This document shows positions 1 to 64,000 of a stretch of DNA of 64,000 nt, in pieces; positions within the stretch are counted from its first letter, which is position 1, and each line of letters starts with the position of its first letter. The stretch is taken from positions 65,084 to 129,083 of the forward strand of contig JBAZSE010000001.1 in the NCBI GenBank assembly GCA_041662565.1, in the 5' to 3' direction. A program made the translations under genes and the position numbers. Origin of the DNA: Patescibacteria group bacterium. Lineage in GTDB: Bacteria; Patescibacteriota; Patescibacteriia; UBA1558; UBA10009. The notes beneath the pieces were generated by a model that was not told the origin of the DNA, searched no databases, and saw only the letters and a program-made list of their open reading frames with translations.

Positions 1-1152
1 GTTGGCGAGTGCAAGAAAAAAGACACCTCGGGTTTGCCAGATTTAATTATTAATACGGTCGGTTTAAATAATATCAACGTTAATGATAATGAAGATGTTA
101 CTATATTTGTTGACGTTAAAAATATCGGCCAAGGCGATAAATCCAAAGGCGGCTTTGGCGTTAGCGGCCAGCTTAACGGCAAGCACATTGGTTTTGAATT
201 TATCAAAGATAATAATGAGAGAGCACAAGTTTTACCTGCCGGTAAAACCAAAAGATTGGAGCAGATTTATACCAGAAGCGAGTGGAATAATAATATAAAA
301 TATTTAGCGCAAAAAGGTTATTTAAAAGATGGGGCAAATAAAATAACCTTAACGGTTGATGATATTTGTTCCGCTTGTATCTCGCCATCGCAAATTAACA
401 GTTATGTTGAGGAAAGCAACGAAAATAATAATTCATATACGGCTAATTTGTATTACAATTCTTTAACGGGCATAGTATCTTTATATAAACAAGATGATCA
501 GTCAAAAAATAATTTAACATGTACTACCGATTATACTCCTGTTTGCGGTACCGACGGTAAAACTTACTCCAATTCTTGCAATGCTTCGCTTAAGGGGGCT
601 AAGGTTGATTATTACGGTGAATGTAAAAAGGCCCAAACCGAAAAGCCCCTAGAACCGGTTATCGTCAATCCTGAAATCGGAGTTGCTCAACCAGTTGCCT
701 CAGAAATTACCGAGCCGACGGTTAAGCCAATTTATCAGCCAAAAACTACTACTCAAGCCAAGCCGGTTTTAGAAAGTATTAAAGGTAGAATTGTCTTACA
801 GGTAGAAAAAAACGGTGAGGCCTACTATGCATCACCTAAAACCAATAAAGTATATTACCTAAAAGACGGTAATAGCGCCTATCAAACCATGAAAGAAACC
901 GGCGCTGGTATTAACGAAGCCGATTTTATCAATTTAATGAGTTCCAATACCAAAGGCCAAGAATTAAGAAAGCGTTTTGCCGGCCAAATTGTGTTGAGAG
1001 TTAAAGCCAAAGGCGAGGCTTATTATATTAATCCGTCTAACCTAAGCGTAACTTACATGCCCGATGGTAATGCAGCGTATCAAATTATGCGCGAGCAGGG
1101 TTTAGGTATTACAGATGAAAATTTAGCTAAAGTGATTGACGTTAATAATTAA
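1..1152 (+). CDS. secreted Kazal-type inhibitor-domain protein with two C-terminal ~60-aa tandem repeats, 5'-partial
   Basis: The frame is open to the window edge, and the 'start' at 34 is a TTG. The Kazal-like Cys pattern is CTTDYTPVCGTDGKTYSNSCNASLKGAKVDYYGECKK. The upstream in-frame residues (..GECKKKD..) look like the tail of another Kazal unit. Two repeats read (GRIVLQVEKNGEAYYASPKTNKVYYLKDGNSAYQTMKETGAGI / GQIVLRVKAKGEAYYINPSNLSVTYMPDGNAAYQIMREQGLGI). Confidence 0.55.
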   Translation, partial: VGECKKKDTSGLPDLIINTVGLNNINVNDNEDVTIFVDVKNIGQGDKSKGGFGVSGQLNGKHIGFEFIKDNNERAQVLPAGKTKRLEQIYTRSEWNNNIKYLAQKGYLKDGANKITLTVDDICSACISPSQINSYVEESNENNNSYTANLYYNSLTGIVSLYKQDDQSKNNLTCTTDYTPVCGTDGKTYSNSCNASLKGAKVDYYGECKKAQTEKPLEPVIVNPEIGVAQPVASEITEPTVKPIYQPKTTTQAKPVLESIKGRIVLQVEKNGEAYYASPKTNKVYYLKDGNSAYQTMKETGAGINEADFINLMSSNTKGQELRKRFAGQIVLRVKAKGEAYYINPSNLSVTYMPDGNAAYQIMREQGLGITDENLAKVIDVNN

Positions 1153-1215
1153 TTTCTGCGTTTAGCAGATCAACTGACGGTTAAAAATTCATAAATTAAG
1201 TTAATTTAATACTAT

Positions 1216-3114
1216 ATGAATATAAAAGTTAAATTGTTAATCTTTACCGCCTTTGCCCTAATCTCTATAGTTGGTGCTAAAAGGGCTGAAGCAGTTAGTT
1301 ATTTGAACGTTGTTCAGCCGGATCATCAACCGGAAGGTGTTGCTGTAACTTCCCCGGCTGATAATATTGATTTTTTTTATTTCACTATCAGCAATACCGC
1401 TTCCAGTACCGAGGATTTAAACCTCAATCGTTTAGTGATAAATAATGCCGGTACCTCCGGCCAACAGGCCCGTGGCGTTTTTTCTTCATTATCTTTGTGC
1501 GCCACTGAAGGCGGATATTTAAGAGGTAATTGCGGCGATAATTTAATTACCAGGACATCGGTTAGAACCGGACGCGATGGGTATCTGTTTCACAATTTTA
1601 ATTACACCATACCTCAAGGTCAAACAAGATATTTTACAATCTTAGCAACTGTTAATGTAATGATCAGGGATGGCTTAACAATTAGGTTGGCTTTAAATAA
1701 TGCCAATAATTTTAGGGCGGTTGGTGTTGATACCGGAGTCAGAACTCAAGTTTTAGGTAATTTTCCGATCCAGGGTAATCTGTTTACCATTGATTCGGAA
1801 AATGGCATTAACGGTTTAGGTGGTATTTTAGCGGATTCTCTAAATAACCCGATTAGTGGCAATGTGGTTGCCGGTACGGATCAAGTGCCTGTATTGAATT
1901 TAAGATTCAGAGCTACCGATCATTCTTTTAGAATTACTAATTTGCGTTTTGCTCAATTAATCGACGGCACCACGAGGTCGGTTGATTCACTGACTCTTAG
2001 TTACTTAAATAAAGATGGAAACAGGTTAAATATAACCAGGAATTTTAATGCTAACAGCAGTACCATTAATTATGGTTTAGGTCTTAATAATGCGATTTAT
2101 GTGCCAGCCGATCAGACTGCGATTGTTAATGTTTATGCCAATTTAGGGGTTATTGGTCAAAATCCAGCGGCCGTAACCGGCGATCAGTTAAAATTCGCTT
2201 TTATTTCCAATCAGAATTTTAGCGCTCGTAATGATAATGAAAAATTAGTTAGAATTGTTGTAGCTCAAAACAATCAGGTGCCTGGAAATATAATGGTTGT
2301 TCATGGCACTTTACCGACTATTGAAGCTGATCCCGAAGCAGGAGAGGGAAATTTTGGCAATGGCCGTGTTGAATTATATCGTTTTAAAGTAACAGCGGCT
2401 GAAGGCACAAATTTAAGCTTAAAAAAACTATCGTTTAGAATTAACTTAAATGATAGTGTTTGGAATAACGCAAGTTTGACGCTAAGAAACTTTGAGATTT
2501 TAGAAGGAGATTCTTACGATAATGTTTCAGCTCTTAACCAAGCCGATACAGGTGCCAACTCATATCAAATTTATAACGGATTTGGCGCTACCGGAACCAT
2601 TGCGAACGGTAGTTGGCAGGGTGGCAGACTTAGCCATGCCAGCGGCACTTTAGCAGCGCATTATCCGCAGGGCACCAAAAATGCAATTTTGGTTTTTAAC
2701 GACGATCGGCTAATTACGGCCGGTGAAAGTAAGTACTACATTTTAAGAGCCATTGCCGCGAATGTTGACGGTGGAGCCAATAGCGATGATTCACTAAGCA
2801 CTTATATGTATGATGGTGATACGGAAATCAATGACAGTAATTTTTTAACAGCCGGTTGTTATTTCTTTCGAGCCAATTGTGGTAAAAGTAAGTATGGTTT
2901 AAACCAGGAAGCCAGAAACGACGGTAGGAATGATGTAGGGGCTTACTTTATTTGGTCTGATAATACCGGTACCGAAGGCAATGGCGCTCATCAAGATATT
3001 AATCAAACCCTTAATCAACGCAATTATTTCAACGGCCAGGAAGTTACCCCTTCGGGCGATTGGTTTAACGGTTGGAAAATTAAGACACTAAATGTTGAAA
3101 GAGTTTTTAACTAA
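1216..3114 (+). CDS. large secreted protein with an N-terminal signal peptide; paralog of the next gene
   Basis: The signal peptide is MNIKVKLLIFTAFALISIVGA. The C-terminal ~250 aa are shared with 3272..5602 (LYRFKVTA..LSLKKLSFRINLNDSV, LRNFEILEGDSY, YFIWSDNTGTEGN, DWFNGWKIKTLNV). It is Asn/Thr/Ser-rich. A rho-independent terminator follows. Confidence 0.6.
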   Translation: MNIKVKLLIFTAFALISIVGAKRAEAVSYLNVVQPDHQPEGVAVTSPADNIDFFYFTISNTASSTEDLNLNRLVINNAGTSGQQARGVFSSLSLCATEGGYLRGNCGDNLITRTSVRTGRDGYLFHNFNYTIPQGQTRYFTILATVNVMIRDGLTIRLALNNANNFRAVGVDTGVRTQVLGNFPIQGNLFTIDSENGINGLGGILADSLNNPISGNVVAGTDQVPVLNLRFRATDHSFRITNLRFAQLIDGTTRSVDSLTLSYLNKDGNRLNITRNFNANSSTINYGLGLNNAIYVPADQTAIVNVYANLGVIGQNPAAVTGDQLKFAFISNQNFSARNDNEKLVRIVVAQNNQVPGNIMVVHGTLPTIEADPEAGEGNFGNGRVELYRFKVTAAEGTNLSLKKLSFRINLNDSVWNNASLTLRNFEILEGDSYDNVSALNQADTGANSYQIYNGFGATGTIANGSWQGGRLSHASGTLAAHYPQGTKNAILVFNDDRLITAGESKYYILRAIAANVDGGANSDDSLSTYMYDGDTEINDSNFLTAGCYFFRANCGKSKYGLNQEARNDGRNDVGAYFIWSDNTGTEGNGAHQDINQTLNQRNYFNGQEVTPSGDWFNGWKIKTLNVERVFN

Positions 3115-3137
3115 AAAAAGATTTTTATCCTAAAAAA

Positions 3138-3176
3138 GTAGAGGTTGGGTAATCTCGCCTCTACTTTTTTATTTTT
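3138..3176 (+). terminator. rho-independent terminator
   Basis: GTAGAGG..13 nt..CCTCTAC hairpin followed by TTTTTTATTTTT. Confidence 0.6.
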
Positions 3177-3271
3177 CCGGATTGACTTTTAGCGAAAAGT
3201 ATGCTATTATTATAATATTGAGGCATAACTTTGGTTATGCTTTTTACTTTTAACAATTAATTTTAAACAAA

Positions 3272-5602
3272 ATGGGTAAATTTACCAAACTGTTTTTAGT
3301 AGCCATCGCTATTTGTGGTGGTTTTTTGTTGGCCAATAGTGCTAGCGCGGCCACCTTTTTAAATGTCTCTCTTAATGAGAGCCAACCGGAAAGCAGAGAT
3401 TTAAATCTTGATTATATTGGTCTTGCTCAGGAAAATGTTCCTGTTTGGGTAGCTAATATTAATTTAACTAACGCGGATAACAGCGCCGAAGCATTAAATG
3501 TCAGCACTTTATACATTAGTACCGCTACCGGCAGCAGAATCATTTTTAGCAAAATGACTTTAGTAGATGGTATTGATAATGAAAATCACGAGGGATTTGC
3601 CACTACCGAAATTAAAAGTGGCTACAAAGCTTTGGTTTTTAGAAATTTAAATATTACTTTAGGAGTTGGTGAAACTAAAGTTTTACAGGTTTGGGGTACT
3701 TTAAATGGCTCTTTGAGAAATAATTACATTAATCAATTGGGTGTTACTACCAGGGGAAGTGTAATTGCCCGCGGAGTTAATGATAGGCGTTATTCCGTTG
3801 TTTCCGGGAATTTTCCGGTGTTAGGCAACATTTTTAGATTAATTATGCCTCGTTCTTACGGCACTGTTAATTACGCTGGTAATGAGGCCGTGGTTTCTGT
3901 TTCGCGAGGAACAACTAATGTTGAGCTCGCGCATTTTAATTTTGTTAATGAAGAAAGAAGCCAGCAGGACATGAATTTAACCAGCGTTAAAGTCACTAAT
4001 TACGGCACGGCTAACAGTAATCGCACGCTTTCCAGTGTTGGCCTTTATGATGGAGATCGTTTATTAGTCAGAGGTACTCTTTCCGGTAGAACTTATACTT
4101 TTAAAAATTTTCATCATTTTATTCAACGCGGTGGTAACCATGTGTTAACGGTTAAAGGCAATATTAGCAGAAATGCCGTTGTGGATAGCACTATTATTAT
4201 GGGTATTAATGCCGTGGCTGATTTAAAAGGCGTAAATGCCAATCCCAATGGTTTTGATTTGGCAACTATTTTTAGTGGCAATTTTCCTGTTAGAGCCAAT
4301 GAATTTAGAATTTTGGGTGAGGGAAGGCTGACAGTGCAGGCGGAAAGCAATCCGGCTACAACCAATGTGGTGGCCCGTGCTGATGACGTGCCGATGCTTA
4401 ATTTAAGATTTACTGCCACTAATTCTGCTTTTAGAATCAATCATTTGCGTATTTCTCAAACTAATGATGATCTTTTTGATCGCTCTATTGCCAGCGTTAG
4501 AATTACTTACCAAAATGAAGCCGGAGAAAATTCTTTGGTTGGCACTGCTTTAAATAATGGTAATGCCGACCTTAATTTAAGTTTTGATCCGGCTTATGTT
4601 GCGGCTAATAGTTCCGCGATAATCAGGGTTTTTGCCGATTTAAACCCAATTAATCCAGATTGGGGCGCTTATACCGGTGATGCCATTCAGCTTACGTTTA
4701 AAGTTAATCAGGGTTTTGAAGCCAGAGCCGTTGGTGTTAATCTCCCGGCCATTCAAAACGTGGGCGAGCGTGATATCCCTGGAAATGATATGATTGTCCA
4801 TGGCTCTGTGCCAACTATTACAGCTGATGATGCCCAGGGTAATTTAGCTAACGGATCCGTAGATTTATACCGTTTTAGAGTTACTGCGCCGGAAGACGGG
4901 ACGGATTTGTCCTTAAAAAAATTGTCATTTAAGGTTAACTTGAATGATAGCGTTACTTTGCAAAACGCCACCGCAACCACCTTGATGTTAAGGAACTTTG
5001 AAATTTTAGAAGGCGATTCCTATAACAATGCGTCCGCTCTTACTCAAGCTGATAGGGGTAATGATTCATATCAAATATATAATGGCTACGGTGCTACCAA
5101 CACTATTGCCACGGGTTTTGCCGGGTGGCCAGTGGGCGGCAAGCTGAGCCATTCCAGTGGAACCATAGCTGCCTTTTTTCCGCCTAATGTCAACACCAGG
5201 GATGTAGTTGTGGTCTTTAATGACGATAGATTGATTAGGCAAGGCCAAAGCAAGTATTATATTTTAAGAGCTAGGGCTATGAATGTGGATACCGGTAATG
5301 GTAGTAATGATTCCATCAGCACCTATATGTTTGATGGCGATCAGAATGTTTCTGCTTATAAAGGCCTTGAGGCCAGCTGTGATTTCAATAATAACCGGGC
5401 CGCTGGTATAGGTAGTAAATACTGTTTAAGTAGTGATGGCCGAGCCAACGATACAGCAGCTTACTTTATTTGGTCCGATACTACAGGCACCGAAGGTAAT
5501 TATCAACACCAAGATATTAATGCCGATAGTAATAATAATTCCCAGGATTGGTTTAACGGTTGGAAAATTAAAACTTTAAACGTTCAAAGAACTTTGAACT
5601 AA
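3272..5602 (+). CDS. large secreted protein, paralog of 1216..3114
   Basis: The signal peptide is MGKFTKLFLVAIAICGGFLLANSASA. The conserved C-terminal module is shared with the upstream paralog (LYRFRVTAPEDGTDLSLKKLSFKVNLNDSV, YFIWSDTTGTEGN, DWFNGWKIKTLNVQRTLN). A hairpin plus T-run follows at ~5620-5657. Confidence 0.6.
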   Translation: MGKFTKLFLVAIAICGGFLLANSASAATFLNVSLNESQPESRDLNLDYIGLAQENVPVWVANINLTNADNSAEALNVSTLYISTATGSRIIFSKMTLVDGIDNENHEGFATTEIKSGYKALVFRNLNITLGVGETKVLQVWGTLNGSLRNNYINQLGVTTRGSVIARGVNDRRYSVVSGNFPVLGNIFRLIMPRSYGTVNYAGNEAVVSVSRGTTNVELAHFNFVNEERSQQDMNLTSVKVTNYGTANSNRTLSSVGLYDGDRLLVRGTLSGRTYTFKNFHHFIQRGGNHVLTVKGNISRNAVVDSTIIMGINAVADLKGVNANPNGFDLATIFSGNFPVRANEFRILGEGRLTVQAESNPATTNVVARADDVPMLNLRFTATNSAFRINHLRISQTNDDLFDRSIASVRITYQNEAGENSLVGTALNNGNADLNLSFDPAYVAANSSAIIRVFADLNPINPDWGAYTGDAIQLTFKVNQGFEARAVGVNLPAIQNVGERDIPGNDMIVHGSVPTITADDAQGNLANGSVDLYRFRVTAPEDGTDLSLKKLSFKVNLNDSVTLQNATATTLMLRNFEILEGDSYNNASALTQADRGNDSYQIYNGYGATNTIATGFAGWPVGGKLSHSSGTIAAFFPPNVNTRDVVVVFNDDRLIRQGQSKYYILRARAMNVDTGNGSNDSISTYMFDGDQNVSAYKGLEASCDFNNNRAAGIGSKYCLSSDGRANDTAAYFIWSDTTGTEGNYQHQDINADSNNNSQDWFNGWKIKTLNVQRTLN

Positions 5603-5619
5603 TAAAAGATTTATAAAAA

Positions 5620-5657
5620 AAGGGGCGATCCTGCGCAAGCATCGACGCCTCTTTTTT
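5620..5657 (+). terminator. rho-independent terminator
   Basis: AGGGGCG..CGCCTCT hairpin with one G-U pair, followed by TTTTTT. Confidence 0.5.
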
Positions 5658-5723
5658 AATTGACAAAACAATTGCCTGGATTTAAAATGAGATTGTTATT
5701 TTTACTTCTAAATTTTCCTGTTT

Positions 5724-6767
5724 ATGCCCCACTTGCTATTGGAAAAAATTAAAGAGCGCAACCGTTTGGCGGTTAAAGAGTTTTCTGCCCAGGCCGAATT
5801 ACGAAGAAAATATTTATTGGATCACCCTACTCGGTTAGCGGCTACCAAATGCATGGACGGCCGGGTAAATTTATCGGTTATTACCAATATGCCGTTTGGG
5901 GTTTTTAGGCCCTGGCGCAATATTGGGGGCATGTTTAATATTGGCTGGCTGGCTTTTAGCCAATCATTAAGGGAATGGGTTAGTAAATTTGAAGCTGAAG
6001 GCCGAGAAGGTATTATTTTTATAACTTACCATTGGTCCAACAGCGCCAAGCATTTGGGTTGCCGGGGCTTTGATTATAATTTGTCTTTATCCAAAAAAGC
6101 TATTGGCCAAATGGCCCAAAGTGTTAAAGGGGTTTTTGTTGGGCATCGTTTAACGGTTATTTTTACCGGAGTGGAAACCGATTCTGATGCCTTAATTATT
6201 CATGGCGATGATATTAAAAATGTTTTGGATATGCGAGTCGTTAAGTCAGGGGCAGAAATCAAACGACGTTTGATTAAAATGTTTCCTAAAATGACCGATT
6301 CCATGCACTCGGATTTATTAAATTTGCTAGCCGGCAATGCCCAACATATTAAGCAAGTAGCGCTTGAGGGCAGAGAATTGGTGGAGCTTAACCATTGCGA
6401 AAAGATTTTAGCTGTTGGCCAGGGTTTTGATTGGATTCATGAATCCAACGAGGCCATAATTGTGGGGCCGTTTAACCCTAATTTGGAAGAGCCGATTATT
6501 ACGGCAGTTAAATTGATTATGACAAACAGGCAGGAGGGCCGAGTTAAAAGTGATCGCGGCGTGTTGTTGGTTTGTATGCCTTGGAGCGAAAGCTGGCATA
6601 ATTACCGCGAGGTGGCTTCGGAGCGGGCCAGAGTTTTGGCCGATTTGGCCTTAACCGCCATTAAAAAACATCTGCCTCAAGAGCTGGAATTTTTTTATCC
6701 ATTGGTTGGAGTGATGCAAGAAGAATCACGGGAATTTACCGAAATTCCCTATCATCGTCCATTTTAA
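5724..6767 (+). CDS. hypothetical protein (C-x-D-x-R ... RN-GG ... H-x-x-C motifs)
   Basis: ORF of 347 aa with no confident family assignment. Motifs are KCMDGRV, FRPWRNIGG and HLGCRG. Confidence 0.45.
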   Translation: MPHLLLEKIKERNRLAVKEFSAQAELRRKYLLDHPTRLAATKCMDGRVNLSVITNMPFGVFRPWRNIGGMFNIGWLAFSQSLREWVSKFEAEGREGIIFITYHWSNSAKHLGCRGFDYNLSLSKKAIGQMAQSVKGVFVGHRLTVIFTGVETDSDALIIHGDDIKNVLDMRVVKSGAEIKRRLIKMFPKMTDSMHSDLLNLLAGNAQHIKQVALEGRELVELNHCEKILAVGQGFDWIHESNEAIIVGPFNPNLEEPIITAVKLIMTNRQEGRVKSDRGVLLVCMPWSESWHNYREVASERARVLADLALTAIKKHLPQELEFFYPLVGVMQEESREFTEIPYHRPF

Positions 6768-6781
6768 ATTAATTTAAACAA

Positions 6782-6815
6782 AAAACCCTTTGAAATATTT
6801 CAAAGGGTTTTTGTT
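6782..6815. terminator. bidirectional rho-independent terminator between convergent genes
   Basis: AAACCCTTTGAAATATTTCAAAGGGTTT is a perfect palindromic hairpin flanked by A-run and T-run. It sits between 5724..6767 (+) and pnp (-). Confidence 0.7.
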
Positions 6816-6819
6816 TTGT

Positions 6820-9048
6820 TTAACGTTTGTTAAAGCTTGGTCTTCTTGGGCCTGCTCCGGCACTCCCGCCGTGGCTGGGTCTAAAGGGAGGCCTTTCTTC
6901 AAAACCTTCCGGTTTAGGTAAAAGTTCTTTTCTGGATAAGCCAATTCTGCCTCTTTCTTTATCAACTTCCATAACTTTAACTTTAACGGTGTCGCCCACA
7001 TGCAAAACATCCGAAACCTTATCAATCCTTTTCCAATCAACGTTGGAAATGTGGATCATGCCGTCTTTACCGGGGAGTAATTCCACAATGGCGCCGATTT
7101 CATCACCGTTCATTTGGCCTTTCATAATCTGGGTTACCGTGCCTTCGTATTCTTCACCTACTTTAATTTCTTTGGTTAAATCTTCCACCCACTGCACGGC
7201 TTTTTTAGAACCCTCGGCATTGGCGGAAGTAATAAACACGGTGCCATCCTGTTCAATGTCAATTTCCACGTCGCATTCCTCAATAATTTTATTGATGATT
7301 TTTCCACCAGGCCCGATAACATCGCGGATATTATCCGGATTAATATGCAGAATAACAATCCTGGGGGCATGCGCGGAAAGTTCGGTTCTGGGCGCGGCAA
7401 TGGCATTTTTCATGACTTCTAAAATTTGCAATCTGGCAATTTTAGCTTTAGCCAATGTTTCACGGCAAATGTTTAAAGCAATGCCGCCCAATTTAATATC
7501 CAATTGAATGGCAGTAATGCCCGTTTCGGTGCCGGCTACTTTAAAGTCCATGTCAAAAGCATGATCTTCAATACCTTGGATGTCGGTTAAAATTTTGTAA
7601 TTTTTTTTGTCATTATCATCGGTTACCAAACCCATGGCAATACCGGCAACTGGAGCGATGATTGGCACGCCGGCATCCATTAAGGATAAGGTGGAACCAC
7701 AAATAGCTCCCTGGGAAGATGAGCCATTAGAGCCCAAAACCTCGGAAACAACCCTAATGGTGTAGGGGAAAGTGGCTTTATCGGGTAAAACTGCTACTAA
7801 GGCCTTTTCGGCTAAAGCGCCATGGCCAATTTCCCGCCTGCCTGGGCCTCTAGAGGGCCTAACTTCGCCTACAGAGAAGCCAGGGAAGTTATAGTGGTGC
7901 ATATAGCGTTTTTTGCCTTCTTCTTCCATACCGTCCAAATATTGCTCTGCACCGGGCCCGCCCAAGGTAACTACCGATAAAATTTGGGTTTCGCCTCTTT
8001 GGAACAAACCGGAACCGTGCACTCTTGGCAAAAACGAAACTTCTGCCGAAAGCGGGCGGATCTCATCCAGGGCCCGGCCATCAACACGCTGGTTATTTTC
8101 TAAAACCATTTTGCGGGCATTGGCGGATAAGTATTCATCCAACAAGCCCATGCCTTTAGCGCGCAAATCTTTAGAAACTTCATTATCGTTTTTAAGGGCA
8201 ATGTTAAGTTCATCTTTTAATTGCTGAAGATTTTTTTTGGTTTCTTCTTTACTTGGAGTATAAACCTTATTTAGTTTATCTAAAGTGTAGGCCTCAAATT
8301 TATTTTTAATTAATTCTTTTTCCGCTTTCATTTCGGGTGTTTCTATTTCCACTGTTTTGGGCACGCCGATTTGAGTTTGAATGTCTTTAATAAATTTAAC
8401 CACTTTGCTTAAATGTTTGTGGCCAAAATCCAAGGCATCGGCCACCACATCTTCTTTAATTTGCTTGCCTTCCAATTCAATCATTACTATTTCTTCATCA
8501 TTGCCGGTAATATACAAATCAAAGTCGCTCTTAAGCCGGGCTTCGTAAGAGCCGTTTAAGACCCATTCGCCGTTAATTTGGCCAACTCTAATAGCCGCTA
8601 CCGGTCCGCCCCAGGGAATAGGAGAAATTGAAAGGGCAATGGAGGAGGCGATTAATGAGGGTACATCAGCGTCGTTTTCGCCGTCAACAGCCAAAACAGT
8701 GACCATGACCTGAACATCTTTGCGTTCGGATTCTTTAAATAATGGTCTGATGGAACGGTCAATTACCCGGGCGGTTAGTACCGCTTCATCGGTGGCCCGA
8801 CCTTCGCGCTTAATCCAGCGCGAGCCCTTGATTTTTCCGGCCGCGTAAAGTTTTTCTTCATAATCCACCATTAAGGGGAAGTAATCAATACCATCCCTGG
8901 GATTAGAACCTACTACGGCTGTAGCCAAAACAACGGTCTCGCCGTACTGGACGGTACACGAGCCGTGGGCTTGCCCGGCTAATTTGCCGGTTTGAACTTT
9001 GAGTTGCTTGCCAGCGTACTCCAGTTCAAAATTATGAACTTCTTGCAT
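6820..9048 (-). CDS. pnp: polyribonucleotide nucleotidyltransferase (PNPase)
   Basis: Two RNase PH domains plus KH and S1 domains are recognisable (..DIQGIEDHAFDMDFKVAGT.., ..PRIVILHINPDNIRDVIGPGGK.., S1 at C-term). It lies downstream of rpsO as in the canonical operon. It has a Gly/Pro/Arg-rich C-terminal tail. Confidence 0.95.
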   Translation of the reverse strand: MQEVHNFELEYAGKQLKVQTGKLAGQAHGSCTVQYGETVVLATAVVGSNPRDGIDYFPLMVDYEEKLYAAGKIKGSRWIKREGRATDEAVLTARVIDRSIRPLFKESERKDVQVMVTVLAVDGENDADVPSLIASSIALSISPIPWGGPVAAIRVGQINGEWVLNGSYEARLKSDFDLYITGNDEEIVMIELEGKQIKEDVVADALDFGHKHLSKVVKFIKDIQTQIGVPKTVEIETPEMKAEKELIKNKFEAYTLDKLNKVYTPSKEETKKNLQQLKDELNIALKNDNEVSKDLRAKGMGLLDEYLSANARKMVLENNQRVDGRALDEIRPLSAEVSFLPRVHGSGLFQRGETQILSVVTLGGPGAEQYLDGMEEEGKKRYMHHYNFPGFSVGEVRPSRGPGRREIGHGALAEKALVAVLPDKATFPYTIRVVSEVLGSNGSSSQGAICGSTLSLMDAGVPIIAPVAGIAMGLVTDDNDKKNYKILTDIQGIEDHAFDMDFKVAGTETGITAIQLDIKLGGIALNICRETLAKAKIARLQILEVMKNAIAAPRTELSAHAPRIVILHINPDNIRDVIGPGGKIINKIIEECDVEIDIEQDGTVFITSANAEGSKKAVQWVEDLTKEIKVGEEYEGTVTQIMKGQMNGDEIGAIVELLPGKDGMIHISNVDWKRIDKVSDVLHVGDTVKVKVMEVDKERGRIGLSRKELLPKPEGFEERPPFRPSHGGSAGAGPRRPSFNKR

Positions 9049-9128
9049 GAAATTTACTTTCTTAGAGCTGGCAATCAGACTGCAGACTAGTTTTAAGGTA
9101 GTCTATGTGCCTAATTGTCAGCTGTTAA

Positions 9129-9632
9129 TTAATTTTTTATTTTCATTAAAAAACGTTTTTTGTCTTTGGAAAGATCGGTAAAGCAATCGGCCGCTTCTAC
9201 CAAGGAGTGCGAAGAGCTTTCGCCAAAAGCAATCACTTCCACTTGCAAGCCGTTGTTTTGCAGGTAATCCACCATGGGCACATAATCGCCGTCGCCGGAA
9301 ACAATAATTACCACATCCAAACGGGGTGACATGCGTATGGCATCAACCGCCAGGCCAACATCCCAATCGGCTTTTTTGGCCCCACCGGCAAAGATCTGCA
9401 GATCTTTGGTTTTAATGGTAAAGCCGGATTTTTCCAAGGCCTCAAAAAAAGGCGATTCTTCTTTATTGGGCGAAGTAATCACGTAAGCAAAAGCATTGAC
9501 TAATTTTCGTTCGGCCACCGCTTCCCGCAAAACTTCTTTAAAGTTAACGCGGGAATTGTAGATGTTTTTAGCCGAATGATACATGTTTTGCACGTCCACA
9601 AAAATGGCCACGCGCTGTTCGGGATGCTTCAT
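9129..9632 (-). CDS. NYN-domain (LabA/DUF88-like, PIN-fold) putative ribonuclease
   Basis: NYN motifs are VAIFVDVQN and VIIVSGDGDY. Its start overlaps the rpsO stop by 1 nt (TAATG), so it appears translationally coupled between rpsO and pnp. Confidence 0.7.
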   Translation of the reverse strand: MKHPEQRVAIFVDVQNMYHSAKNIYNSRVNFKEVLREAVAERKLVNAFAYVITSPNKEESPFFEALEKSGFTIKTKDLQIFAGGAKKADWDVGLAVDAIRMSPRLDVVIIVSGDGDYVPMVDYLQNNGLQVEVIAFGESSSHSLVEAADCFTDLSKDKKRFLMKIKN

Positions 9633-9982
9633 TATTCTTCTTCCTTAATTTCCACGGGTTCTTCGATTTCTTCTTCAATTTTATCCGCCAAGAGTTCGTC
9701 TAAATTCTTGCTTTTAGCAATTTTAATTTTGAGTTTTTTAACCAATTCGTCAAAGGATTTTTCGTTTTCTTTTTCCAAATACCTTAATAGCTTTCTTCTT
9801 AAAGACACTTTTCTAATCAAACCGCGTCTGGAGGAAAAGTCCTTTTTGTGCAGTTTTAAGTGTTCGGTCAACTCGCGGATTTCTTCGGTTAAAATCGCGA
9901 TTTGGATCTCGGGGCTGCCGGTATCCTTGGCGTGGGTTTTGTACTTTTCAATAATTCGCTGCTTCTTTTTTTTGTCTAACAT
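9632..9982 (-). CDS. rpsO: 30S ribosomal protein S15 with an acidic C-terminal extension
   Basis: S15 core reads LTEEIRELTEHLKLHKKDFSSRRGLIRKVSLRRKLLRYL. The Glu-rich C-terminal tail makes it 116 aa against a typical ~89. Confidence 0.85.
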   Translation of the reverse strand: MLDKKKKQRIIEKYKTHAKDTGSPEIQIAILTEEIRELTEHLKLHKKDFSSRRGLIRKVSLRRKLLRYLEKENEKSFDELVKKLKIKIAKSKNLDELLADKIEEEIEEPVEIKEEE

Positions 9983-10209
9983 ATGTTTTCCTTTCTTATG
10001 TCGCTATCTAAGCCAATTAAAGCCGTTAGACAGGGCTAAAGGCCGAGGTAGCGATGAATTAGCGCAGAACAATTTAGAATCGTCTGCAGGGTTAAATAAT
10101 ATGCCAAGCATAGCAGAAAGGGGAGATTATGTCAATATTTGGGGTTTTAGGGTATTAAGGGGTTCTTTGACCGTTTTTCTATTTTGCGACACCATGATAT
10201 AATATCTTT

Positions 10210-11154
10210 ATGGCTAATAAAATAAACGATCTCTTAACTCAATTCCTGGAATATCTGGAAATTGAAAAAAACCGCTCGCAGCTAACCGTGCGGAATTATG
10301 ATTTTTATTTAAAAAGATTTTTAGAATTTGCCAAAGTAGAAAATCCCCAAGCCATTGATTTGGAAAAAGTTAGGCAATTCCGCCTGTATCTAAATCGTTT
10401 AGTAGTTAAAGGCAAGACCTTAAAAAAATCTACCCAAAATTACCACATCATTGCGTTGAGAAGTTTTTTAAAGTTTTTAGCTAGGCGAGATATTAAAACA
10501 CTGGCGCCGGAAAAATTGGAATTGGCTAAAATTGGTGAACGGTCGGTGGATTTTTTGGATGGTGGCGATTTGGAAAGAATTTTAGAGATGCCTTTAAAAG
10601 GCACGGCGCCCCAAATTATCAAGTTGCGGGATAAAGCCATTTTGGAACTATTGTTTTCTACGGGTTTGCGTGTTTCGGAACTGGCAAATTTAAAAATAAG
10701 TTCCATCAATTTAAAACGGGATGAGTTTACGGTACGAGGTAAGGGCGATAAGCCCCGAGTGGTTTTTATTTCCAATCAGGCCAGGCACGCGCTTAAGGAA
10801 TATTTAGAAGCCAGGCATGATTTAGAAAGTTGGATGTTTATCGGCCATGATAGGGCGGCTAATCAAAGAACTAAAGATAAAGAGAAAAAAGATCATCCAT
10901 TAACATCTCGTTCCGTTCAGCGCTTGGTTGAAAAATATTCAACTGCGGCTGGCTTAACCAAGCATGTTACGCCCCATACTTTAAGGCATTCTTACGCTAC
11001 CGATTTATTAATGAACGGCGCGGATATCAGAAGTGTTCAGGCCATGCTGGGGCATGCTTCTATTACCACCACGCAAATTTATACTCATATTACTAATAAG
11101 CAGTTGCGGGAAGTACATCAGGCGTTTCATGGTAAAACCAGGGGAGATAATTAA
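10210..11154 (+). CDS. tyrosine site-specific recombinase, XerC/XerD-like
   Basis: It has an N-terminal SAM-like core-binding domain. The C-terminal catalytic motifs are HTLRHSYATDLL and LGHASITTTQIYTHI (R..H..R..Y). There is a ~25-aa Lys-rich insertion before the catalytic domain. Confidence 0.85.
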   Translation: MANKINDLLTQFLEYLEIEKNRSQLTVRNYDFYLKRFLEFAKVENPQAIDLEKVRQFRLYLNRLVVKGKTLKKSTQNYHIIALRSFLKFLARRDIKTLAPEKLELAKIGERSVDFLDGGDLERILEMPLKGTAPQIIKLRDKAILELLFSTGLRVSELANLKISSINLKRDEFTVRGKGDKPRVVFISNQARHALKEYLEARHDLESWMFIGHDRAANQRTKDKEKKDHPLTSRSVQRLVEKYSTAAGLTKHVTPHTLRHSYATDLLMNGADIRSVQAMLGHASITTTQIYTHITNKQLREVHQAFHGKTRGDN

Positions 11155-11196
11155 AAATAATAATTAATTTTGTAGGGAGAATTAAGAAAAAAAAGA

Positions 11197-11224
11197 GGGG
11201 ATCAACGCGTGTTGATCCCCTTTT
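11197..11224. terminator. bidirectional rho-independent terminator
   Basis: GGGGATCAAC gcgt GTTGATCCCC is a perfect 10-bp stem, followed by TTTT and preceded by an A-run. Confidence 0.7.
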
Positions 11225-11286
11225 GAGTTAAGTTAAGCTGAGCTTAATGAACTCGAAGTTAAATCTCCTCCAAAGATGGTTTGTGA

Positions 11287-11685
11287 TCAGGCCGTGGCTG
11301 ATCGTTGTTGTAAGCAGCTCCATAAGAGACGTAGTCCCTGGCTGGTACTTTGCCACATGCCATCTGGTATTGGATACCAGTCAATCGGCTGCATGCCATG
11401 GTATATGGTAAAAAATCCTAGAGGCAGTCCAGCCAAAGCCTCAATTGGCAATCTCGCGTACGTTTGTAGATAGAGTATCCCCCCGGGATGTTGAGCAACG
11501 AATTCGGCGATTGCTTTCGCGTCGCCACACTCCTCTTCAGTGACGTATTGGATGTTTACCTGGCCGTAGATCTGCTCCAGTAGCGCCGCCTGAATTGGTG
11601 GCACCTTATTGCCTAGCCAGAAGACGTTCTTACCGGCAGACATAGCCATCCTCCGTGCGGAAGTAGTGCGATTTAGCGCGGTCAC
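11287..11685 (-). CDS. hypothetical protein in a GC-rich segment; possible 3' part of a frameshifted gene
   Basis: By eye it is ~50-55% GC against ~35-45% for its neighbours. It overlaps the upstream ORF by ~56 nt in another frame. Confidence 0.3.
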   Translation of the reverse strand: MTALNRTTSARRMAMSAGKNVFWLGNKVPPIQAALLEQIYGQVNIQYVTEEECGDAKAIAEFVAQHPGGILYLQTYARLPIEALAGLPLGFFTIYHGMQPIDWYPIPDGMWQSTSQGLRLLWSCLQQRSATA

Positions 11686-12358
11686 AGTGGGCTTTGCTCA
11701 TAGCCGCTAAGGCCGCTTTGTTAAACCGTACCTGCGATGGGGGTAGGTCTAACTTTTTAGGGAGTACTTTGCCTATGCACTCTCCATGAGTTTGCGGTTT
11801 AGATCCGATGAACTCTTTTTCGCACAGATCACACTGCCAAGTAGGAACCACCTTGATCGTAGGCCACCTAAAAGAGTTGACCCAGGCGTTTTGTCCCTCT
11901 TGCACAATGGCGTGTTCGACGAAGGTCAAGAGTGACCCCTGAGCTCTTACTAAGCCGACTGAATTAACAGCCTCAAAGTGGGCGTGAATACCTTGGGTCT
12001 CATCTTCTGTTGTAACAGCACAAGAGGGCTTAAGAGCTTTACCGTGGCTGTCACAGACGATTACTACGCCTTTCCCATTTTTGATCCCATCGATTTCTTG
12101 GGCGTAGAAGAAGAGTTCATCACACCTTCTATTGAAGGGTAATGGGAAGAGAGGGGCATCTCCCTTCCAATATTGCGGTTGGATCAGGGCGAATGATAAG
12201 ATCACATCATCATTTTCCAGCCGATCCTTTTTTGGCTTAAAGCCTTGTCTTTCGAGCTTTTCTATCCATGGCAGAATGTCCTCTCTGCCGCTGAATTTAA
12301 GACGGACGCCTACACTTGGAATTTCCATTGAATTTCCTTGTTTTTGTTGATGCCGCAT
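11630..12358 (-). CDS. hypothetical protein in a GC-rich segment (Cys-pair motifs CDLCEK..HGEC, AHCDR)
   Basis: ORF of 242 aa with elevated GC and no recognisable family. Confidence 0.4.
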   Translation of the reverse strand: MRHQQKQGNSMEIPSVGVRLKFSGREDILPWIEKLERQGFKPKKDRLENDDVILSFALIQPQYWKGDAPLFPLPFNRRCDELFFYAQEIDGIKNGKGVVIVCDSHGKALKPSCAVTTEDETQGIHAHFEAVNSVGLVRAQGSLLTFVEHAIVQEGQNAWVNSFRWPTIKVVPTWQCDLCEKEFIGSKPQTHGECIGKVLPKKLDLPPSQVRFNKAALAAMSKAHCDRAKSHYFRTEDGYVCR

Positions 12359-12534
12359 TTTGCCGCGACTGGCGCATACTCATAGTTTGTTGAGCAGCGT
12401 TTTGGCGATTTTTAAGCAAAAATAACCACAACACTGCCCAACAAAAACGCTGAAAATGTAGATTTTAAAGAATTGTTAAAGGACTATAAAACAATAAATC
12501 ATAGCAAAAACAGGGTTGTTTGTCAATAATGGGC

Positions 12535-12563
12535 TTGACTTATGCCAATAAATCTGGTATTTT
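12535..12563 (+). promoter_or_regulatory. sigma70-like promoter upstream of tRNA-Arg
   Basis: TTGACT, a 17-nt spacer, then TATTTT. It lies ~55 nt upstream of the tRNA 5' end. Confidence 0.4.
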
Positions 12564-12617
12564 GGGTAAAGTTATTTTACAGTATAGCAGGGTCAAAGTT
12601 TAAGCCCTACAAAATGA

Positions 12618-12692
12618 GCCCCGGTAGTTCAACGGATAGAATAGGAGACTTCTAATCTCTAGATCCAAGTTCGATTCTTGGCCGGGGCACCA
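12618..12692 (+). tRNA. tRNA-Arg (anticodon TCT)
   Basis: 75-nt cloverleaf with acceptor GCCCCGG/CCGGGGC, anticodon loop CTTCTAA and T-loop TTCGATT. CCA is encoded. Confidence 0.85.
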
Positions 12693-12761
12693 GGACGTAA
12701 AATGCGTCCCGTAGAACGGGACTGCATCACGTCCTTGCAGAGAAAATAAAAGAAAAGCGAT

Positions 12762-13037
12762 ATGTATTACGTTTACGTTTTACAGAGTTTTAAGGATTCT
12801 TCATTATATACCGGTTTTACTGTTAATTTACAACGTCGATTTTTTGAACATAATAACGGTTTAAGTCAGGCGACTAAATATTTAAGGCCATGGAAATTAA
12901 TTTATTATGAAGCTTATTGTTTAGAAAACGATGCCAAAGGTAGAGAGGTATTTTTAAAAAGCGGTTCGGGTAAAAAATATTTGGATAAACAATTGAAAAA
13001 TTATTTTAATTCTAAGCCAAGAAAGAAAATTGTTTAA
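12762..13037 (+). CDS. GIY-YIG nuclease superfamily protein (small stand-alone)
   Basis: Motifs are YYVYVLQS..LYTGFTVNLQRRFFEHN. Confidence 0.8.
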   Translation: MYYVYVLQSFKDSSLYTGFTVNLQRRFFEHNNGLSQATKYLRPWKLIYYEAYCLENDAKGREVFLKSGSGKKYLDKQLKNYFNSKPRKKIV

Positions 13038-13114
13038 TCTTGGTAAAACTCACTTGGGTGGTCATTTTAAGCTATGGCCCGCCACGTGAGTTTCACGAAG
13101 TGAAACTTTTACGT

Positions 13115-13190
13115 GGTGCCTATGGTGTAATGGTTAACACAGCGGTTTGTGGTACCGCTAATATGAGTTCAATTCTCATTAGGCACCCCA
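13115..13190 (+). tRNA. tRNA-His (anticodon GTG) with encoded G-1
   Basis: G-1 plus GGTGCCT..AGGCACC acceptor, anticodon loop TTGTGGT and T-loop TTCAATT. The 3' terminus reads ..CACCCCA. An IR hairpin (CCACGT..GTTTCAC/GTGAAAC..ACGTGG) abuts the 5' end. Confidence 0.8.
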
Positions 13191-13335
13191 TATGTAAGAA
13201 CAGCCCTAAAAAGGCTGTTTTTGCTTTTAGGTTAGCGAAGAAACGGAGTTTTCAGAGAGTTGGTTTTTAGCCCTACTCTTAGTAGGTATAGTTGGTAAAG
13301 TATTAATATTTTGTGTAATATTAGGAAAGAATAAT
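13183..13335 (+). repeat. repeat A copy 1 (overlaps tRNA-His 3' end; carries terminator hairpin plus extended -10)
   Basis: ..GGCACCCCATATGTAAGAACAGCCCTAAAAAGGCTGTTTTTGCTTTTA..TTTTGTGTAATATTAGG.. Confidence 0.7.
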
Positions 13336-14295
13336 ATGCAGAAAAAAATAAAAATAACCAGACCAAAGCCTTTTGAATGGGTAGGAGCTAAATTTAATAT
13401 AATGGGTAAAGTCCCAAAAGCTTGGCTAGAAACAAGTTTTGGAATTCAGACCAGCCTTTATTTTGATCTAATTGATATTAAAGGAAGGACTGTTATGGGC
13501 ACCTCAATTAATTTTGAAAAGATTAAAAAGAATGGATGGTTTTCAATATTTGATGATAGAATATATTTTTCATCAACCTTTCAGTTTTCAGGACTTAGCG
13601 TTGGATGGATTAAGGAATCGCAAGGTAGAATGACTATTAAATTAAGCGGCCAGAATGCACAAGAGCAATGCATTTATATCCCAGTTATTGTAAAACAATT
13701 TGAACCTAAAGAAGGTGTTGATTCTGAAATTAAAAATAAGCATGGAAAAATAGGTGTAATGATAAAGCAATATGAAGAGGATTTAAAAATTTATTATCAG
13801 GAACTAGAGAAAATTGAAAAAAGACGTTTAAAGAAAAATGAAATCTCCGAGGAAGATTGGCGAAAGGGGTTTCAATATATACATAATTGGGATGTTATAG
13901 GGGGAGTCTTGGAAATTTTAGACCAAGCTGAAAGTTTTAATAAGGAATATCCATTTATTCAAGAGGATTTAGAAGAAAGACAGTTGACTGAAAAATACAA
14001 AGAAGCACTTGAGTGGCAAGGTCCTTTATTACATGGCTTAATTTCCAAAATGGATGGCTTTGAGTTTAGAATATACAGTAATGATCATGGTCAGCATTTT
14101 CACGTTATTCATAACTCTAAAGGTATTAATGCTCGTTTTTCTTTCCCTGAAATTAAACTTATAGATTATAAGTCTACTAAGACTAGCATAAATCGTAGGG
14201 AACAGGATAGGATAATTGATTTTTTTAGAAATCCAGAAATATTTAAAAAGTTAGAAATGGAGTTTCAAAGAAGGGATCAATTTAAAAACATTTAA
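13336..14295 (+). CDS. hypothetical protein with C-terminal YSNDHxxHFHV motif (DUF4160-like)
   Basis: ORF of 319 aa and very AT-rich. The C-terminal motif FRIYSNDHGQHFHVIH resembles the (Y/F)xNDHxPPHxH signature I recall for DUF4160. Confidence 0.45.
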   Translation: MQKKIKITRPKPFEWVGAKFNIMGKVPKAWLETSFGIQTSLYFDLIDIKGRTVMGTSINFEKIKKNGWFSIFDDRIYFSSTFQFSGLSVGWIKESQGRMTIKLSGQNAQEQCIYIPVIVKQFEPKEGVDSEIKNKHGKIGVMIKQYEEDLKIYYQELEKIEKRRLKKNEISEEDWRKGFQYIHNWDVIGGVLEILDQAESFNKEYPFIQEDLEERQLTEKYKEALEWQGPLLHGLISKMDGFEFRIYSNDHGQHFHVIHNSKGINARFSFPEIKLIDYKSTKTSINRREQDRIIDFFRNPEIFKKLEMEFQRRDQFKNI

Positions 14296-14310
14296 TGATT
14301 AATAAATTTT

Positions 14311-14410
14311 TAATCCTTCTAGCCACTTAAATTCAATCCTTTCCCGATAAACTTTAATATCCCGCATCATAGAACTGACAAGCTTACCTTTACCCAAGCT
14401 GTCAGCTTTT
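14311..14410 (+). repeat. repeat B copy 1 (hairpin plus T-run; terminator-like)
   Basis: AATCCTTCT..TTCCCGATAAACTTTAAT..GAACTGACAAGCTT..AAGCTGTCAGCTTTTTT, homologous to 16326-16440. Confidence 0.6.
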
Positions 14411-14444
14411 TTGACTTATTTTTCATAAGTTGTATATTTAATCT

Positions 14445-15308
14445 ATGAAGCAGGGTCAAAAATTAAGTATTATTTTAATTGTCGCTATTTTTTTAGGCAG
14501 TTTTTTAATTGTTAGTAATGTTTTTGCTCACCGTTCTGGCTGCCATCGTTGGCATTCCTGTCCATCAGACACCGGTTCATATACATGTGGTGATGCTGGC
14601 CATCCGTGTTTATATCCAACTTACCCTGCAAACGGCGGAGTAATTTATCCCCCCAGTGGTTACTATAAGGATTGCTATGACTGTCCATTAAAAAAGGTGC
14701 CAGACAATGCCTATACTACAGGAATCAGCTACTCTTGCATTAGTGGTTATAAAAAAGTAGGAGAAGCATGTGAAAAAGTTATTGCACCCGCAAATGCTTA
14801 CGTTTCAGGCTCTAATTGGTATTGCAATTTAGGATACAGAGAAGTTGGTAATTCTTGTGAAAAAGTAATCGCCCCAGCTAATGCTTATGTTTCAGGCTCT
14901 AATTGGTATTGCAAGAGTGGGTATAGAGAGGTGGGTAATACATGTCAAAAAGTTATTGCACCCGCAAATGCTTATGTTAGTGGTGCCTATTGGTACTGCA
15001 ACAATGGTTATAAGGAAGTTGGTAATAGTTGCCAAAAAGTAATCGCCCCAGCTAATGCTTATGTTTCAGGCTCTAATTGGTATTGTAAAAGTGGGTATAG
15101 AGAGGTGGGTAATACATGTCAAAAAGTAATCGCCCCACCCAACGCATATGTGTCCGGGGCGTACTGGTATTGTAACAACGGATATAGAGAAGTTGGTAAT
15201 TCTTGTGAAAAAGTTATTGCACCCGCAAATGCTTACGTTTCAGGAGCTAATTGGTATTGTAAGAGTGGGTATAGAGAAGTTGGCAATTCTTGTCAGCCAA
15301 TACAGTAA
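14445..15308 (+). CDS. secreted Cys-rich protein built of ~7 tandem 29-aa repeats
   Basis: Signal peptide, then the unit C(E/Q)KVIAPANAYVSG(S/A)(N/Y)WYC(K/N)(S/N)GY(R/K)EVGN(S/T) repeated. The 87-bp units are near-identical at the DNA level over ~14667-15299. Confidence 0.6.
   Translation: MKQGQKLSIILIVAIFLGSFLIVSNVFAHRSGCHRWHSCPSDTGSYTCGDAGHPCLYPTYPANGGVIYPPSGYYKDCYDCPLKKVPDNAYTTGISYSCISGYKKVGEACEKVIAPANAYVSGSNWYCNLGYREVGNSCEKVIAPANAYVSGSNWYCKSGYREVGNTCQKVIAPANAYVSGAYWYCNNGYKEVGNSCQKVIAPANAYVSGSNWYCKSGYREVGNTCQKVIAPPNAYVSGAYWYCNNGYREVGNSCEKVIAPANAYVSGANWYCKSGYREVGNSCQPIQ
14667..15299 (+). repeat. coding tandem repeat, 87-bp unit x ~7
   Basis: The near-identical nucleotide units lie inside the 14445..15308 CDS. 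Confidence 0.7.
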
Positions 15309-15330
15309 CATTTTATGAAAAAAAATAACC

Positions 15331-15510
15331 AACGATATCGATAAGCCACCCCATATGTAAGAACAGCCCTAAAAAGGCTGTTTTTGCTTTTATCTTAGGC
15401 AAGAAATGGAGTTTTCAGATAGTTGGTTTTCAGCACCACCTTTAGTAGGTATAGCTGGTAAACTTTAAGTATTTTGTGTAAGATTAGGGAAGAAATATTA
15501 ATTAAAATTT
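15331..15510 (+). repeat. repeat A copy 2
   Basis: ..ATATCGATAAGCCACCCCATATGTAAGAACAGCCCTAAAAAGGCTGTTTTTGCTTTTATCTTAGGCAAGAAATGGAGTTTTCAGATAGTTGG..TTTTGTGTAAGATTAGGG.. Confidence 0.75.
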
Positions 15511-16344
15511 ATGGATCTACCTTTCTCTTTAAGGTTTTTAAAAAAGATTGAATTATTTCAAGTTTTAAAAAAATTAGATAAGCAATTTAAAAGACAGCTG
15601 GAAATAAATAATGGCACGGTGCCATTATGGATGGGCGAGAAAAAATTTTTGTACTGGAGTTATTTACAGCATAAACATTTAGGTAGTCCTATAATGATTG
15701 ATGCTATTAGGAGCAAGAAATCTTATTTTTTGAAGCAATTTGAACATCGCGGTGCCGAGATGGAAGAAAAAAGAAATAAATTATTAAAAATTAACTCTGA
15801 TAGATTAGAAAAAAATTATAGTAAAATTTTAAAAACCCTTAATCTATCACATGAATATATTGAAATTCAGGCTGCTAATATTGGAAATATGAAAACCAGT
15901 TTTGGTTTTACGGCAAAAGAAATTGATGCGTTAGGTGTAAGACCAATTTTTGGTAACCTTGTTAGTAGAGGGTATGCTGTTTATTATCCCAATACGCAAG
16001 AAGAATTTAATCATTTTTCGGGGGGCAATAATAATAGTGTAGGGGAGGCTATATATAAAGACGTAGTCTCTGATCAATCAAATTGCGAAGGCATTATTAT
16101 CACTTCAGATGGCTTGTTAATGGGCGAACTAATTAGTGAACTGTACAGTATTAGAATGAGTATAAAAAAATCTTTATATAATAAATTGACTGGCTCTAAA
16201 TGTGAATTAATGATAAATAATTTTTGGTGGGGGCTTTATCAGTCATTAATTATTATAAGTTACTTAGCTTTATTTTTAGTTTGTTATTTAATTATTAGAG
16301 AATTTATTCAGGAATTATATTACTTAATCCTTCCCTCCATTTAA
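15511..16344 (+). CDS. hypothetical protein with C-terminal TM segment
   Basis: ORF of 277 aa and AT-rich, with a hydrophobic C-terminal helix. Its last codons lie inside repeat B copy 2. Confidence 0.4.
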   Translation: MDLPFSLRFLKKIELFQVLKKLDKQFKRQLEINNGTVPLWMGEKKFLYWSYLQHKHLGSPIMIDAIRSKKSYFLKQFEHRGAEMEEKRNKLLKINSDRLEKNYSKILKTLNLSHEYIEIQAANIGNMKTSFGFTAKEIDALGVRPIFGNLVSRGYAVYYPNTQEEFNHFSGGNNNSVGEAIYKDVVSDQSNCEGIIITSDGLLMGELISELYSIRMSIKKSLYNKLTGSKCELMINNFWWGLYQSLIIISYLALFLVCYLIIREFIQELYYLILPSI

Positions 16345-16440
16345 ACTCAATCCTATTAAACTCAATCCTATCCCGATAAACTTTAATCTCCTGCATCATG
16401 GAGCTGACAAGTTTGCCCTTGCCTAAGCCGTCAGATTTTT
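16326..16440 (+). repeat. repeat B copy 2 (with internal 13-bp duplication AAACTCAATCCTA)
   Basis: AATCCTTCCCTCC..ATCCCGATAAACTTTAATCTCCTGCATCATGGAGCTGACAAG..GTCAGATTTTT. Confidence 0.6.
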
Positions 16441-16568
16441 ACATAATATTTACATATATATTTCATTGTGATATAATAAATATGCTGAATTTAAAGGGGT
16501 ATATGGATGTATTATTACATAATATTTAATGTATTATTACATATTAAAAGGACAATTTTTACAAATAT

Positions 16569-17723
16569 ATGGAGCCAAAATTCATAGATTTCCCATTGAG
16601 GTTAATTGAGCCATCTTTTAATTCAAGTTTAGTAGATACTATAATTGAACTTGAAAGATTAAGATCTCCTAGGAGAATTAAAAGTAGGGTTAATTCTCGA
16701 GTATTTTTGCAATTAAAGGAAATTTTTCATACTTTAGAAAGTTTAGGATCTGTCCGTATAGAAGGAAATAATACAACTCTTTCGGATATTGTTGAAAAAA
16801 CGATTGACGGTACAATTCAGAAATCTCAGGAAGAAAATATTAAAGAATTTAAAAATAATCAAAAGGCTTTAAACTTTATTGAAGAAAATATTAAAGAAGG
16901 AACTATAATAACTAAAAGTTTTATATCTGAATTCCAGCGTTTAACAGTAGCAGATCTTGACCCATCCAAAGAGGGAGATTATGTGCCCGGACAATACAGA
17001 AATAAAGAAGTTAAAATCAAAAATTCATTGCATAAACCACCTTTACCCATTAAAGTTCCTGAGCTTATGGATGAATTATTATTGTTCATTAATAATCAAA
17101 GAGATCAAAAATATAAATTATTATCTACAGCGATAGTTCATCATCGTTTTGCTTGGATACACCCATTTAACAATGGCAATGGAAGAACGGTTAGGTTGTT
17201 AACTTATGCAATGTTGATGAGCCAAGGGTTTTCAGTTAACCGTCTTTTAAACCCGACAGCCGTTTTTTGCAATGATAGAAATATATATTATCAAATGCTA
17301 GCTGAGGCAGATAAAGGCACAGATCAGGGATTATTGAAATGGAGTGAATACGTATTGAATAATTTATTAGTAGAGATTAGAAAAATTGATAAATTATTGG
17401 ATTATGATTATTTAATACCAGAAATATTATTACCCACGCTTGATTATTCTTACGAAAGAAAAAATATTAACACGGAAGAATATTTGGTTTTAAAACTGGC
17501 AGTTCAACGCCAGGAAGTTAAAGCTGGCGATATTAATGAAGTTTTGAAAAAAAAGCATCATACTCAAGTTTCTTCAGTTATAAAAAAATTAAAACAAGAA
17601 GGTCTTTTAGTAGAAGCTCCGGGCAAAGTAAGGACTTATGTTATTTGTTTTAATAGTAATCATCTGTTGAGAGGAATAATTAATTTTTTAAGGAAAGGTG
17701 ATTTTATTGGTACTTTTGAATAA
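16569..17723 (+). CDS. Fic/Doc family protein (putative AMPylase-type toxin or effector)
   Basis: The Fic motif is HPFNNGNGRTVRLL, i.e. HxFx(D/N)GNGRxxR. The C-terminal region looks like a winged helix. Confidence 0.8.
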   Translation: MEPKFIDFPLRLIEPSFNSSLVDTIIELERLRSPRRIKSRVNSRVFLQLKEIFHTLESLGSVRIEGNNTTLSDIVEKTIDGTIQKSQEENIKEFKNNQKALNFIEENIKEGTIITKSFISEFQRLTVADLDPSKEGDYVPGQYRNKEVKIKNSLHKPPLPIKVPELMDELLLFINNQRDQKYKLLSTAIVHHRFAWIHPFNNGNGRTVRLLTYAMLMSQGFSVNRLLNPTAVFCNDRNIYYQMLAEADKGTDQGLLKWSEYVLNNLLVEIRKIDKLLDYDYLIPEILLPTLDYSYERKNINTEEYLVLKLAVQRQEVKAGDINEVLKKKHHTQVSSVIKKLKQEGLLVEAPGKVRTYVICFNSNHLLRGIINFLRKGDFIGTFE

Positions 17724-17730
17724 AAGTTTG

Positions 17731-17914
17731 CTAACAATATCGATAAGCCACCCCATATGTAAGAACAGCCCTAAAAAGGCTGTTTTTGCTTTTATCTTAG
17801 GCAAGAAATGGAGTTTTCACAGAGTTGGTTTTCAGCACCACCCTTAGTGGGTATAGCTGGTTAAATTTTAATATTTTGTGTAAGATAAGAGAGTTATTTA
17901 ATAAAAAATATAGC
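17731..17914 (+). repeat. repeat A copy 3
   Basis: It is near-identical to copy 2 (..ATATCGATAAGCCACCCCATATGTAAGAACAGCCC..TTTTGTGTAAGATAAGAG..) and ends just before the ATPase start. Confidence 0.75.
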
Positions 17915-20509
17915 ATGCTGACTAAAATAGAAAATATAAAATTTTGGCAAATATCTGCGCCAGAAACAGCTAAGGTGTTAGAAACAAATATTAAGGATGG
18001 ACTATCTACTCAAGAAGTAAAAGAACGTCTTAATGTATTTGGCAAAAATACTTTTGAAACATCAAAAAAGACCAGTAAGATTAAAATTTTCTTTAGCCAG
18101 TTAAAAAGTCCCTTAATCCTTGTTCTTATTATTGCCAGTATTGTTACTCTTGTTATTTCTCATTACCGAGATGCTATTTTTATTTTTATTGCCGTCATGG
18201 TAAATTCAGTTTTAGGTTTTTGGCAAGAAAACAAGGCCGAAAACGCTCTGGCTCAGCTTAAAACGTATCTTAAACAAAGAGCTCGGGTAATACGAGAAGG
18301 TAAAGAAAGGGAAATACACGCCGAAGAAATTGTGCCGGGGGATATTATCAGGCTTGCTCAAGGCGATCGTGTGCCGGCAGATGCCAGGGTTATTTTTGTT
18401 AATGATTTTCAGATCGATGAATCTATTTTAACAGGTGAATCTTTGCCGGTTGCGAAATCAACGGATAGCGTGCCGGGATCCGCAAATATCGCTGATCAAA
18501 GTTCAATGATCTTTGCCGGCACTCTGGTTACACAAGGCGTTTGCGCGGCTATAGTTTGCCGTACTGATGCCTATACTGAATTGGGAAAAATTGCCTCTCT
18601 TATTGAAAAATCCGGAAACGAAAAAACGCCTTTACAAAAAGCTATCATCAAATTTAGCGCTTATCTTAGCGTTTTACTTGGGTTGCTTACGCTCGCGGTT
18701 TTTATTATAGGTATTATTTCTGGTAAACCTTGGCTGGAAATGTTTTTAACGGCCGTAGCCATTGCTGTTTCGGCTATACCGGAAGGGTTGCCCATTTCTA
18801 TGACGGTTGTTTTGGCAATTGGAGTAGAAAGAATGGCTAAACGCAAAGGAGTGGTTCGTAAGCTTATCGCGGCCGAAACATTAGGCGGAACAACTGTTAT
18901 TTTAACCGATAAAACCGGTACTTTAACTATGGCTAAAATGGTGCTTTCGCAAATTATTCCTTTTAAATCAACCAAAGAAATAGTACTTAACCACGCTCTT
19001 GCTAATGCTAGCGTGGTAGTTGAAAATCCAGAAGATAAACCGGAGTTATGGCGAATGAATGGTAGAATGATGGAAACAGTTTTGGTGCAATCGGCAGCGC
19101 TTCGAGGCATTCCATTTGCGGAGCTCACGGATAAATCCCAGGTGTTGCAAACCATACCGTTTAACGCGGTTCAAAAATTTTCCGTTTCTCTTATAAAAGA
19201 AGAAGCTAGTCATCTGATGGTTTTATTTGGCGCGCCTGATATTTTATTGGCTCAATCATCTTTAAACGAAAATGATAAAAAAATAATTTTTGAGAAAATT
19301 GATTTATTGGCTTTGTCGGGCGAACGGGTTTTAGGTTTGGCTACTAAAACAATTAAACATACGGAAAATTTTTCTTTGGCTAAAGATTTAGATTTTTCCG
19401 ATTTATCTTTTGACGGGCTGATAACTTTTAGAGACCCAATCAGGCCGGGGATTAAACGCGTTATTGATCAGGTAAAGCAAGCTGGAATAAAAACAGTAAT
19501 AATGACCGGCGATCATCAGGGAACGGCCGTGGCCGTGGCTAAAGAGGTGGGTTTAAGCGTAACCGACGTGTCTGTTCTTGATGCTGCCGAGCTAGCGACT
19601 TTGTCTGACCAATCTTTACGAGAGCGACTTTCGTCTTTAACAGTAATATCCCGAGTTACGCCTTTTGACAAAATAAGGATAGTAAAGGCATTTCAGGAAT
19701 TAGGTGAAATTGTCGCTATGACCGGAGATGGAGTTAATGATGCGCCCAGCATTAAACAGGCTAATGTGGGTATTGCCATGGGGTCAGGGACAGAGGTCTC
19801 TCAAAGCGTGGCCGATTTAGTGCTTTTGGATGATAATTTTGAAACAATAGTTGCGGCTATTGAAGAAGGCCGGCAAATATTTGGTAATATACGGAAAGTT
19901 TTGGTTTATTTGCTTTCAAGCGTTGCTGACGAGCTTATTTTAATTGGCGGGTCGATACTTGCAGGCGTACCATTACCTTTAAACGCTTTGCAAATTTTGT
20001 GGGTCAATTTTTTTACTGATAGTTTTCCGGCTATTGCCTTTGCTTTCGAAAGCGATAAAAATTATCTTTTGCAAAAACCATCAGAGAAAGGTATGGTATT
20101 ATTTAATCCACTTATGAAATTTTTAATTTTAGTCATCGGCGTTTCTACCAGTGCTTTGCTTTTTGCTATTTATTTAATTTTATTACGAATGGGTTTTGAT
20201 CCGGCTCTTGTGACAACATTTATTTTTGCGGCTTTTGGCACTTATACGCTTATACTGGCTTTTTCGGTTAAAAGTTTGGATAAAAGTATTTTTTCATATT
20301 CCTTATTCTCAAATAAATATCTTACTGGCGCGATTGCCCTGGGTTTAATTCTTATGGCAGGGGCAATTTATGTTCCTGCCTTGCAAACGCTTTTTAATAC
20401 CAGGGCTTTGCCTTTTGGCTGGGTGGTTGGCATTGCTTTAGTGAGTATTCTTAATCTTATATTAATAGAAGCGGCCAAGTGGATCTTTAGGCGATTTAAG
20501 AAAAAATAA
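17915..20509 (+). CDS. cation-transporting P-type ATPase (P2-type, Ca2+/Mg2+-like)
   Basis: Motifs DKTGTLT, TGDHQGTAVAVA and MTGDGVNDAPSIKQANVGIAMG, with 10 predicted TM helices. I place the start at the ATG at 17915 (M31 of the track ORF), because the upstream 30 codons lie in repeat A. Confidence 0.9.
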   Translation: MLTKIENIKFWQISAPETAKVLETNIKDGLSTQEVKERLNVFGKNTFETSKKTSKIKIFFSQLKSPLILVLIIASIVTLVISHYRDAIFIFIAVMVNSVLGFWQENKAENALAQLKTYLKQRARVIREGKEREIHAEEIVPGDIIRLAQGDRVPADARVIFVNDFQIDESILTGESLPVAKSTDSVPGSANIADQSSMIFAGTLVTQGVCAAIVCRTDAYTELGKIASLIEKSGNEKTPLQKAIIKFSAYLSVLLGLLTLAVFIIGIISGKPWLEMFLTAVAIAVSAIPEGLPISMTVVLAIGVERMAKRKGVVRKLIAAETLGGTTVILTDKTGTLTMAKMVLSQIIPFKSTKEIVLNHALANASVVVENPEDKPELWRMNGRMMETVLVQSAALRGIPFAELTDKSQVLQTIPFNAVQKFSVSLIKEEASHLMVLFGAPDILLAQSSLNENDKKIIFEKIDLLALSGERVLGLATKTIKHTENFSLAKDLDFSDLSFDGLITFRDPIRPGIKRVIDQVKQAGIKTVIMTGDHQGTAVAVAKEVGLSVTDVSVLDAAELATLSDQSLRERLSSLTVISRVTPFDKIRIVKAFQELGEIVAMTGDGVNDAPSIKQANVGIAMGSGTEVSQSVADLVLLDDNFETIVAAIEEGRQIFGNIRKVLVYLLSSVADELILIGGSILAGVPLPLNALQILWVNFFTDSFPAIAFAFESDKNYLLQKPSEKGMVLFNPLMKFLILVIGVSTSALLFAIYLILLRMGFDPALVTTFIFAAFGTYTLILAFSVKSLDKSIFSYSLFSNKYLTGAIALGLILMAGAIYVPALQTLFNTRALPFGWVVGIALVSILNLILIEAAKWIFRRFKKK

Positions 20510-20577
20510 TTGCTGCTTAAAAATCCCAGGCAAGGCTTAAAAATTATTTACTTTAGGAATGAGTTGGAGTTAAAAAA

Positions 20578-20847
20578 GTGTCAAAAATTATTAAACTTGG
20601 TTATTTCATGATTATCAAAATTTTAGGTTCAGGTTGCCCTAGTTGCCAAAAGCTTGAGCAAAATGTTAAAAAGGCCATTGAGGAATTAGACCTTAATAAT
20701 ATTCAGATAGAAAAAGTGACTGATTACGAAAAAATGTCAGCTTATGGAATTATGAGCGTGCCGGCTTTAGTAATTGATGAACAAGTTAAAGCCTATGGGC
20801 AAGTTTTAACAGTTGAACAGATTAAAAAATTACTTGGCTATGTTTAA
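20578..20847 (+). CDS. thioredoxin-fold small protein (redox-active disulfide, CPSC)
   Basis: MIIKILGSGCPSCQKLEQNVKKA.. matches the TM0979-like small thioredoxin family. An alternative start is the ATG at 20608. Confidence 0.7.
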   Translation: MSKIIKLGYFMIIKILGSGCPSCQKLEQNVKKAIEELDLNNIQIEKVTDYEKMSAYGIMSVPALVIDEQVKAYGQVLTVEQIKKLLGYV

Positions 20848-21790
20848 AGTTTTTAGTGATTATTTACTTTATAATCTATTTAATTTGCAGGCTAATTCAA
20901 AATTAGCCGATGTTATTGAATTTTTTATTTATGATACGATCAAAATTTTTATTTTGTTAGCGGTGATTATTTTTATCGTGTCCGTGATCCGTTCATTTTT
21001 GCCTCCGGAAAAAATCCGTTTTATTCTTTCTCATAAAAATAAATACATAGGCAATGTTATTGCTTCTTTGCTTGGTATTATTACGCCTTTTTGTTCCTGC
21101 TCCGCCATTCCGTTATTTTTAGGATTTGTGCAAGCTGGCGTACCATTAGGAACAACCTTTTCTTTCCTTGTGGCTTCGCCAATGATCAACGAAGTGGCTT
21201 TGGTTTTGCTTTTAGGCATGTTTGGTTGGAAAATTGCCTTAGCCTATATTTTTAGTGGATTGGTTATTGCTATCTTGTCCGGTATCATCATTGGAAAAAT
21301 GAAAGTTGAGAATTTAGTTGAACCTTTTGTCTATCAGAATTCCATTAATGCTAAAATCAACCTGCCAAATATGGTTTGGCCGGATCGGTTAATTTACGCT
21401 AAAAATTATACTTGGGATATTATTAAAAAAGTTTGGCCGTATATCATTATCGGCATTGCTCTTGGTGCGTGGATACACGGCTATGTGCCGACTGACTTTT
21501 TAGCCAAGTATGCTGGCGCTGACAAATGGTACGCTGTGCCATTCGCTGTCCTTATCGGTATTCCTCTTTACTCTAACGCCGCCGGTATTATTCCTTTAGT
21601 GGGAGCGTTGGCTGAAAAAGGCGTGGCCATGGGCACCACTTTAGCTTTTATGATGGCTGTTACCGCCCTATCTTTACCAGAGTTTATGATTTTAAAGAGG
21701 GTGATGAAAATCAAGCTTATTTTAATTTTTGCTGGCATTGTTGGGGTGGGAATTATCTTTACGGGCTACTTGTTTAATTGGATGTTGTAG
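20813..21790 (+). CDS. permease, DUF318/ArsP-like family
   Basis: Multi-TM protein with a CSCSAIP motif. The pairing with an upstream small thioredoxin is typical for this family. An alternative start at 20840 would overlap the upstream stop (ATGTTTAA). Confidence 0.7.
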   Translation: MNRLKNYLAMFKVFSDYLLYNLFNLQANSKLADVIEFFIYDTIKIFILLAVIIFIVSVIRSFLPPEKIRFILSHKNKYIGNVIASLLGIITPFCSCSAIPLFLGFVQAGVPLGTTFSFLVASPMINEVALVLLLGMFGWKIALAYIFSGLVIAILSGIIIGKMKVENLVEPFVYQNSINAKINLPNMVWPDRLIYAKNYTWDIIKKVWPYIIIGIALGAWIHGYVPTDFLAKYAGADKWYAVPFAVLIGIPLYSNAAGIIPLVGALAEKGVAMGTTLAFMMAVTALSLPEFMILKRVMKIKLILIFAGIVGVGIIFTGYLFNWML

Positions 21791-21872
21791 TTGATAAAGC
21801 TACGTTTATTATGATACCAAGTTTGATCAAGTGTACTCACACTAAGTGAGTGGTATTCTGAAACAAATTCAA

Positions 21873-21912
21873 GGGGGAACGGACAAGTGTCGTTCCCCCT
21901 CTTTTTATTTTC
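21873..21912 (+). terminator. rho-independent terminator (module also seen at 31986)
   Basis: GGGGGAACGAC aagt GTCGTTCCCCC followed by TCTTTTTATTTT. Confidence 0.7.
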
Positions 21913-22004
21913 ATCGCCCTTGACAATCAGCTTAAAATTTTGTTAAGTTCAGATTGTTTATTGTAAATTCACACACCCCAAAACCCTATTACTATGAGGT
22001 TGCA

Positions 22005-23066
22005 ATGACAGAGGTTCTGATTGTAATTAACCCTGGTTCCACTTCGACGAAATTCGCCGTATGGAGCCGGGAATATTGCGTTTCGGAGCAGGTTGTCCGC
22101 CATGAGGCGAGTCAGCTGGCTCCGCGCGCGGTGGATCAGTTTGACTATCGGCGTGAGCTGATAGATCAGGCGCTTGAGCCGTTGCTCAAGGACTCGGAAG
22201 TGATTGGCGTGGTTGGCCGAGGCGGCTTGCTTAAGCCATTGGCGGGAGGTACTTACCTGGTCAATCAGGCAATGCTTGGCGATCTTAATCTGCCAACGAC
22301 TGGCAACCACGCCTCCAACCTGGGAGCCATACTTGCCTATCACTATGCCCAACGTTTCAGGGTGGATGCCTTTGTGGTGGATCCGGTCACGGTGGACGAG
22401 TTTCTGCCGTTTTCCCGACCAAGTGGCGTTGTTTGGTTCGAGCGAAAAAGCCGTTCTCACGCGCTGAACATTAAATACTCGGTCAACCGAGCGGCTCATG
22501 AGATCGACAAACCGCTCAGCAGAACCCGTTTCGTGGTGGCGCATCTCGGCGGTGGAACTTCCATTGCGGCTGTTCAATTCGGCCGAATCATTGATGTTAA
22601 TGATGCCCTGGCTGGTATGGGGCCTTATTCGCCGGAACGCGCCGGAGCTTTGCCAATCGGCCCGTTGGTCAAGTACGTTCTTGAATCGGGTGCTACCTAT
22701 GAGCAGTTGATTCACGAATTGACCAAGAGATCGGGATTGATGGCTTACTGCGGCACCTCGGATGTACGGGAAGTTATGGTCCAAATTCGAAACGGCAACG
22801 CACAAGCCGCGCTTGCCTTTGGGGCCATGATTTATCAGGATGCCAAAGAAATCGGTGCCATGGCTGTGGCACTGCAAGGCCAACTTGATGCCGTAATCAT
22901 TACCGGCGGGTTGGCGCATTCTCACGATGTCATCCAAACTCTACGGCCGTATATCGAACATCTTGGCCCGATCATCGTTTATCCGGGCGAAGGCGAGCTG
23001 GAAGCTCTGGCCGCCGGGGCTTTCCGCGTGCTTGATGGCGTGGAACCGCCCATAATTTACGTCTAA
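22005..23066 (+). CDS. buk: butyrate kinase / short-chain acyl kinase (ASKHA family)
   Basis: Motifs VLIVINPGSTSTKFAVW, HLGGGTSIAAV and ITGGLAHS. By eye GC is distinctly higher (~55-58%) than the window average. The start is placed at M18 because of a GAGG RBS. The antisense ORF 21969..22937 is rejected. Confidence 0.85.
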   Translation: MTEVLIVINPGSTSTKFAVWSREYCVSEQVVRHEASQLAPRAVDQFDYRRELIDQALEPLLKDSEVIGVVGRGGLLKPLAGGTYLVNQAMLGDLNLPTTGNHASNLGAILAYHYAQRFRVDAFVVDPVTVDEFLPFSRPSGVVWFERKSRSHALNIKYSVNRAAHEIDKPLSRTRFVVAHLGGGTSIAAVQFGRIIDVNDALAGMGPYSPERAGALPIGPLVKYVLESGATYEQLIHELTKRSGLMAYCGTSDVREVMVQIRNGNAQAALAFGAMIYQDAKEIGAMAVALQGQLDAVIITGGLAHSHDVIQTLRPYIEHLGPIIVYPGEGELEALAAGAFRVLDGVEPPIIYV

Positions 23067-23089
23067 GTCGGTTGAACTTCAACCGTTTC

Positions 23090-23127
23090 CGGTTAGTCAA
23101 GCAATTGTTTGGCTAACCGTTTTTTTA
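23090..23127 (+). terminator. rho-independent terminator after buk
   Basis: CGGTTAG..16 nt..CTAACCG followed by TTTTTTT. Confidence 0.5.
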
Positions 23128-23136
23128 TTTACGGAA

Positions 23137-23166
23137 TAAAAAAACCTGTTCCATGAGGAACAGGTT
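23137..23166 (-). terminator. rho-independent terminator for the minus-strand 635-aa gene
   Basis: ACCTGTTCC atga GGAACAGGT is preceded on the + strand by an A-run, which is a T-run on the minus strand. Confidence 0.6.
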
Positions 23167-23173
23167 GGTTAAA

Positions 23174-25081
23174 CTACCTTAGGCGCAATAGGCCCCTAAT
23201 CACATCCTCCTTAAAGCGATGAGGGCTGGTGTGCCTAAAATGAATAACCTGGCGGCGATGCGCCAAGAGAGAAAAAGTGACTTTATGGCTGGTGCAGGCG
23301 ATAAAGTGAAGAAACAGCGTTTCCTCTCCGGCCTGCTTGCCCAATTCAACGGCGGTCATCAGGTTTTCAAACGGATTAATGAATTTGATGTTGTAAGCAC
23401 CAAACTCCTTAATGACTGAGGCCAAGGCGGTTTCTTTACCCGAAAGCCCTCCACCGATGACGACAATTTTTAACCGGTTGACCATGGGCCAATAAAGCGT
23501 TGGATCAAGATCGGTCGGTGTCAGCTGTTTGGCTGGCAATCGCAGAATTGTGGCAGTGGCTAAAGAATCGCCGGCTAAGATAGCTTGCATGAATCGGCTG
23601 TTAGGGCTCAGCAGATTTTTTAGATCTCCCCGTTTTAGCAGATAGCTGATCGTCAGCTTGTCATCCGAGAGAGCCAGTAAAACAAAAGCCAAACGATCCA
23701 GATAAGCTGAGGTTAACTTGTCAAGATCAGGGCAATCTTCTTTGGTTAGCATCAATCTAACTCGGCGTTCCGCTTCTTGACGTCGGTTCAGTTCTGCTTG
23801 AGCTGGTGCGCTGGCCACTGGTTCGGCAAAAAATGCGATCTGTTTGCCCGTGGCTTCTGACTTAGTGTTTCCTTCTCGCTCAATTTTTTGCCAGGCATCC
23901 AGCAGATAGAACAGCTCTCGTTGCCGTTCTAAGAGTGGGGCAATCTTATTAGTTTGTCCAACGGCAATCCGATAGGCAGATTTGAGACGATTCAGTTCAT
24001 CGCCAACAACCTTGGGCCTTATTTTTTGCCAAAGCAAATCAGCTTGATGGCTGAAGTTTTCCGCCAGTTGAACATCGCGGATTCGTTGGCAGGCCGCCCT
24101 GATCTTTAATCTGGCTCGCTGGGTTTTAAGCGGTAACATCAAAAAGCCCAGGTTAGACCAGATCAGCCGGAAAAACATCGGCCAGGTAAGGATGATTCCA
24201 GTTGGCCTGATTTCTTCTTGGATCACGGAATACAAGCCAGGTCTAATTAGGCAGAAAAGACAGAAAGCCAGAATAGCCAGAATGGCAATTAGAGTGAGTC
24301 TGTAGCCCTGGTTTTTCTGACGAACATATTCTTCATGTTGGTTAATGAAGAAGTGACTGTAGGCCAGAATCCAGTTGGCGTTAATGGCGTCATGCTGAGT
24401 TTGCAGGTCTTGTAAATTTTCCTTATTAAGCGTGCTATCCGGTTTATCACTAAACAGGATAATGCCGCTTAAAGTGTAGTAGACCCCGGCAAAGCATTTT
24501 AGCATGGCCAACTCCTCGGGTTGATAAGCGACTTTCATTACTTGCCTTTTGTGAATGTCCTCATCAAGGTTATAGTTGCACCATTGGCCAATCTGCTCTT
24601 TAAAAGCGGTGGCCAATTTCTCTAAGCTCACTTGGCGTTTGTTAGCAGCTTTTTCCATAAAGGTTCGGCTGAACTTAACGCCTGTGATAGTAAAGCAGTC
24701 AGGAGCCGAGTCAAAGTTCTGGTAAAAGATGGTGACCAATGGCGGTGAATTTGGATCAACAGGATCGATTTGGCTCAAGTCAGTCATTTCCTTAACTGGC
24801 TTAAGCGCAATCATTGGATTGCTGTTGGGCCAAAGCAGGCCTAGATATCTCACTAGAACATTCAGGTTGAAATCAACCATGGCTCGTGGATTGTCGTGAA
24901 CGCCAAGAATCTCTCTGTCGGTAATAAAAATGCCAGTACTTGTCAGGCGTGATTTGCCATAGAAATCAGTCGTGTTCTTGGTTAAAGAACCCCACTGAAA
25001 TCCGGTAAAAACAATGATGGCAACAGCCAGCAGTTTTGCCGACCAAGCCAGCATTTTGATAGAAAACGTCGATCGATTCAT
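23174..25081 (-). CDS. hypothetical membrane protein with C-terminal Rossmann-like (GGGxxGK) domain
   Basis: ORF of 635 aa with an N-terminal signal/TM and a second TM at ~aa 270. The C-terminal motif is KIVVIGGGLSGKETA. By eye GC is moderately high. Confidence 0.45.
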   Translation of the reverse strand: MNRSTFSIKMLAWSAKLLAVAIIVFTGFQWGSLTKNTTDFYGKSRLTSTGIFITDREILGVHDNPRAMVDFNLNVLVRYLGLLWPNSNPMIALKPVKEMTDLSQIDPVDPNSPPLVTIFYQNFDSAPDCFTITGVKFSRTFMEKAANKRQVSLEKLATAFKEQIGQWCNYNLDEDIHKRQVMKVAYQPEELAMLKCFAGVYYTLSGIILFSDKPDSTLNKENLQDLQTQHDAINANWILAYSHFFINQHEEYVRQKNQGYRLTLIAILAILAFCLFCLIRPGLYSVIQEEIRPTGIILTWPMFFRLIWSNLGFLMLPLKTQRARLKIRAACQRIRDVQLAENFSHQADLLWQKIRPKVVGDELNRLKSAYRIAVGQTNKIAPLLERQRELFYLLDAWQKIEREGNTKSEATGKQIAFFAEPVASAPAQAELNRRQEAERRVRLMLTKEDCPDLDKLTSAYLDRLAFVLLALSDDKLTISYLLKRGDLKNLLSPNSRFMQAILAGDSLATATILRLPAKQLTPTDLDPTLYWPMVNRLKIVVIGGGLSGKETALASVIKEFGAYNIKFINPFENLMTAVELGKQAGEETLFLHFIACTSHKVTFSLLAHRRQVIHFRHTSPHRFKEDVIRGLLRLR

Positions 25082-25202
25082 TTTCTCTCTCCAATAGGTT
25101 GTAAGGAACTATTTTGTCCGCTTCGCCAAAAGAGCGAGGCGAGTTTGACAAGAAAAATTAACATAAAAAGTTGATTCAGTCAAGATTTTAAGACTTGACA
25201 GT

Positions 25203-25226
25203 AATGTTAGAATAATCTAACATTAA
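25203..25226. promoter_or_regulatory. palindromic operator candidate overlapping the promoter of the membrane-protein/XRE-regulator operon
   Basis: TAATGTTAGA ATAAT TCTAACATTA has perfect 9-10-bp arms. It lies immediately 3' of a TTGACA at 25195-25200. Confidence 0.45.
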
Positions 25227-25252
25227 GATAGTTAATCATTAACCTATTAATC

Positions 25253-25627
25253 ATGACTCTTAAAAGTTTTACTTTAGTCAGGACAGCCACGGCTTTTGTT
25301 TTGGCTATCACCATCTCTTTGTTTATTGTCCGCGGTAATTTTTATCTGCCTTTGGCGGCCATGGCCGCGGCCGTGGTAGTTTTGTTGTTTGCCAAAAGCA
25401 AGGTTAAAGATGTTTTGTATGACGAGCGCGATTTGTTGCTGGCAGGTAAGGCGGCCATGTACTCAATTAAAATTTACGGCTTGCTGGCCGCTAGTTTGGT
25501 TATGGTTTTGTTGGCCCTTAAAAAAGGCGATCCTGTTTGGGAGCCGGTTGGTTCAGCCCTAGCTTATTCTGTCTGTTTTTTGCTGGTTTTGTACAGTTTG
25601 TTTTATAAATTTTTGGCCAGAAAATAA
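25253..25627 (+). CDS. small membrane protein (3-4 TM), partner of the downstream XRE regulator
   Basis: ORF of 124 aa and hydrophobic. It is separated by 3 nt from the HTH gene, which suggests an operon. Confidence 0.5.
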   Translation: MTLKSFTLVRTATAFVLAITISLFIVRGNFYLPLAAMAAAVVVLLFAKSKVKDVLYDERDLLLAGKAAMYSIKIYGLLAASLVMVLLALKKGDPVWEPVGSALAYSVCFLLVLYSLFYKFLARK

Positions 25628-25630
25628 TCT

Positions 25631-25825
25631 ATGACCAATAAAGTTAAAGAGTTAAGGCAAAAATTTAATTTAACCCAGGAAGATTTAGCCCGCCAAGTTG
25701 GCGTTAGGCGAGAAACCATTGTTTTTTTGGAGCAGAATAAATATATTCCTTCCTTAAAACTAGCCTTTGATCTAGCTGGTATTTTTAAAACCACAGTTGA
25801 TGATTTATTCAGTTTTAAAGATTGA
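25631..25825 (+). CDS. XRE-family (Cro/CI-type) HTH transcriptional regulator
   Basis: The HTH reads LTQEDLARQVGVRRETIVFLEQNKYIPSLKLAFDLAGIF. Confidence 0.8.
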   Translation: MTNKVKELRQKFNLTQEDLARQVGVRRETIVFLEQNKYIPSLKLAFDLAGIFKTTVDDLFSFKD

Positions 25826-25850
25826 TTTTAGCCGTAAATTTTTTAATAAT

Positions 25851-26150
25851 ATGGAAATTAATTTAGAAAATTTTTTGTTTTCACCGTCTGTTTATATTTT
25901 AGCCGTTTACTTGGCGATAAATTTATTCGCTTTTTTGGCTATGTGGTGGGATAAGCAAAAATCCATTGATCACAACAGGCGTATTCCCGAAGGCAAGTTG
26001 TTATTTTGGGCCATGGCTTTTGGCGCTTTAGGCGTTGGCTTGGGTATGCTGTGTTTTAGGCATAAAATCAGAACCTGGTATTTTTATTTGGGCGTGCCGT
26101 TGGCTTTAATGACCAACATTATTGTTTTAAGATTTTTTAGCGTCATTTGA
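25851..26150 (+). CDS. DUF1294-family small membrane protein
   Basis: The motif WWDKQKSIDHNRRIPEGKLL matches the WDK..A..RIPE signature I recall for DUF1294. The start is placed at the internal Met (MEINLENF). Confidence 0.6.
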   Translation: MEINLENFLFSPSVYILAVYLAINLFAFLAMWWDKQKSIDHNRRIPEGKLLFWAMAFGALGVGLGMLCFRHKIRTWYFYLGVPLALMTNIIVLRFFSVI

Positions 26151-26227
26151 TTTAGATATAGATTTCTGCGCTAAGTTGCTAATAAAAAAAGGCGCTCATC
26201 CGGTAAAAGACGAGCGCGAAGGTGGGT

Positions 26228-27097
26228 TTATTTTTTGCACACAATCAGTCGGACTTTTAGGTCTTCATAATTGAGGTAAAATATGCCCCAAGGCGAGGCC
26301 ACAAAATGGCAGCAACCTTTAGGGGTAGATACCCTAATCGGCGCGATGCCACTTTTTGGCCAAGGCCAGAGTAAGAGTTCGGATTCCTCTTTATAGACAA
26401 CGCCCCATTCGGTTGTCTCGTAGAAGTAACCAAACCTCGGCGTAGGATTGGATTTGGAGCTTTTATGGCCTTTCACAAAAAGGCGCAGGAAGCGAATTTG
26501 GCCAATTTCTGTCGGCCTGATTTTTTGACCTGGTGTAGTGGCTAATGCTTGGCTGACTACGCCATCCCAATTAAGGATCGAGCGGAGACGTATCCCAGAG
26601 GATCCTTCTAGGATTTTATGAACATACTTCGCCGGCCGAAGATGCTGTAGCGGAATCTCCAAGGGCAGGGGAGTTTCTACCCCTTGCCAGTTGGTCAGGA
26701 AAAATTCCTTCTCACGTTTGTTGATTACTCCTTCCGCGGTACAGAACCAGTCTGCCGACAACTGGATAATTGCCACGTTGCAATCGCGTCTGCTAAGGTC
26801 AGACCAGCTTAGGTGCGGCATGTCTGCATCTTCAAATAGGCGGATCAGCTTGTCATCGGGAGTTAGAAACCAACCCCTAGAGAGAATACCTTCTCCCTCT
26901 ACATCATTCTCAAAACTTCGCCATTGGCGACCCTCCCAGTTCCAGAATTGAACCAGGCCATTGTGATTTTCGGTCGCCACACCCTTGGAGCAGACCTCAA
27001 GTTGCGAAATTTTACCCGTTAGGGTAATTGGCAATTCAATAATGCTGCCGTGTTCGGTATTGCCGATGATCTGCGCAATCCTAATGGCTTTGGCCAT
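26228..27097 (-). CDS. hypothetical protein (moderately GC-rich)
   Basis: ORF with no recognisable family. The start is placed at MAKAIRIA, which has an AAAGG RBS 8 nt upstream. Confidence 0.4.
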   Translation of the reverse strand: MAKAIRIAQIIGNTEHGSIIELPITLTGKISQLEVCSKGVATENHNGLVQFWNWEGRQWRSFENDVEGEGILSRGWFLTPDDKLIRLFEDADMPHLSWSDLSRRDCNVAIIQLSADWFCTAEGVINKREKEFFLTNWQGVETPLPLEIPLQHLRPAKYVHKILEGSSGIRLRSILNWDGVVSQALATTPGQKIRPTEIGQIRFLRLFVKGHKSSKSNPTPRFGYFYETTEWGVVYKEESELLLWPWPKSGIAPIRVSTPKGCCHFVASPWGIFYLNYEDLKVRLIVCKK

Positions 27098-27193
27098 GTG
27101 ATACCTTTCAGTTAAACTTTGAACGAACAAGAACAACTTTGGATAATATCATTTTTTAAACAGATTGTCAATTATTTAAATAATTTAAGTAAA

Positions 27194-27222
27194 CAAAAAA
27201 CCCTCACCGAGACGGTGGGGGT
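27194..27222 (-). terminator. rho-independent terminator after cspA-like gene
   Basis: CCCTCACCG aga CGGTGGGGG hairpin with a flanking A-run on the + strand. Confidence 0.55.
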
Positions 27223-27244
27223 TCTTAGTAAACTACGTTTAGTA

Positions 27245-27442
27245 TTAAACGCGGTTAACGTTGATGGCGTTTAATCCTTTAGGAGATTCTTCGGTTTCAA
27301 AGGTAACGTTGTCGCCTTCGTGGAGTTCATTAAAACTTACTCCGACCAAAGAATTGCTGTGGAAGAAAATACCTTTATCTTGACCTTCAGCAGTGATAAA
27401 ACCAAAGCCTTTGTCGGTCAATTTATTGATTGTTCCATTCAT
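27245..27442 (-). CDS. cspA: cold-shock protein (CspA family)
   Basis: KGFGFITAEGQDKGIFFH and DNVTFE motifs in a 65-aa protein. Confidence 0.9.
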   Translation of the reverse strand: MNGTINKLTDKGFGFITAEGQDKGIFFHSNSLVGVSFNELHEGDNVTFETEESPKGLNAINVNRV

Positions 27443-27647
27443 TGATTTAGAATGTTATGAAATTAAAGTGTAAGTTGGTAGATTTTTAAAAGTCGACTAT
27501 TTTTTGAAAATATATAACTTTACCAAATGAGTATAACATAGATATATTGTTATGTCAAGCCCCAAATAGGTGCTTGCCTCCTGGGTCTGGTAATTTTCAT
27601 AAATATGTGTTATTCTGTTTCAACTTGCCTTAAATATTCATTATTAT

Positions 27648-29099
27648 ATGTCCGAAGAAGTAGTTTTAAGATTTAATGAAGTCAATTTTGAATACCTTCA
27701 CAAAAAGCCCATTTTACATGAGGCCAGCTTTAGCATCCGCAAAGGAGCTAAGTTTACCTTGATGGGCCAAAACGGAGCAGGTAAAAGCACCATTTTTAAG
27801 TTAATTACCGGCGAGCTTAAACCGGCCAAGGGCCGAGTTTCTATTACCGATAACGCCAGCGTGGGTACGGCTCATCAAACAGTTGTCCGAGCGGATTTTG
27901 TTTTGTCGGTAGAAGAATATTTTGAGCGGGCGTTTACCGAAGTGCCGGGTAATATTAAAAGTAGGATCAGTAAAGTGATGGACGCGGTTAATTTGGATTT
28001 ACCCCTAGAGCGAAAAGTGGGCGATTTATCGGGCGGCCAGCAGGCGCGGTTACTACTTGCTTACGCTTTAATACAGGATCCGGATATTTTACTATTGGAT
28101 GAGCCAACCAATAATTTGGATGCCGAAGGCATTGGCCATTTAATCGCTTTTTTACTGGGTTACCCCAAAACCGTTTTGGTAATTTCGCACGATGCGGATT
28201 TTTTAAACTTATTTACCGAAGGTGTTATTTATTTAAATAATTTTACCCACGAAACCGAAATGTATGTTGGCGACTATTATTCGGTGGTGGAAGAAATTGC
28301 TGCCCGAGTGGAGCGAGAAGAAAAATTAAACGCCCAGCTGGAAAAAAGCATCCGAGATCGCAAGGAAAAAGTTAACTTTTTTGCCAACAAGGGAGGAAAG
28401 ATGCGTCAATTGGCCAAAAAATTAAAAGAAGAAACTCAAGAGATGGAAGAGAATAAGGTGGAAGTTCGCAAAGAAGATCGCACCATTAGGGATTTTGAAA
28501 TACCGGCGCAGGAAATTTACGGCGATATTGCCAAATTAACAAAAGTTAAAGTGATTAAAGATCACGAGCCGGTTTTTAAAGAAATAAATAAAGAAATAAA
28601 AAGACGGAGCAGAATTTTAATTATTGGCCCTAACGGCATTGGCAAAAGTACGCTGTTGCGCACTTTGGTGGCGCAAACCGATGAAGGCATGAAAATCATG
28701 CCCGAAGTAAAAGTGGGGTATTACAGCCAGGATTTTGCCACTTTGGATTTTAAACAAACTGTTTTTGACTGTTTAAAAAGCGTGATGATTGATGAAGCCG
28801 ATGAACAAACCATGAGAGCGGTGGCGGCCGGGTTTTTAATTTACGGCGATTTAATGGGTCATGAAGTTGGAGCTTTATCCGAAGGCCAAAAGGGTTTACT
28901 TTCTTTTGCCCGATTGGTTTTAATGCGACCCGGTTTGTTGATTTTGGATGAACCAACTAACCATATTAACTTTAGGCATTTGCCGGTGATTATTGAAGCC
29001 ATAAATAATTACGATGGCGCTTTAATGATGGTTAGCCATATGCCGGAGTTTGTAGAAAAAATTAAGTTTGATGAAGAACTGGATTTAAGTAAGTTGTAA
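27648..29099 (+). CDS. ABC-F family ATPase (two ABC cassettes, no TMD)
   Basis: Walker A motifs GQNGAGKST and GPNGIGKST, and signature motifs LSGGQQARLLLA and LSEGQKGLLSFA, separated by a charged linker. Confidence 0.9.
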   Translation: MSEEVVLRFNEVNFEYLHKKPILHEASFSIRKGAKFTLMGQNGAGKSTIFKLITGELKPAKGRVSITDNASVGTAHQTVVRADFVLSVEEYFERAFTEVPGNIKSRISKVMDAVNLDLPLERKVGDLSGGQQARLLLAYALIQDPDILLLDEPTNNLDAEGIGHLIAFLLGYPKTVLVISHDADFLNLFTEGVIYLNNFTHETEMYVGDYYSVVEEIAARVEREEKLNAQLEKSIRDRKEKVNFFANKGGKMRQLAKKLKEETQEMEENKVEVRKEDRTIRDFEIPAQEIYGDIAKLTKVKVIKDHEPVFKEINKEIKRRSRILIIGPNGIGKSTLLRTLVAQTDEGMKIMPEVKVGYYSQDFATLDFKQTVFDCLKSVMIDEADEQTMRAVAAGFLIYGDLMGHEVGALSEGQKGLLSFARLVLMRPGLLILDEPTNHINFRHLPVIIEAINNYDGALMMVSHMPEFVEKIKFDEELDLSKL

Positions 29100-29114
29100 A
29101 ATCAGAGATTATTA

Positions 29115-29139
29115 AACAGGTTTTAAGGGCCTGTTTTTT
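29115..29139 (+). terminator. rho-independent terminator
   Basis: AACAGG ttttaaggg CCTGTT followed by TTTT. Confidence 0.55.
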
Positions 29140-29143
29140 ATAA

Positions 29144-29175
29144 TAAAAAAAGACAACCGTTGTTGAGGCGGTTGT
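29144..29175 (-). terminator. rho-independent terminator for minus-strand gene 29191..29484
   Basis: ACAACCG ttgttgagg CGGTTGT preceded by an A-run on the + strand. Confidence 0.5.
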
Positions 29176-29190
29176 TGGGTGAAGCGGGAG

Positions 29191-29484
29191 TTATACTACC
29201 GTAATCTTGAAAGTTTCATTGTATCTTTTTCTTGCCGGCATATCTATGCGGTCGCTACATAAATAACCGCCACAGTTAAAGGTATACTCCAGGTAGCCCC
29301 GAACGGTTGTTTGAGAAACAACACTAACTTTAAGCGTTGCGCTGTTTTCAACCGTAAATGCAGCCGTCAGTTTACCGCTGACAGATGGTTCGTTGTTGAG
29401 TTGGAATTTAACAGACACATGTATGTTGGTGTCAATTATAATCACAAACGATCTAGCGCCCCGTGGCAGGCGAACTTCTGTCAT
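29191..29484 (-). CDS. hypothetical small protein
   Basis: ORF of 97 aa with its own terminator and no recognisable family. Confidence 0.35.
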   Translation of the reverse strand: MTEVRLPRGARSFVIIIDTNIHVSVKFQLNNEPSVSGKLTAAFTVENSATLKVSVVSQTTVRGYLEYTFNCGGYLCSDRIDMPARKRYNETFKITVV

Positions 29485-29651
29485 CTTTCTCCCGTTTTGG
29501 TGAATGAAAAGTGCAAGTGATTTTATTTAGATCAAAGGATCAAAATAAAAAAGTATTATAATTTATCAAAGGGTAAAAGTCAAGGTTATTGATATTTCTT
29601 AATTAACAATTTTTTGCTATAATTCCTTTATTATCATTAAGCTGCAAATAT

Positions 29652-29822
29652 ATGGAAAAACTTTTTAAAAACCAGCCGTCTAAATTGCCAACCATGTTAT
29701 GGCTAGTGTTAGCCGTGTTATTTATGCTCTCATTTATTTCTTTAGCCGTTAGTTTGTATACTTTAGGCACGGTAACCGGCATAGAACAAGCCACAGTTTA
29801 CGGGACTAATTATCAAAAATAA
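29652..29822 (+). CDS. possible small membrane protein (56 aa)
   Basis: MEKLFKNQPSKLPTMLWLVLAVLFMLSFISLAVSLYTLG.. contains one clear TM helix. A TATAAT lies ~35 nt upstream. It is below the ORF-track length cutoff and competes with the antisense ORF 29603..29794. Confidence 0.3.
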   Translation: MEKLFKNQPSKLPTMLWLVLAVLFMLSFISLAVSLYTLGTVTGIEQATVYGTNYQK

Positions 29823-30017
29823 ACTTGTGAACAAAGGGGAGTAAGGGCGATTTTGGCTAGGGCTTGACAAATTCCCCATAATAGCATACACTATTTTCAA
29901 AGCAAGCATATCTTTTTCGTTTCCTAACACAAATAAATGGTATTAACCTAAATAAGTGTAGGGTAGAAAAGTTAAAAGTCGACTTGCGTAATTTATTTGT
30001 GAAAGGAATATACTAAA

Positions 30018-30377
30018 ATGGCTAAGAAATTATACGTCGGTGGATTGTCTTACGGCACCTCCGAAGAGTCATTAAAAGATCATTTTGCCCAAGCCGGTAC
30101 TGTGGAAACAGCCACCGTTATCATGGACAAAATGACCGGCCGTTCCAAGGGCTTTGGCTTTGTGGAAATGGCTACTGACGAAGAAGCCCAAGCGGCTATT
30201 GAAATGTTTAACGGTAAAGAATTTGAAGGCAGAAACTTAACCGTAAACGAAGCCAGACCAATGGAACCAAGAGCTCCTCGCACCGGCGGATTTAGCCGCG
30301 GCGGCGACAGAGGCGGTTTTGGCGGCGGCAGAAGAGATTTCAATAACGACAGAGGCCCCAGCAGAAAAAGCTGGTAA
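30018..30377 (+). CDS. RRM-type RNA-binding protein with Gly/Arg-rich tail
   Basis: RNP-2 is LYVGGL and RNP-1 is KGFGFVEM. The C-terminal tail reads RGGDRGGFGGGRRD. Confidence 0.85.
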   Translation: MAKKLYVGGLSYGTSEESLKDHFAQAGTVETATVIMDKMTGRSKGFGFVEMATDEEAQAAIEMFNGKEFEGRNLTVNEARPMEPRAPRTGGFSRGGDRGGFGGGRRDFNNDRGPSRKSW

Positions 30378-30400
30378 AAATCTTTATTGATTTTCAAAAT

Positions 30401-30432
30401 CCCTCGGATTTTTTCCGAGGGGTTTTTGTTTT
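30401..30432 (+). terminator. rho-independent terminator
   Basis: CCCTCGGA ttttt TCCGAGGG followed by TTTTTGTTTT. Confidence 0.65.
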
Positions 30433-30437
30433 AAAAA

Positions 30438-30472
30438 AAAATTCCTCCAACAACCGCAATGGTCGTTGGAGG
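30438..30472 (-). terminator. rho-independent terminator for minus-strand gene 30492..30827
   Basis: CCTCCAAC..GTTGGAGG hairpin preceded by A9 on the + strand. Confidence 0.55.
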
Positions 30473-30491
30473 GATGGTTGAGAAAGACGAT

Positions 30492-30827
30492 TCAACAAAT
30501 CAAATAATGCAGTGATTGGCCAACTGCGAAAATGTGATTGAATGCATGAAGAATGTCTTCCAGATTCATTAAATCGTGAACATTAGCCAACCGACGATTT
30601 AGAATTCTCAAATCATTGCTGATTTTTTCGGATTCCGTTTGTAAAACGGCCTGATCATCAAGGTCGAGATTTTCCGATTTTTTGCCAAAAGAAAGGATTT
30701 CCTGTTGTATTCTTTCTCCTTCAGTAATCAGAAGTCGGCATTTTTCTTCAATACTGACGTCGCCTTCGTTGGCCAGTTTCATTCGTTCCAGACGGATGAC
30801 ACTTTTCCTATAATCCACGACTTTCAT
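30492..30827 (-). CDS. hypothetical protein
   Basis: ORF of 111 aa flanked by its own terminator. Confidence 0.35.
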   Translation of the reverse strand: MKVVDYRKSVIRLERMKLANEGDVSIEEKCRLLITEGERIQQEILSFGKKSENLDLDDQAVLQTESEKISNDLRILNRRLANVHDLMNLEDILHAFNHIFAVGQSLHYLIC

Positions 30828-31024
30828 AATTCCTCTATGTTTGAGGTGTTGTTGATTTGTTGAATTGATACAATAATGCCTTATTTTATTTTATCTTGGC
30901 TCTTTTGTCAATGGTGCGAAATTTTAAAACTTGACAGAATTTTAATAAAATGGTAGGATGATTTGTTCAATCGTATCAATTTACAATTCACAGTAAACAA
31001 TCATCCTAAACACAAGGATCAACA

Positions 31025-31957
31025 ATGAAGGAAGAAAGGCCGGAAGTTAGTTCGCTATTACTCATTGATGGCGAAACAACCAACTCTAATGATTGGCCTG
31101 AGCGTCAACGGGTCATGTATGAGCAGGCGGATTATCTTGGCTGGGCCAATATCTGCTTTGAGGCTTATAAGAGAGCTGAAAATTTGGTTCTCAAGATTTG
31201 GCTTCTGTTGGAATTCGTGAACGGTTATCGGCGCCAGCCTGGAATATGGAGTATTGAGCGCGCTACTCAATGGTTAGACGAGGCGCATCATTTGATCGTA
31301 AAGCTTGGCCATCATCCACAAAACAAAAGGCTTCAATCAATCTGGGCATATCAAAGAGGTATGGTTTATCACCTTTCGGGTGAATTTTACCAAGCTGCTG
31401 ACTGTCATCACTTGGCAGTTGAAATTGCTTCAGACCATGTTGAGCGCACCATCTCGGAATATATGGTGGCTTACGAGAACCTGAACGATGCCATCTTTAA
31501 TAACGACCAGATCAGTCAAAGGTCGAAAAATTACGAAATAGTGGCGCGGCGATTACTGAAGGCCTTTAAGGGCAATGATTCCCAGAATCAACTTCGTTGG
31601 TACGCCAATGTTTTGTGCCACCGCGCAGTTTTTGCCTGGTTGGATCACTCGGTTGACAAGGTTCCGCGTTTTGCTACTAAAGCCTTGGCTTTTTTAAAAA
31701 CACATCCGCAGATTCCGGCCTCAGCCTTTGCTGATGCTCTGGTTGTTATGCAGGCAATGCAAACCGGCAAATTGGTGGAAACCAAGCGGATTTGGGGCGA
31801 CGCAGATTGGCTGGCAGCGGCTCGATTGTGGAACGTGTATCATCTACCTCAAGTGGATGACTGGAAGCCGATGCTTCAACAAATCATCAATGATAAAACT
31901 TTAATGGGCGGCCGTCTATTCAAAAATCAAGCAGCACGACAGCTGGCTGTAGAATAA
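31025..31957 (+). CDS. hypothetical protein (helical, moderately GC-rich)
   Basis: ORF of 310 aa. A TTGACA..17 nt..TAGGAT promoter and a 13-bp inverted repeat lie in its leader. A terminator follows. Confidence 0.45.
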   Translation: MKEERPEVSSLLLIDGETTNSNDWPERQRVMYEQADYLGWANICFEAYKRAENLVLKIWLLLEFVNGYRRQPGIWSIERATQWLDEAHHLIVKLGHHPQNKRLQSIWAYQRGMVYHLSGEFYQAADCHHLAVEIASDHVERTISEYMVAYENLNDAIFNNDQISQRSKNYEIVARRLLKAFKGNDSQNQLRWYANVLCHRAVFAWLDHSVDKVPRFATKALAFLKTHPQIPASAFADALVVMQAMQTGKLVETKRIWGDADWLAAARLWNVYHLPQVDDWKPMLQQIINDKTLMGGRLFKNQAARQLAVE

Positions 31958-31985
31958 GACGATTGGCCAAAAAGTAGATTTCATA

Positions 31986-32020
31986 GGGGGAACGGACATC
32001 AACGTTCCCCTCTTTTTTAT
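31986..32020 (+). terminator. rho-independent terminator (same stem module as 21873)
   Basis: GGGGGAACG gacatcaa CGTTCCCC followed by TCTTTTTTAT. Confidence 0.7.
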
Positions 32021-32056
32021 CTTGTTTTTTCTTTAAAATCCTAGTATTATTTACTT

Positions 32057-33388
32057 ATGTTTATTAAAAAGTTTTTAGCTATTTTGGCTTTAGCCATCCA
32101 CTTGCCGATAATTTTTTATTTCTGGCTTTTCGGTTCCGGTGATTTATTAAGAAGCGGGCAATCCGATATGATGTTGATTGCTTTAGGCAGAATTTCCGGT
32201 TTACTGGCTGTATTTTTTATTTTGCTTCAGCTGATTTTTATCGGGCGGGTAAAATGGCTGGAAAAATTATTTGGCTTGGATAAGTTATCAATTTGGCACC
32301 ACTTAAACGGCATTTTTGCCTTGATTTTTATTTTGGCTCATCCTATTTTATTAATGCTGGGTTATGGACAATTAACTGGGCACGGTTTTTTTAACCAGCT
32401 TTTTGAGGCGATTTTAAATGGTGATGATTTGTTTGGCGCTTTTGTGGCCGTATTAATTTTTTTAGGTACGGTTATAATTTCGGCAACATTTATCCGAAAA
32501 TATTTAAATTACGAAAAATGGCATTTTTTGCATTTAGCCACCTACGCCGCAATTTTAATGGCTTTTGGCCACCAGTTGGAATTGGGCGGGGATTTCCATA
32601 ATCAGCTGTTTGTTTATTATTGGTACGCTTTGTATTTTGGAGTTTTTGGCCAGCTTATTTGGTATCGTTTTTTAACCCCGCTGGTTAATTTTTTTAAGCA
32701 CGGTTTTTACGTGGATAAATTAGAAGAAGAATTGCCTGGCGTGCTTTCGTGTTATATTAAAGGCAAAGATTTATCCTCTTTTAAAGCTCAGGCCGGTCAA
32801 TTTATGATTGTCAGATTTTTAAACCAAAAAATCTGGTGGCAGGCACATCCTTTTTCCATTTCTTGTCCGCCTTCGGGCCAATACCTGCGTTTAACCATTA
32901 AAGCCCTGGGCGATTTTACCAAAACTTTAAAAAATAATCTTAAAGCCGGCGATAAAGTTTTGTTGGATGGGCCGCACGGCGTGTTTACTTTAAAATCTTC
33001 CAAGCAGGATAAATTATTGTTTATTGCCGGCGGAGTTGGTATTACGCCTATCAGAGCGGTATTGGAAGAGGCCTTATTGGCTGGGCGGCAGGCCATTTTA
33101 CTTTATGGCAATCGCACGGCTACGGATATTATTTTTAAAACGGAACTGGATAAATTAAAACAAGAACATCAATTTGGGCTTCATTATATTATTAGTGATG
33201 ACCCTTCTTGGGCAGGCGAACAAGGCCGGCTTGATTTGGCAAAAATCAGCCAGTTAGCACCCGATGCTGGCACGCGCGAGGTTTATTTGTGCGGCCCTGC
33301 CGCTATGATGAAATCGGTTAGGCAATCATTGGCTAAACTTAAGGTGCCAAAAGGTCAAATCCATTTTGAAAAGTTTTCTTTAGGATAA
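32057..33388 (+). CDS. ferric-reductase-like transmembrane domain fused to FAD/NAD(P)-binding oxidoreductase domain
   Basis: An N-terminal 6-TM domain carries conserved His residues. The FNR-like domain has motifs HPFSIS and GGVGITPIRAVL. Confidence 0.75.
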   Translation: MFIKKFLAILALAIHLPIIFYFWLFGSGDLLRSGQSDMMLIALGRISGLLAVFFILLQLIFIGRVKWLEKLFGLDKLSIWHHLNGIFALIFILAHPILLMLGYGQLTGHGFFNQLFEAILNGDDLFGAFVAVLIFLGTVIISATFIRKYLNYEKWHFLHLATYAAILMAFGHQLELGGDFHNQLFVYYWYALYFGVFGQLIWYRFLTPLVNFFKHGFYVDKLEEELPGVLSCYIKGKDLSSFKAQAGQFMIVRFLNQKIWWQAHPFSISCPPSGQYLRLTIKALGDFTKTLKNNLKAGDKVLLDGPHGVFTLKSSKQDKLLFIAGGVGITPIRAVLEEALLAGRQAILLYGNRTATDIIFKTELDKLKQEHQFGLHYIISDDPSWAGEQGRLDLAKISQLAPDAGTREVYLCGPAAMMKSVRQSLAKLKVPKGQIHFEKFSLG

Positions 33389-33696
33389 CGAGCCAGCAGA
33401 CGAAAGATTTTATTTTTATTTATTAACACCTTGCATCTTTTCAAATATATAATATAATATAAATAGATTTTAAAAATTAAAAATAAAATACTTGTCCTCC
33501 GAAGCTCAAAGAGCGAAGGGGGAAAAATTATTTTTTAACCCATAAATCCTAATTCTTGGATTAGTATGATTCTATCATGAAAGATATTGACGAGGTCGGG
33601 GGGATAATGCCTCAGCTAAAGTTAGATCAACAATCAATCATTAAGCTTCCTGCAAAGTCGGTTTTATAGCTGGCTTTTTTCTTTTTAAAAATAACT

Positions 33697-36105
33697 ATGA
33701 ACTATTCCAATGGCAATGAACCGTTAAACAACCACACGATTTTGGTGGTTAATACCGGTTCGGCCAAAAAAAAATTTATCTTGCAGCGTCTTAAGGCCTT
33801 GGGCCTAAAAATCGTTGTTTTAAACAAGGAAAAAAATTGGGCCGAACCGTTTGTTGATCACTGGATTTTAGCCGACACCTTTAATCACGTGGAAGCGGTG
33901 GCCGCTGTTAAAGCATTTATGGCCGCCAATTTGGACGTAAAAATAGAAGGCGCTTTAACTTTTTGGGAAGATGATGTGTTGCTGGCTTCTAAAATAGCCG
34001 ATAAGTTTAATTTTATCGGCATCCCGTTTAATGTGGCCAAAAAAGCCAGGAATAAATTTTTGTTTAGGGAATTTTGCGCACTGCATGGCTTAAAAACACC
34101 GGCTCACTCTTTGGTAAAAAATAACGAAGATCTAAATTATATTGTCCAGAATTTTAAATTCCCTTTGGTTATTAAGCCAACCTACGGCTCTTCGAGCGCT
34201 TACGTTATTAAGCTGGAAAATCAAGAAGAGTTGTTTAACACTTATCAATATTTAAAAAAGAACATTTCCACGGATGTAGAATCGGCTTTAACCGATGGCG
34301 TGGAAATTTTAGTGGAAGAATATATTGATGGCGATGAAGTGGATATTGATATTGTTTTGCAAAATGGCAAAATAAAATTTTTTTCCATTTCCGATAATGA
34401 TAAAACCAATGAACCGTTTTTTGTGGAAACCGGCCAATCAATTCCTTCCGGTTTGCCCGAACGCACGCAAAGCGAATTGATTGAAATGGCCGAAGAAACA
34501 TTGGAAAAAATGGGTGTTCAAAACGGCGTAATTCATTTTGAAGCCAAGGCCGGCAAAAACGGCACTGTGCCCATTGAGGCCAACTTGCGTATGGGTGGCG
34601 ATGAAGTTCATTCTTTTGTTAAAGGTGCCTGGGGCGTGGATTTAATCGAATGCGCCGTAAAAATTGCGTTGGGTGTTCATATTCCCAAAATCCATCGGCC
34701 GGTTTCTCCCCGCAAATATTTAACCGGCAAATATTTTTTAAACGATAATTCTGGCATTTTGGTTAAAATGGACGTGGTAGAAGATTTGAAAAAAAATCCC
34801 AATGTGGAAGAAATTCATTTTTTTAAGGAAATCGGAGATGCCATTTTGGTGCCGCCGGAGGGTTATGAATTTTTGGGCTGGGTTGTGGTTTCGGGCTATA
34901 ATCGCCTGGATGCCCAAGATAATTTGCGCGAAATCGCTTCAAAAATTCATTTTGACGTGGTTAAATTTGACAGCGATTCGGCTTTAGGCCGCACTTCCCG
35001 CAAAAGCCGTTTTTCTTCGGCCGTACTTAACAAAACTTTGCTAACCAGGGCGGCTCGGCTGGAAAAATTAAGAAGCGTATCCAAAGATAATCAGGGCAAG
35101 CTTAAAATCGGCGTTTTGGGAAATTCATCTGATGAAAATCAGGAGAGCTGGGAAAAATCTTTAGCTAAGGTAAGTGAAGAAGTGGTTGCCTCTCTAAAAA
35201 CCAAGGGCTATCAAGTTACCTTTTTTGATTCATCGGATTTTCCTAAAGTAGTTACTGATTTAAAAAAGAGCGATGTTGATTTGGTTTTTAATTTGGCCGA
35301 AAAAATCAACCAGTCGGCTTTGGCCAAATCCGATATCACTTCTGTCTTGGAGGCCTTGCAAATTCCTTACACCGGCTCTTCGCCCTTAACTTTGGCTTTG
35401 GCCCAGGATAAAATAAAGTTTAAAAAAATGCTGGCCTTCCATAATATTCCCACAGCCCGTTGGGATTACGCCTATAGCCCCGATGATGATATTGATGAAT
35501 CATTGCGTTATCCCTTAATCGTTAAGCCGGCAGGGGGTGATCATTCTTTGGGCATTAACAATCAGTCGGTTGTTAATAATAAAGAAGAGCTTAAAACCCA
35601 GCTAGTTTTTGTAACCGAGCGTTTAGGTTCGCCGGCTTTGGTGGAAGAATATATAGAAGGCGATGAATATGATGTCTCTATTTTGGGCAGTAATTTTGAC
35701 GATTTTGAAGTTCTGCCACTCTCGCGGACCATTTTTAAAAATCTGCCAGTTGAGTATAAAAATATTTACACTTTTGAAGCAAAATGGGGGACAAATCCGA
35801 TTTATAACGATATTATTGTCCAGCAACCGCCTAAAAATATCCCTAAAAAGCTGGAAACTCTGTTGACGGAAATTGCCTTGGATACCTATAATATTCTGGA
35901 TTGCCAGGATTACGGCCGGGTGGATATCCGCGTAGATCAAAACGACAATCCTTACGTTTTGGAACTTAATGCCAATCCATCGCTCGCGCCCGATGCGCGC
36001 ATTCCTTCGTCGGCTAAAATTTTAGGCATTGATTACAGCGATTTGCTGGTAGAAATTATCACCTTGGCTATTAAGCGCTATCAGCAAAAACCAAAAAACT
36101 TTTAA
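33697..36105 (+). CDS. tandem ATP-grasp ligase (N-terminal ATP-grasp module plus C-terminal D-Ala-D-Ala-ligase-like ATP-grasp module)
   Basis: N-terminal half: PLVIKPTYGSSSAYV and EEYIDGDEVDIDIV..IEANLRMGG. C-terminal half: DLVFNLAE..ALQIPYTGSSPLTLALAQDKIKFKKML..PLIVKPAGGDHSLGI..EEYIEGDEYDVSILG..ELNANPSLAPD. Confidence 0.75.
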   Translation: MNYSNGNEPLNNHTILVVNTGSAKKKFILQRLKALGLKIVVLNKEKNWAEPFVDHWILADTFNHVEAVAAVKAFMAANLDVKIEGALTFWEDDVLLASKIADKFNFIGIPFNVAKKARNKFLFREFCALHGLKTPAHSLVKNNEDLNYIVQNFKFPLVIKPTYGSSSAYVIKLENQEELFNTYQYLKKNISTDVESALTDGVEILVEEYIDGDEVDIDIVLQNGKIKFFSISDNDKTNEPFFVETGQSIPSGLPERTQSELIEMAEETLEKMGVQNGVIHFEAKAGKNGTVPIEANLRMGGDEVHSFVKGAWGVDLIECAVKIALGVHIPKIHRPVSPRKYLTGKYFLNDNSGILVKMDVVEDLKKNPNVEEIHFFKEIGDAILVPPEGYEFLGWVVVSGYNRLDAQDNLREIASKIHFDVVKFDSDSALGRTSRKSRFSSAVLNKTLLTRAARLEKLRSVSKDNQGKLKIGVLGNSSDENQESWEKSLAKVSEEVVASLKTKGYQVTFFDSSDFPKVVTDLKKSDVDLVFNLAEKINQSALAKSDITSVLEALQIPYTGSSPLTLALAQDKIKFKKMLAFHNIPTARWDYAYSPDDDIDESLRYPLIVKPAGGDHSLGINNQSVVNNKEELKTQLVFVTERLGSPALVEEYIEGDEYDVSILGSNFDDFEVLPLSRTIFKNLPVEYKNIYTFEAKWGTNPIYNDIIVQQPPKNIPKKLETLLTEIALDTYNILDCQDYGRVDIRVDQNDNPYVLELNANPSLAPDARIPSSAKILGIDYSDLLVEIITLAIKRYQQKPKNF

Positions 36106-36115
36106 TTTTAAATTA

Positions 36116-38008
36116 ATGAATAAACATATGGCACCAAGATTCGGCGAATCGTTTAACCCCGATCAAGGGAGCAGGGTTAATGTTTTAGATCAAGAAGCCA
36201 AAGTTCCGGAATACGTGGAATTTGGCCGCAACATCAGAAGTTTGCTTAAAGGTCAGGATCAAGAAACGGGTGAGATAAAAACCAACTGGCCGGAGTGTCC
36301 TAAAAATTTACATAATCTTGAAGATCTGCTAATAGCCAGTCAGGATGCAGTAACTAGTGAGTGGGAAAAAGTGGTCGCTCCTTTATTACAAGAGAAAGCT
36401 CAGGAGTGGATTGCTAGTATTCCAGATGATGAAGAGCATCAGGATTTAATTAAGTTGTTGGCTAACCCTCAAGAGTTTGATAATAATATTAAAACCCAAC
36501 AGTTAGGGGTGTTAGAAGGTTTAAAACAGTTTTCGCCCGAAGCTTGGCGTTCTTTAGTATTAGTTTCTTCGGAAAGGCAACTAGCTTGTCTATCTTTATT
36601 AAGACACTGGTTAAAAAACGATTTAAGCGAAGATGATTTGCAAAAGATAGGAATGACCAAAGTGGAATTGGAAATTTTATTGGATGCTGGAGGAATTTTG
36701 GGTAAGTATATTGATCATGCTTATGTTAAACAAATAGAATTGGCCGATGAACCAGGAGGAACCTCGGCCACCAAATTAGGACAAAAAAAGGGCGCTGAAT
36801 TTATCTATGATATTTATCGTTCGGCTGACGGCAATGAAGTTGATCATAAGGCATTTTCAACGGTTTTTGCCGGAGAATGGCCAAAAATTGTCGATGGTCT
36901 AAAAATGCTTTCTCATAAAGTTGAAGCCCTGATAACAGAATATAAATTACCAGAAAGTTATAAAAAATTGCCACCTTACCTGGATCACTTAATCAGTATT
37001 TATGCCTCTCAAGAAACTTCGCCTAAAAAGATTTTTGATTTGTGGAATGAGTTAGATTTAAAAATGAATGAACTAGCGGCCAACGGTTGTCCGTTAATGA
37101 TTATTCCAGGGTTTTGCGTGGGGGTGACTAGTGATGCTAATAAGGTGGATGTGGAATTAAGATTGGGTTTCAGGACACCGGAAATTAAAGAACTAGAAGG
37201 TTTAATGGATAACTTTAGAGAGATTGCGCAAAATATTTTAGACGGTCATCAGGATAAATTAGCTAAAGCTTATAAAATACCCAGGATGGTTTTAAACGTC
37301 CAGCCATTTGGCTTTGGTAGCAGCTTGCAACTTTTTACTTTGGCGGAAACGGGCAATAATAGAATGGTTTCCCATGTTAATCTTAATAATCAAATGGCTT
37401 TAAAGGGCCATTGGCCGATTATAGAAAAGGCCTTTTCTATGGATGATCTAAATATGACCCAAGAAGAATATAAAGAGGCGATTAATTTGGAAACTGCTTT
37501 GCATGAAATTGGCCATAATGTTATGCCCACTGAAGATGAGGCAGTTTTAAAAAGAGTAGGCGGTGGAGCTGACGGCACCGTTTTAGAAGAGTTAAAAGCC
37601 GAAGGAGTTGGTATGCTTATTTTTATGAAGAGTTTAGAAGATAAAACTCCAGAGGAAGCGGAAGAGGCAATTAAAAAAGAATTTTTTGTTAAATTAATAA
37701 CCGCCTGTGATTATTTGGCTAATAATTCTTCTGATAAAGGATCGGATGGCGAGAGGTATTATTATTCCGGTTTAGCTATGATTGATCGGCTTTTAGTTAG
37801 TGGCGCGATTACTATGGAAAATGGGCGTTATCATATTATAGATGCCTCTAAAGGAGTGGAAAGTATAGCTAGGTTAGGTCAAGAAATATTGGACAGATTT
37901 TATCTAAGTGAGAATTCTGGTAAAAAAGAGGTTAAAGATTATATAGGTTCTTTAAGGAAGAAAAAAAATGCACCTGAAATTCAAGCTTTCAAAACGGGTC
38001 TTAAATGA
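36116..38008 (+). CDS. hypothetical protein with HExxH motif (possible zinc-dependent hydrolase or ligand-binding protein)
   Basis: ORF of 630 aa with LHEIGHNV at ~aa 455. It lies within the ATP-grasp operon. Confidence 0.45.
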   Translation: MNKHMAPRFGESFNPDQGSRVNVLDQEAKVPEYVEFGRNIRSLLKGQDQETGEIKTNWPECPKNLHNLEDLLIASQDAVTSEWEKVVAPLLQEKAQEWIASIPDDEEHQDLIKLLANPQEFDNNIKTQQLGVLEGLKQFSPEAWRSLVLVSSERQLACLSLLRHWLKNDLSEDDLQKIGMTKVELEILLDAGGILGKYIDHAYVKQIELADEPGGTSATKLGQKKGAEFIYDIYRSADGNEVDHKAFSTVFAGEWPKIVDGLKMLSHKVEALITEYKLPESYKKLPPYLDHLISIYASQETSPKKIFDLWNELDLKMNELAANGCPLMIIPGFCVGVTSDANKVDVELRLGFRTPEIKELEGLMDNFREIAQNILDGHQDKLAKAYKIPRMVLNVQPFGFGSSLQLFTLAETGNNRMVSHVNLNNQMALKGHWPIIEKAFSMDDLNMTQEEYKEAINLETALHEIGHNVMPTEDEAVLKRVGGGADGTVLEELKAEGVGMLIFMKSLEDKTPEEAEEAIKKEFFVKLITACDYLANNSSDKGSDGERYYYSGLAMIDRLLVSGAITMENGRYHIIDASKGVESIARLGQEILDRFYLSENSGKKEVKDYIGSLRKKKNAPEIQAFKTGLK

Positions 38009-38039
38009 TGAGGCAAAATAAAAAATAGTAATAAATAGC

Positions 38040-39341
38040 ATGAAAAAAATTAAATTTTTATTTGTTTCGGCCGATAATTTAATAGGCAATATTGCTTGGC
38101 ATGTTTATCAAGAAGGCCATTTGGTTAAATATTGCAATGATCATAAAGGTGAAGAAGATTTATTGGACGGTTTTTTGCCAAAAGTAAAAAATTGGCGCAA
38201 ATATATTGATTGGGCCGATGTTATTGTTTTTGATGAAGTTTTTGGTTATGGGAAAATCGCCGAAAAATTAAGAGCCCAGGGCAAGCTTGTTTTAGGCGGC
38301 ACCGCTTACACCGATAGCTTGGAGGAAGATCGTTCCTTTGGCCAGCAGGAACTTAAAAAAGCCGGTGTGCCTATTTTGCCATATTATGAATTTAATAGTT
38401 GTTCTTCCGCCAATCGTTATTTAAAAAAACACCCTGGTCAATATGTGGTTAAGGTTTGCGGCAAGATGCAGAATGATAAAAATCTGGTTTATGTTGGCCA
38501 GTTAACGGATGGTTCGGATGTTAGACAAATGCTGGAATTGTATCAAGAAAGGCACGGCAAAAAAATAACCAGTTTGATTTTGCAAAAAAAGGTAAATGGC
38601 GTAGAAATAGCCCTCGGCGCTTTTTTTAACGGGCAAAAATTTGTTTATCCCATTAACCTTAATTTTGAACATAAAAAATTATTCCCCGGCGACCTTGGCC
38701 CCAACACCGGTGAAATAGGTACTCATATGTTTTGGGCCGAGCCGAACGTTGTTTTTGATAGGACTTTAAAAAAAATGGAAGGTAGATTGCGCGAAGTTGG
38801 TTATCATGGTTGCATTGATTTGGCCTGCATTGTTAATGGCCAGGGCATTTATCCTTTGGAATTTACCGCCCGTTTTTGTTTTCCAACCATAAATATCCAG
38901 TATGAAGGACTAAAGATGCCGGTTAGCGATTTTTTATATAAACTGGCTTTGGGCGAGGATTTTAAAATTAAAACCAAAAAAGGTTTTCAAGTCGGTATTA
39001 GGGTTTTAGTGCCCCCTAACCCTTATCGCAATCAGGAAATTTTTAATGCTTATGCAAAAGGCGTTAGGGTAATGTTTAAAGATCCTAAAAAAATGACCGG
39101 TGTTCACTTGGAAGACGTTAAAAAAATTAAAGGTAAATGGGTTATTACAGGTAGCTGTGGCAATGTTTTAATAATTGTTGGAACGGGCAAAACCATGCCA
39201 GCAGCGCAAAAGCAAGTTTATCAGAGGGTAAAAAATGTTATTATCCCCAATATGTATTACCGTAATGATGTTGGTGATCGTTGGTACAAAGAAAAAGATA
39301 AATTAGCCAAATGGGGCTATCTAAAAACAGTAAAATATTAG
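38040..39341 (+). CDS. ATP-grasp enzyme, PurD (glycinamide ribonucleotide synthetase)-like
   Basis: ..YVVKVCGKMQNDKNLVYV..GDLGPNTGEIGT.. echoes the PurD GDxGPNTGGMG signature and shows an ATP-grasp A/B/C arrangement. Confidence 0.6.
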   Translation: MKKIKFLFVSADNLIGNIAWHVYQEGHLVKYCNDHKGEEDLLDGFLPKVKNWRKYIDWADVIVFDEVFGYGKIAEKLRAQGKLVLGGTAYTDSLEEDRSFGQQELKKAGVPILPYYEFNSCSSANRYLKKHPGQYVVKVCGKMQNDKNLVYVGQLTDGSDVRQMLELYQERHGKKITSLILQKKVNGVEIALGAFFNGQKFVYPINLNFEHKKLFPGDLGPNTGEIGTHMFWAEPNVVFDRTLKKMEGRLREVGYHGCIDLACIVNGQGIYPLEFTARFCFPTINIQYEGLKMPVSDFLYKLALGEDFKIKTKKGFQVGIRVLVPPNPYRNQEIFNAYAKGVRVMFKDPKKMTGVHLEDVKKIKGKWVITGSCGNVLIIVGTGKTMPAAQKQVYQRVKNVIIPNMYYRNDVGDRWYKEKDKLAKWGYLKTVKY

Positions 39342-39343
39342 CC

Positions 39344-40714
39344 ATGAAAAAAAAGTTGGATTTTTCTTACCGTTTATCGGCAAGTGGCTTTAAAGTTAAT
39401 GTATTTAAGGGCGTTGATTTTGCCGTTCATTTTCCCGGGCGTATTTTTTCTCAGTTGCCACAAGCGACCAAATATTTTTTGGTTGATAATTTTATCTATT
39501 CCCGAACCCGCGCTTTAAATTTACTGGATTGGCAGTTGTCGTACCAGTTTGGGCGCCCGGCTTGGCAAAATTTTATTGATTTTGGCTTAAAAAAAATTAT
39601 TCCTTGTTTGGGCGAAATCAATAATTTTAATATAGATAAAATTTTAAAAAAATTTCCATTGGCCGAATCGGCAAAAAATTTGGTTTTTAATGGTAATCAG
39701 AGTGTTGCTCGGCTGGCTGGTTTTAAAAGTTTAAAAGATCGGGCGGTTTTGGCTTTATCTTTTGGCAAAGATAGCATTTTGTCTTATGGCTTAGCTAAAG
39801 AGCTGGGCTTAAATTTATTATTGGCTACGGCTAACGAAATGGAAAATTCTTCCGGCAATGAGTGGAAAATAAAAAGCCGGATTATTAAGGATTTTGAATC
39901 GGAACAGGGCGAACAGGTTTATCTTTTTAGCGATAATGTGGATGAACTTTATTATCATCCTAAAATAAATTGCCATTTGTCCGAAGTTAATAATACCAAC
40001 AGTTTATTGGCTTATGCTTTGGAGTTTTTGCCCTTTGTTTACCAACACCGCTCCGCTTATCTGATTTTTGGCAATGAACAAAATTTAAACGACTATTTTG
40101 TTAATCAGCAGGGCTTTAAGTTTTATCCTTCGTTTGATCAGTCCTCCGAATACACCGCCAAGGAAAACTCCTTGTGGTCTAAAGCGTCAAAGGGTAAATT
40201 CAAAGTTATTAGTTTAGTGGAACCATTATATAATTTGGGAGAGTTTAGGGTTTTATATCATCGTTATCCGCATTTGTTAAAATACGTTATGTCTTGCGAG
40301 CCGGATAAGGGTTCTGCCGAACGATGGTGTTATCATTGCCCGATGTGTGCCAAGGCCTTTTTATACAGTTCGGCCGTTGGCGGCGATCCCAAACGCATTG
40401 CTTTTAATAAAGATTTTTTTGCCAAAAAATACAGCGAGCATTATCCTTTATTCGCCAAAAAAAAGTTAAGGCATTATGAGCGCCCGCCACAAGTTAGAGA
40501 AGAGCAGTTGCTCTCGTTTTTACTCTGTTACCAACAGGGATTAAAAGGAGATTTAATCGATTTATTTAAAAAGCATTACTTAGCCGAAGCCATAACCAAA
40601 GAAAAATCCTTAAGAAAAGTTTATTTAGGTGTTCATCCGGCAATTAATTTGCCCGGCGGTTTAAAAACAAAAATTATTAAAATTTTTAAAGAAGAATTAA
40701 AAGGTTTGAATTAA
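39344..40714 (+). CDS. PP-loop (N-type ATP pyrophosphatase) family protein with C-terminal Cys cluster
   Basis: LALSFGKDSILSYG is an SGGxDS-like PP-loop. CYHCPMC lies near the C-terminus. I prefer the ATG at 39344, immediately after the upstream stop, over the overlapping 39311. Confidence 0.5.
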   Translation: MKKKLDFSYRLSASGFKVNVFKGVDFAVHFPGRIFSQLPQATKYFLVDNFIYSRTRALNLLDWQLSYQFGRPAWQNFIDFGLKKIIPCLGEINNFNIDKILKKFPLAESAKNLVFNGNQSVARLAGFKSLKDRAVLALSFGKDSILSYGLAKELGLNLLLATANEMENSSGNEWKIKSRIIKDFESEQGEQVYLFSDNVDELYYHPKINCHLSEVNNTNSLLAYALEFLPFVYQHRSAYLIFGNEQNLNDYFVNQQGFKFYPSFDQSSEYTAKENSLWSKASKGKFKVISLVEPLYNLGEFRVLYHRYPHLLKYVMSCEPDKGSAERWCYHCPMCAKAFLYSSAVGGDPKRIAFNKDFFAKKYSEHYPLFAKKKLRHYERPPQVREEQLLSFLLCYQQGLKGDLIDLFKKHYLAEAITKEKSLRKVYLGVHPAINLPGGLKTKIIKIFKEELKGLN

Positions 40715-40720
40715 CTTTCT

Positions 40721-42061
40721 ATGCCCAAGCAGGAAAAAGAAAAAACAGCTATTTTAATCAACAGTCCGGAAGTTTTGTTTTTATCCCATAAGGATTTGGC
40801 AAATATTTACGTGGTGGTTTTTAAAAATAGCCCATTGGCGCATTTGGCAAAGAAAAATTTTTCTGCCAGCCGTTTGATTTATATCAAGCAAAAAAGCCAG
40901 TCAGAAATAAATGAAGCCCCTTCGGTGGAATTTGGCGATTTGATTTCCAAAACCGATTTAACAGTTAAGCTATTAAAATATCAAATAAAGAATTTTTTAA
41001 TTCCTTATCGCAGTTCTAAAAAAATTGAACTTTGGGCCAAAAAATACAATTTTTGCTTGTTAGTTACTCCCTTGGCAACTCAGGATAAATTGGAAGATAA
41101 AAAATATTTTGATAATTTTTTAAAAAAGAACCAAATAACCTCGCCTTGTACACTAAGCTTAAAAGATTTTAAAAAATTAGCGGCCAATAACTTGCCTTAT
41201 GTTGTCCAAGAGGCAAAGTTATCGGATTATTTTAGGACAAAGTTTTATTTAACCGGCCGACAGTTATTTGTCGATTGGCAAAAAAACAAACTTAAATTGG
41301 ATAAAGTTGTGGCGCGCGAGTATTTGGAGGGTTTACCGGTTGGAGTAAGTATTTTTTTGGATCAAACGGGCAATTATTTTTTTTCCGCCTTAAGAACTCA
41401 ATGTTTTTATTATGGCCGGAACGGTTTTCCTAAAAGCTTTATGGGTTTGCAGTGGTTGCCTAGAAAGTTTTTTAACCCAAAAACTCTTTTGAACATAAAC
41501 TTTCAACTTAAAAAATTAACTCAGGCCTTAATTAAAGAAAAATTCTTTGGAGTGGCAAACGTCGATTTTATTATAAAAAATAATCGGGCATTTATTTTAG
41601 AATGCAACCCCAGATTGTCCGTGGCTACGCCGCAGGTTTTTTCCAGTTTTAAACTAGCTTCTTATTCCAAGTCGTGGTTATTTTTTCTTAATACTTTTAC
41701 CTATAAGCTTAATGCCAACATTTGCCGGCCATGTTTGCCCCAATCAAGTTTTAGCGGAGCGGTTTTGGCCTTGGAAGCGGAAAAACCCTTGCGACTTGTT
41801 AAAATTCCCCCTGTCGGCACTTATCAAATAAAAGAAAATAAGGTAAAATTTATCAGCCATAAGATAGTTGATTTAAGGCAATCGGGCGCATTTTTTTTAT
41901 ATCACGAACTTTTTTTAGGCCAGAGTTTAAAGAAGGGCTATGATTTATGCAAAGTTTTTAGCAACCTTCCTTTATTTGATTTTAAAACAGGGATGTTAAA
42001 TAAAAACGGTCGAACCATTTTTGATTATTTTAATGATTATTTTTATGCCCACAAAAATTAG
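40721..42061 (+). CDS. ATP-grasp-like ligase (divergent)
   Basis: VVAREYLEGLPVGVSIFL and ANVDFIIKNNRAFILECNPRLS (E-x-N catalytic region) are consistent with the ATP-grasp fold. Confidence 0.45.
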   Translation: MPKQEKEKTAILINSPEVLFLSHKDLANIYVVVFKNSPLAHLAKKNFSASRLIYIKQKSQSEINEAPSVEFGDLISKTDLTVKLLKYQIKNFLIPYRSSKKIELWAKKYNFCLLVTPLATQDKLEDKKYFDNFLKKNQITSPCTLSLKDFKKLAANNLPYVVQEAKLSDYFRTKFYLTGRQLFVDWQKNKLKLDKVVAREYLEGLPVGVSIFLDQTGNYFFSALRTQCFYYGRNGFPKSFMGLQWLPRKFFNPKTLLNINFQLKKLTQALIKEKFFGVANVDFIIKNNRAFILECNPRLSVATPQVFSSFKLASYSKSWLFFLNTFTYKLNANICRPCLPQSSFSGAVLALEAEKPLRLVKIPPVGTYQIKENKVKFISHKIVDLRQSGAFFLYHELFLGQSLKKGYDLCKVFSNLPLFDFKTGMLNKNGRTIFDYFNDYFYAHKN

Positions 42062-43400
42062 GGAATTTTTAACTAGCAAACAAGAGTTGTTGCAATGGCA
42101 AACCAAAATTAATCGGGCATTATCTACCAAAGCCAGCGTCTATCTTGGCAATTTAACTCCTGTCGTAGCCAAATTTTATTCGGCCAAAAAGGCATCTCTT
42201 TTGGCGTTAGCAAAAAGATATCCCACACCTTTTTACGCTTTTGATAAAATCGAGTTAACAACCAGCGCGGCAGATTTTAAACGCGCCTTTGCCAAGTATT
42301 TGCCAAATTGTTCCTATTTTTATGCAGTCAAAACCAATTGGCATCCCAGTATTTTAAAAACCGTAGTGGATTGCGGTTTTGGCTTGGATGTTTCCAGCGG
42401 CCGGGAATTATCTCTTGGTTTAAAAGCCAAAGCTAAAAAAATGGTTTTTTCCGGTCCCGGTAAAACAACCGCAGATTTGTTATTGGCTTTAAAACATCGC
42501 CATAAAGTTATCGTGCATTTGGATAGTTTTGGCGAGTTGGAGCGTTTGGGTAAATTGTCTTCTTTAAAAAAGCAAACTATTGTGGCTGGAGTAAGAATTT
42601 ACACTCGTTTTCATGGCAGTTGGAGTAAGTTTGGTATTAAGCTTAATGATCTAAGCTATTTTTGGAAGGAAGCGAAAAAATATCCATATCTTAAGTTATC
42701 AGGAATCCAATTCCACATCAGTTGGAATAAAGACGCCAGCACCTATGAAAATGTTATTAAAGAATTGGCCGGTTATTTGAAAAAGAATTTTTCTACTTCC
42801 GATTTATCAGACATAAAATTTATTGATTTTGGCGGCGGTTTTTTGCCTTATCGTTTAACCGGCGATTATCCTTGGGGAACGGCGCAGGGCGATCTTATTA
42901 AAAAAGCAGCCGATCATTTTGATGGCGAACCTAAATTTAATCGGGGCTATTATTTAACCGAATCCGTTACCTTGCCCGAGTACGCTCGGGGCATTGCCCA
43001 AGCCATTAACCGATATCTACGGCCGTTGATTAATTGCCGTTATTTTACCGAGCCGGGTAGGATTATCTGTAATAACTCCATGCATTTGGTAACTCGAGTA
43101 GTAGATATTAAAGATAGCAATAAGATAATCATGGATTCCGGAGTTAACGCGGTTGGCTGGGAGGGCTTAAGGTATGATTATACGCCGGTAATTAATTTAA
43201 GTTCTTTTGCCAAAAAGGAAATTCCCTGTTATGTTTTTGGTAGTTTGTGCATGGCCGATGATGTTTGGAGTTATTCCATGTACGCCTCAAAAATCAATTC
43301 GGGCGATGTTACGGTTATTCCTAATTTTGGCGCCTATACTTTTGCTTTGTCACAAGAATTTATTAAGGGCGTGCCCAAAGTTTATCCGCTTAAAAATTAA
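42021..43400 (+). CDS. PLP-dependent decarboxylase, Orn/DAP/Arg decarboxylase family (alanine-racemase fold)
   Basis: FYAFDKIEL..YAVKTNWHPSILKTVVDCGFGLDVSSGRELSLGL, plus a C-terminal beta-domain. It overlaps the upstream gene; an alternative start is M9. Confidence 0.8.
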   Translation: MIILMIIFMPTKIREFLTSKQELLQWQTKINRALSTKASVYLGNLTPVVAKFYSAKKASLLALAKRYPTPFYAFDKIELTTSAADFKRAFAKYLPNCSYFYAVKTNWHPSILKTVVDCGFGLDVSSGRELSLGLKAKAKKMVFSGPGKTTADLLLALKHRHKVIVHLDSFGELERLGKLSSLKKQTIVAGVRIYTRFHGSWSKFGIKLNDLSYFWKEAKKYPYLKLSGIQFHISWNKDASTYENVIKELAGYLKKNFSTSDLSDIKFIDFGGGFLPYRLTGDYPWGTAQGDLIKKAADHFDGEPKFNRGYYLTESVTLPEYARGIAQAINRYLRPLINCRYFTEPGRIICNNSMHLVTRVVDIKDSNKIIMDSGVNAVGWEGLRYDYTPVINLSSFAKKEIPCYVFGSLCMADDVWSYSMYASKINSGDVTVIPNFGAYTFALSQEFIKGVPKVYPLKN

Positions 43401-43411
43401 AATCGAAAAAT

Positions 43412-43906
43412 ATGATCGAGAATGAGTATTTTACAGTTAAACAATCGGCTATTCATCATACCGGAGCTTTTGCCAAACAAGCTATTCCTGCCGGCACTAA
43501 AGTTATTGAATATATCGGCGAAAAAATTTCTAAATCGGAAAGCGAAAAAAGATCGGATTTGTCATTAGAAAAATCACGAACTAATCCGGGGGAGTATGGA
43601 GGTATTTATATTTTTGAATTAAATGATGAATTTGATTTGGATGGCGATATTCCAGAAAATTTAGCCAGGCACATTAATCATTCTTGTGAACCTAATTGTT
43701 TTTACCAATATATCGACGGGCATATTTGGATAGTGGCAAAAAGAGATATTAAGGAAGATGAAGAATTGACTTTTAATTACGGCTTTGATTTTGATCTTGA
43801 AGATTATTTTTTATATCCTTGCAAATGCGGTTCTGCCAAATGCGTCGGTTATATACTTAAAGAAGAGGATTGGCCTAAAATTCCCAACCATCAAAAAAAT
43901 TCCTAG
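43412..43906 (+). CDS. SET-domain protein (putative lysine methyltransferase)
   Basis: NHSCEPNC and ELTFNYGFDF, with a post-SET CxCxxxxC. Confidence 0.8.
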   Translation: MIENEYFTVKQSAIHHTGAFAKQAIPAGTKVIEYIGEKISKSESEKRSDLSLEKSRTNPGEYGGIYIFELNDEFDLDGDIPENLARHINHSCEPNCFYQYIDGHIWIVAKRDIKEDEELTFNYGFDFDLEDYFLYPCKCGSAKCVGYILKEEDWPKIPNHQKNS

Positions 43907-43910
43907 CCAT

Positions 43911-43939
43911 TGACATAAAAAATTTACCATGCTATCATA
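43911..43939 (+). promoter_or_regulatory. sigma70-like promoter for the small acidic ORF
   Basis: TTGACA, a 17-nt spacer, then TATCAT. Confidence 0.45.
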
Positions 43940-44010
43940 CTTTACATTATTAATAATGCTTGCCAAGGCCTGAAAAGTGTCCAAGGATAAGCAGAGAAAG
44001 CCATTATAAT

Positions 44011-44127
44011 ATGTCAGACGACATGCAAAATGACGATGTAACCGAAGAAGAGGAAGAAGAAATGGATGATGAAGAAGAAACTGAAGATGATGATGAAGAA
44101 GAGGAAGAAGACGAAGACGAAAACTAA
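44011..44127 (+). CDS. small hyper-acidic protein (38 aa, >70% Asp/Glu)
   Basis: MSDDMQNDDVTEEEEEEMDDEEETEDDDEEEEEDEDEN. It is flanked by a promoter and a strong terminator, and is below the ORF-track cutoff. Confidence 0.4.
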   Translation: MSDDMQNDDVTEEEEEEMDDEEETEDDDEEEEEDEDEN

Positions 44128-44130
44128 ATT

Positions 44131-44167
44131 CAAAAAATCCCCCTAATTTTAGGGGGATTTTTTTATT
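44131..44167. terminator. bidirectional rho-independent terminator
   Basis: ATCCCCCT aatttt AGGGGGAT is flanked by A6 and T7. It sits between the acidic ORF (+) and the zinc-ribbon ORF (-). Confidence 0.75.
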
Positions 44168-44179
44168 TGTAGCAATAGT

Positions 44180-44350
44180 TTAAAACTGCCTTCTGGGGCC
44201 TTCTTGCTTTCTGGCCTTGTGGCAATCTCTGCAGTATAAAGGCCTATCGCCATCCGGTTCAAATGGCAACTCGGTAATAGCGGCTTGGCACTGCGAGCAC
44301 GACCAATTGCCCTGGACTTTTGGCCTTGGGGCAAAATTGTCTTGGTTCAT
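44180..44350 (-). CDS. possible zinc-ribbon small protein (56 aa)
   Basis: MNQDNFAPRPKVQGNWSCSQCQAAITELPFEPDGDRPLYCRDCHKARKQEGPRRQF has the CxxC..17 aa..CxxC pattern. It converges on the bidirectional terminator. It competes with the low-complexity track ORFs 44149..44334 (-) and 44217..44408 (+). Confidence 0.35.
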   Translation of the reverse strand: MNQDNFAPRPKVQGNWSCSQCQAAITELPFEPDGDRPLYCRDCHKARKQEGPRRQF

Positions 44351-44552
44351 GGAAGTAACTTCCCTGATTTTGCTTTCAAGTTTATTTAAACGTGGAATTT
44401 ATCGCTAAATTTGGTTTAAATGAGCTTTTGGCAAATATTTAATGATTAATAATATTATTATAGCAAATCATAGGCATTTTGTCAAGCCCTTTTTTGTTAT
44501 ATCTGTGCTATAATTAAATTATAAAAATATTAATTATTAATTTGAAAAAATT

Positions 44553-44750
44553 ATGTTTTTCCCTATTTTAGTTATTGTTTTAGGCCTGGTTTGGTTGTTT
44601 AACAACCTGGGTATTATTTCGGCCGATGTTTGGTCGGTTATTTTGCCGGTGGCCCTTATTTTAGCCGGCATTTCCATGCTTAATAAAAAGAAGTGCTCTT
44701 GGTGCAGTTGGAACTGGCAGGGGCATAATCACGATAACGACCAGAAATAA
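44553..44750 (+). CDS. small membrane protein with Cys/His-rich C-terminus
   Basis: Two TM helices followed by CSWCSWNWQGHNH. A terminator follows. Confidence 0.4.
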   Translation: MFFPILVIVLGLVWLFNNLGIISADVWSVILPVALILAGISMLNKKKCSWCSWNWQGHNHDNDQK

Positions 44751-44756
44751 TTGTTA

Positions 44757-44786
44757 AAAGGCCCGCCTAATCAGTGGGCCTTTTTT
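44757..44786 (+). terminator. rho-independent terminator
   Basis: AGGCCCGC ctaatca GTGGGCCT followed by TTTTTT. Confidence 0.6.
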
Positions 44787-44828
44787 AGTTGCAAGAAATA
44801 GCAGTTATGTTATGATAATTCTGTTTTT

Positions 44829-45590
44829 ATGAAGATAAAATTCATCCAATTAAACATGTGGGGTAATGGCCCAATTTTTAACAAAGCCCTTAATTTTTTA
44901 GTTATAAAACGACCGGATATTGCCTGTTTGCAGGAAGTTTTTGACGGCCATAATTTAAAAATCAATCCCAGCTACCGGGCCTTGGATCTTTTGCGAAAAA
45001 AGCTTGGTTTAAAATATTTTTATTTTTCTCCGGCGGCCGATTTAGTTGTGCCGGACGGCAAATTTTTGCATGGCAATGTTATATTTTCCCGCTGGCCAAT
45101 TGTGCGGGCGGAAACAACTTTTTATGATAAGCTTTTTGACGCGAATTTTTTAAGCGCTAAGGGAAAGTTTGATTTTTACCCTCGTAATTTGCAGCGAGCA
45201 GTAATTTACATAAATAAAAAGAAGGAATTAAATATATTTAACACCCACGGCATTTATGGTTTGCATGGCCAGGATCATGCTCGCAGATTGCACCTTAGCC
45301 AAGTAATTAATGAGCAAGTTAAGGGTAAGAAAAAAGTTATTTTATCGGGCGATTTTAACGTTAATGAGGGCACCAAATCAATTGCCAATTTGGAAAAGCA
45401 TTTGATTAATGTTTTTAAAGATGAAAGAAAAAGCTCATTTAACATGCGCAGAAAGCCGGTCGTTTCCGGTTACGCTACTGCCGTGGTGGATTTTGTTTTT
45501 GCCACCCCGGACGTTAAAGTTATTAAGCACAGTATGCCCGATGTTGATGTTTCGGACCACTATCCTTTAGTTTGCACTTTTGAAGTTTAG
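44829..45590 (+). CDS. endonuclease/exonuclease/phosphatase (EEP) family protein
   Basis: N-terminal IQLNMWG and C-terminal SDHYPLVCTF, typical of the EEP fold. Confidence 0.8.
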   Translation: MKIKFIQLNMWGNGPIFNKALNFLVIKRPDIACLQEVFDGHNLKINPSYRALDLLRKKLGLKYFYFSPAADLVVPDGKFLHGNVIFSRWPIVRAETTFYDKLFDANFLSAKGKFDFYPRNLQRAVIYINKKKELNIFNTHGIYGLHGQDHARRLHLSQVINEQVKGKKKVILSGDFNVNEGTKSIANLEKHLINVFKDERKSSFNMRRKPVVSGYATAVVDFVFATPDVKVIKHSMPDVDVSDHYPLVCTFEV

Positions 45591-45596
45591 GAAATT

Positions 45597-46775
45597 ATGT
45601 TTAAAAAAAATATTTATTTGGATCACGCCGCAACAACTTATTTGGATCCCAGGGTAGAAAAAGCCATGCGGCCCTTTTGGTCAAAAAAATTTGGCAACCC
45701 CTCTTCTTTGTATTATTTGGGTCGAGAAGCCAAAGAGGCGATTAACACCGCCCGCCTTCAGGTTGCTCAAATTTTGGGTTGTGGCCCGGAAGAAATTATT
45801 TTTGAGGGTTCGGGCACCGAATCAATCAATCACGCTTTAATCGGCACGGCCTTGGCTAATCAAGCGCGGGGCAAGCACATTATTACCTCGGCCATTGAAC
45901 ACCATGCCGTTTTGCATGCCTGTCAATTTTTAGAAAGCCAAGGTTTTGAAGTAACTTATTTACCCTCTGATCATCAAGGTTTGGTAAATTTGGAAATGTT
46001 AACAGAAGCTATTCGTCCGGAAACTATTTTAGTTTCCATTATTTACGCCAACAACGAAATCGGCACAATTCAACCAATTCAAGAAATTTCCAAATCAATC
46101 AAATTAGCCAATCCGTTGGTTTTGTTTCATATGGATGCTTGTCAGGCCGCCGGCTATTTAAGTTTGAACGTTCAGGAATTAGGCGTTGATTTAATGAGTT
46201 TAAATGGCAGTAAAATTTACGGGCCAAAAGGCACTGGTGTGCTTTATGTTAAAAAAGGCGTGGCCATAATGCCAATTATTCATGGCGGAGAACAAGAAAA
46301 CAGCCAAAGAGCCGGTACCGAAAATGTGGCAGGTATTGTCGGGTTGGCTTGCGCCTTAAAGTTGGTTCAGCAGAATAAAGAAAAGGAATCAGCCCGTTTA
46401 TTAAAGTTGAGAGATAGGTTAATTGTCGGTTTGCTAAAAATGCCTAATGTTATTTTAAACGGGCACGCTATTAATCGCTTGCCGGGCAATGTTAACATAA
46501 CTGTTGCAGGCGTTTCCGGAGAAAAGCTGGTTTTAGAATTGGATAAATTGGGCATTGCTTGTTCTACCGGTTCTGCCTGCACTTCAGGGAGCGTTGACCC
46601 ATCGCATGTGATTATCGCTCTTGGCCAAAGTTACGAGGCCTCACGCGGATCATTAAGATTAACGCTGGGGCATGGCAATTCGGAAAAAGATATTGATTAT
46701 GTATTGCGAGTTTTACCTAAGCTGATAAAAAATATTAATTTAAATATTGATCAAAAAAAATATGAGGACAAATAA
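45597..46775 (+). CDS. cysteine desulfurase (class V aminotransferase, NifS/IscS-like)
   Basis: IYLDHAATT, the PLP-lysine region SLNGSKIYGPKG and the active-site region CSTGSACTSGS. Confidence 0.9.
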   Translation: MFKKNIYLDHAATTYLDPRVEKAMRPFWSKKFGNPSSLYYLGREAKEAINTARLQVAQILGCGPEEIIFEGSGTESINHALIGTALANQARGKHIITSAIEHHAVLHACQFLESQGFEVTYLPSDHQGLVNLEMLTEAIRPETILVSIIYANNEIGTIQPIQEISKSIKLANPLVLFHMDACQAAGYLSLNVQELGVDLMSLNGSKIYGPKGTGVLYVKKGVAIMPIIHGGEQENSQRAGTENVAGIVGLACALKLVQQNKEKESARLLKLRDRLIVGLLKMPNVILNGHAINRLPGNVNITVAGVSGEKLVLELDKLGIACSTGSACTSGSVDPSHVIIALGQSYEASRGSLRLTLGHGNSEKDIDYVLRVLPKLIKNINLNIDQKKYEDK

Positions 46776-47694
46776 AATTACTATTTTAGGAGCGGGCAGT
46801 GTTGGCTGCAGTACAGCTTTTAGTTTGATGCATCAAAAAGCTATCGGCGAAATTGCTATTATCGATTTAAACCAAAAAACACTAGAAGCCCAAGTGCATG
46901 ATTTGGCCGATGCCATTCCCGTTTTAGGCAAAGTTAAAGTTAAGGCAGGCACTTACGCAGATATTAAGGATTCACAAATCGTGGTGGTGGCTTGTGGTGC
47001 GGCTCAAGTATCCGGGGCGCAGTCGCGCTTGGATTTGGTTAGCATCAATGCCAAGATTATGAAAGAGATTGTGCCGAAAATTTTTAAGCAAAATCCCAAA
47101 GTTTTGTTAATCATGGTTACTAATCCGGTGGATGTGTTAACGCAAATTGCTATTAGTTTGTTTCCCGATAAAAAGAAGCAGATTTTTGGCACAGGCACGC
47201 TGTTGGATACGATGCGCTTAAAATATTTTTTGGCAAAATTTTTATCGGTTGATTCATCTACTGTTGATGCTTATATGGCCGGCGAGCATGGCGATAGTTC
47301 GGTTGCTTTTTGGAGCACGGCAAAAATTAACGGTAAAAAATTGGTTAATTTTTCCAAGCTTAATAATTTACAGCGCCAAAAAATAGATTTGGCTGTTAAA
47401 AAATCCGCTGCCGAAATTATTGCCGGCAAAGGCGCCACTTTTTACGGCATTGGCGCGGGCACTGCTTATTTAATTTCATGTTTACTCTCAGGCAAAAAAA
47501 CCACTTTGCCACTTAGCCACCTAATGAACGGGGAATACGGTTTAACGGATGTTTGTTTAAGTGTGCCAACCGTGATAGATAAATCCGGGATTGTTTCCAA
47601 GGTTATTTTGCCGATTTCCCCTGCCGAAAAACAGCTTTTGCACAGTTCGGCCGCAAAATTAAAAGAAGTTTTTAAGCAAGCTTTAAAGGTTTAA
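46762..47694 (+). CDS. ldh: L-lactate dehydrogenase
   Basis: ITILGAGSVG (NAD-binding), MVTNPVDVLT and the AGEHGDSSV signature. The start is placed at MRTNKITIL; the track ORF begins 15 nt earlier. Confidence 0.85.
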   Translation: MRTNKITILGAGSVGCSTAFSLMHQKAIGEIAIIDLNQKTLEAQVHDLADAIPVLGKVKVKAGTYADIKDSQIVVVACGAAQVSGAQSRLDLVSINAKIMKEIVPKIFKQNPKVLLIMVTNPVDVLTQIAISLFPDKKKQIFGTGTLLDTMRLKYFLAKFLSVDSSTVDAYMAGEHGDSSVAFWSTAKINGKKLVNFSKLNNLQRQKIDLAVKKSAAEIIAGKGATFYGIGAGTAYLISCLLSGKKTTLPLSHLMNGEYGLTDVCLSVPTVIDKSGIVSKVILPISPAEKQLLHSSAAKLKEVFKQALKV

Positions 47695-47770
47695 ATAACC
47701 GTCAACTATTTGATTTTGGCTAAGGTTGGGGCGGTTTTTATTTTATCCACAAGCAAAATAGAAAAATACC

Positions 47771-47789
47771 ATATCTTGTGTTATAATTT
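47771..47789 (+). promoter_or_regulatory. extended -10 promoter (TGTTATAAT) for the nrdJ leader, overlapped by an NrdR-box-like palindrome
   Basis: ..CTTGTGTTATAAT.. The 16-mer ATACCATATCTTGTGT (47766-47781) matches about 13 of 16 positions of the NrdR-box consensus acaCwAtATaTwGtgt as I recall it. Confidence 0.35.
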
Positions 47790-47916
47790 CTAATGGACTA
47801 CTAGATGTAGTAGTTATCCACTTCTGCCGTTTAACTAGCTTTTGGCTAATCGAGCGGCCAGGCGGTTTTGCTGGTTTATCGAACTTCTCTTAAAAACCAG
47901 CCTTTAAAAGGGTCTA

Positions 47917-48094
47917 TGAGATAGTTGTAAAACTGTTTTTACTGCAATTTTATATTTTTGGCTACGACTTCGTCAGATTTCGTAAAAATATTTTCACCGT
48001 AATGCTATTACGGCTCAAATATTTTTACTCATCTTCCTTGTCTCGCCTAAAAATCTGAAATTTCGTTTAAAAAAACAGTTTTACAACTATCTCA
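47917..48094. repeat. 178-bp element with perfect 24-bp terminal inverted repeats (MITE-like or long structured RNA) in the nrdJ 5' leader
   Basis: TGAGATAGTTGTAAAACTGTTTTT (47917-47940) is the exact reverse complement of AAAAACAGTTTTACAACTATCTCA (48071-48094). The 130-nt spacer has an internal CCGTAAT gct ATTACGG hairpin. Confidence 0.6.
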
Positions 48095-48172
48095 AACATA
48101 ACTAGTTTCTTAGTTATATTTTTTTCTCTCTAAATTCTTTAAAAAATTACCAAATTATAACCCCCAAAAACT

Positions 48173-51094
48173 ATGGCCAACCCCATGCCTGAAGTTGAAA
48201 ACAACTCCAAAGATCAAGTAACCGATTTTCCTTTTAGCGCTGAGCTAAAAGTTGATGGTGCATTTAATAGCCAAGAAGCCAATAAAGATAATGCTTCTTT
48301 TTATTTTAAAAAAACCGATTTAGCGGGCTTGGATTTTAAGCGCCGTTATACCAAGGCAGGGGCTCATCCTTACGAGGAAATAAATTGGCAACAGCGCGAT
48401 GCGGTAATTACCAGTGATAAAGGGGAAATTGTTTTTTCGCAAAAAGACGTGGAAGTGCCCAAGGGTTGGTCGCAAACCGCTACCAATATCGCCGTTTCTC
48501 ATTATTTTAGGGGCAGGATCGGTACCAGTGGGCGCGAAATAAGCGCACGTCAAATGATTGATCGGGTGGCTAAAACCATTACCCGCTGGGGCCAAGATCA
48601 GGGTTATTTTAAAACCGTAGAAGATGGCCAGATTTTTGAACATGAATTAACTTATATTTTAATCAACCAACACGCGGCTTTTAACAGCCCGGTTTGGTAC
48701 AATGTGGGCGTGGAAGAACATCCGCAATGCAGTGCTTGTTTTATCAATTCCGTCCAAGATGACATGCGTTCCATTTTAAATTTAGCCGTCACCGAAGGTA
48801 TGCTGTTTAAATACGGTTCCGGCACCGGCACCAATTTATCCATTTTGCGCTCCAGCAAAGAACAGCTGGCCAATTCCAATGGCAAGGCCTCGGGTCCTGT
48901 TTCTTTTATGAAGGGCTTTGACGCTTTTGCCGGTGTGATTAAATCGGGCGGTAAAACCCGCCGGGCGGCCAAAATGGTTATTTTGGATATTGAACACCCG
49001 GATATTGAAGAATTTATCAACTGCAAATCCAATGAAGAAAAAAAGGCCTGGGCCTTAATTGAAATGGGCTACGATGGCTCGTTAAACGGCCCGGCTTACG
49101 GTTCCATTTTTTTCCAAAACGCCAACAACAGCGTCCGCGTAACAGATGAATTTATGAGAGCGGTGGAAGAAAACGGCCAATGGCAAACCAAGTATGTTAA
49201 AACCAAAGAAGCGGCCGATACTTACCAAGCCAGGGATTTAATGAAGCAGATTGCCGAAGCCGCTTGGATTTGCGGCGATCCCGGTATGCAGTACGATACC
49301 ACCATTAACCGTTGGCATACCTGCCCTAATACCGATAGGATTTACGCTTCTAACCCTTGCTCCGAATACATGTTTTTAAACGATAGCGCTTGCAATTTGG
49401 CTTCCATTAATTTAATGAAATATAGGCAGGATAGCGGTGAGTTTGATGTGGAGGGTTTTAAACATACGGTGAGCATTATGTCTACGGCTATGGAAATTTT
49501 GGTGCCTAACTCCAGCTATCCCACCCCGGCAATTGAGCAGAATAGTTTGGACTACCGTCCTTTGGGCTTGGGTTACGCCAACTTGGGCGCTTTGTTAATG
49601 AGCAACGGCTTGGCTTATGATAGCGATTCCGGTCGCAATTTTACCGGCGCGGTTACCGCTTTACTGAACGGCTGGGCTTATTTGCAATCGGCTAAAATTG
49701 CCGGTGTTAAAGGAACCTTTAAAGGTTATGCCCCCAACCGCCAACCCATGTTGAATGTCATGAAAATGCACCGTGATGCTTCTTACAAAATCAAGGAAGA
49801 TGGAGTTTTTCCGCACTTAATGTCTTCAGCCAGGGATGCTTGGGATCAGGTTTGCGCACTTGGCGAAATTAATGGTTTTAGAAATGCCCAGGCAACGGTT
49901 TTGGCGCCAACCGGCACTATTGGCTTTTTAATGGATTGCGATACTACCGGCATTGAACCGGATATTGCTTTGGTTAAGTACAAGTGGCTGGTGGGCGGCG
50001 GCATGATGAAGATTGTAAATTCCACCGTGCCCTTGGCCCTTAAAACTTTGGGTTACAGCCCCGAGGATGTGGATAGCATTTTGGATTATATTGATAAAAA
50101 CGATACCATTGAAGGAGCGCCTAAATTACTGGACGAGCATTTATCGGTTTTTGATTGCGCTTTTAAAGCCAAAAAAGGTAAACGCTATATCCATTACATG
50201 GGCCATGTAAAAATGATGGGCGCCGCCCAACCATTTTTATCCGGTGCTATTTCCAAAACCGTTAACATGCCCGAAAACGCCACAGCCGAAGAAATTGCCG
50301 GCGTGTATTCGGAGGGTTGGAAGCTGGGGCTTAAGGCCATTGCCATTTACCGCGAAAATTCTAAACGCAGCCAACCCTTAACCACTTCACTAAAAGAAAT
50401 TTCTACCAAAGAATCTGCCGTCAAGGCCGAGGTCTTGCGCCCCAAGAGGCGCAAACTGCCCGATGAAAGAGCGGCTATTACCCATAAGTTTTCCATTGCC
50501 AATCATGAGGGCTTTATCACCGTTGGCTTGTACGAAGACGGTTTGCCGGGTGAACTGTTTATTACTATGTCCAAAGAGGGTAGTGTAATTTCCGGGTTAA
50601 TGGATTCGTTTGCCACTTCCATTTCCATTGGTTTGCAATATGGCGTGCCATTAAAGAGCTTGGTTAATAAATTCGTTCATACCCGTTTTGAACCGTCGGG
50701 CTTTACCAACAATCCCAACATCAGAATTGCCAAATCCATTGTTGATTATATTTTCCGCTGGTTGGCCTTAAAGTTTTTATCGGCCGAAGAATTAATGTAC
50801 GTAGGCATTAACGATATTGAAGTGGCCTTAAACGGCAATGGCAAAAGCCCGCTTGAGAAATTAACCAAAATGGCCGATGAGCAGGCCTTAAAGCATGATA
50901 AGCATGCCAATGAAGCTGAAGAGGATGTTGTTTATCAGCAAACAGCTTTGGATTTAAACAAAAATTTGGATGATAAAATGACCTTTGATACCCAATCCGA
51001 TGCGCCGGTTTGCGGCACTTGCGGTTCAATGATGATTCGTTCAGGCGCATGCTACAAGTGTATGAATTGCGGGGGTTCCAGCGGGTGCAGCTAG
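48173..51094 (+). CDS. nrdJ: ribonucleotide reductase, class II (adenosylcobalamin-dependent), with C-terminal zinc ribbon
   Basis: The RNR barrel motif is NPCSEYMF..SACNLASINL. It is a monomeric-size protein with no adjacent nrdB. The C-terminal CGTCGS..CYKCMNCG is typical of NrdJ. Confidence 0.9.
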   Translation: MANPMPEVENNSKDQVTDFPFSAELKVDGAFNSQEANKDNASFYFKKTDLAGLDFKRRYTKAGAHPYEEINWQQRDAVITSDKGEIVFSQKDVEVPKGWSQTATNIAVSHYFRGRIGTSGREISARQMIDRVAKTITRWGQDQGYFKTVEDGQIFEHELTYILINQHAAFNSPVWYNVGVEEHPQCSACFINSVQDDMRSILNLAVTEGMLFKYGSGTGTNLSILRSSKEQLANSNGKASGPVSFMKGFDAFAGVIKSGGKTRRAAKMVILDIEHPDIEEFINCKSNEEKKAWALIEMGYDGSLNGPAYGSIFFQNANNSVRVTDEFMRAVEENGQWQTKYVKTKEAADTYQARDLMKQIAEAAWICGDPGMQYDTTINRWHTCPNTDRIYASNPCSEYMFLNDSACNLASINLMKYRQDSGEFDVEGFKHTVSIMSTAMEILVPNSSYPTPAIEQNSLDYRPLGLGYANLGALLMSNGLAYDSDSGRNFTGAVTALLNGWAYLQSAKIAGVKGTFKGYAPNRQPMLNVMKMHRDASYKIKEDGVFPHLMSSARDAWDQVCALGEINGFRNAQATVLAPTGTIGFLMDCDTTGIEPDIALVKYKWLVGGGMMKIVNSTVPLALKTLGYSPEDVDSILDYIDKNDTIEGAPKLLDEHLSVFDCAFKAKKGKRYIHYMGHVKMMGAAQPFLSGAISKTVNMPENATAEEIAGVYSEGWKLGLKAIAIYRENSKRSQPLTTSLKEISTKESAVKAEVLRPKRRKLPDERAAITHKFSIANHEGFITVGLYEDGLPGELFITMSKEGSVISGLMDSFATSISIGLQYGVPLKSLVNKFVHTRFEPSGFTNNPNIRIAKSIVDYIFRWLALKFLSAEELMYVGINDIEVALNGNGKSPLEKLTKMADEQALKHDKHANEAEEDVVYQQTALDLNKNLDDKMTFDTQSDAPVCGTCGSMMIRSGACYKCMNCGGSSGCS

Positions 51095-51345
51095 AAGAAT
51101 TTGACAATGTTAAGAAAAGGTTTAAGATAATAAAGCATTTTGAAAATAATTTTTAGTCAGGCAACAAGGTGAGCTATCAATCGATGGCAATTCCTTGGCA
51201 GTCGCGCTACTGTAATCCGCCGTAGCTCGTGTTAACGAGCGTAGGCGGAAAGCCAGAAAACTGATTGAAATACATAAGAACCGATTTTCTCTTCGCGTAC
51301 CAAAGAGAAGCGGGCTTGCCTAAATCAGTTGAATTTGATTTTTAG

Positions 51346-51390
51346 CCCCTTTCTTTAAAAACGTGCGAAGAAAGGGGTTTTTGTTTTTAT
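51346..51390 (+). terminator. rho-independent terminator
   Basis: CCCCTTTCTT..12 nt..AAGAAAGGGG followed by TTTTTGTTTTT. Confidence 0.7.
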
Positions 51391-51408
51391 CAAGTAAAAA
51401 ATAATTTC

Positions 51409-53196
51409 ATGAAACAAAAAAAAATGTTCTTGGTAATCGCGCTTATTACCAGTTTAATTATTCCCTCTGGTTTGATCAAAGCCGAAGTTAACCAGGCAAC
51501 CATAAATTATTTGCAAAACGCCAGCCAAAGCGCTTGGATTACCCAGGCTCTAAAAGCCGCGGGTAGCAATAATTTAAATTTGGATTATTTGGCAGATTTT
51601 GAACCGGCTAACGCCAATGATGCGGCCAAGGCAGTTTTGGCGATTATTGCCGGCGGTGGCAATCCTTACAGTTATCATGGCGATAATTACGTTGGTGGGT
51701 TGTTAAGCTACGCGCAAAACAATCAGATCGGTTCTACTTCTTTGATTAATGATGATTTTTGGGGCATTTTGGCGCTAAGGGCTGCAGGTGAGCCAGTTGA
51801 TTCGGCCATTATTGTCGGTAGTAAAAATTTTATCCTAGCCGCGCAAAATAATGATGGCGGTTGGAGCTGGGCGCCTGATTCCGAAAGCGATACCAATGAT
51901 ACCGCCGCCTCTATTATGGCTTTACTGGAGGCAGGGCTTAATAACGATTCCCAAGATATTCAACAAGCCATTAATTATCTGCGAGAAGCGCAAAATGAAG
52001 ATGGCGGTTTTCCTTTTTCTTCCGGCGAATCGGATTCCGGTTCCGATGCTTGGGTAATTGCCGCTTTAAATAAATTGGGCATTAGCCCCGAAACTTGGAG
52101 TGTTGGCAATAACAATCCAATTGCCCATTTGGGGTCATTAATGCTTAATGACGGATCTTTTAAATGGCTTTCTTCGGATAATCAGGGCAACTTAACTATG
52201 ACGGCTTTTGCGGCCGTAGCTTTAGCGGGTAAATTTTTCCCCGTGGCAACATATCAACCCCCGGCCGATCAGAATCTTCATCATTTAAGAATTGAAGGTG
52301 CCACCAGCACTATTTGTAATGCCCAGGTGGAAGGACAAACAGCGCAACAAGTTTTGGAAAACGGCGCCGAAATTTGCAACTACACTTACCATATTCAAAC
52401 TACCGATTGGGGCCCTTATTTGGATAAAATAAATAATGATCAAGCCGAGGGCCAAAACGGTTGGTTGTATCGGGTTAATTGGTTAAGCGCCCAAGTAGGG
52501 ATGGCCAATTATAATTTAGCAGCCGGAGATGAGGTGTTGTTCTATTTTGCCTATTGGGAAGATCAGCCCTTGCGCCTTTCTTTAAGTGCCTCGCAAGCTA
52601 ACCCCGGAGATAATATCACGGCCACGGTGGAATATTTTAATGAACAATCATGGCTGCCGGCAGTTGGCACATTGGTGCTGGTTGCTGATCGCGAATACCA
52701 AACCAACAATCAGGGGCAAGCGATTTTTTCTGCACCCCAAGATGGCAGTTATGTTGTTTATGCCCAAGGCGATCATAAAGTTCGTTCACCCAAACAGGTT
52801 TTAATTGTGGGACAAGGTAGCGCCAATGGTGTGGTTTTAAACGTGGATGTTGCCAATAACGCGCCTGTAGAGCAAGAAGAAGAAAACGCCGGCGCTTTGG
52901 TTTTTAGAGTTAATGTTGATCATTTGGATTTTGGCAGTTTGCGCCCGGGCGGACAGTTAAACCGCAGTTTAACCATTACCAACCAAAGCGCCGATAATAT
53001 GTATTTGGAAGGTATAGTTTCGGGCGATGCTTTGTTTGAAAATAATGTGATGCTGGATGATCAAATTTGGGAAAATTACAATAAAACCTTAGCCAGAAAT
53101 GAAGCCGTAAATATTGGAGTTAAATTAATCGTGCCGCAAAATTACAGTAATGGCCATTATAGCGCCAATTTGGTTTTATGGGGTTCGGCCCGTTAA
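51409..53196 (+). CDS. secreted protein: prenyltransferase-like alpha-toroid repeats plus DUF4430-like beta domain (transcobalamin-like architecture) plus extra beta domains
   Basis: After a signal peptide, the Q-x-x-DGG(W/F) repeats read AQNNDGGWSWAPD, AQNEDGGFPFSSG and LNDGSFKWL. The segment QQVLENGAEIC..YLDKINNDQAEGQNGWLYRVNWLSAQVGMANYNLAAGDEVLFYF is homologous to the stand-alone protein 54441..54890. Confidence 0.6.
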   Translation: MKQKKMFLVIALITSLIIPSGLIKAEVNQATINYLQNASQSAWITQALKAAGSNNLNLDYLADFEPANANDAAKAVLAIIAGGGNPYSYHGDNYVGGLLSYAQNNQIGSTSLINDDFWGILALRAAGEPVDSAIIVGSKNFILAAQNNDGGWSWAPDSESDTNDTAASIMALLEAGLNNDSQDIQQAINYLREAQNEDGGFPFSSGESDSGSDAWVIAALNKLGISPETWSVGNNNPIAHLGSLMLNDGSFKWLSSDNQGNLTMTAFAAVALAGKFFPVATYQPPADQNLHHLRIEGATSTICNAQVEGQTAQQVLENGAEICNYTYHIQTTDWGPYLDKINNDQAEGQNGWLYRVNWLSAQVGMANYNLAAGDEVLFYFAYWEDQPLRLSLSASQANPGDNITATVEYFNEQSWLPAVGTLVLVADREYQTNNQGQAIFSAPQDGSYVVYAQGDHKVRSPKQVLIVGQGSANGVVLNVDVANNAPVEQEEENAGALVFRVNVDHLDFGSLRPGGQLNRSLTITNQSADNMYLEGIVSGDALFENNVMLDDQIWENYNKTLARNEAVNIGVKLIVPQNYSNGHYSANLVLWGSAR

Positions 53197-53279
53197 GAAA
53201 ATATATGCTGACATATAAACTCCTCGGCTCGGAAAGGCAAAAGCAAGAGCTTTCGCCTTTCTCTCGCTCTACGTCGTTT

Positions 53280-53825
53280 ATGAAAAAAATTTTACTACTA
53301 TTAGTTATTCCCGCTTTTATTTTAGGCATTGCCCAAATTGTTTTAGCGGCCGGTGTGGCTGTTAATCCGGATAAGCTTAATTTTGATTTAGCTGCCGGGC
53401 AAGAACAAACCAAAAGCGTGGTGGTGGAAAACATCTCCGATCGGCCGGTGCTGTATAATATTTATGTAGATGAATTAGCTGATCAAATTTATTTGGCGCC
53501 GGCAAATTTTAGGTTGGAGGTTGGGCAAAAAAGGCAGGTTAAAGTAAAAGCTAACCCGCGCCATAAAGGTCTGTTTGCCACCAATTTATCCATTGTGGTA
53601 ACAGATTTGGACAGGCGAACTTTTAATGTTTCAACCGGTGTTAAGGTGCCGATTACTTTACAAGTTGGCCCTGCCGTAGGATTTGTTTTGCCTCAAGTTA
53701 TCGGTAAAATTTCTTTTTTACTAATCCCTTTGTTAAGCGCGGTTATTATTATTTTGGGCATAATGTTAAAAAAGAAAAAACATTGGTGGCAAGCAATAAT
53801 CAGTAAATTTAAAAAACATGGTTAA
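53280..53825 (+). CDS. cell-surface protein with signal peptide and C-terminal TM anchor
   Basis: MKKILLLLVIPAFILGIAQIVLA signal peptide, a beta-rich middle region and a C-terminal hydrophobic anchor with a KKKK stop-transfer. The start is placed at the internal Met of the track ORF. Confidence 0.45.
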   Translation: MKKILLLLVIPAFILGIAQIVLAAGVAVNPDKLNFDLAAGQEQTKSVVVENISDRPVLYNIYVDELADQIYLAPANFRLEVGQKRQVKVKANPRHKGLFATNLSIVVTDLDRRTFNVSTGVKVPITLQVGPAVGFVLPQVIGKISFLLIPLLSAVIIILGIMLKKKKHWWQAIISKFKKHG

Positions 53826-54402
53826 CAATTCAGTAAAACCAGCTCAAGTATCTAGCGAACTTAGTCGAGGCAGAATCCAGGTGTATACCGGGCATGGCAA
53901 GGGTAAAACAACTGCTTCCTTGGGTTTGGCAATAAGGGCTTTGGGTCGGAATAAAAAAGTTGCCATTATTTATTTTGATAAAGGCGGTGATCATTACGGC
54001 GAAAGAAAAATTTTGGATAAGCTTTCGGGCGATTTTCTTCAATATCATGTTACCGGTGCCGAGCGGTTTGATCCTGTTGCTAAAACTTTCCGTTTTGGCG
54101 TAGAAGAGACAGATAAGCAGGAAGCCAATAGGGGTTTGCAGCTGGTTGAGGATTTTTTTAAGCAAGATAACTTGGATTTGCTTATTTTGGATGAAATTAA
54201 TTCCACAATCGCCTTGGGTATGCTAAAATTGGATGATGTTTTGCCGGTTTTAGCAAACAAACCAACCACTTTAGAATTAATTTTAACCGGCCGTGATGCG
54301 CCCCAAGCCATTTTGGATGTAGCCGATCTGGTTACGGAAATGAAATTGGTTAAACATTATTTTTACGATGGCCAGGAAGCCAGAGAGGGAATTGAGTATT
54401 AA
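53818..54402 (+). CDS. cobA: cob(I)alamin/corrinoid adenosyltransferase (CobA/BtuR/CobO family)
   Basis: The P-loop VYTGHGKGKTTASLGLAIRALG and LLILDEINS match the BtuR/CobA family. Confidence 0.85.
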   Translation: MVNNSVKPAQVSSELSRGRIQVYTGHGKGKTTASLGLAIRALGRNKKVAIIYFDKGGDHYGERKILDKLSGDFLQYHVTGAERFDPVAKTFRFGVEETDKQEANRGLQLVEDFFKQDNLDLLILDEINSTIALGMLKLDDVLPVLANKPTTLELILTGRDAPQAILDVADLVTEMKLVKHYFYDGQEAREGIEY

Positions 54403-54440
54403 TTTTTTAATTATTAATTTATAATGTTAATATAAAGTGT

Positions 54441-54890
54441 ATGAAAAATATTAAATTTATTGTTATAGCCGTTATTTTTTTCGCCGCAGGTTTTTTATTG
54501 GGCCAAAGTTATCAATTGCCCGAAAATTTTAAGCTGGTTTCCGATCAAACCCAAAATCAGGAAACGACGCTTAAGCCCCAAGTTACTTATCTGTTAAAAT
54601 TTTCTCCTGTTGAAGCAACAGAATTTCAGCAAGTGGATATTGCAGCCCCTCAAACCGTTTTGGCTGTTCTTGAAAAATTAACAACCGCCAATACTCTGGA
54701 ATTGATTACCAAAGATTATCCATCAATGGGAGTTTTGGTGGAAAAAATCGGCGATAAAACCAATGGCCAGGATAATAAATATTGGCAGTATTATGTTAAT
54801 GGCGAAAAGCCACAAATAGGCGCTGATCGTTTTAATTTAAGCGGCGGGGAACTGGTGGAGTGGAAATTTGAAGAATTTATCAGTGAATAA
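54441..54890 (+). CDS. membrane-anchored DUF4430-like (transcobalamin beta-domain-like) protein
   Basis: An N-terminal TM, then ..TVLAVLEKLTTA..LVEKIGDKTNGQDNKYWQYYVNGEKPQIGADRFNLSGGELVEWKF, which shares the W-x-Y-x-VN..G..GDEV.F.Y-type signature with the C-terminal domain of 51409..53196. Confidence 0.6.
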   Translation: MKNIKFIVIAVIFFAAGFLLGQSYQLPENFKLVSDQTQNQETTLKPQVTYLLKFSPVEATEFQQVDIAAPQTVLAVLEKLTTANTLELITKDYPSMGVLVEKIGDKTNGQDNKYWQYYVNGEKPQIGADRFNLSGGELVEWKFEEFISE

Positions 54891-54917
54891 GCTATAAACA
54901 AGTAATTTAGAATCATT

Positions 54918-55451
54918 ATGAAAAAAATCCATGTTATCATCTTAATTGTAGTTCTGGCAGCTCTGGGAATTTATCTGCGCCTTTCTCCGCATCCGGCTAA
55001 TTTTGCCCCTATTGGCGCCATTGCCTTGTTTGCCGGGGTTTATTTGCCCAAAAAGTGGGCAATTATTTTGCCCTTAGGCATAATGCTGTTAACTGATTTG
55101 TTTTTGGGTTTTTACGAATGGCAAACCATGTTAACGGTGTATGGTTGTTTAGCCCTGACTTTTTGGGTAGGTGTTAAAATAAAAAACCATAAGAATTTTT
55201 TAACCGTAGCTTCAGCCACAATGGCTACGTCCATTATTTTTTTTATGGCCACCAATTTTGCCGTTTGGGCTTTTTCCGATTGGTATCCTCATAACGCAAC
55301 CGGCCTGGTTTTAAATTATTATCTGGCTATTCCTTTTTTTAGGAACAGCTTGCTTTCGGATTTGTTTTTTACCGGATTTTTATTTGGCAGTTTTGAGATG
55401 GCTCGTTATTTAGCGGTATCTATTCGGCAAAAAAGCAAGTTTATGGTATAA
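54918..55451 (+). CDS. small 6-TM membrane protein (possible vitamin-uptake substrate-binding component, ECF S-component-like size and topology)
   Basis: ORF of 177 aa with about 6 hydrophobic helices, including PANFAPIGAIALFAGVYL. It lies in the corrinoid locus. No family is assigned. Confidence 0.4.
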   Translation: MKKIHVIILIVVLAALGIYLRLSPHPANFAPIGAIALFAGVYLPKKWAIILPLGIMLLTDLFLGFYEWQTMLTVYGCLALTFWVGVKIKNHKNFLTVASATMATSIIFFMATNFAVWAFSDWYPHNATGLVLNYYLAIPFFRNSLLSDLFFTGFLFGSFEMARYLAVSIRQKSKFMV

Positions 55452-55483
55452 TTTATAGATAATAATAAATTGTTTTTAAGCAT

Positions 55484-56521
55484 ATGACTATCAATGAACT
55501 TTTTGAAATCGCCGTTAAAAAAGGCGCTTCGGATATCCATTTGGTGGTGGGCAAATTTCCTTTATTAAGGATTGATGGCGCGCTTTCGCCCATACCCAAG
55601 GCCGACCAATTTTCGCGCACCACTTTGGAAAAAATGATCTATTCCATTTTAACCCCGGCGCAAAAAGAAAAATTTATTAAGGAGCGGGATTTGGATTTAT
55701 CCTATGAAATAGGCGACGGTTCCAGATTTAGGGTCAATGTTTTTTGGGAAAAAGACAATATCAGTTTGGTGGCTAGAATTATTTCTTCCAAGGTTCCGGA
55801 TATGGAAGATTTAGCCATGCCTCAAGTGGTTTACGAAATGACCAGGGCCAGGCAGGGGCTTATTTTGGTAACCGGTCCAACCGGCAGCGGTAAATCAACC
55901 ACCTTGGCTGCCATGGTTAATTTGATTAATAAGGAAAGAACGGTCAATATTGTGACCTTGGAAGATCCTATAGAATTTTTATTTAATTCCGAAAAAAGCA
56001 TTGTTGTTCAGCGCCAGCTGGGTACGGATATGACTTCTTTTCAAGGTGCTTTAAAACATGTTTTGCGCCAGGATCCGGATGTTATCATGGTGGGTGAAAT
56101 GCGCGATTTGGAAACCATAGCCGCCACCATTACTATTGCCGAAACCGGCCATTTGGTTTTAGCCACCTTGCATACCCATAATGCCGGCCAAACGATTGAT
56201 AGGATTGTGGATGTTTTTCCGCCTTACCAGCAAAATCAAATCCGCTTACAGCTTTCTATGTCTTTAAACGGAGTTATTTCTCAGCAATTATTGCCTAAAG
56301 TGGGCGGTGGTCGGATAGCCGCCAGGGAAGTGTTAATCAATACTCCGGCTATTGCCAATATCATCAGGGAAAATAAAATCCCCCAAATTAAAACCGCCAT
56401 CCAAACCAGCAAGGAAGACGGGATGATAACTTTAGAGCAGGATCTAGCCAGATTGGTGGATAGCAAGCTGGTTGATGAAGAAACAGCGGAATATTATTTG
56501 CAGACCTTGCCGAAGATTTAA
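55484..56521 (+). CDS. pilT: type IV pilus retraction ATPase PilT
   Basis: The Walker A motif is GPTGSGKSTTLAAMVN. LEDPIEF and GEMRD are also present. Confidence 0.9.
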   Translation: MTINELFEIAVKKGASDIHLVVGKFPLLRIDGALSPIPKADQFSRTTLEKMIYSILTPAQKEKFIKERDLDLSYEIGDGSRFRVNVFWEKDNISLVARIISSKVPDMEDLAMPQVVYEMTRARQGLILVTGPTGSGKSTTLAAMVNLINKERTVNIVTLEDPIEFLFNSEKSIVVQRQLGTDMTSFQGALKHVLRQDPDVIMVGEMRDLETIAATITIAETGHLVLATLHTHNAGQTIDRIVDVFPPYQQNQIRLQLSMSLNGVISQQLLPKVGGGRIAAREVLINTPAIANIIRENKIPQIKTAIQTSKEDGMITLEQDLARLVDSKLVDEETAEYYLQTLPKI

Positions 56522-56630
56522 TATTTAATCATGATAAATTTTATTAACCGTCGATGCTTATGCTCGGCGGTTTTAGTTGCTTGATTATTTTAGGTATTTA
56601 TATTAGAATGCAAAAAGTTTGAATAAATCC

Positions 56631-56705
56631 GCCCCTGTGGTGAAATGGATATCACACTTGGCTTCGGACCAAGCGTTTTAGGTTCGAATCCTGACAGGGG
56701 CACCA
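56631..56705 (+). tRNA. tRNA-Arg (anticodon TCG)
   Basis: 75-nt cloverleaf with acceptor GCCCCTG/CAGGGGC, anticodon loop CTTCGGA and T-loop TTCGAAT. CCA is encoded. Confidence 0.8.
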
Positions 56706-56734
56706 TCGAGCTCAACTCGACCAATATTAATCCC

Positions 56735-56810
56735 GCGCCATTAGCTCAGTCGGTAGAGCAGTTGCCTCTTAAGCAAACGGTCGCAGGTTCGAATCCTGCA
56801 TGGCGCACCA
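56735..56810 (+). tRNA. tRNA-Lys (anticodon CTT)
   Basis: 76-nt cloverleaf with acceptor GCGCCAT/ATGGCGC, D-arm GCTCAGTCGGTAGAGC, anticodon loop CTCTTAA and T-loop TTCGAAT. CCA is encoded. Confidence 0.85.
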
Positions 56811-56824
56811 ATAATATAAACTAA

Positions 56825-56856
56825 AAGACCCTTAAATAATTTAAGGGTCTTTTTGG
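56825..56856. terminator. bidirectional rho-independent terminator
   Basis: AAGACCCTTA aataatt TAAGGGTCTT followed by TTTT. It sits between the tRNAs (+) and the M23 peptidase (-). Confidence 0.75.
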
Positions 56857-56866
56857 TTAAAAATTT

Positions 56867-58117
56867 TTATCTAATGTAGCCCAGCGGGTTAACGCGTCTG
56901 TTATTGATTCTGACTTCAAAATGCAAGTGCGGTCCGGTGGATCTGCCAGTGGAGCCATTTAAGCCAATAACCTCGCCTCGACCAACTCTTTGACCGACAT
57001 GAACGTTAATTTTTGATAAATGGCCGTATAAAGTTTTAAGGCCGTTGCCATGATTGATAATAATGTAATTGCCGTAACCGCCCCTATTCCAACCGGCTGT
57101 TTCTATAACCCCTGCTTCGGCGGCATAAATGGGTTGCCCCATTTTATTGCCAATATCAATGCCGGTGTGGCGCAAGCTAAAGTATTGAGTCATTCTAAAT
57201 GAATTGGTAGGCCATTGCATTTTGGCTCCGGATATTTTAGCTGCCGCTAGCGTAGTATTGCTTGCGGCGTAAGTTGGTTTAGCGGCCACCGCTTCTTTAA
57301 CCGCGCCAGGAATTATTAAAACCTGGCTGATTTGCATTTCATCGGCTGTTGTTAATTTATTAAAGTCCAAAATTTCCGAGGCGCTGACTTTGTATTTTTT
57401 GGCAATGGCCGCCAATTGGTCACCTTTTTTAACTTTATAGGTAATGCCCGAAACCGGCAAAATTTTTAAGGTTTGCCCGGGACGGATGGTCGAATAAGCG
57501 GTTAAATTATTTTCCCATAAAACAGTATTGGTGGAAATATTAAATTTGCCGGCCACGCCGCTTAAAGTGTCGCCTGGTTGCACCACGTAATCAATAATTT
57601 TATCGCGACGCTTTACCACCACGTTGGGGTCTGTTATATCCGGAGAAATTAAAGCCGATTGGTCTTGGGTGGTGGAAATCAAACTATCAATGCCTTCATT
57701 TTTGGTTGGCCGGCCGATTTCATCGGGTCCAATAGCTCCACCTTCCAGGTAATAATTCGGGGTGGTAGTAGAAAGGGGCCCTTCGGTAATTTCTTCAACG
57801 CCAAAATCGCTTTCCGAAAAAGCGCCTAAATCTTGTAAGGCCTTAAACAGCAAGCTATTGCGGCCGTAGTTTTCGGGTTTTAAGCCGCGGGCAGATAAGC
57901 TGGCGCCAATTAAGGCCACAGCTATAAATGCCATAATTATCAGCGGTCGGTATTCGGCTAAAGGATTTTTGGCAATTTCTTCATCAGCGCCAACGTTTGG
58001 CTTAAAGGGCTTGATAATTTTTCTTAATAAAGAATAAGTCAGCAAAAATGGATAGCGGAAGAAAAATTTATACAGCCAAACAATGGGGGTTTTTAGAAAA
58101 GTGAAAAAAATGGCCAT
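56867..58117 (-). CDS. LysM-domain M23 family metallopeptidase (cell-wall hydrolase)
   Basis: An N-terminal TM segment, two LysM repeats (YVVQPGDTLSGVA.. and YKVKKGDQLAAIA..) and the M23 motifs HTGIDI and GSTGRSTGPHLHFE. Confidence 0.85.
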   Translation of the reverse strand: MAIFFTFLKTPIVWLYKFFFRYPFLLTYSLLRKIIKPFKPNVGADEEIAKNPLAEYRPLIIMAFIAVALIGASLSARGLKPENYGRNSLLFKALQDLGAFSESDFGVEEITEGPLSTTTPNYYLEGGAIGPDEIGRPTKNEGIDSLISTTQDQSALISPDITDPNVVVKRRDKIIDYVVQPGDTLSGVAGKFNISTNTVLWENNLTAYSTIRPGQTLKILPVSGITYKVKKGDQLAAIAKKYKVSASEILDFNKLTTADEMQISQVLIIPGAVKEAVAAKPTYAASNTTLAAAKISGAKMQWPTNSFRMTQYFSLRHTGIDIGNKMGQPIYAAEAGVIETAGWNRGGYGNYIIINHGNGLKTLYGHLSKINVHVGQRVGRGEVIGLNGSTGRSTGPHLHFEVRINNRRVNPLGYIR

Positions 58118-58331
58118 TAATCCTCCAAAGGCCTTAATGGATTGGATGATCTTAAGTAAGCCGGAAAGGAGAAATTTTTTAAATTGATCAGAAATAAGGC
58201 GTTTTGGTTACTTTTCTAATAAATTTAATCACTTATACCCTTGAATAAATACCATAAAACTGCCTTTTAGTCAAAAAAATTTTACTTGTCTAAAGCCCAA
58301 GTTTCAGATAGAATAAAGAGTAAATAAAGCT

Positions 58332-60785
58332 ATGACAACATTTTACAATCATCGTGAAATAGAAAAAAAATGGCAGGCCAAATGGGTGGCTGATTCTTTG
58401 TATTCTGCCCAAGATAATTGTAACCCCTCGGCAAGCTCGGGGTACGCTTCGCGTAAAAAGTATATTTTGGATATGTTTCCTTATCCTTCGGGTGATGGCT
58501 TGCATGTTGGCCATCCCGAATCCTATACCGCTACCGACATTATGGCTCGTTACTACCGTTTGCTCGGGTTTAATGTTATGCACCCCATGGGTTGGGATTC
58601 ATTTGGTTTGCCGGCAGAAAATTTTGCCATCAAATCCGGGGTTCATCCGCAAACCACTACCGCCAAAGCCATTGCTAATTTTAGAAAGCAAATTCAAAAT
58701 TTGGGTTTTTCTTATGATTGGGAAAGGGAAGTTAATACTTCTGCGCCGGATTATTACCGTTGGACCCAATGGTTGTTTTTAAAGCTTTACGAAAAAGGGT
58801 TGGCTTACAAAAAGAAAGCACCGGTTAACTGGTGCGATTCGTGTAAAACCGTGCTGGCTAATGAACAGGTGGTAGATGGGGCTTGCGAAAGGTGCTCAAA
58901 TGCAGTAATGCAAAAGGATTTAGAGCAATGGTTTTTTAAAGTCACTCAATATGCCGAAGAATTATTAAGCGAGATTGATAAGATGGATTGGTCCGATGCT
59001 TTAAAGGCAGCGCAACGTAATTGGATCGGTAAAAGCGAGGGAGCCCTGCTCAAGTTCCAAATAACAAGTGGCAATCCACAAAAAAGTTCCAAGTTCCAAG
59101 TTCCAAGTTCCAATTCTGAAATTGAAGTGTTTACTACTCGGCCAGACACTTTGTTTGGGGCGACTTATTTGGTATTGGCACCAGAAAATACCCTGGTAGA
59201 AAAGTTAAAAGTTAAAAGTCAAAACTTAAAAGAAATTGATGCGTATATTAAGCAATCGTCTTTAAAAAGCAATTTGGAAAGAACGGGTTTGGCAAAAGAA
59301 AAAACCGGTGTAGAGCTTAAGGGTGTTATGGCTGTTAATCCGGGCAATAATCAAGAAATGCCTGTTTGGATTGCCGATTATGTTTTAGGCAGTTACGGCA
59401 CGGGAGCTATCATGGCGGTACCGGCCCATGATGAACGCGATTTTGAATTTGCCAAGAAATTTAAGCTGCCGATTGTTAAAGTTATTGAGAACGCTGATTT
59501 CCCGGAATGTTTTTCTGGCAATGGCAAATTGATTAATTCTAAGGATTTTACGGGATTAAATTCCGAAGAAGCCAAGGATAAAATTATCAAATCAGTCGGC
59601 GGGCAAAAAAAGATTCAATACAAAATCCGCGATTGGCTTATTTCGCGCCAGCGCTATTGGGGCGCGCCGATTCCTATTATTTATTGTGAATCTTGCGGCC
59701 TGCAAGCAGTATTGGAAAAAGATTTACCAGTGTTATTGCCAGAAGATGTTGATTTTAGGCCAACAGGCGAATCGCCTTTAGCCAGATCTCAATCATTTCA
59801 TAATGTTCTATGCCCAAAGTGCGGCCAAGCGGCCAGGCGCGAATCCGATACCATGGATACTTTTGTTTGCTCATCTTGGTATTTTTTAAGGTATTGCGAT
59901 CCTAAAAATACCACAGAGGCCTTTGGTAAAGATAAAGTTAAATATTGGCTGCCGGTTGATTTGTATATTGGCGGCATGGAGCACGCGGTTGGCCATTTGA
60001 TTTATTCGCGTTTTATAGTTAAAGCCCTGCGGGATATGGGTTACGTAAATTTTGACGAACCGTTTTTAAAAATCCGCAATCAGGGAATTATTTTAGCCGA
60101 AGACGGCCGAAAAATGAGCAAACGCTGGCATAATGTGATTAATCCCGATGAAGTGGTGGAAGAATACGGCGCCGATAGCATGCGCTTGTACGAAATGTTT
60201 ATGGGTCCGCTGGAAGATATGAAGCCGTGGAGCAGTAAGGGGATTATTGGGGTGCGTAGGTTTTTAGAGAAAGTATATAAATTTGTTGTTGCTTCGAAAA
60301 ATTTTGCGCCTAATAATAATCAGGCAATAGAAAAATCACTCCATAAAACCATAAAAAAGGTTTCCGAAGATATTGAAGCAATTCATTTTAACACAGCCAT
60401 CAGCGCCATGATGATTTTTATTAATGACGCCACTGCTAATCCCAATGGTGTTAGCAAAGAAGCCATAGATAAATTTTTAATTATCTTATCGCCGTTCGCT
60501 CCTCATTTGGCGGAAGAATTATGGTCTGTTTTAGGGCATAATGATTCTGTTACCCGGCAAAAATGGCCAAGCTATGATGCCAAGGCGGTTGTTGATGATG
60601 AAGTAACCATAGCCATACAGATCAATGGAAAATTGCGCGACACTTTGTTAATTGCCAGAGGCATATCGGAAAAAGAACTTAGAACTCAGGTGGAAAATTT
60701 GCCGAATATTAAAAAACATCTGGCCGGTCAGGAAATTAAAAAATTTATCTATATCCAGGATAAGTTGGTTAATATCGTTATTTAA
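58332..60785 (+). CDS. leuS: leucine--tRNA ligase
   Basis: HIGH-type motif PYPSGDGLHVGHP, a CP1 editing domain and the KMSKR variant of KMSKS. Confidence 0.95.
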   Translation: MTTFYNHREIEKKWQAKWVADSLYSAQDNCNPSASSGYASRKKYILDMFPYPSGDGLHVGHPESYTATDIMARYYRLLGFNVMHPMGWDSFGLPAENFAIKSGVHPQTTTAKAIANFRKQIQNLGFSYDWEREVNTSAPDYYRWTQWLFLKLYEKGLAYKKKAPVNWCDSCKTVLANEQVVDGACERCSNAVMQKDLEQWFFKVTQYAEELLSEIDKMDWSDALKAAQRNWIGKSEGALLKFQITSGNPQKSSKFQVPSSNSEIEVFTTRPDTLFGATYLVLAPENTLVEKLKVKSQNLKEIDAYIKQSSLKSNLERTGLAKEKTGVELKGVMAVNPGNNQEMPVWIADYVLGSYGTGAIMAVPAHDERDFEFAKKFKLPIVKVIENADFPECFSGNGKLINSKDFTGLNSEEAKDKIIKSVGGQKKIQYKIRDWLISRQRYWGAPIPIIYCESCGLQAVLEKDLPVLLPEDVDFRPTGESPLARSQSFHNVLCPKCGQAARRESDTMDTFVCSSWYFLRYCDPKNTTEAFGKDKVKYWLPVDLYIGGMEHAVGHLIYSRFIVKALRDMGYVNFDEPFLKIRNQGIILAEDGRKMSKRWHNVINPDEVVEEYGADSMRLYEMFMGPLEDMKPWSSKGIIGVRRFLEKVYKFVVASKNFAPNNNQAIEKSLHKTIKKVSEDIEAIHFNTAISAMMIFINDATANPNGVSKEAIDKFLIILSPFAPHLAEELWSVLGHNDSVTRQKWPSYDAKAVVDDEVTIAIQINGKLRDTLLIARGISEKELRTQVENLPNIKKHLAGQEIKKFIYIQDKLVNIVI

Positions 60786-61402
60786 TGGAAATCATCAAAT
60801 TAACTGGTAAAAATCAAGCTTCGATAATCAAACAGGCGGTGGCTGTTTTAAAACAAGGTGGAACAATTATTTATCCTACCGAAACCGCCTATGGTTTGGG
60901 TGCTGATTTTTTAAACCCCTTGGCAGTTAAAAAAGTTTATCAAATTAAAGGCCGGGATTTTAAAAAACCTTTATCGGTCATTGTAGGTTCATTGCCAATG
61001 GCTAAAAAATTGGTTGTTTTTGATAAATTGTCGCTAATTTTAGCTAAAAAACATTGGCCAGGGCCGTTAACTTTAGTTCAAAGCTCAAAACTAAAAACCA
61101 ATAACTTAAAGCCTCAAACTTTGGCACTTAGAGTGTCGTCTAACAAATTAGCAACGGCGATTGTTAAAAAATTAAAAAGTCCGTTAACTGCTACCTCGGC
61201 CAATCTTGCCGGCAAAGGCGAAATATATTCAATTAAAGAAATCGTTAAGCAATTTGGCAAAAAAAAATACCAGCCCGATTTGATTATTGACGGAGGAATT
61301 TTGCCTAAAGTTAAGCCCTCCACTATTGCCAAAGTCAGCAATGGGAAAATTGAAATATTAAGAAAAGGGAAAATTGAGATTTTTTCTTCTCAGAAGTTAT
61401 GA
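60785..61402 (+). CDS. tsaC: L-threonylcarbamoyladenylate synthase (TsaC/YrdC/Sua5 family)
   Basis: IIYPTETAYGLGAD and SVIV..TSAN motifs. Its start overlaps the leuS stop by 1 nt (TAATG). Confidence 0.85.
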   Translation: MEIIKLTGKNQASIIKQAVAVLKQGGTIIYPTETAYGLGADFLNPLAVKKVYQIKGRDFKKPLSVIVGSLPMAKKLVVFDKLSLILAKKHWPGPLTLVQSSKLKTNNLKPQTLALRVSSNKLATAIVKKLKSPLTATSANLAGKGEIYSIKEIVKQFGKKKYQPDLIIDGGILPKVKPSTIAKVSNGKIEILRKGKIEIFSSQKL

Positions 61403-62220
61403 ATCTATTGGAACAAACCCAGTATTTAATCAAAAAAACCGGACTTAAGCCCGATAAGTTAAAAGGCCAGAACTTTTGCATTGATCAGAAAGTTTTAACG
61501 GATATGATTAAGGCCTCGGGTTTAACCAACAAGGATAATGTTTTGGAAGTTGGGCCGGGTTTTGGATTTTTAACCGCGGAGCTGGTCAAAAAAGCCGCTC
61601 ATGTTACGGCCGTGGAATTGGAACCTGCTTTATTTAAGATAATAAAAAATATGCAGGCGGTTCATAATAATTTGCAAGCAATAGAAGGGGATATTTTAAA
61701 AATAAACGATAATCGTTTGCCAAGCGAGCCATATAAAATAATCGCCAATTTGCCTTATGGCATAACTTCGGCTTTTTTAAAAAAGTTTTTAACTTCTTCC
61801 CAAAAACCGCAAAGCATAACCTTGTTAATCCAAAAAGAAGTGGCCGAAAGGATCTGCGCACCAGCCGGGCAGTTAAGTTTGCTAGGGATTTCTGTTCAGC
61901 TTTACGCTCAGCCAAAAATTATGGGCATTGTTTTGCCTAAATCATTTTGGCCCATGCCGGCGGTTAATTCGGCCATTATCAATATTTCCTCTATCCGGCC
62001 ATTTCCTTATGATGATGTGGCAGAAGAAGTTTTTTGGCGCACTGTTAGAGCCGGTTTTTGCGCCAAACGCAAGACCTTGCAGAATAATTTGGCCAACAGT
62101 TTTCATATTTCTAAAGAACAGGCCTTAAAACTGCTTAATTCGGCAAATTTAGCGCCATTAATTAGGGCGCAAGAATTATCTGTAAAAGATTGGCATACTT
62201 TATCATTACTTGTTGATTGA
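61399..62220 (+). CDS. rsmA: 16S rRNA (adenine1518/1519-N6)-dimethyltransferase RsmA/KsgA
   Basis: KGQNFCIDQ, the SAM-binding motif VLEVGPGFGFLT and IIANLPYGITS. There is a 4-nt ATGA overlap with tsaC. Confidence 0.9.
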   Translation: MNLLEQTQYLIKKTGLKPDKLKGQNFCIDQKVLTDMIKASGLTNKDNVLEVGPGFGFLTAELVKKAAHVTAVELEPALFKIIKNMQAVHNNLQAIEGDILKINDNRLPSEPYKIIANLPYGITSAFLKKFLTSSQKPQSITLLIQKEVAERICAPAGQLSLLGISVQLYAQPKIMGIVLPKSFWPMPAVNSAIINISSIRPFPYDDVAEEVFWRTVRAGFCAKRKTLQNNLANSFHISKEQALKLLNSANLAPLIRAQELSVKDWHTLSLLVD

Positions 62221-62268
62221 CGTTAACTCGCTTTTTCTGCTATAATTTACCCATCAGCAAGCCACTTT

Positions 62269-63105
62269 ATGATTGATCAACTATCAGGAAAATTTGAGTT
62301 TGACGAAGAAAATAATGAGCTTCAAAGCCCCTTAACCGATGATATTTATCAAGAGCCGGTTGGGTCAAAAAGCCAAAAAACCGAAATAAAACCCGGTTTT
62401 ATCGTTGGCGCGCTGGCTTTGTTGACAATCACCGGTTTATTCTTTACAATTACCAGTTGGTTTAATGCCTTAAAAATCCCTTTTATCGCTCGTAATAACA
62501 CGGCACTTGAAAATGTAAATAATGATCTAAATTTAACTAATAGTGATGTAGCAAATTTGCTGGAAGCCAAGCAAAAAGATACGGATTCAGACGGTTTAAA
62601 CGATTATGATGAGCTGTATGTTTACAAAACTTCGCCTTACATACCGGATAGTGATTCGGATGGCAACACGGATGGGGCAGAGGTAAAAAACGGCACTAAT
62701 CCCAATTGCCCGATCGGCCAAGATTGTGCCCAAAATTCACTGGTTACAACACCGGCTTTATCCAATCTGCCTACTTCCATGGATAATTTAACGCCCGATC
62801 AGATTCGTTCTATTTTACTTTCAGCGGGCGTGGCAGAGGCGGATTTAAAAAATGTGGATGATACTGCTTTACAGCAAATGTATCAGGAAGTATTGCAAGA
62901 AAGCGCCAAGCAAAATACCAATTCAGATACTACCGGTTTAACCGAACTGCAACCGGCTGATTATGAGGCCATAACACCTGATCAGTTGCGCGCGTTATTA
63001 ATTGATCAAGGGGCCAGCGCCGAAGATGTTAAGGATTTATCGGATACTGATTTGCAAGCCCTGTGGAATCAGGTTTTAACAGAGGCACAGAGTAACAGTA
63101 ACTAG
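62269..63105 (+). CDS. hypothetical membrane-anchored protein with Asp-rich Ca-binding-like motifs and a C-terminal internal duplication
   Basis: An N-terminal TM segment; DTDSDGLNDYDE and DSDSDGNTDG (TSP3-like DxDxDG); the duplicated unit (L/I)TPDQ(I/L)R(S/A)(I/L)L..AEADLKNVDDTALQQMYQEVL / SAEDVKDLSDTDLQALWNQVL. Confidence 0.45.
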   Translation: MIDQLSGKFEFDEENNELQSPLTDDIYQEPVGSKSQKTEIKPGFIVGALALLTITGLFFTITSWFNALKIPFIARNNTALENVNNDLNLTNSDVANLLEAKQKDTDSDGLNDYDELYVYKTSPYIPDSDSDGNTDGAEVKNGTNPNCPIGQDCAQNSLVTTPALSNLPTSMDNLTPDQIRSILLSAGVAEADLKNVDDTALQQMYQEVLQESAKQNTNSDTTGLTELQPADYEAITPDQLRALLIDQGASAEDVKDLSDTDLQALWNQVLTEAQSNSN

Positions 63106-63122
63106 TTACTACTACCTAAATT

Positions 63123-64000
63123 ATGATAAATAAAAAGAAAATCAGCATTTTTTTTCTAACGGCTGTTTTTCTTTTTGTTTTAGCTAATTTTTTGTTTGTA
63201 TTTAATCAGGCCTTAGCTCAAGCCGCTGATCCTTTAAGCCCGGCAATCCTTTTACAGCAAAAGTTGCAGAATTTAACTTTAGAGCGCATGGCCGCTGTTG
63301 ATCAAAAGGATAGTATTAGCTTGCAAGTCATTGATGCTCAAATTAAGGCAACAAAGTATCAGCAAAAAATTCAGTGGTTAAAGGATACCGCAAGAACGAT
63401 TTGGAAAGAAGGGGTTTTGAGGGCCGGTAAAATCGCTTATAAAAATGCTTTAAGAACCTTTTTATCCCGTATTGCTTATGATACAGCCACTCGTTTAGCC
63501 GAAGGCGGTATTGGTAAATCACCCTTGTTTGATATTAAGGGCCTAAGCGCTTTGGTGGATGATGTTTATCAAACAACTTTGGCCGATACCTTAAGCGTTT
63601 TAGCCAGCACCAATGGCTTTTTTAATTTTGATGTTTGTCAACCATCGGATATTAATTTGAGTTTGGCCATTCAGTATTCGCTGTTCGGCAATTTTAACGG
63701 TCGCGGACCAAGAGGCGCGCCTAAGTGTACTTTTAGACAAATCAGCGAACGCTGGGATGAATGGTGGGGTTCAAATGTTAAAGATAACACCCAGAATTTT
63801 TTGCAGAATTTTAAGGCCGCTTTTGATCCGGCTCAAACCGATGCGGGAATTTATTTAACTTTGGATTCTTCCATTAGATCCCGTTTGCAAGATGAAAAAA
63901 CCAAAAAGTTATTTGATTCTATTAACCGCGATGGCATTCAACCAATTACCGAACCAATTAGCGGATTTATTAAAACTCCGGTTGCCATTACCAAATCCGG
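63123..64000 (+). CDS. secreted hypothetical protein, 3'-partial (runs off window)
   Basis: MINKKKISIFFLTAVFLFVLANFLFVFNQALA signal peptide. The frame stays open to the window end. It is not in the ORF track because it has no stop. Confidence 0.45.
   Translation, partial: MINKKKISIFFLTAVFLFVLANFLFVFNQALAQAADPLSPAILLQQKLQNLTLERMAAVDQKDSISLQVIDAQIKATKYQQKIQWLKDTARTIWKEGVLRAGKIAYKNALRTFLSRIAYDTATRLAEGGIGKSPLFDIKGLSALVDDVYQTTLADTLSVLASTNGFFNFDVCQPSDINLSLAIQYSLFGNFNGRGPRGAPKCTFRQISERWDEWWGSNVKDNTQNFLQNFKAAFDPAQTDAGIYLTLDSSIRSRLQDEKTKKLFDSINRDGIQPITEPISGFIKTPVAITKS

Follow-up and report, generated by a model that had tools for sequence, protein, structure and literature searches.

The locus analyzed here raises the question of how four genes that are unrelated to one another came to lie, among direct repeats, between a tRNA-His gene and a P-type ATPase gene in an uncultured, ultra-small bacterium (Patescibacteria). 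We studied it within 64 kb of DNA, hereafter the window (Table 1). A sequence-only reading had described an integron-like array of cassettes built by serial site-specific integration at the tRNA. Our results make us lean, with some reserve, towards the explanation that the segment from 13.19 to 17.91 kb is a small islet produced by serial insertions at the tRNA-His 3′ end.

Table 1. Features of the islet and its surroundings (positions in the window)
Feature	Position	Strand	Remarks
Xer-type tyrosine recombinase	10210..11154	+	Pfam Phage_integrase 1.3e-44; context gene, outside the islet
tRNA-Arg(TCT)	12618..12692	+	ARAGORN; conserved partner of tRNA-His
Small free-standing GIY-YIG nuclease ORF	12762..13037	+	Pfam GIY-YIG 6.3e-13; between tRNA-Arg and tRNA-His
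tRNA-His(GTG)	13116..13190	+	ARAGORN; Rfam tRNA, 64 bits; CCA encoded; 3′ end is the proposed attachment site
Repeat A1	~13184..13335	+	tRNA tail (7 nt), terminator hairpin 13194-13224, ~100-nt spacer, TGTGTAATAT, then ORF1 start
ORF1, 319 aa	13336..14295	+	Predicted N-terminal beta-sandwich, helical middle, DUF4160-like C-terminus; CPR-restricted family
Repeat B1	14310..14411	+	5′ part similar to tRNA-His T-stem/acceptor (AATCCTTCTAGCCAC); hairpin and T-run
ORF2, 287 aa	14445..15308	+	N-terminus MKQGQKLSIILIVAIFLGSFLIVSNVFA (putative signal peptide, by eye), then Cys-rich 29-aa repeats
Repeat A2	~15328..15510	+	Apparent decayed partial tRNA-His 15333-15353, exact core 15347-15392, terminator 15357-15387, TGTGTAAGAT
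ORF3, 277 aa	15511..16344	+	Function unknown; hydrophobic C-terminal helix
Repeat B2	16324..16440	+	One TTAAACTCAATCCT unit more than B1; hairpin and T-run
ORF4, Fic/DOC protein, SoFic-like	16569..17723	+	HPFNNGNGR motif; Pfam Fic 1.4e-17
Repeat A3	~17729..17914	+	Apparent decayed partial tRNA-His, exact core 17749-17794, terminator 17759-17789, TGTGTAAGAT, then ATPase start
P-type (Ca2+-type) ATPase	17915..20509	+	Pfam; distal edge of the islet

Pairwise alignment bore out the proposal of three direct repeats of ~150 bp and ~90% identity after tRNA-His: A2 and A3 were 91.6% identical over 178 nt, A1 and A2 87.7% over 155 nt, and A1 and A3 87.9% over 141 nt. A 46-nt core (CACCCCATATGTAAGAACAGCCCTAAAAAGGCTGTTTTTGCTTTTA) was identical in the three copies, for which shuffled sequences predict 0 matches. 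The terminator scan revealed the same 12-bp hairpin and T-run inside each copy, and a start codon follows directly on each copy. The extended -10 (TGTGTAAKAT) that had been proposed was indeed found in each copy, but was missing from the promoter-scan listing. No further copies of A, or of the second repeat family B, were detected within the 64-kb window. When public collections were scanned with a 20-mer, A was not found, which counts against serial insertion.

The core begins at 13184 and therefore takes in the last 7 nt of tRNA-His (CAC-C-CCA). A2 and A3 extend further upstream, and their left arms, absent from A1, resemble canonical Patescibacteria tRNA-His 3′ halves (17/21 matches, 1/300 shuffles; 12/13, p~0.05). 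Judged by this similarity, the arms appear to be decayed tRNA-His 3′ halves. They carry identical 'decay' changes and are therefore copies, of each other or of one element arm, and not independent remnants; this non-independence counts against serial insertion. The same holds for the match between A and the resident tRNA-His, which is exact over only 7 nt and reaches 15/21 over the 3′ half, and for the position of the bulk of A downstream of the tRNA. A repeat situated mostly downstream of the tRNA is atypical for tRNA-targeting integrases. Comparison of the left arms with the 29-nt arms of other genomes gave no significant similarity (nhmmer E=7), a further point against serial insertion. Alternatively, A might be a local duplicate of a terminator and promoter module, copied while genes were inserted by illegitimate recombination, so that the units were never mobile and the tRNA overlap is incidental. 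The terminator in every copy, the start codon just after it and the lack of detected polymorphism among assemblies agree with such an origin; however, the restriction of partial-tRNA arms to A2 and A3, the foreign composition of the cargo, and the presence in other genomes of a tRNA-anchored architecture with unrelated repeat sequences make us regard it as improbable.

The second family of ~100-bp repeats reported between the ORFs of each unit was likewise found, with one B copy between the two genes of each unit and 82% identity between B1 and B2. B1 matched the tRNA-His 3′ half at 14/15 positions (p~0.01). Promoters are located downstream of both copies, TTGACT-16-TATATT after B1 and TTTACA-17-TATAAT with a TG after B2. 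The B repeats are probably older A-like junctions that have decayed further and, if so, the array may consist of four single-gene cassettes.

The four ORFs in two units were confirmed as described, and computed values agreed with the AT-richness noticed by eye. The GC content of the island was 0.320 versus 0.397 for the window, and GC3 of the four cargo ORFs was 0.21-0.28 versus 0.398±0.074 for the window's other ORFs (z-scores of -1.6 to -2.6); the four cargo genes are thus foreign by composition. ORF1 had no match in Pfam, NCBIfam, PHROG or PADLOC, and its structure model (pLDDT 87) had none in the PDB at E<1e-3. As for its presumed DUF4160-like tail, Pfam found no DUF4160 in ORF1, and PF13711 in three family members only. 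There were 57 ORF1 homologues, and every one with a source name belonged to Patescibacteria; within 10 kb of two of them we found restriction-modification, reverse-transcriptase and Fic genes. ORF2 has a repeat period of 87 nt (29 aa) in about 6 copies and gave only spurious Cys-repeat matches in Pfam. ORF3 matched no family in the same four collections, had 78 relatives at E<=1e-3 (~9 of them full length) and yielded a poor single-sequence model (pLDDT 49). ORF4 also matched PADLOC SoFic (3.8e-46) and PHROG 5978 (5e-64). A defence or toxin hotspot, as had been suggested, is therefore supported in part, by the SoFic-like protein and by the ORF1 relatives lying amid defence-type genes, but not by ORF2 and ORF3, which carry no defence signal, and the miscellaneous cargo of arrays in other genomes weighs against it.

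Because the genome is metagenome-assembled, the arrangement might reflect mis-joined repeats, and short-read unitigs (L087, L103) do break exactly at the A core. We consider such an artefact very improbable, since the identical arrangement occurs in two long contigs from different records (326 kb and 809 kb, the latter 100% identical to the window over 20.8 kb) and the A copies differ at many positions and are therefore not collapsed or duplicated reads. The other assemblies of the organism were all identical, with no presence/absence or order polymorphism, which counts against serial insertion; for this reason, any present-day mobility is something that we infer.

We then considered the recombinase that had been proposed to act in trans. 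The Xer-type protein scored ~230-244 bits against the NCBIfam XerD, XerC and XerA models, passing XerA, and failed the integron-integrase model (142 bits versus a cut-off of 265). In most of 80 related genomes its gene is found in synteny with pnp-NYN-rpsO; it is a conserved housekeeping neighbour rather than an island gene. No attC-type RYYYAAC...GTTRRRY site was detected in the islet, which, having neither IntI nor attC, is not an integron; the term integron-like does not hold in its strict sense. In a looser sense, the Xer protein encoded 2 kb upstream could capture cassettes, with the tRNA-His 3′ end as the equivalent of attI and the junction repeats as equivalents of attC. Such a platform would fit the synteny of Xer, tRNA-Arg and tRNA-His in most of the 80 genomes, where the DNA between the tRNAs and behind them varies, the finding that in 79/80 loci the Xer gene has no other tyrosine recombinase within 10 kb, and the existence of one-ORF cassette arrays with conserved junctions (L079, L082). 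We give it little credence, however, because the protein is an ordinary Xer in rpsO-pnp linkage, arrays at tRNA-His and tRNA-Gln occur without a nearby Xer gene, the A copies share no conserved dif-like 11-6-11 site, and the locus shows neither an attC-type site nor a GC-skew switch (a dif/terminus mark). A specific role for this gene is accordingly not sustained. In line with the earlier claim that neither unit encodes an integrase, no recombinase was found in or beside the units, and no trans-acting candidate was identified; this, like the lack of a second tyrosine recombinase near Xer in 79/80 related loci, counts against serial insertion.

Comparison with the 80 related genomes showed that the upstream block, pnp-NYN-rpsO-xer-tRNA-Arg-tRNA-His, is kept in most of them, with the Xer, tRNA-Arg, tRNA-His order preserved at variable spacing, while no synteny with any of them was found downstream of tRNA-His. 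The GIY-YIG ORF has a very low GC content (0.275; GC3 0.217), and ORFs resembling it occur near the same tRNA cluster in other genomes. A uniform test for array architecture was positive in 6/57 tRNA-His loci versus 0/66 tRNA-Arg(TCT) loci. In L079, eight one-ORF intervals are separated by junctions beginning ...CCACCCCA plus a hairpin, and these hairpins are confined to the region downstream of the tRNA. This pattern was also observed in L010, L006, L040, L020, L080, L012 and L065; L006 and L010 have junction types in common, flanking unrelated cassettes. In these arrays the cassettes are single genes and the junction repeats are conserved, many being just 35-80 nt long. No integrase or recombinase was found beside any array examined, and some arrays behind tRNA-His or tRNA-Gln had no Xer gene nearby. 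The recurrence of this tRNA-anchored architecture across other Patescibacteria gives the islet a new context. It also bears on an explanation by homologous recombination only, in which A, with its tRNA trailer, terminator and promoter, serves as a transferable homology block of ~170 nt: RecA would loop a unit out between two A copies and, after uptake, the unit would re-insert in Campbell fashion at any A. This route assumes ready DNA uptake by CPR. The homology (141-178 nt at 88-92%, around the exact core) is far more than the core of a tyrosine recombinase needs, the arrays examined all lack a recombinase, and just 7 nt are shared exactly with the resident tRNA. We nevertheless find it rather unlikely, as it explains neither the origin of the first duplication nor the left boundaries of junctions at a tRNA 3′ end or partial tRNA in many genomes, and junctions of 35-80 nt are short for efficient RecA recombination.

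Returning to serial insertion, the A repeats behave as att-type insertion scars, given the partial-tRNA left arms, the foreign cargo, the missing downstream synteny and the recurrence in other genomes; the start of the exact core inside the tRNA and the confinement of A and B to this locus within the window point the same way. Site specificity and the order of events we infer. Short units of foreign DNA would have inserted successively at an attachment site overlapping the tRNA-His 3′ end, each insertion leaving one A junction. This junction would comprise part of a tRNA-His 3′ half in decayed form, then the core common to all copies, with tRNA tail and terminator hairpin, and finally an arm of ~110 nt, whose weak extended -10 could drive the next gene. 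Units without a recombinase could move only through one encoded elsewhere that acts on A, or through RecA between A copies. Since they now have none, they would resemble decayed or cis-mobilizable integrative elements in tandem.

CIME/IME tandems are known to grow by accretion at tRNA 3′ ends, a process that leaves behind partial tRNAs and remnants lacking an integrase (Pavlovic 2004 and Bellanger 2011, as reviewed in PMC5704250). As in the islet, direct repeats take in the target tRNA end, elements are stacked in tandem, and integration genes are lost while attL/attR-like repeats are kept. In contrast, each islet unit spans a mere 2.2-2.4 kb with 1-2 genes, most of the ~170-nt repeat falls outside the tRNA on its downstream side, and the analysis revealed no related element with an integrase anywhere. 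In addition, no conjugative elements are known from the host's Patescibacteria genome. Tandem accretion at tRNA 3′ ends, with partial tRNAs and integrase-less remnants, also characterizes tycheposon islands (bioRxiv 10.1101/2020.12.28.424599). These islands of Prochlorococcus share with the islet streamlined genomes, growth beside specific tRNA genes, partial tRNA copies separating elements and remnants, many of the remnants being without integrase, and adaptive or defensive cargo. Tycheposons are, however, defined by tyrosine or serine recombinases and replication modules, of which the islet has none, whereas the islet junctions include a conserved terminator-promoter module and those in other Patescibacteria enclose single small ORFs. 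The Prochlorococcus study was reportedly published by Hackl et al. in Cell in 2023. Chromosomal integrons, such as the Vibrio superintegron VCR arrays, similarly consist of unrelated short cassettes, most with one gene, between repeats of ~60-170 nt that are alike within an array, and gain cassettes apparently at one fixed end. Here, in contrast, IntI is absent, as are an intI-adjacent attI and any attC with the R''/L''-L'/R' symmetry; each cassette brings a promoter and a terminator of its own, and the array is anchored at a tRNA 3′ end. IMEX elements and pdif modules (XerC/D at dif-like sites) likewise include integrase-less units between short recombination sites, with host Xer proposed in trans and tandem arrays possible; unlike them, the islet has no recognizable dif-like site of 28-31 bp and no GC-skew switch, its repeats are direct and long, and some arrays have no Xer gene beside them.

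At the distal edge, A3 directly abuts the ATG of the ATPase (17915). Its designation as a housekeeping gene is not clear, as other CPR lineages contain ~80%-identical homologues and the single context examined (P0012) was not syntenic with the window; the ATPase itself was possibly acquired. In L082, a 78%-identical homologue lies directly downstream of a tRNA-Gln array with 4 junction repeats around unrelated single genes.

The segment downstream of the tRNA-His gene is a real, well-delimited, tRNA-His-anchored cassette islet of two units, each holding two genes and bounded by direct repeats of one family (A). Pairwise identity of the A repeats was 91.6% over 178 nt (A2/A3), 87.7% over 155 nt (A1/A2) and 87.9% over 141 nt (A1/A3), close to the ~90% estimated in a sequence-only reading of this DNA, and a 46-nt stretch was exact across the three copies, a match that shuffles did not yield. 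The exact core starts at 13184 and takes in the last 7 bases of the tRNA (CAC, the discriminator C and CCA), which make up the whole of the exact identity between the resident tRNA-His and the repeats. That reading had also placed a terminator hairpin and an extended -10 in each A repeat. The terminator scan found the 12-bp hairpin and its T-run in all three copies; the -10 stood in part, since TGTGTAAKAT is present in each copy, ~100 nt beyond the hairpin, but as a promoter candidate it is weak, and the consensus promoter scan did not list it. The proposed second repeat family (B) proved correct as well: its two copies are 82% identical, one lies between both genes of each unit, and each is followed on its 3′ side by a good sigma-70-like promoter. 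Within the 64-kb window A and B were confined to the islet, and nhmmer profiles of both matched there only, across the window and all fetched loci.

Positions of the features discussed (window positions, or locus:positions for DNA retrieved from other genomes)
Feature	Position	Detected by
Xer-type recombinase gene	10210-11154	
Two overlapping minus-strand ORFs	11287-12358	
tRNA-Arg(TCT)	12618-12692	ARAGORN + Rfam
GIY-YIG ORF of the window	12762-13037	
tRNA-His(GTG)	13116-13190	ARAGORN + Rfam
Repeats A1, A2, A3	~13184-13335, ~15328-15510, ~17729-17914	
Repeats B1, B2	14310-14411, 16324-16440	
Strong promoter upstream of Fic gene	16449-16477	
Two direct copies of ATGTATTATTACATA	16507-16544	
Thioredoxin-like + ArsP-permease pair	20578-21790	
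Homologues of this pair	L065:14900-16192	
Acetate/butyrate-kinase gene	21954-23066	
ACCCCA in kinase gene	21975-21980	
tRNA-His of closest relatives	L002:2288-2363, L003:8400-8476	
tRNA-Gln-anchored array	L082:6405-9104	
Peptide-like junction arms	L024:16144-16230, L040:15012-15107, L047:16701-16787, L059:17340-17411, L028:19104-19175 and 19938-20013, L077:13179-13268, L100:6991-7084, L101:6135-6240 and 4687-4780	
Small GIY-YIG ORFs (and LAGLIDADG ORF of L010) by tRNA genes	L010:11621-12112, L070:11149-11397, L073:3797-3958, L101:7252-7539, L090:1792-2070, L093:2477-2761	
IS110-family (DEDD) transposase	L099:12056-13099, L100:8989-10032	

A 20-mer of the A core had no match in genome or viral contigs, and its one match in metagenome contigs, in an unrelated coding region without a tRNA, was taken as chance. 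In phage and plasmid collections, DNA matches were limited to the region of the Fic motif and one short repeat match of low identity. No inverted-repeat pair flanking the units was found, terminal inverted repeats with a target-site duplication being the mark of a transposon or MITE. Against Rfam the window gave four gathering-level matches, all of them tRNAs, with no integron or attC family among them.

The 7-nt core overlap is extended by the arms on the left of the repeats. A left arm absent from A1, AACRATATCGATAAGC, is common to A2 and A3, and we compared the arms of A2, A3, B1 and B2 with the 3′ halves of 62 tRNA-His genes. The A2 arm agreed with the canonical Patescibacteria tRNA-His, CGATTCCCATTAGCCACCCCA, at 17 of 21 positions, a score reached by 1 of 300 shuffles, and the A3 arm agreed with the canonical 3′ half at 12 of 13 (p~0.05). 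The 5′ end of B1 (AATCCTTCTAGCCAC) matched the T-stem/acceptor segment at 14 of 15 (p~0.01), and the result for B2 was not significant. These matches indicate that the junctions carry decayed partial copies of tRNA-His. Such copies are a hallmark of integration at a tRNA 3′ end, and the A repeats, through the core and the A2 and A3 arms, are direct repeats of att type into which the 3′ portion of the target tRNA gene extends. Both arms are closer to the canonical tRNA-His than to the AT-rich gene of the window, and from this better fit the units seem to have evolved in hosts whose tRNA-His was canonical. The resident gene (T arm ATGAG-TTCAATT-CTCAT) differs throughout from its counterparts in L002 and L003, the closest relatives by Xer identity (80-82%), and, to judge from its sequence, may itself have been replaced.

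The best-supported interpretation is serial insertion: successive events at the tRNA-His 3′ end would have produced integrase-less units in tandem, with att-like junctions as their boundaries. For gain and loss at the present day, RecA-mediated recombination between the long A repeats is a serious alternative. A search for strain polymorphism, by exact-protein look-up of ORF3 and the ATPase (with the gene-caller's 894-aa start), returned other assemblies of this organism that were either 100% identical over 20.8 kb or unitigs ending in the repeat core.

The units were predicted to lack an integrase of their own, and recombinase similarity was indeed absent from all four cassette ORFs, so that no element-encoded integrase stands beside the att site. 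A cis-mobilizable element (CIME) is recognised by conserved attL and attR, loss of the genes for integration and transfer, and a tandem position at a site that related functional elements use. The units here keep att-like repeats and have no integration genes. No related functional, integrase-bearing element was found in genome, metagenome, viral, or phage and plasmid collections, and tycheposon genes (a tycheposon-type tyrosine or large serine recombinase, a replication module) were absent from 13.2-17.9 kb.

An integron-like array, also proposed from the sequence, did not survive the comparison with defined integrons. IntI is a tyrosine recombinase with an integron-specific additional domain; the sole recombinase here matched TIGR02249 in two fragments and with 142.5 bits, below the cut-off of 265, and passes the XerA model. 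No attC pair (RYYYAAC ... GTTRRRY) was present on either strand of 13.0-18.1 kb. Nor is there an attI adjacent to intI with a Pc driving promoter-less cassettes: two minus-strand ORFs, tRNA-Arg and a GIY-YIG ORF lie between recombinase and array, and every cassette gene has promoter-like and terminator-like elements of its own. In its strict sense, the integron label is contradicted by each defining feature that was tested.

The suggestion that this XerC/D-like recombinase acts in trans fared no better. By sequence the protein is an ordinary single Xer, and its linkage to rpsO-pnp argues that the gene is a housekeeping neighbour; in 79 of the 80 related loci searched, no second tyrosine recombinase lay within 10 kb of the Xer gene. 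Inspection of the three-copy alignment revealed no conserved 28-31-bp dif-like XerC/D site at the boundaries. The only 7-6-7 dyad (TAATATT-TTGTGT-AATATTA) is in A1 and is lost in A2 and A3. Chromosomal elements of the IMEX/pdif kind sit at the terminus dif; at this locus the cumulative GC skew climbs without a switch. Since there is neither a conserved dif-like site nor a skew switch, and arrays exist with no Xer gene nearby, a Xer/dif-type mechanism is unsupported.

The cassette genes are AT-rich, as had been noted by eye for the segment: GC3 of the four ORFs was 0.21-0.28, compared to 0.398+/-0.074 in the other 44 ORFs of the window. ORF1 (319 aa) had no match in Pfam, NCBIfam, PHROGs or PADLOC and belongs to a family of 57 proteins, whose members with a source name are all from Patescibacteria and three of which carry DUF4160. 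Its relatives P0140 and P0137, read on contigs with up to 10 kb of flank (P0129 on contigs of 2-4 kb only), neighbour restriction-modification genes, an HTH/reverse-transcriptase/PD-(D/E)XK trio, Fic, GIY-YIG and prophage remnants, once beside tRNA-Asn. The confident AlphaFold model (pLDDT 87) predicts an N-terminal beta-sandwich, a helical middle and a small C-terminal domain; against the PDB it gave no match below E=1e-3, only generic beta-sandwich matches, all at E>=0.005. ORF2 starts with a hydrophobic stretch, signal-peptide-like by eye; the Cys-rich region behind it contains a repeat of 87 nt (29 aa). ORF3 is orphan-like (78 relatives at E<=1e-3, about nine of them full length), with a hydrophobic C-terminal helix and a predicted structure too poor for a structure search. 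ORF4 is the Fic protein recognised earlier: it contains HPFNNGNGR (family motif HPFx[D/E]GNGR) and matches Pfam Fic (1.4e-17) and, over its whole length (residues 27-357), PADLOC SoFic (3.8e-46), but it reaches only 43 bits against the NCBIfam SoFic equivalog (cut-off 550). We therefore assign it to the Fic/SoFic family and regard a defence role as a candidate only. The paired ATGTATTATTACATA copies between the strong promoter and the Fic start codon form a possible operator pair regulating Fic.

To place the islet, we considered its source and neighbours. The window belongs to a Patescibacteria (CPR) metagenome-assembled genome. NCBI names the representative of the 100%-identical cluster of the window ATPase a 'Patescibacteria group bacterium' protein, six other window proteins (including ORF1, ORF3, Fic, GIY-YIG and the Xer-type protein) have exact matches in MAGs of that name, and the closest Xer homologues are from Candidatus Komeilibacteria. 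In 80 Patescibacteria genomes retrieved by the Xer protein, the pnp-NYN-rpsO-xer-tRNA-Arg-tRNA-His block is kept in most, with variable Xer, tRNA-Arg and tRNA-His spacings, and the window genes downstream of tRNA-His are syntenic in none. Thus tRNA-His marks a synteny break.

The same architecture recurs in other Patescibacteria. When each locus was searched with its own tRNA tail and downstream sequence, arrays were found whose repeats are unrelated to those of the window. One series (L079) has eight consecutive intervals of 0.45-3.4 kb with one ORF each, separated by junctions of the form ...CCACCCCA|TTTTACAT...hairpin; the hairpin has 5 copies downstream of the tRNA and none in the 12 kb upstream. 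One to four junctions each were present in L010, L006, L040, L035, L020, L080, L012, L065 and L077. Under a uniform criterion, arrays occurred at 6 of 57 tRNA-His loci, compared to 0 of 66 tRNA-Arg(TCT) loci. The pattern GTTC..A-N-[GC]ACCCCA recovered true tRNAs at a spacing of 24 nt. A further 14 sites, from seven genomes, are not tRNAs; every one has a spacing of exactly 29 nt, shares its strand with tRNA-His and lies 0.5-9.4 kb downstream of that gene. Junction types are common to different genomes (L006 and L010, for example) with unrelated flanking cassettes. The cargo is miscellaneous: methyltransferase, APH-type kinase, cold-shock protein, TIM-like protein, 2'-5' RNA ligase, AsnB fusion, small membrane proteins and metal-resistance genes. 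L024 and L040 share a cassette gene, but the conservation covers its coding part only, and co-travel with a junction was rejected; three array loci gave no RNA family at E<=1. In L099 and L100, an IS110-family transposase gene lies directly downstream of tRNA-His, before the junction-arm element.

A contig encoding a 78%-identical P-type ATPase (L082) has the layout of the window at another tRNA. There, tRNA-Gln is followed by four ~82-nt junction repeats bounding four unrelated single ORFs, then by a 135-aa ORF and the ATPase gene. In each junction a partial tRNA-Gln, 5 nt longer behind its T-loop, is followed by a terminator and TATAA, and the last hairpin resembles that of the A repeats. 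The same +5-nt spacing distinguishes the tRNA-His junction arms (29 vs 24 nt). The arms of A2 and A3 had no significant match to the 29-nt arm family (nhmmer E=7).

In those other genomes, a conserved peptide can be read from the arm to the left of the ACCCCA core, on the opposite strand to the tRNA, in two forms, WG[HR]IVE.V[RS]TAI.NLPP.S[YF]IPDY and G.VVEEVRTVF.RINDATIYIP. This reading counted 86 synonymous to 143 non-synonymous changes and the antisense register 15 to 214, a synonymous excess. No start codon is conserved, and the arm has no Rfam match. The idea that the arm is the end of a split, SSV-type gene found no support, with no Pfam family and no long protein containing the peptide among 5.8 billion; nor did that of an RNA, with no consensus fold on either strand. 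Three further loci, found solely through the motif, repeat this placement: the motif shares the orientation of a tRNA-His and follows it at 1.4-3.4 kb, and no Xer gene is close by.

A broader interpretation, to which we give a rather low probability, is that Patescibacteria possess an as yet undescribed cassette platform, integron-like in its working and anchored at tRNA 3′ ends, with junctions in the role of attC and a recombinase encoded elsewhere. Many lineages would use tRNA-His as the anchor, and at least one would use tRNA-Gln. A junction would comprise a pseudo-tRNA 3′ half, where the spacing after a T-loop-like GTTC is often the fixed +5 nt, followed by either ACCCCA or the tRNA tail and then by a hairpin terminator and a -10 element. 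The recombinase, encoded at another place in the chromosome, would insert and shuffle cassettes of one or two genes, and the window array would be one instance.

Serial insertion at the tRNA-His 3′ end has described counterparts. Accretion of CIMEs and IMEs at tRNA genes is a process of this mechanism and resembles the tandem seen here (PMC5704250), and Prochlorococcus tRNA-proximal islands grow with partial tRNAs, as the islet appears to have done (bioRxiv 10.1101/2020.12.28.424599). Unlike both, the window's array has tiny units, no related integrase-bearing element that we could find, and a long repeat, situated for the most part downstream of the tRNA, that also serves as a terminator-promoter module; the array also falls within a wider Patescibacteria pattern of one-gene cassettes and conserved junctions.

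Patescibacteria (CPR) genomes are tiny and, to our knowledge, have yielded few recognised mobile elements. A survey of 125 aquifer genomes reported hundreds of genomic islands and ascribed up to 13% of genome length to horizontal transfer, with no mention of tRNAs, integrases, integrons or Xer (PMC12455944). The islet points to a recurrent cassette architecture without a local recombinase in CPR genomes. A recurrent, tRNA-anchored array of tiny, repeat-bounded cassettes of this kind would be a concrete, searchable route of gene gain and loss in Patescibacteria, carrying defence-type genes (Fic) together with metabolic and surface genes. The ACCCCA-plus-hairpin junctions and the 29-nt arm are handles for mining thousands of metagenome-assembled genomes and could help to find the recombinase. 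If the units are inert scars, the finding reduces to an ordinary tRNA-linked islet.

Several observations concern the neighbouring DNA. The two minus-strand ORFs between the Xer gene and tRNA-Arg, of unknown function, have an unusually high GC (0.48-0.52 vs 0.40) and are both missing at that position in the Komeilibacteria relatives L002 and L003, so they look like a second, separate insertion in the tRNA cluster. The GIY-YIG ORF of the window has the lowest GC of the region (0.275). Small free-standing GIY-YIG ORFs recur directly beside tRNA-Arg, tRNA-His and other tRNA genes in CPR genomes, and L010 also has a LAGLIDADG ORF by tRNA genes; these ORFs may represent homing-endonuclease-type mobility that could co-convert adjacent DNA. 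Just past the ATPase, the thioredoxin-like and ArsP-permease genes have 42-45% homologues in L065, in a block that has direct repeats of the tRNA-His 3′ end at its borders, and the acquired region of the window may therefore extend beyond A3. An ACCCCA in the 5′ region of the acetate/butyrate-kinase gene has no hairpin behind it and is probably a chance occurrence. This kinase gene has the highest GC (0.54) and GC3 (0.57) of the window and is another compositionally foreign gene near the islet.

Follow-up and report, generated by a model that had tools for sequence, protein, structure and literature searches.

A gene cluster of ATP-grasp ligases and a QueC-like PP-loop enzyme in CPR bacteria and DPANN archaea, possibly assembling a lysine-derived pseudopeptide

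Results and Discussion

Operon layout

The window, the whole 64,000-nucleotide stretch of DNA that was analysed, carries an operon of seven ORFs (g1 to g7) on the + strand at 33697-43906. The intergenic gaps from g1 to g5 are 10, 31, 2 and 6 nt, g5 and g6 overlap by 17-41 nt, and 11 nt separate g6 from g7. The first-pass annotation had described eight genes on one strand; the single strand stands but the count does not, and it was probably reached by counting the two-module fusion g1 twice. The motifs cited there are all present in the translations and the ~300-nt leader lies at 33389-33696. Neighbourhoods were surveyed at 65 species-level loci around a g4 homologue, among them 23 in CPR bacteria and 26 in DPANN archaea. 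The seven-gene operon is real. Its arrangement goes far past what chance would give, because dozens of species-level genomes show the same set of genes around their g4 homologue.

ATP-grasp ligases

The first gene, g1 (33697..36105, + strand, 802 aa), encodes a LAL module (~aa 1-425) fused to a D-Ala-D-Ala-ligase-like ATP-grasp module (~aa 470-802), as indicated by Pfam and PDB matches. The Pfam scores are 104 bits for ATP-grasp_4, 50 bits for LAL_C2 and 124.8 bits for Dala_Dala_lig_C. Residues 25-419 match the L-amino acid ligase BL00235 (E=4e-33) and residues 488-791 match Ddl (E=2e-26); by sequence, the N-terminal module is closest, among known structures, to an L-amino acid ligase, with BacD next. 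The scores against the Ddl models of NCBIfam are 208 (cut-off 243) and 152 (cut-off 246).

The gene g3 (38040..39341, + strand, 433 aa) encodes a PurD-like ATP-grasp carboxylate-amine ligase with matches to GARS_A (58 bits) and GARS_C (38.5 bits); the Pfam search gave no match to GARS_N. The best PDB PurD match has E=1e-22 and the score against PurD TIGR00877 is 112 for a cut-off of 288. A bona fide PurD is ruled out by this score and by the absence of a GARS_N match. A PurD-like gene also adjoins the cluster in loci L010, L012, L014, L073 and L075.

The protein g5 (40721..42061, + strand, 446 aa) is a divergent ATP-grasp ligase, as judged from ATP-grasp_3 (26.4 bits, cut-off 23.2) and a family alignment. 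Its Mg site, D..ExNPR (D282, E294-x-N296-P-R298), is invariant across 13 homologues, and the best PDB match of its profile is the ATP-grasp domain of CPSase (E=1.5e-7). The four ATP-grasp modules proposed in the first pass are confirmed, with two in g1 and one each in g3 and g5 by Pfam, and that of g5 also by the 13-homologue alignment.

Decarboxylase, metalloenzyme and methyltransferase

The gene g6 (42045..43400, + strand, 451 aa) encodes a fold-III PLP decarboxylase of the LysA/FslC/BtrK type, based on Pfam, PDB and alignment evidence. Its ORF opens at TTG 42021 (459 aa), and ATG 42045 (451 aa) suits the length of the homologues. The Orn_Arg_deC_N match (94.8 bits) agrees with the earlier assignment as a PLP decarboxylase, but g6 is below every curated NCBIfam cut-off compared, with 146.6 against 297.9 for LysA TIGR01048 and 100.7 for the FslC model. 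PDB matches include DAP decarboxylase (E=1.5e-26), N-citrylornithine decarboxylase (E=2.6e-22) and BtrK (E=1e-12). An alignment of 26 family members shows conservation of the PLP lysine (YAVKTN), HxS, GGG, EPGR and the catalytic Cys (LCxxD).

The best-named matches in the operon are Ddl, PurD and LysA, which raises the question of whether ordinary housekeeping genes are adjacent by chance. The probability of this is negligible. A check for ordinary housekeeping enzymes, suggested in the first pass, placed g1, g3 and g6 all well under their NCBIfam cut-offs, with shortfalls from ~35 bits (g1) to 2.6-fold (g3). Since every curated cut-off is missed, these are not housekeeping enzymes. In addition, GARS_N is undetected in g3, the Ddl module is fused to a LAL module, and the linkage to a QueC-like gene recurs in two domains of life. 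The sub-cut-off scores, the LAL-Ddl fusion and the cross-domain linkage effectively refute the housekeeping explanation.

The HExxH protein g2 (36116..38008, + strand, 630 aa) can be narrowed to a metalloenzyme with the DPP III (M49) fold, based on fold and family alignment. It contains HEIGH at aa 463-467 and EELKAE at aa 491-496; there was no M49 Pfam match, and in the comparison with known DPP III-fold proteins, among them the atypical pentapeptide-type DPP III of Corallococcus (5zum), sequence identity is ~13%. It is probably a zinc peptidase, a reading preferred because of the better match, the EExKAE motif and the mostly anaerobic nature of CPR bacteria. Alternatively, g2 could be a PolE-like Fe oxidase (PMC12614342). 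PolE (DUF6421) is an Fe/pterin oxidase with the DPP III fold, and the evidence does not separate peptidase from oxidase. The g2 family is confined to CPR, and its homologues often lie away from the cluster (e.g. WC480_00725 and WC480_02755 on one contig); therefore, g2 may be a general peptidase.

The last gene, g7 (43412..43906, + strand, 164 aa), encodes a SET-domain methyltransferase, as the first pass had proposed (PF00856, 84.7 bits), with the motifs NHSCEPN and post-SET C-x-C-x4-C. The classical substrates of SET domains are protein lysines. A SET gene is found at differing positions within the cluster of the close relatives L073 and L075, and there are weak SET matches close to L022, L023 and L064. 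In L015, a GntF/NNMT-like N-methyltransferase takes the place of the SET enzyme.

The QueC-like enzyme g4

The signature gene of the cluster is g4 (39344..40714, ORF open from 39311, + strand, 456 aa), which encodes a QueC-family PP-loop ATP pyrophosphatase. The PP-loop core (~aa 130-340) is flanked by family-specific N- and C-terminal domains. Its PP-loop identity, called in the first pass, is borne out by family alignment and fold and not by Pfam, where g4 falls under the QueC (PF06508) threshold. The best fold matches are QueC and, second, Cap9. Compared with the QueC family (QueC, Cap9, QatC, RoyL), g4 is ~230 residues longer with N- and C-terminal domains of its own, and its neighbours are Ddl-type ligases, not deazaguanine or defence genes. 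Cap9 belongs to type IV CBASS, and RoyL is the roseomycin QueC homologue. The g4 family is rare, with 172 clusters at 50% identity with E<=1e-30 among 1.84 billion representatives. A PADLOC defence-system search gave no match for the g4 locus, and the genomic context of g4 goes unmentioned in a survey of QueC-family proteins from 2026 (PMC13329287).

One reading of the fold matches is a peptidyl-7-deazapurine pathway, in which g4 would have retained 7-carboxy-7-deazaguanine (CDG), the ancestral substrate of QueC, and would link it to lysine through an amide, and the ATP-grasps would extend the product, as in roseomycin. There is precedent for this, since a QueC homologue makes a CDG-lysine amide and its cluster includes ATP-grasp enzymes (bioRxiv 10.64898/2026.04.15.718813). 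The DPANN versions of the cluster also point to lysine-type building blocks. However, no FolE, QueD, QueE or TGT-like genes were found in the neighbourhoods examined, and the sub-threshold QueC score and extra domains of g4 also argue against a deazapurine product, which is highly unlikely.

Distribution and variable genes

The window operon is one version of an uncharacterised cluster common to ultra-small CPR bacteria and DPANN archaea. Co-localisation in relatives, proposed as a check in the first pass, is conserved across both groups: g4 adjoins Ddl-type ATP-grasp genes in 20 of the 23 CPR and 20 of the 26 DPANN loci, and the order g4-g1-g5-g6 is recurrent. The CPR loci usually also carry the LAL-Ddl fusion (14/23), the divergent ATP-grasp (g5, 10/23) and the decarboxylase. 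The latter flanks g4 in 23 loci (13/23 CPR and 10/26 archaeal). The first pass had treated the whole gene set as one pathway. The QueC-like PP-loop enzyme and the Ddl-type ATP-grasp(s) make up its invariant core; the DPP III-like (HExxH), PurD-like and SET genes are recurrent accessories outside the core. The tailoring genes vary by locus and include SET or GntF-like N-methyltransferase, FemAB-like, GNAT, dipeptide-epimerase-like, DPP III-like and PurD-like genes. The accessory genes are of kinds characteristic of small-molecule chemistry, and one sister cluster has them exchanged for others relative to the next, much as happens in biosynthetic gene clusters.

The DPANN loci also carry a true lysine 2,3-aminomutase, which is found at 15 archaeal loci and, outside DPANN, at two bacterial loci (L019 and L021); there is none in the window. 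Against KamA its score is 415 bits, with R134, D293, D330 and K337 conserved, and against AblA TIGR03820 it is 508.6 bits (cut-off 525.4).

The first-pass annotation had suggested a cell-wall variant or a cyanophycin-like polymer as the product. The polymer finds no specific support. Tailoring of a murein stem peptide or cross-bridge would use Ddl-like, FemAB-like and PP-loop amidation steps, such as those of Asl(fm), MurT/GatD and LtsA. The Ddl-like modules are near the Ddl subfamily cut-off (208 vs 243), FemAB-like genes occur in L073, where the copy stands in for g5, and in L005, the sister cluster L015 encodes an L-Ala-D/L-Glu epimerase-like protein (172.7 bits), and g6 is LysA-like. However, 26 of the 65 loci are in DPANN archaea, which as a rule have no murein, and the archaeal versions use beta-lysine. 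The neighbourhoods examined contained no Mur ligase, MraY, MurG or flippase genes, and the g4 family is rare while murein is common in CPR. An envelope role is very unlikely.

The product could instead be a primary metabolite, i.e. a polycation, polyamine surrogate or compatible solute similar to N-epsilon-acetyl-beta-lysine, for example an N-acylated beta-lysine or a cadaverine derivative. The AblA-type aminomutase is highly conserved among DPANN (58-85% identity), the decarboxylase would give a diamine-like end, the cluster position is syntenic beside housekeeping genes in four related genomes, and there is no transporter or obvious immunity gene in the operon. In contrast, the g4 family has a very sparse and patchy distribution, such variation among tailoring genes is a mark of specialised metabolism, and four to five ATP-dependent ligations are a high cost for an osmolyte, the need for which seems low where several sample or isolate names refer to groundwater or lakes. 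A primary metabolite is therefore unlikely.

Leader and downstream elements

The leader contains a candidate operon promoter at 33431..33458 (+ strand; TTGCAT, 16-nt spacer, TATAAT), whose function is proposed from sequence. It was missed by the consensus scan because the -35 hexamer matches only 3/6 positions. In a leader alignment, the window, L073 and L075 share the conserved block CTTGCAT...TATAATATAAT. A conserved 30-codon putative uORF, MKDIDEVGGIMPQLKLDQQSIIKLPAKSVL, follows at 33577..33669 (+ strand), and a 29-30-codon ORF is found at the equivalent leader position in L073, L075 and L015. The terminator scan identified a terminator-like hairpin with a U-run at 33654..33681 (+ strand), ~15 nt before the ATG of g1. 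Its 10-bp stem is kept in 4/4 related leaders, with one-sided G-U/A-U changes and no compensatory pairs. The uORF stop codon lies in the hairpin loop and is kept there although the frame in the window differs relative to the hairpin. The hairpin and uORF are a candidate translation-coupled attenuator, and operon expression in this lineage appears to be gated by it. The leader is similar to pyrBI-type attenuators, where a short ORF runs into an intrinsic terminator just before the first structural gene, but no regulatory codon run was identified in it; the likeness rests on four related genomes without compensatory base changes. An Rfam search of the leader matched no family.

Downstream, a promoter-like site at 43910..43938 (+ strand; TTGACA, 17-nt spacer, TATCAT, with TG), identified only by an 11/12 consensus match, precedes a hyper-acidic small ORF at 44011..44127 (+ strand; 38 aa, 74% D+E), MSDDMQNDDVTEEEEEEMDDEEETEDDDEEEEEDEDEN. 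In L073, L075 and L015 the cluster is likewise followed by homologues sharing the N-terminal motif DD[ML]Q[ND]DD, despite differing gene order. A bidirectional intrinsic terminator with a 14-bp stem (44132..44163, found on both strands by the terminator scan) closes this ORF and a convergent zinc-finger gene (44180-44350, minus strand; zf_Tbcl_2 match). The conserved uORF and the hyper-acidic ORF are confined to this lineage.

The acidic 38-mer is a possible carrier, substrate or immunity peptide, and the two small ORFs flanking the operon could mean that the chemistry takes place on a peptide. The ligases would then add amino acids or amines to a peptide or protein made on the ribosome, such as the 38-mer, the product of the uORF, one of the ribosomal proteins or EF-P/aIF5A, as in RimK, TTL, LysX-LysW and scaffold-peptide pathways. 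The residue so added would be modified by the decarboxylase and the SET enzyme and freed or trimmed by the DPP III-like enzyme. Several observations are consistent with this, including the acidic ORF right after the cluster in four CPR genomes with rearranged gene order, an acidic 27-mer, unrelated to the 38-mer, immediately in front of the LAM-Ddl gene in one Woesearchaeota genome (L003/L004/L041), the conserved uORF right upstream of g1, the SET domain of g7, the FemAB-like gene in place of g5 in L073, and the fold match of g4 to Cap9, which modifies a protein N-terminus.

However, most other loci have no acidic ORF within 10 kb; such ORFs are near only ~5 of ~66 distinct loci and are therefore not in the conserved core. 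A small, very acidic polypeptide beside ATP-grasp ligases is reminiscent of the LysW amino-group carrier protein with LysX and of RimK-S6, but the acidic peptides have neither the zinc ribbon nor the conserved C-terminal EDWGE-like tail of LysW and are not shared throughout the cluster family. The ligases are LAL-, Ddl-, PurD- and CPSase-like, not of the RimK/LysX or graspetide type. The window peptide also has no Lys for SET methylation, and the RNA hairpin constrains the 3' end of the uORF. The uORF lacks the leader signature Phhx(1,2)h reported for graspetide precursors (PMC8939145). Finally, free small molecules are the substrates of the aminomutase (free lysine), the dipeptide-epimerase-like gene product and the GntF-like methyltransferase. 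A protein substrate, raised in the first pass on account of the SET domain, is a minority alternative and rather unlikely.

Proposed pathway

The evidence favours the first-pass proposal of a novel ATP-grasp-based, non-ribosomal amide- or peptide-ligating pathway with tailoring. With a probability of roughly 0.55, the cluster is an assembly line that works without a template and produces a small cationic pseudopeptide derived from lysine or beta-lysine, with no ribosome, NRPS or carrier thiol involved. Substrates and step order can be proposed from the enzyme classes and their conserved catalytic residues. The two g1 modules, g5 and g3 would each convert a carboxylate to an acyl-phosphate and join it to an amine, giving up to four amide bonds. 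A further carboxylate would be activated by g4 as an acyl-adenylate and coupled to an amine or ammonia, the route taken by QueC, Cap9 and the roseomycin QueC homologue; the product would be an amide, or possibly an amidine, nitrile or lactam. Precedents are the CDG-lysine amide noted above and Cap9, which attaches the carboxylate of a deazaguanine to an amine on a protein (10.1101/2025.04.06.647259). Decarboxylation by g6, probably on a ligated intermediate, would remove the alpha-carboxylate of a diamino-acid unit and leave a free terminal amine. The SET enzyme g7 may N-methylate a lysine-like amine and g2 may trim or mature the peptide. In the DPANN versions, the lysine 2,3-aminomutase would supply beta-lysine, which points to lysine-type units as the building blocks of the system.

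The role of the product is the least secure part of the proposal. An antimetabolite or signal aimed at the host or at competitors, of the tabtoxin or bacilysin kind, is tentatively favoured over a housekeeping metabolite; the rarity and patchiness of the g4 family fit an accessory pathway.

Comparison with known systems

The enzyme classes of the cluster match those of the tabtoxin cluster of Pseudomonas syringae, a likeness at class level. Shared classes are a decarboxylase that resembles LysA without being LysA, an ATP-pyrophosphatase-type amide former, Ddl-like/LAL ATP-grasp ligases and a zinc peptidase, plus genes of the methylase-like and GNAT kinds. In tabtoxin these are LysA-like TabA, which does not complement lysA, Asn-synthetase-like TblS, Ddl-like TblF, the zinc peptidase TabP, methylase-like TblA and a GNAT fusion (PMC3927611). 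The cluster described here differs in having a QueC-type instead of an Asn-synthetase-type PP-loop enzyme, no oxygenase or transporter, more ligase modules (four to five), and CPR/DPANN hosts with tiny genomes. Related LAL-based dipeptide antimetabolite systems are bacilysin (BacD), phaseolotoxin (PhtU) and dapdiamide (DdaF/DdaH).

The decarboxylase g6 is similar to FslC (N-citrylornithine), BtrK (Glu-S-BtrI) and TabA, as a fold-III PLP enzyme with the PLP lysine and catalytic Cys intact. BtrK/BtrJ and FslC are cases where ligated or tethered intermediates are decarboxylated beside ATP-dependent ligases. The catalytic-Cys motif is LCMADD in g6 and CESGD in LysA, and the GGG-EPGR interval appears longer than in the aligned stretch of DAP decarboxylase 2p3e.

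The DPANN version is similar to PylB/PylC and AblA/AblB in having a radical-SAM lysine mutase beside or fused to a Ddl-like ATP-grasp. The DPANN mutase is of the AblA/KamA type, whereas PylB is not KamA-type, and AblB is a GNAT and not an ATP-grasp. Beyond what these two systems contain, the DPANN clusters encode a QueC-like enzyme, another Ddl-like ligase and a decarboxylase.

An operon of seven genes

The operon has seven co-directional genes on the plus strand: g1 (33697-36105, 802 aa), g2 (36116-38008, 630 aa), g3 (38040-39341, 433 aa), g4 (39344-40714, 456 aa), g5 (40721-42061, 446 aa), g6 (42021/42045-43400, 459/451 aa) and g7 (43412-43906, 164 aa). Neighboring genes overlap or leave gaps of 2-31 nt, which is an operon-like packing. 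The first-pass annotation counted eight genes, one too many, and the proteins named there number seven; the motifs it quoted for them are all found in the translations. An exact copy of g4 is on deposit as a hypothetical protein from a Patescibacteria (CPR) MAG, and the deposited g2 product begins four codons later than the 630-aa ORF in the window. The surrounding genes encode a ferric-reductase-like protein, a zinc finger, a LiaF-like membrane protein, an Exo_endo_phos nuclease-family protein, NifS, Ldh and ribonucleotide reductase, and have no relation to the operon. A search of the whole window against Rfam returns four tRNAs and nothing else.

The QueC-like enzyme

The g4 protein has no sequence match in Pfam, NCBIfam or the PDB, and the QueC family (PF06508) gives no hit to it at E<=1; this family is weakly detected in 5 of the 23 g4 homologues (best E=1.8e-5). 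The fold of g4 is that of QueC. Its SGGxDS-type PP-loop, S139-F-G-K-D-S144, has S, G, K and S invariant and D at least 90% conserved in the 23 homologues, and reads SxGKDS across the family alignment. A C-terminal four-Cys zinc-type site (C318, C329, C332 and C335, spaced C-x10-C-x2-C-x2-C) is invariant in the same homologues. Since the alignment contains both the PP-loop and the four-Cys site, g4 is a QueC-family adenylating enzyme, and it bears N- and C-terminal domains of its own. Tandem pairs of QueC-like paralogues occur in several of the numbered loci around g4 homologues (L015 8581-11332; L017 9998-12758; L032 3961-6613; L039 1581-4357; L075 8610-11380), a sign that some versions of the cluster may use two steps of adenylation type.

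Two QueC-family enzymes provide a precedent. Cap9 adenylates a carboxylate that is then passed to an amine (10.1101/2025.04.06.647259), and the QueC homologue of roseomycin biosynthesis amide-links an acid to L-lysine in a cluster that includes ATP-grasp enzymes (10.64898/2026.04.15.718813). A peptidyl-deazapurine product is most improbable, since none of the 7-deazaguanine genes (folE, queD, queE, tgt) is linked to g4 homologues in the neighborhoods examined. PADLOC (QatABCD, type IV CBASS and others) gives no relevant match for any of the seven operon proteins, so the cluster is not assigned to a known anti-phage defense system.

The ATP-grasp ligases

The gene g1 encodes two fused ATP-grasp ligase modules, the first of LAL type and the second similar to D-Ala-D-Ala ligase. 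The first module contains ATP-grasp_4 and LAL_C2 (50.3 bits against a Pfam cut-off of 29.4), and its nearest solved relatives are the L-amino acid ligase BL00235 (E=4e-33, aa 25-419) and then BacD (E=9e-16). This domain pair and the likeness to characterized LALs place the module in the LAL class, with a putative dipeptide-forming activity. The second module has a Pfam score of 125 bits for Dala_Dala_lig_C and sits behind the LAL module rather than standing alone. For g1, the NCBIfam Ddl scores are 208.1 for NF002378 (cut-off 243) and 152.4 for TIGR01205 (cut-off 245.65). Being below both cut-offs, fused and without murein (mur/ftsQ) context, g1 is not a bona fide Ddl. No mur genes are found among the scanned window ORFs or in related loci; this absence and the occurrence of the cluster in DPANN archaea both argue against murein tailoring, which is very improbable.

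The g3 protein is PurD-like. Pfam detects GARS_A and GARS_C in it and does not detect GARS_N, and the score against the PurD model TIGR00877 is 112.1 where 288 is required. Its N-terminus reads FVSADNLIGN at the site where E. coli PurD has GxGGREHA. Without GARS_N and with TIGR00877 missed, g3 is rejected as a bona fide PurD (GAR synthetase). A PurD-like gene also lies beside g4 in a Jorgensenbacteria locus (L010 10118-12445); its 775-aa product contains an intein whose homing-endonuclease domain is of the LAGLIDADG type.

The g5 protein is a very divergent ATP-grasp with a marginal Pfam score of 26.4 bits. Its Mg site (D282 and E294-x-N296-P-R298) is invariant in 13 homologues, and a profile search of the PDB leads to the ATP-grasp domain of carbamoyl-phosphate synthetase. 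As readings of the cluster, a pseudomurein ligase set (Ddl_archaea, 73.7 bits where 500 is required) and cyanophycin synthetase (60.9 bits where 877 is required) were also rejected.

The decarboxylase, peptidase-like and SET-domain proteins

The gene g6 encodes a fold-III PLP decarboxylase (PF02784, 94.8 bits; PF00278, 34.2 bits). Conserved features in 26 sequences of the family are the PLP lysine K104, the HxS, GGG and EPGR motifs and the catalytic cysteine C410. Among solved structures g6 is closest to DAP decarboxylases, FslC (which decarboxylates N-citrylornithine), a D-Orn/D-Lys decarboxylase and BtrK. The score of 146.6 is far below the TIGR01048 cut-off of 297.9, so g6 is not classed as the meso-DAP decarboxylase LysA. 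The first-pass annotation had raised the prospect that these are ordinary housekeeping enzymes; with g1, g3 and g6 all well below the NCBIfam cut-offs for Ddl, PurD and LysA, its reading of the operon stands, and housekeeping genes adjacent by coincidence are effectively excluded.

The g2 protein has no sequence-level annotation, with no Pfam or NCBIfam family at E<=0.01; some of its homologues weakly match DUF7897. It has the two-lobe fold of DPP III (M49), and H463ExxH467 and E492 are invariant in the family alignment. In place of the canonical M49 hexapeptide HExxGH there is a pentapeptide, HEIGH, and the second motif is EELKAE (canonical EExxAE). These align with HELMH and EEAKAD of the atypical Corallococcus DPP III (5zum), which has a similarly unusual first motif. 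A DPP III-like peptidase is the favored assignment. A non-peptidase oxidase chemistry is less favored and is kept because PolE ranks second among the matches; this Fe/pterin oxidase has the DPP III fold and the motif HExxH-x21-23-E and modifies a free amino acid (PMC12614342). The gene g7 encodes a SET-domain methyltransferase (PF00856, 84.7 bits against 22.4) with NHSCEPN (NHSxxPN) and a post-SET C-x-C-x4-C in its translation.

The cluster in other genomes

A word-indexed search finds about 100 g4 homologues, all without names, in many CPR lineages and in DPANN archaea. An exhaustive profile search gives 172 clusters (50% identity) at E<=1e-30 among 1.84 billion representatives, so the family is rare. 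The g4 profile finds no relative on IMG/VR viral contigs, and thus no sign of phage carriage. For the locus scan one genome was taken per species, and the ORFs of the resulting 65 loci were compared with the window proteins. An adjacent ATP-grasp gene is present in 20 of the 23 CPR loci, which also contain the LAL-Ddl fusion (14 loci), g6 (13), g5 (10), g2 (4), g3 (3) and the SET gene (2). The 26 archaeal loci have an adjacent ATP-grasp gene in 20 cases, Ddl-like and often two, together with a radical-SAM aminomutase (15), g6 (10) and a separate LAL-like ligase (5). In other bacteria, 6 of 16 loci have an adjacent Ddl-like ATP-grasp gene. The co-localization on which the first-pass annotation depended is therefore kept in CPR and DPANN loci. 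The order g4-g1-g5-g6 is seen repeatedly, and g2 sits between g5 and g6 in three loci (L011, L024 and L053).

The archaeal aminomutase scores 415 bits against KamA (2a5h) and conserves R134, D293 and D330, which bind lysine, as well as the PLP lysine K337; its score for the AblA model TIGR03820 is 508.6 bits, with a cut-off of 525.4. It is a genuine lysine 2,3-aminomutase. In Woesearchaeota the aminomutase and a Ddl-like ligase are fused in one gene. No lysine 2,3-aminomutase gene is present in the window. In a Spirochaete (L056 1266-4911) a distant g4 homologue is flanked on one side by a PLP enzyme resembling threonine synthase (PRK06381, 422 bits) and on the other by a Ddl-like ligase, a third way in which the core pairs with an amino-acid-modifying enzyme.

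L073, L075 and L015, the loci most closely related to the window, have the cluster at the same chromosomal site with genes shuffled or swapped. L073 has a FemAB-like gene in place of g5 and g2; L075 carries a second paralogue of g4 and an extra GNAT-like gene; and L015 adds an L-Ala-D/L-Glu epimerase-like protein, a GNAT-like gene and an N-methyltransferase of the GntF/NNMT type. A ferric-reductase/NOX-like membrane flavoprotein gene (32057-33388 in the window) lies directly 5' of the cluster in all four, which may reflect synteny alone or a link in function. The invariant core is the QueC-like enzyme with one or more Ddl-type ligases, usually joined by a diamino-acid-modifying enzyme (decarboxylase and/or aminomutase), and the tailoring set varies. 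A constant core with variable tailoring resembles the behavior of a biosynthetic gene cluster.

The leader and the acidic ORF

The 308-nt leader before g1 is not featureless. On the plus strand it contains a candidate promoter (TTGCAT 33431-36, a 16-nt spacer and TATAAT 33453-58) recognized by its sequence and by leader conservation, a 30-codon uORF (33577-33669) and a terminator hairpin with a U-run (33654-33681) that ends ~15 nt 5' of the g1 ATG. L073, L075 and L015 have the uORF and the hairpin too, and in every case the stop codon of the uORF lies within the hairpin loop, although in the window the uORF is in another frame with respect to the stem. Judged from four related genomes, in which the stem changes are one-sided only, the uORF and hairpin are a candidate translation-coupled attenuator of the pyrBI kind; a precursor-peptide role for the uORF is less likely. 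Overall folding of the leader RNA is unremarkable (z=-1.8), the conserved part being the terminal hairpin only. The one Rfam match in the leader is at chance level (E=0.59), so the leader has no known riboswitch.

Right behind g7 is a small second transcription unit (43910-44163). It consists of a strong promoter-like site from a promoter scan (43910-43938, plus strand), an acidic ORF of 38 codons with 74% Asp+Glu (44011-44127, plus strand) and a 14-bp terminator, bidirectional, that closes the unit (44132-44163). Three related CPR genomes have homologues with DD[ML]Q[ND]DD located 3' of the cluster (L073 14188-14328, L075 16019-16168, L015 18092-18232). In Woesearchaeota (L003/L004 6252-6335, equal to L041 6129-6212) an unrelated hyper-acidic 27-aa ORF, MAYEEEYEEYEDEEEYDSGDDDDEDDW, is located ~300 nt 5' of the gene for the fusion of lysine 2,3-aminomutase and Ddl-like ATP-grasp (6633-8717); here an acidic peptide accompanies the system for a second time, independently. 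Most other loci have no acidic ORF within 10 kb. The acidic peptide may be a carrier, substrate or immunity factor for a cationic product.

The acidic ORFs and the uORF, together with the SET domain and the example of Cap9, would also fit modification of a peptide or protein instead of a free small molecule. This is rather unlikely, given that the acidic ORFs are rare across the family, and given the types of ligase and the presence of accessory enzymes that belong to small-molecule chemistry. A graspetide (ATP-grasp RiPP) cluster was rejected because the ATP-grasps are of LAL, Ddl, PurD and CPSase type and the leader signature of graspetide precursors, Phhx(1,2)h (PMC8939145), is absent from the uORF product. 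A LysW-type amino-group carrier system was also rejected: the acidic ORFs contain no Cys and no zinc ribbon, their C-terminal residues vary (N, N, V, N, W) with no conserved acidic Glu tail, and no LysX/RimK-type ligase is recognized, the RimK matches of g1 being secondary hits.

Other features of the window

The stretch 22001-24000 has 51% G+C compared with ~38-44% around it. The similarity of an ORF in this region (21954-23066) to acetate kinase is confined to the C-terminal half of that enzyme. A long antisense ORF lies in the same stretch, which may be foreign or decayed DNA. Other window genes encode a Kazal-type protease-inhibitor-domain protein (34-1152), a Fic protein (16569-17723), a prenyltransferase/squalene-cyclase-like protein with DUF4430 (51409-53196) and a LysM-M23 murein peptidase (56867-58117, minus strand). 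The large ORFs at 1216-3114, 3272-5602 and 23174-25081 have no Pfam match.

Proposed pathway and comparison with known systems

The enzyme classes, the intact catalytic motifs and the conserved linkage are established; we infer the substrates and the order of steps. The ATP-grasp modules would form amide bonds via acyl-phosphates, up to four bonds for the four modules. The g4 enzyme would adenylate a carboxylate and transfer the acyl group to ammonia or an amine, as QueC itself and other members of the family do. The decarboxylase g6 would then act on a pathway intermediate and leave a terminal amine, like FslC, BtrK and TabA in ligase-rich clusters, and the SET enzyme (or the GntF-like substitute in L015) would N-methylate that amine. 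The DPP III-like peptidase would trim or mature the short peptide. The DPANN aminomutase points to lysine-type units as the building blocks. The cluster is thus read, with a probability of roughly 55%, as an assembly line that makes a small cationic pseudopeptide of the lysine/beta-lysine type without a template. The product could instead be a primary metabolite, e.g. a polycation or osmolyte, which is improbable.

All of the enzyme classes are already known, as are LAL/ATP-grasp-based peptide clusters as a kind. What is new is the cluster itself, a QueC-family branch missed by Pfam and tied to Ddl-type ligases, and the spread over CPR and DPANN. Literature searches (QueC/ATP-grasp/decarboxylase in Patescibacteria, DUF6395, DPANN aminomutase, beta-lysine) did not return a description of the cluster, and a survey of the QueC family does not cover it (PMC13329287). 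All of the family genes are currently annotated as hypothetical or misnamed Ddl, PurD or LysA, so the finding corrects metabolic reconstructions that count them as murein, purine or lysine biosynthesis.

CPR and DPANN genomes are among the smallest known, and these organisms are described as lacking most biosynthesis. The ~10 kb spent on five ATP-consuming ligase activities is roughly 1% of the genome, if the 809-kb contig with an identical g2 approximates it, and the same core is retained in two domains of life. If the reading holds, a QueC-type adenylating ligase joins the ATP-grasp toolbox for NRPS-independent peptide synthesis, which would be useful in biocatalysis. A product that is secreted or host-directed would give a concrete molecular lead, one of only a few, to the ways in which these episymbionts affect hosts or competitors. 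A fuller picture is doubtful: an unrecognized CPR/DPANN assembly line, attenuator-controlled, in which a new QueC-family branch and Ddl-type ATP-grasps would make a polycationic lysine/beta-lysine pseudopeptide on or with a dedicated hyper-acidic carrier or immunity peptide, and the product would mediate the episymbiont-host interaction.

No transporter or immunity gene lies within the operon. The tabtoxin cluster has TabA, a LysA-like protein that fails to complement lysA, along with TblS (Asn-synthetase-like), TblF (Ddl-like), TblA (methylase-like), the zinc peptidase TabP and a GNAT fusion (PMC3927611). This is the same set of enzyme classes as in the window cluster and, by analogy, an antimetabolite- or signal-like role is tentatively preferred as a possible function of the product.

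Follow-up and report, generated by a model that had tools for sequence, protein, structure and literature searches.

A foldback element probably inserted into the predicted NrdR-controlled leader of nrdJ in a Patescibacteria genome

The spacer upstream of nrdJ in the 64-kb stretch of Patescibacteria DNA analysed here (the window) raises the question of how a long and perfect inverted repeat comes to lie between the promoter and the coding sequence of a gene that probably has an essential role. The product is a class II ribonucleotide reductase (RNR) with the Pfam domains PF08471 (Ribonuc_red_2_N), PF02867 (Ribonuc_red_lgC) and PF12637 (TSCPD), its best homologues are labelled Patescibacteria or Candidatus Komeilibacteria, and it may be the main or sole RNR of the cell. 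A 478-bp spacer separates the gene from its upstream neighbour, a lactate/malate dehydrogenase gene (ldh, 46747-47694). As argued below, the spacer between ldh and nrdJ has the usual layout of a control region for ribonucleotide reductase and is mostly known biology, to which an orphan insertion has been added. For the whole account, comprising an NrdR- and DnaA-controlled leader and an insertion that originated as a mobile element, we estimate a probability of roughly 0.6.

The comparison draws on eight related nrdJ loci, with NrdJ proteins that share 85% (L002), 83% (L003), 78% (L004), 77% (L092), 79% (L093), 76% (L094), 73% (L097) and 70% (L102) identity with that of the window. Synteny holds across these loci: nrdJ is preceded by a gene for a dehydrogenase or a lactamase-fold protein and followed by genes for a DUF4430 protein and BtuR. 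A further locus, L101, comes from another assembly of this strain (Logan SRR6484324) and is 100% identical to the window over 4441 bp, the whole 478-bp spacer and the element included. Both same-strain assemblies being identical, the contrast between presence and absence of the element is one between species only. The features on which the argument rests are collected in Table 1.

Table 1. Features of the ldh-nrdJ spacer and of nrdJ, in window coordinates
Feature	Position	Strand	Description
DnaA box	47743-47751	+	TTATCCACA; perfect consensus, 7 nt upstream of the -35 element
Sigma-70-type promoter	47759-47787	+	-35 TAGAAA, 17-nt spacer, extended -10 TGT-TATAAT (hexamer 47782-47787)
NrdR box 1 (predicted)	47766-47781	.	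ATACCATATCTTGTGT; C4, A6, A8, T9, T11 and G13 all present
NrdR box 2 (predicted)	47798-47813	.	CTACTAGATGTAGTAG; all six conserved positions; core of palindrome ACTACTAGATGTAGTAGT
Conserved motif	47906-47914	+	AAAAGGGTC; directly left of the insertion site
Self-complementary (foldback) insertion	47917-48094	.	178 bp, TG...CA termini, 29.8% GC, without ORF
Left terminal arm	47917-47940	+	TGAGATAGTTGTAAAACTGTTTTT; 24 nt
Central hairpin of the element	47982-48028	+	22-nt arms, 86% complementary
Right terminal arm	48071-48094	+	Exact reverse complement of the left arm
Conserved leader hairpin	48098-48131	+	ATAACTAG-tttc-TTAGTTAT, then A, T7 run and CTCTCT; terminator/attenuator-like
nrdJ	48173-51094	+	Class II adenosylcobalamin-dependent ribonucleotide reductase, 973 aa, without ATP-cone

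A predicted NrdR operator and a DnaA box at the nrdJ promoter

An earlier note on this DNA had read an extended -10 promoter in the spacer, and a promoter scan recovers it as the one site resembling a promoter that precedes nrdJ on the + strand, with 10 of 12 matches and a TG before the -10 hexamer. Transcription would start near 47794. The same note had recognized a palindrome at this promoter as resembling an NrdR box and had listed a second palindrome as a separate feature. NrdR sites have been defined as two partially palindromic 16-bp boxes in which C4, A6, A8, T9, T11 and G13 are highly conserved (PMC13584703), the boxes lying 15-16 bp apart and spacers of 14-17 bp being bound well (PMC13584703, PMC12051234). 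The palindrome at the promoter carries all six of these positions and is kept in all eight relatives. The second one also exists, as ACTACTAGATGTAGTAGT at 47797-47814, but the note had placed it about 11 nt too far to the right, and rather than standing apart it is box 2 of a tandem operator. The linker between the two boxes is 16 bp long and starts with the -10 TATAAT.

No other pair of this kind occurs in the 64 kb, where 0.06 would be expected from Markov-simulated sequence. The pair recurs in every one of the eight relatives with all twelve conserved positions and linkers of 16-17 bp, and a -10 hexamer (TATAAT, TACAAT, TATACT or TATAAA) directly follows box 1 in all nine leaders, while the leader around the pair varies from 174 to 412 nt among the relatives. 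The nrdJ operator thus agrees with the published definition in its boxes, its linker, its overlap with the promoter and its conservation across the nine leaders, and the two boxes very probably constitute a canonical tandem NrdR operator, as predicted from these features. Like the tandem operators of S. coelicolor nrdRJ, E. coli nrdHIEF and L. monocytogenes nrdDG, it consists of two 16-bp boxes with the six conserved positions, and it shares with known NrdR operators a 16-bp linker that separates the centres of the boxes by about three helical turns, overlap with an RNR core promoter, and conservation across related genomes. It differs from them in its host, a member of the Patescibacteria (CPR), in regulating an NrdJ without its own ATP-cone, and in that nrdR does not lie within 72 kb.

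The strict conservation of the sites provides indirect evidence for a repressor in the clade. A tblastn search with an E. coli NrdR query returned no nrdR in the window, in the 8 kb beyond it or in the related loci, and no ATP-cone gene was found within ±10 kb of nrdJ in one more distant CPR genome. A scan of the ORFs of the window for Zn-ribbon motifs returned only the C-terminal region of NrdJ and an ORF assigned by Pfam to leucyl-tRNA synthetase, both unrelated to NrdR. Literature linking NrdR with Patescibacteria was likewise not found in the library searched.

In the mechanism we propose, the tandem operator brackets the extended -10 element and the predicted start site, and an NrdR tetramer loaded with dATP and ATP would occupy about -28 to +20 counted from that start and occlude RNA polymerase. 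Since NrdJ has no ATP-cone of its own, control of transcription by NrdR in response to dATP may be the principal feedback on dNTP synthesis. In this respect the promoter and operator add a further case to a well-described system.

A second potential input is a DnaA box with the published consensus TTATCCACA (PMC8203912), a sequence that occurs once in the 64 kb when both strands are considered. At the same relative position six of the eight relatives carry a perfect box and a seventh carries one with a single mismatch. DnaA is an established regulator of nrdAB in E. coli, and similar control has been proposed for B. subtilis and Caulobacter (PMC8203912); the placement of the box suggests that nrdJ may be controlled in a similar way. 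The resemblance to E. coli nrdAB lies in a consensus box just upstream of an RNR promoter; the differences are that there is a single box here rather than three, that the enzyme is a class II RNR, and that the host belongs to another phylum. Together, these elements would bring Komeilibacteria-like Patescibacteria, whose genomes measure ~0.8 Mb, into the range of the canonical tandem NrdR operator and probably also of dNTP supply controlled through a DnaA box.

The foldback element and its insertion site

The inverted repeat reported in the earlier note is present exactly as described, with 24-nt arms that are 100% complementary across 130 nt and a terminal sequence beginning TGAGATAG. Allowing up to three mismatches, the 24-mer arm occurs at only these two sites in 64 kb, with 0 expected in 100 shuffles, which bears out the judgement that such a repeat lies beyond chance; the arm pair is both the longest and the best inverted repeat of the window. 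The short stem CCGTAAT-gct-ATTACGG noticed in the spacer between the arms (47997-48013) proves to be part of the longer arms of the central hairpin, at 47982-48003 and 48007-48028. Palindromic character is not confined to these two pairs of arms: the 130-nt interior taken without the terminal arms is itself palindromic (alignment z = 6.5, MFE z = -5.3), and self-complementarity over the whole element is 75%. Folding, which the note had proposed as a check, gives a single hairpin that encompasses all 178 nt at -62.2 kcal/mol (z = -12.4). When the whole 5′ UTR is folded, the element pairs with itself with a probability of ~1 and the conserved leader hairpin still forms beside it. No ORF of at least 20 aa lies inside the element, and the promoter scan found no + strand promoter inside or after it.

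Other candidates of this kind were set aside. The other long inverted repeats of the window (19173-19373 and 60465-60752) are internal to ORFs, and shuffled sequence folds as well as they do or almost as well; no comparable foldback was found in ~70 kb of related genomes. A partial likeness between the terminal repeat and the neighbouring leader hairpin (TAGTTGT/ACAACTA vs TAGTTAT/ATAACTA, alike at 6 of 7 positions) was judged to be within chance.

The position of the element is best described with respect to a module that the relatives share. Downstream of box 2 the leader consists of a lineage-specific stretch followed by this module, in which AAAAGGGTC and an A-rich run precede a hairpin that is followed by 7-8 T in a row and then by CTCTCT or CGCT. 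The first motif is present in L002, L003 and L004, as AAAGGGTC in L093, and in the shorter forms GGGTC in L094 and GGTC in L092. The element sits in the A-run of the module, between the GGGTC motif and the conserved hairpin, and all eight relatives (L002, L003, L004, L092, L093, L094, L097 and L102) lack it at the orthologous position. The junction in the window reads AAAAGGGTC-TA-[178 bp]-AACA-TAACTAG, the empty site of L002 and L003 reads AAAAGGGTC-AAAAAG-TAACTAG, and the empty sites of the other relatives keep both landmarks, joined by short A-rich spacers. With exactly 47917-48094 deleted, the window regains the 6-nt distance found in L002 and L003 (GGGTC-N6-TAACTAG).

By this comparison the 178-bp element is a lineage-specific insertion, and that it went into a conserved, NrdR-controlled leader is a reading we hold with high confidence. 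Because the closest relatives, L002 and L003, carry the empty site and repeated precise loss is less parsimonious, the element appears to be a single gain in the lineage of the window. The nearest genome in the comparison has 85% NrdJ identity, and the insertion can be dated only to after that split.

Origin and possible function of the element

The earlier note had suggested that the inverted repeat might mark a MITE-like insertion. The eight empty sites uphold the insertion; the designation as a MITE in the strict sense is not established, since neither a further copy nor a target-site duplication nor a parent IS came to light in the searches described below. What the element has in common with MITEs is its perfect 24-nt terminal inverted repeats (TIRs), its length of 178 bp, its lack of coding capacity and the empty orthologous sites in eight related genomes. 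Its termini, TG...CA, are typical of DDE-transposase substrates. A mobile element of the MITE type is our best guess for its origin, a preference somewhat stronger than an even bet. It is the most likely origin and not a demonstrated family, and the element fits no filed family.

The searches for further copies return the same answer at every scale. The note had asked whether the element is multi-copy, and only one copy was found: the 64-kb window holds none but the element itself (24-mer with 3 mismatches; blastn), nor do the 8.2 kb beyond its right end, for a total of 72 kb or ~9% of the source genome. None was found in ~70 kb of related genomes. Among 185,579 species-representative genomes the 18-mer GAGATAGTTGTAAAACTG gave 15 matches, all single-arm, 18-21 nt long, in unrelated phyla and at about the number expected by chance. 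The 18-mer TGAGATAGTTGTAAAACT gave 44 single-arm matches in JGI metagenome contigs, with no second arm and no similarity in the interior; the apparent excess of 20-nt matches in this collection comes from redundant contigs in unrelated and mostly G+C-rich contexts. A 16-mer gave 27 single-arm matches in IMG/VR and no second copy, and no plasmid or phage sequence was matched by blastn. Across the genome, metagenome and viral collections no paired TIR match was thus obtained, in scans that required exact 16-18-mers and would miss diverged copies. No direct repeat of 1-8 bp was present at any boundary tried (flanks GGGTCTA and AACATAA), and no transposase gene lies in the 64-kb window. With no sequence relatives, no duplication and no further copies found in these searches, the element is unplaceable in any family.

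The closest parallels are the Correia elements of Neisseria (CREE/NEMIS) and other foldback MITEs such as ERIC, RUP and the Rickettsia palindromic elements, which are likewise non-coding sequences of ~100-200 bp with TIRs of ~25 bp, lie between promoter and gene, are co-transcribed (as would be the case here) and form long hairpins. These families are highly repeated per genome, in contrast to the one copy found of the nrdJ-leader element, which furthermore has no sequence similarity to anything in the searched collections and creates no promoter at its ends. Correia elements duplicate a TA target, whereas no such duplication accompanies the element described here.

The single copy and the absence of a target-site duplication are also what would be seen if the element were a one-off product of replication or repair, i.e., a template switch, a snap-back inverted duplication, or foreign DNA captured at a break, which arose in the A-rich tract beside the hairpin and became fixed as a neutral event. 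Such an origin would account for the palindromic character of the entire sequence rather than of its ends alone, and the location, 3 nt from the conserved hairpin and in an A/T-run, is a slippage-prone context. However, neither half of the element matches elsewhere in the 64-kb window, so that there is no local template, and perfect 24-bp ends around a degenerate middle resemble the TIRs of a mobile element and not a uniform inverted duplication, as do the terminal dinucleotides mentioned above. We therefore regard a one-off origin as rather unlikely and continue to favor the mobile element. Further copies in the genome, should they exist, would show that a streamlined CPR genome harbours small mobile DNA of the non-autonomous kind; otherwise the element is an orphan palindrome. 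Either outcome changes current understanding little.

What the insertion would do to the nrdJ transcript can be described only as a proposal. The leader of roughly 200 nt is envisaged to carry the conserved hairpin, rich in A and U, with a U-run after it. In this lineage alone, a foldback, most likely a MITE-type mobile element that is non-autonomous, would have inserted between the GGGTC motif and that hairpin. Because it lies downstream of the sole predicted promoter and has no outward promoter, the element is likely to be co-transcribed with nrdJ and would fold on itself into a very stable hairpin. Its tolerance could be explained by the fact that a self-pairing insert joins its own two ends, leaving the geometry of the host leader intact, with promoter, operator, conserved hairpin and start codon untouched; in the folding model such an insert would be structurally neutral for the host RNA. 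The perfect 24-bp duplex would be long enough for RNase III and could alter the processing or stability of the mRNA. The Correia elements of Neisseria are co-transcribed foldback repeats that RNase III can bind and either cleave or protect (PMC2649163), and by analogy the enzyme could have an effect on the element in nrdJ.

A stronger version of this idea holds that selection acts on the hairpin as a cis-regulatory RNA of nrdJ, whether an RNase III site, a stabilizer, or a translational or ligand switch, perhaps recruited after insertion. The location in the 5′ UTR of a probably essential gene, a predicted fold of very high confidence, and arms without mismatch as compared to the many in the interior, which could reflect selection on the duplex, are all compatible with such a role. 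The perfect arms are equally explained by recent insertion, however, the hairpin has no Rfam match, and having no homologues it offers no covariation. Its absence from all eight relatives, in which the remainder of the leader is conserved, argues against a conserved regulator, and selected function of this kind is in our view very unlikely. The insertion as we read it nonetheless constitutes a clean natural experiment, in which a very stable 178-nt hairpin has been placed in the leader of a probably essential gene and eight relatives retain the empty site.

Two further explanations concern whether there was an insertion at all, and both are extremely improbable. If the element were ancestral to the nrdJ leader of the clade, for which nothing specific speaks, it would have to have been deleted to the exact base several times independently, in lineages lying to either side of that of the window (L002/L003 at 83-85% NrdJ identity, five at 73-79% and L102 at 70%), and these identities already suggest that the lineage of the window is nested inside element-free relatives. 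A chimeric or foldback mis-join is conceivable in that the source is a metagenome assembly, but the same 478-bp spacer recurs base for base in an assembly from another pipeline (Logan SRR6484324, possibly built from the same reads), the flanks are colinear with the relatives on both sides, and foldbacks that arise as artefacts are as a rule perfect palindromes located where a contig ends, whereas this one is imperfect and lies inside an 809-kb contig.

The conserved leader hairpin and the riboswitch question

The part of the leader that the relatives do share is the hairpin immediately beyond the insertion. In the window its stem, ATAACTAG/CTTAGTTAT (48098-48117), starts 3 nt to the right of the element. 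The hairpin is conserved in seven relatives, and changes on both sides of the stem keep the pairing (TTAACTAG/CTAGTTAA in L092, TTAACTAA/TTAGTTAA in L094, GTAACTAAAT/ATTTAGTTAC in L093). With a stem of 7-10 bp that includes at most one G-C pair, followed by a U7 run (48098-48125), and energies of -7 to -14 kcal/mol for constructs with flanks, it resembles a weak intrinsic terminator or attenuator. A terminator scan that required at least three G-C pairs did not call it, no Rfam family was found for it, and no conserved small ORF that could serve as a leader peptide was found in the leader.

The module composed of GGGUC, an A-run, the hairpin, a U-run and CUCUCU, which nine nrdJ leaders conserve, is not in Rfam, and it might be a new attenuator-type leader of class II RNR genes in this clade. 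Separately, the foldback might represent either the first known member of a new CPR/Patescibacteria family of foldback mobile elements without target-site duplication or a newly recruited RNase III-type processing hairpin that adds post-transcriptional control to that by NrdR and DnaA. We consider it unlikely that these readings are correct.

The earlier note had looked for the boxes of a B12 riboswitch in the leader without finding them and had suggested that an Rfam scan might reveal a known riboswitch instead. At E ≤ 10 the scan of 47600-48300 gave no credible match, cobalamin riboswitch included, and permissive Rfam scans of seven related loci gave no match in their leaders, in agreement with the note. 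Scanning the window at Rfam gathering thresholds returned nothing in the leader either. Plant miRNA-precursor models scored 18-22 bits on the leader vs gathering scores of 94-249; these models match any long hairpin and were discarded.

On the other side of the gene, a sub-threshold match to the AdoCbl riboswitch lies 3′ of nrdJ at 51138-51316 (29.4 bits, E = 0.0017), and weak matches occupy the equivalent position in five relatives. The locus resembles in this respect others at which cobalamin riboswitches accompany RNR genes, the difference being that the match lies not in the leader but 3′ of nrdJ, where it precedes a B12-salvage cluster encoding DUF4430 proteins, a BtuR/CobO adenosyltransferase and a DUF6580 protein.

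A conserved hairpin module in the nrdJ 5′ UTR

The 5′ UTR of nrdJ, the gene for the class II B12-dependent ribonucleotide reductase (RNR), carries a conserved module in which AAAAGGGTC and an A-run precede an A-T hairpin of 7-10 bp; after the hairpin come a run of 7-8 T and CTCTCT. The module is common to the nrdJ loci of six related genomes (L002, L003, L004, L092, L093 and L094) and is weaker in two others (L097 and L102), and its hairpin shows compensatory changes among the relatives. It has no counterpart in Rfam. In its sequence the module resembles a terminator or attenuator; the leader hairpin was not called by the terminator scan, for which its stem is too A-T-rich. A useful local standard for judging this hairpin is provided by three typical intrinsic terminators of the source genome, which have the bidirectional form of A-run, stem and T-run with a short G/C core in the stem (CCC/GGG to CCCCC/GGGGG), and compared with which the leader hairpin is much weaker. 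Downstream, at the 5′ end of nrdJ (48173-48187; MANPM...), a second ATG lies in frame four codons after the first, and an identical NrdJ in an NCBI MAG is annotated from this second ATG (969 rather than 973 aa). No Shine-Dalgarno sequence precedes either ATG in any of the nine nrdJ leaders compared.

Probable B12 capture downstream of nrdJ

Directly past the nrdJ stop codon lies a sub-threshold match to the AdoCbl/cobalamin riboswitch that includes a B12-box-like core, CGCUACUGU. It scores 29.4 bits (E = 0.0017), below the gathering score of 50. Because this match sits 3′ of nrdJ and 5′ of the prenyltransferase-like/DUF4430 gene, and comparable weak matches occupy the identical position in five relatives, the putative riboswitch appears, from its placement, to target B12 capture rather than nrdJ. 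The genes that follow, adjoining that of a B12-dependent RNR, probably constitute a B12-salvage cluster, whose gene order is identical in L102 and L103.

Features of the nrdJ region and local terminators (window coordinates unless a relative's locus is named)
Feature	Position	Strand
DnaA box	47743-47751	
nrdJ 5′ UTR module	47906-47914 and 48098-48134	
Weak riboswitch match	51138-51316	+
Weak match, L002	6068-6258	
Weak match, L004	6752-6914	
Weak match, L092	4395-4549	
Weak match, L093	4429-4600	
Weak match, L094	4398-4590	
Probable B12-salvage cluster	51409-55451	
Prenyltransferase-like + DUF4430 protein, 595 aa	within cluster	
215-aa protein, no Pfam match	within cluster	
BtuR/CobO corrinoid adenosyltransferase	53818-54402	
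Second DUF4430 protein	54441-54890	
DUF6580	54918-55451	
Intrinsic terminators	6776-6817, 44127-44168, 56817-56859	

Possible dATP and DnaA inputs

Among NrdJ homologue matches, an N-terminal ATP-cone is absent from this clade (down to ~70% identity), and the domain (PF03477) is present in most of the more distant Patescibacteria matches (~63-67% identity). Where NrdJ has no dATP-sensing domain of its own, the ATP-cone protein NrdR may supply dATP feedback through transcription. Directly upstream of the nrdJ -35 element lies a perfect DnaA box, TTATCCACA, the sole copy in the 64 kb and one that is kept in relatives, which suggests that in this CPR clade DnaA feeds into the control of RNR expression, much as it does for E. 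coli nrdAB.
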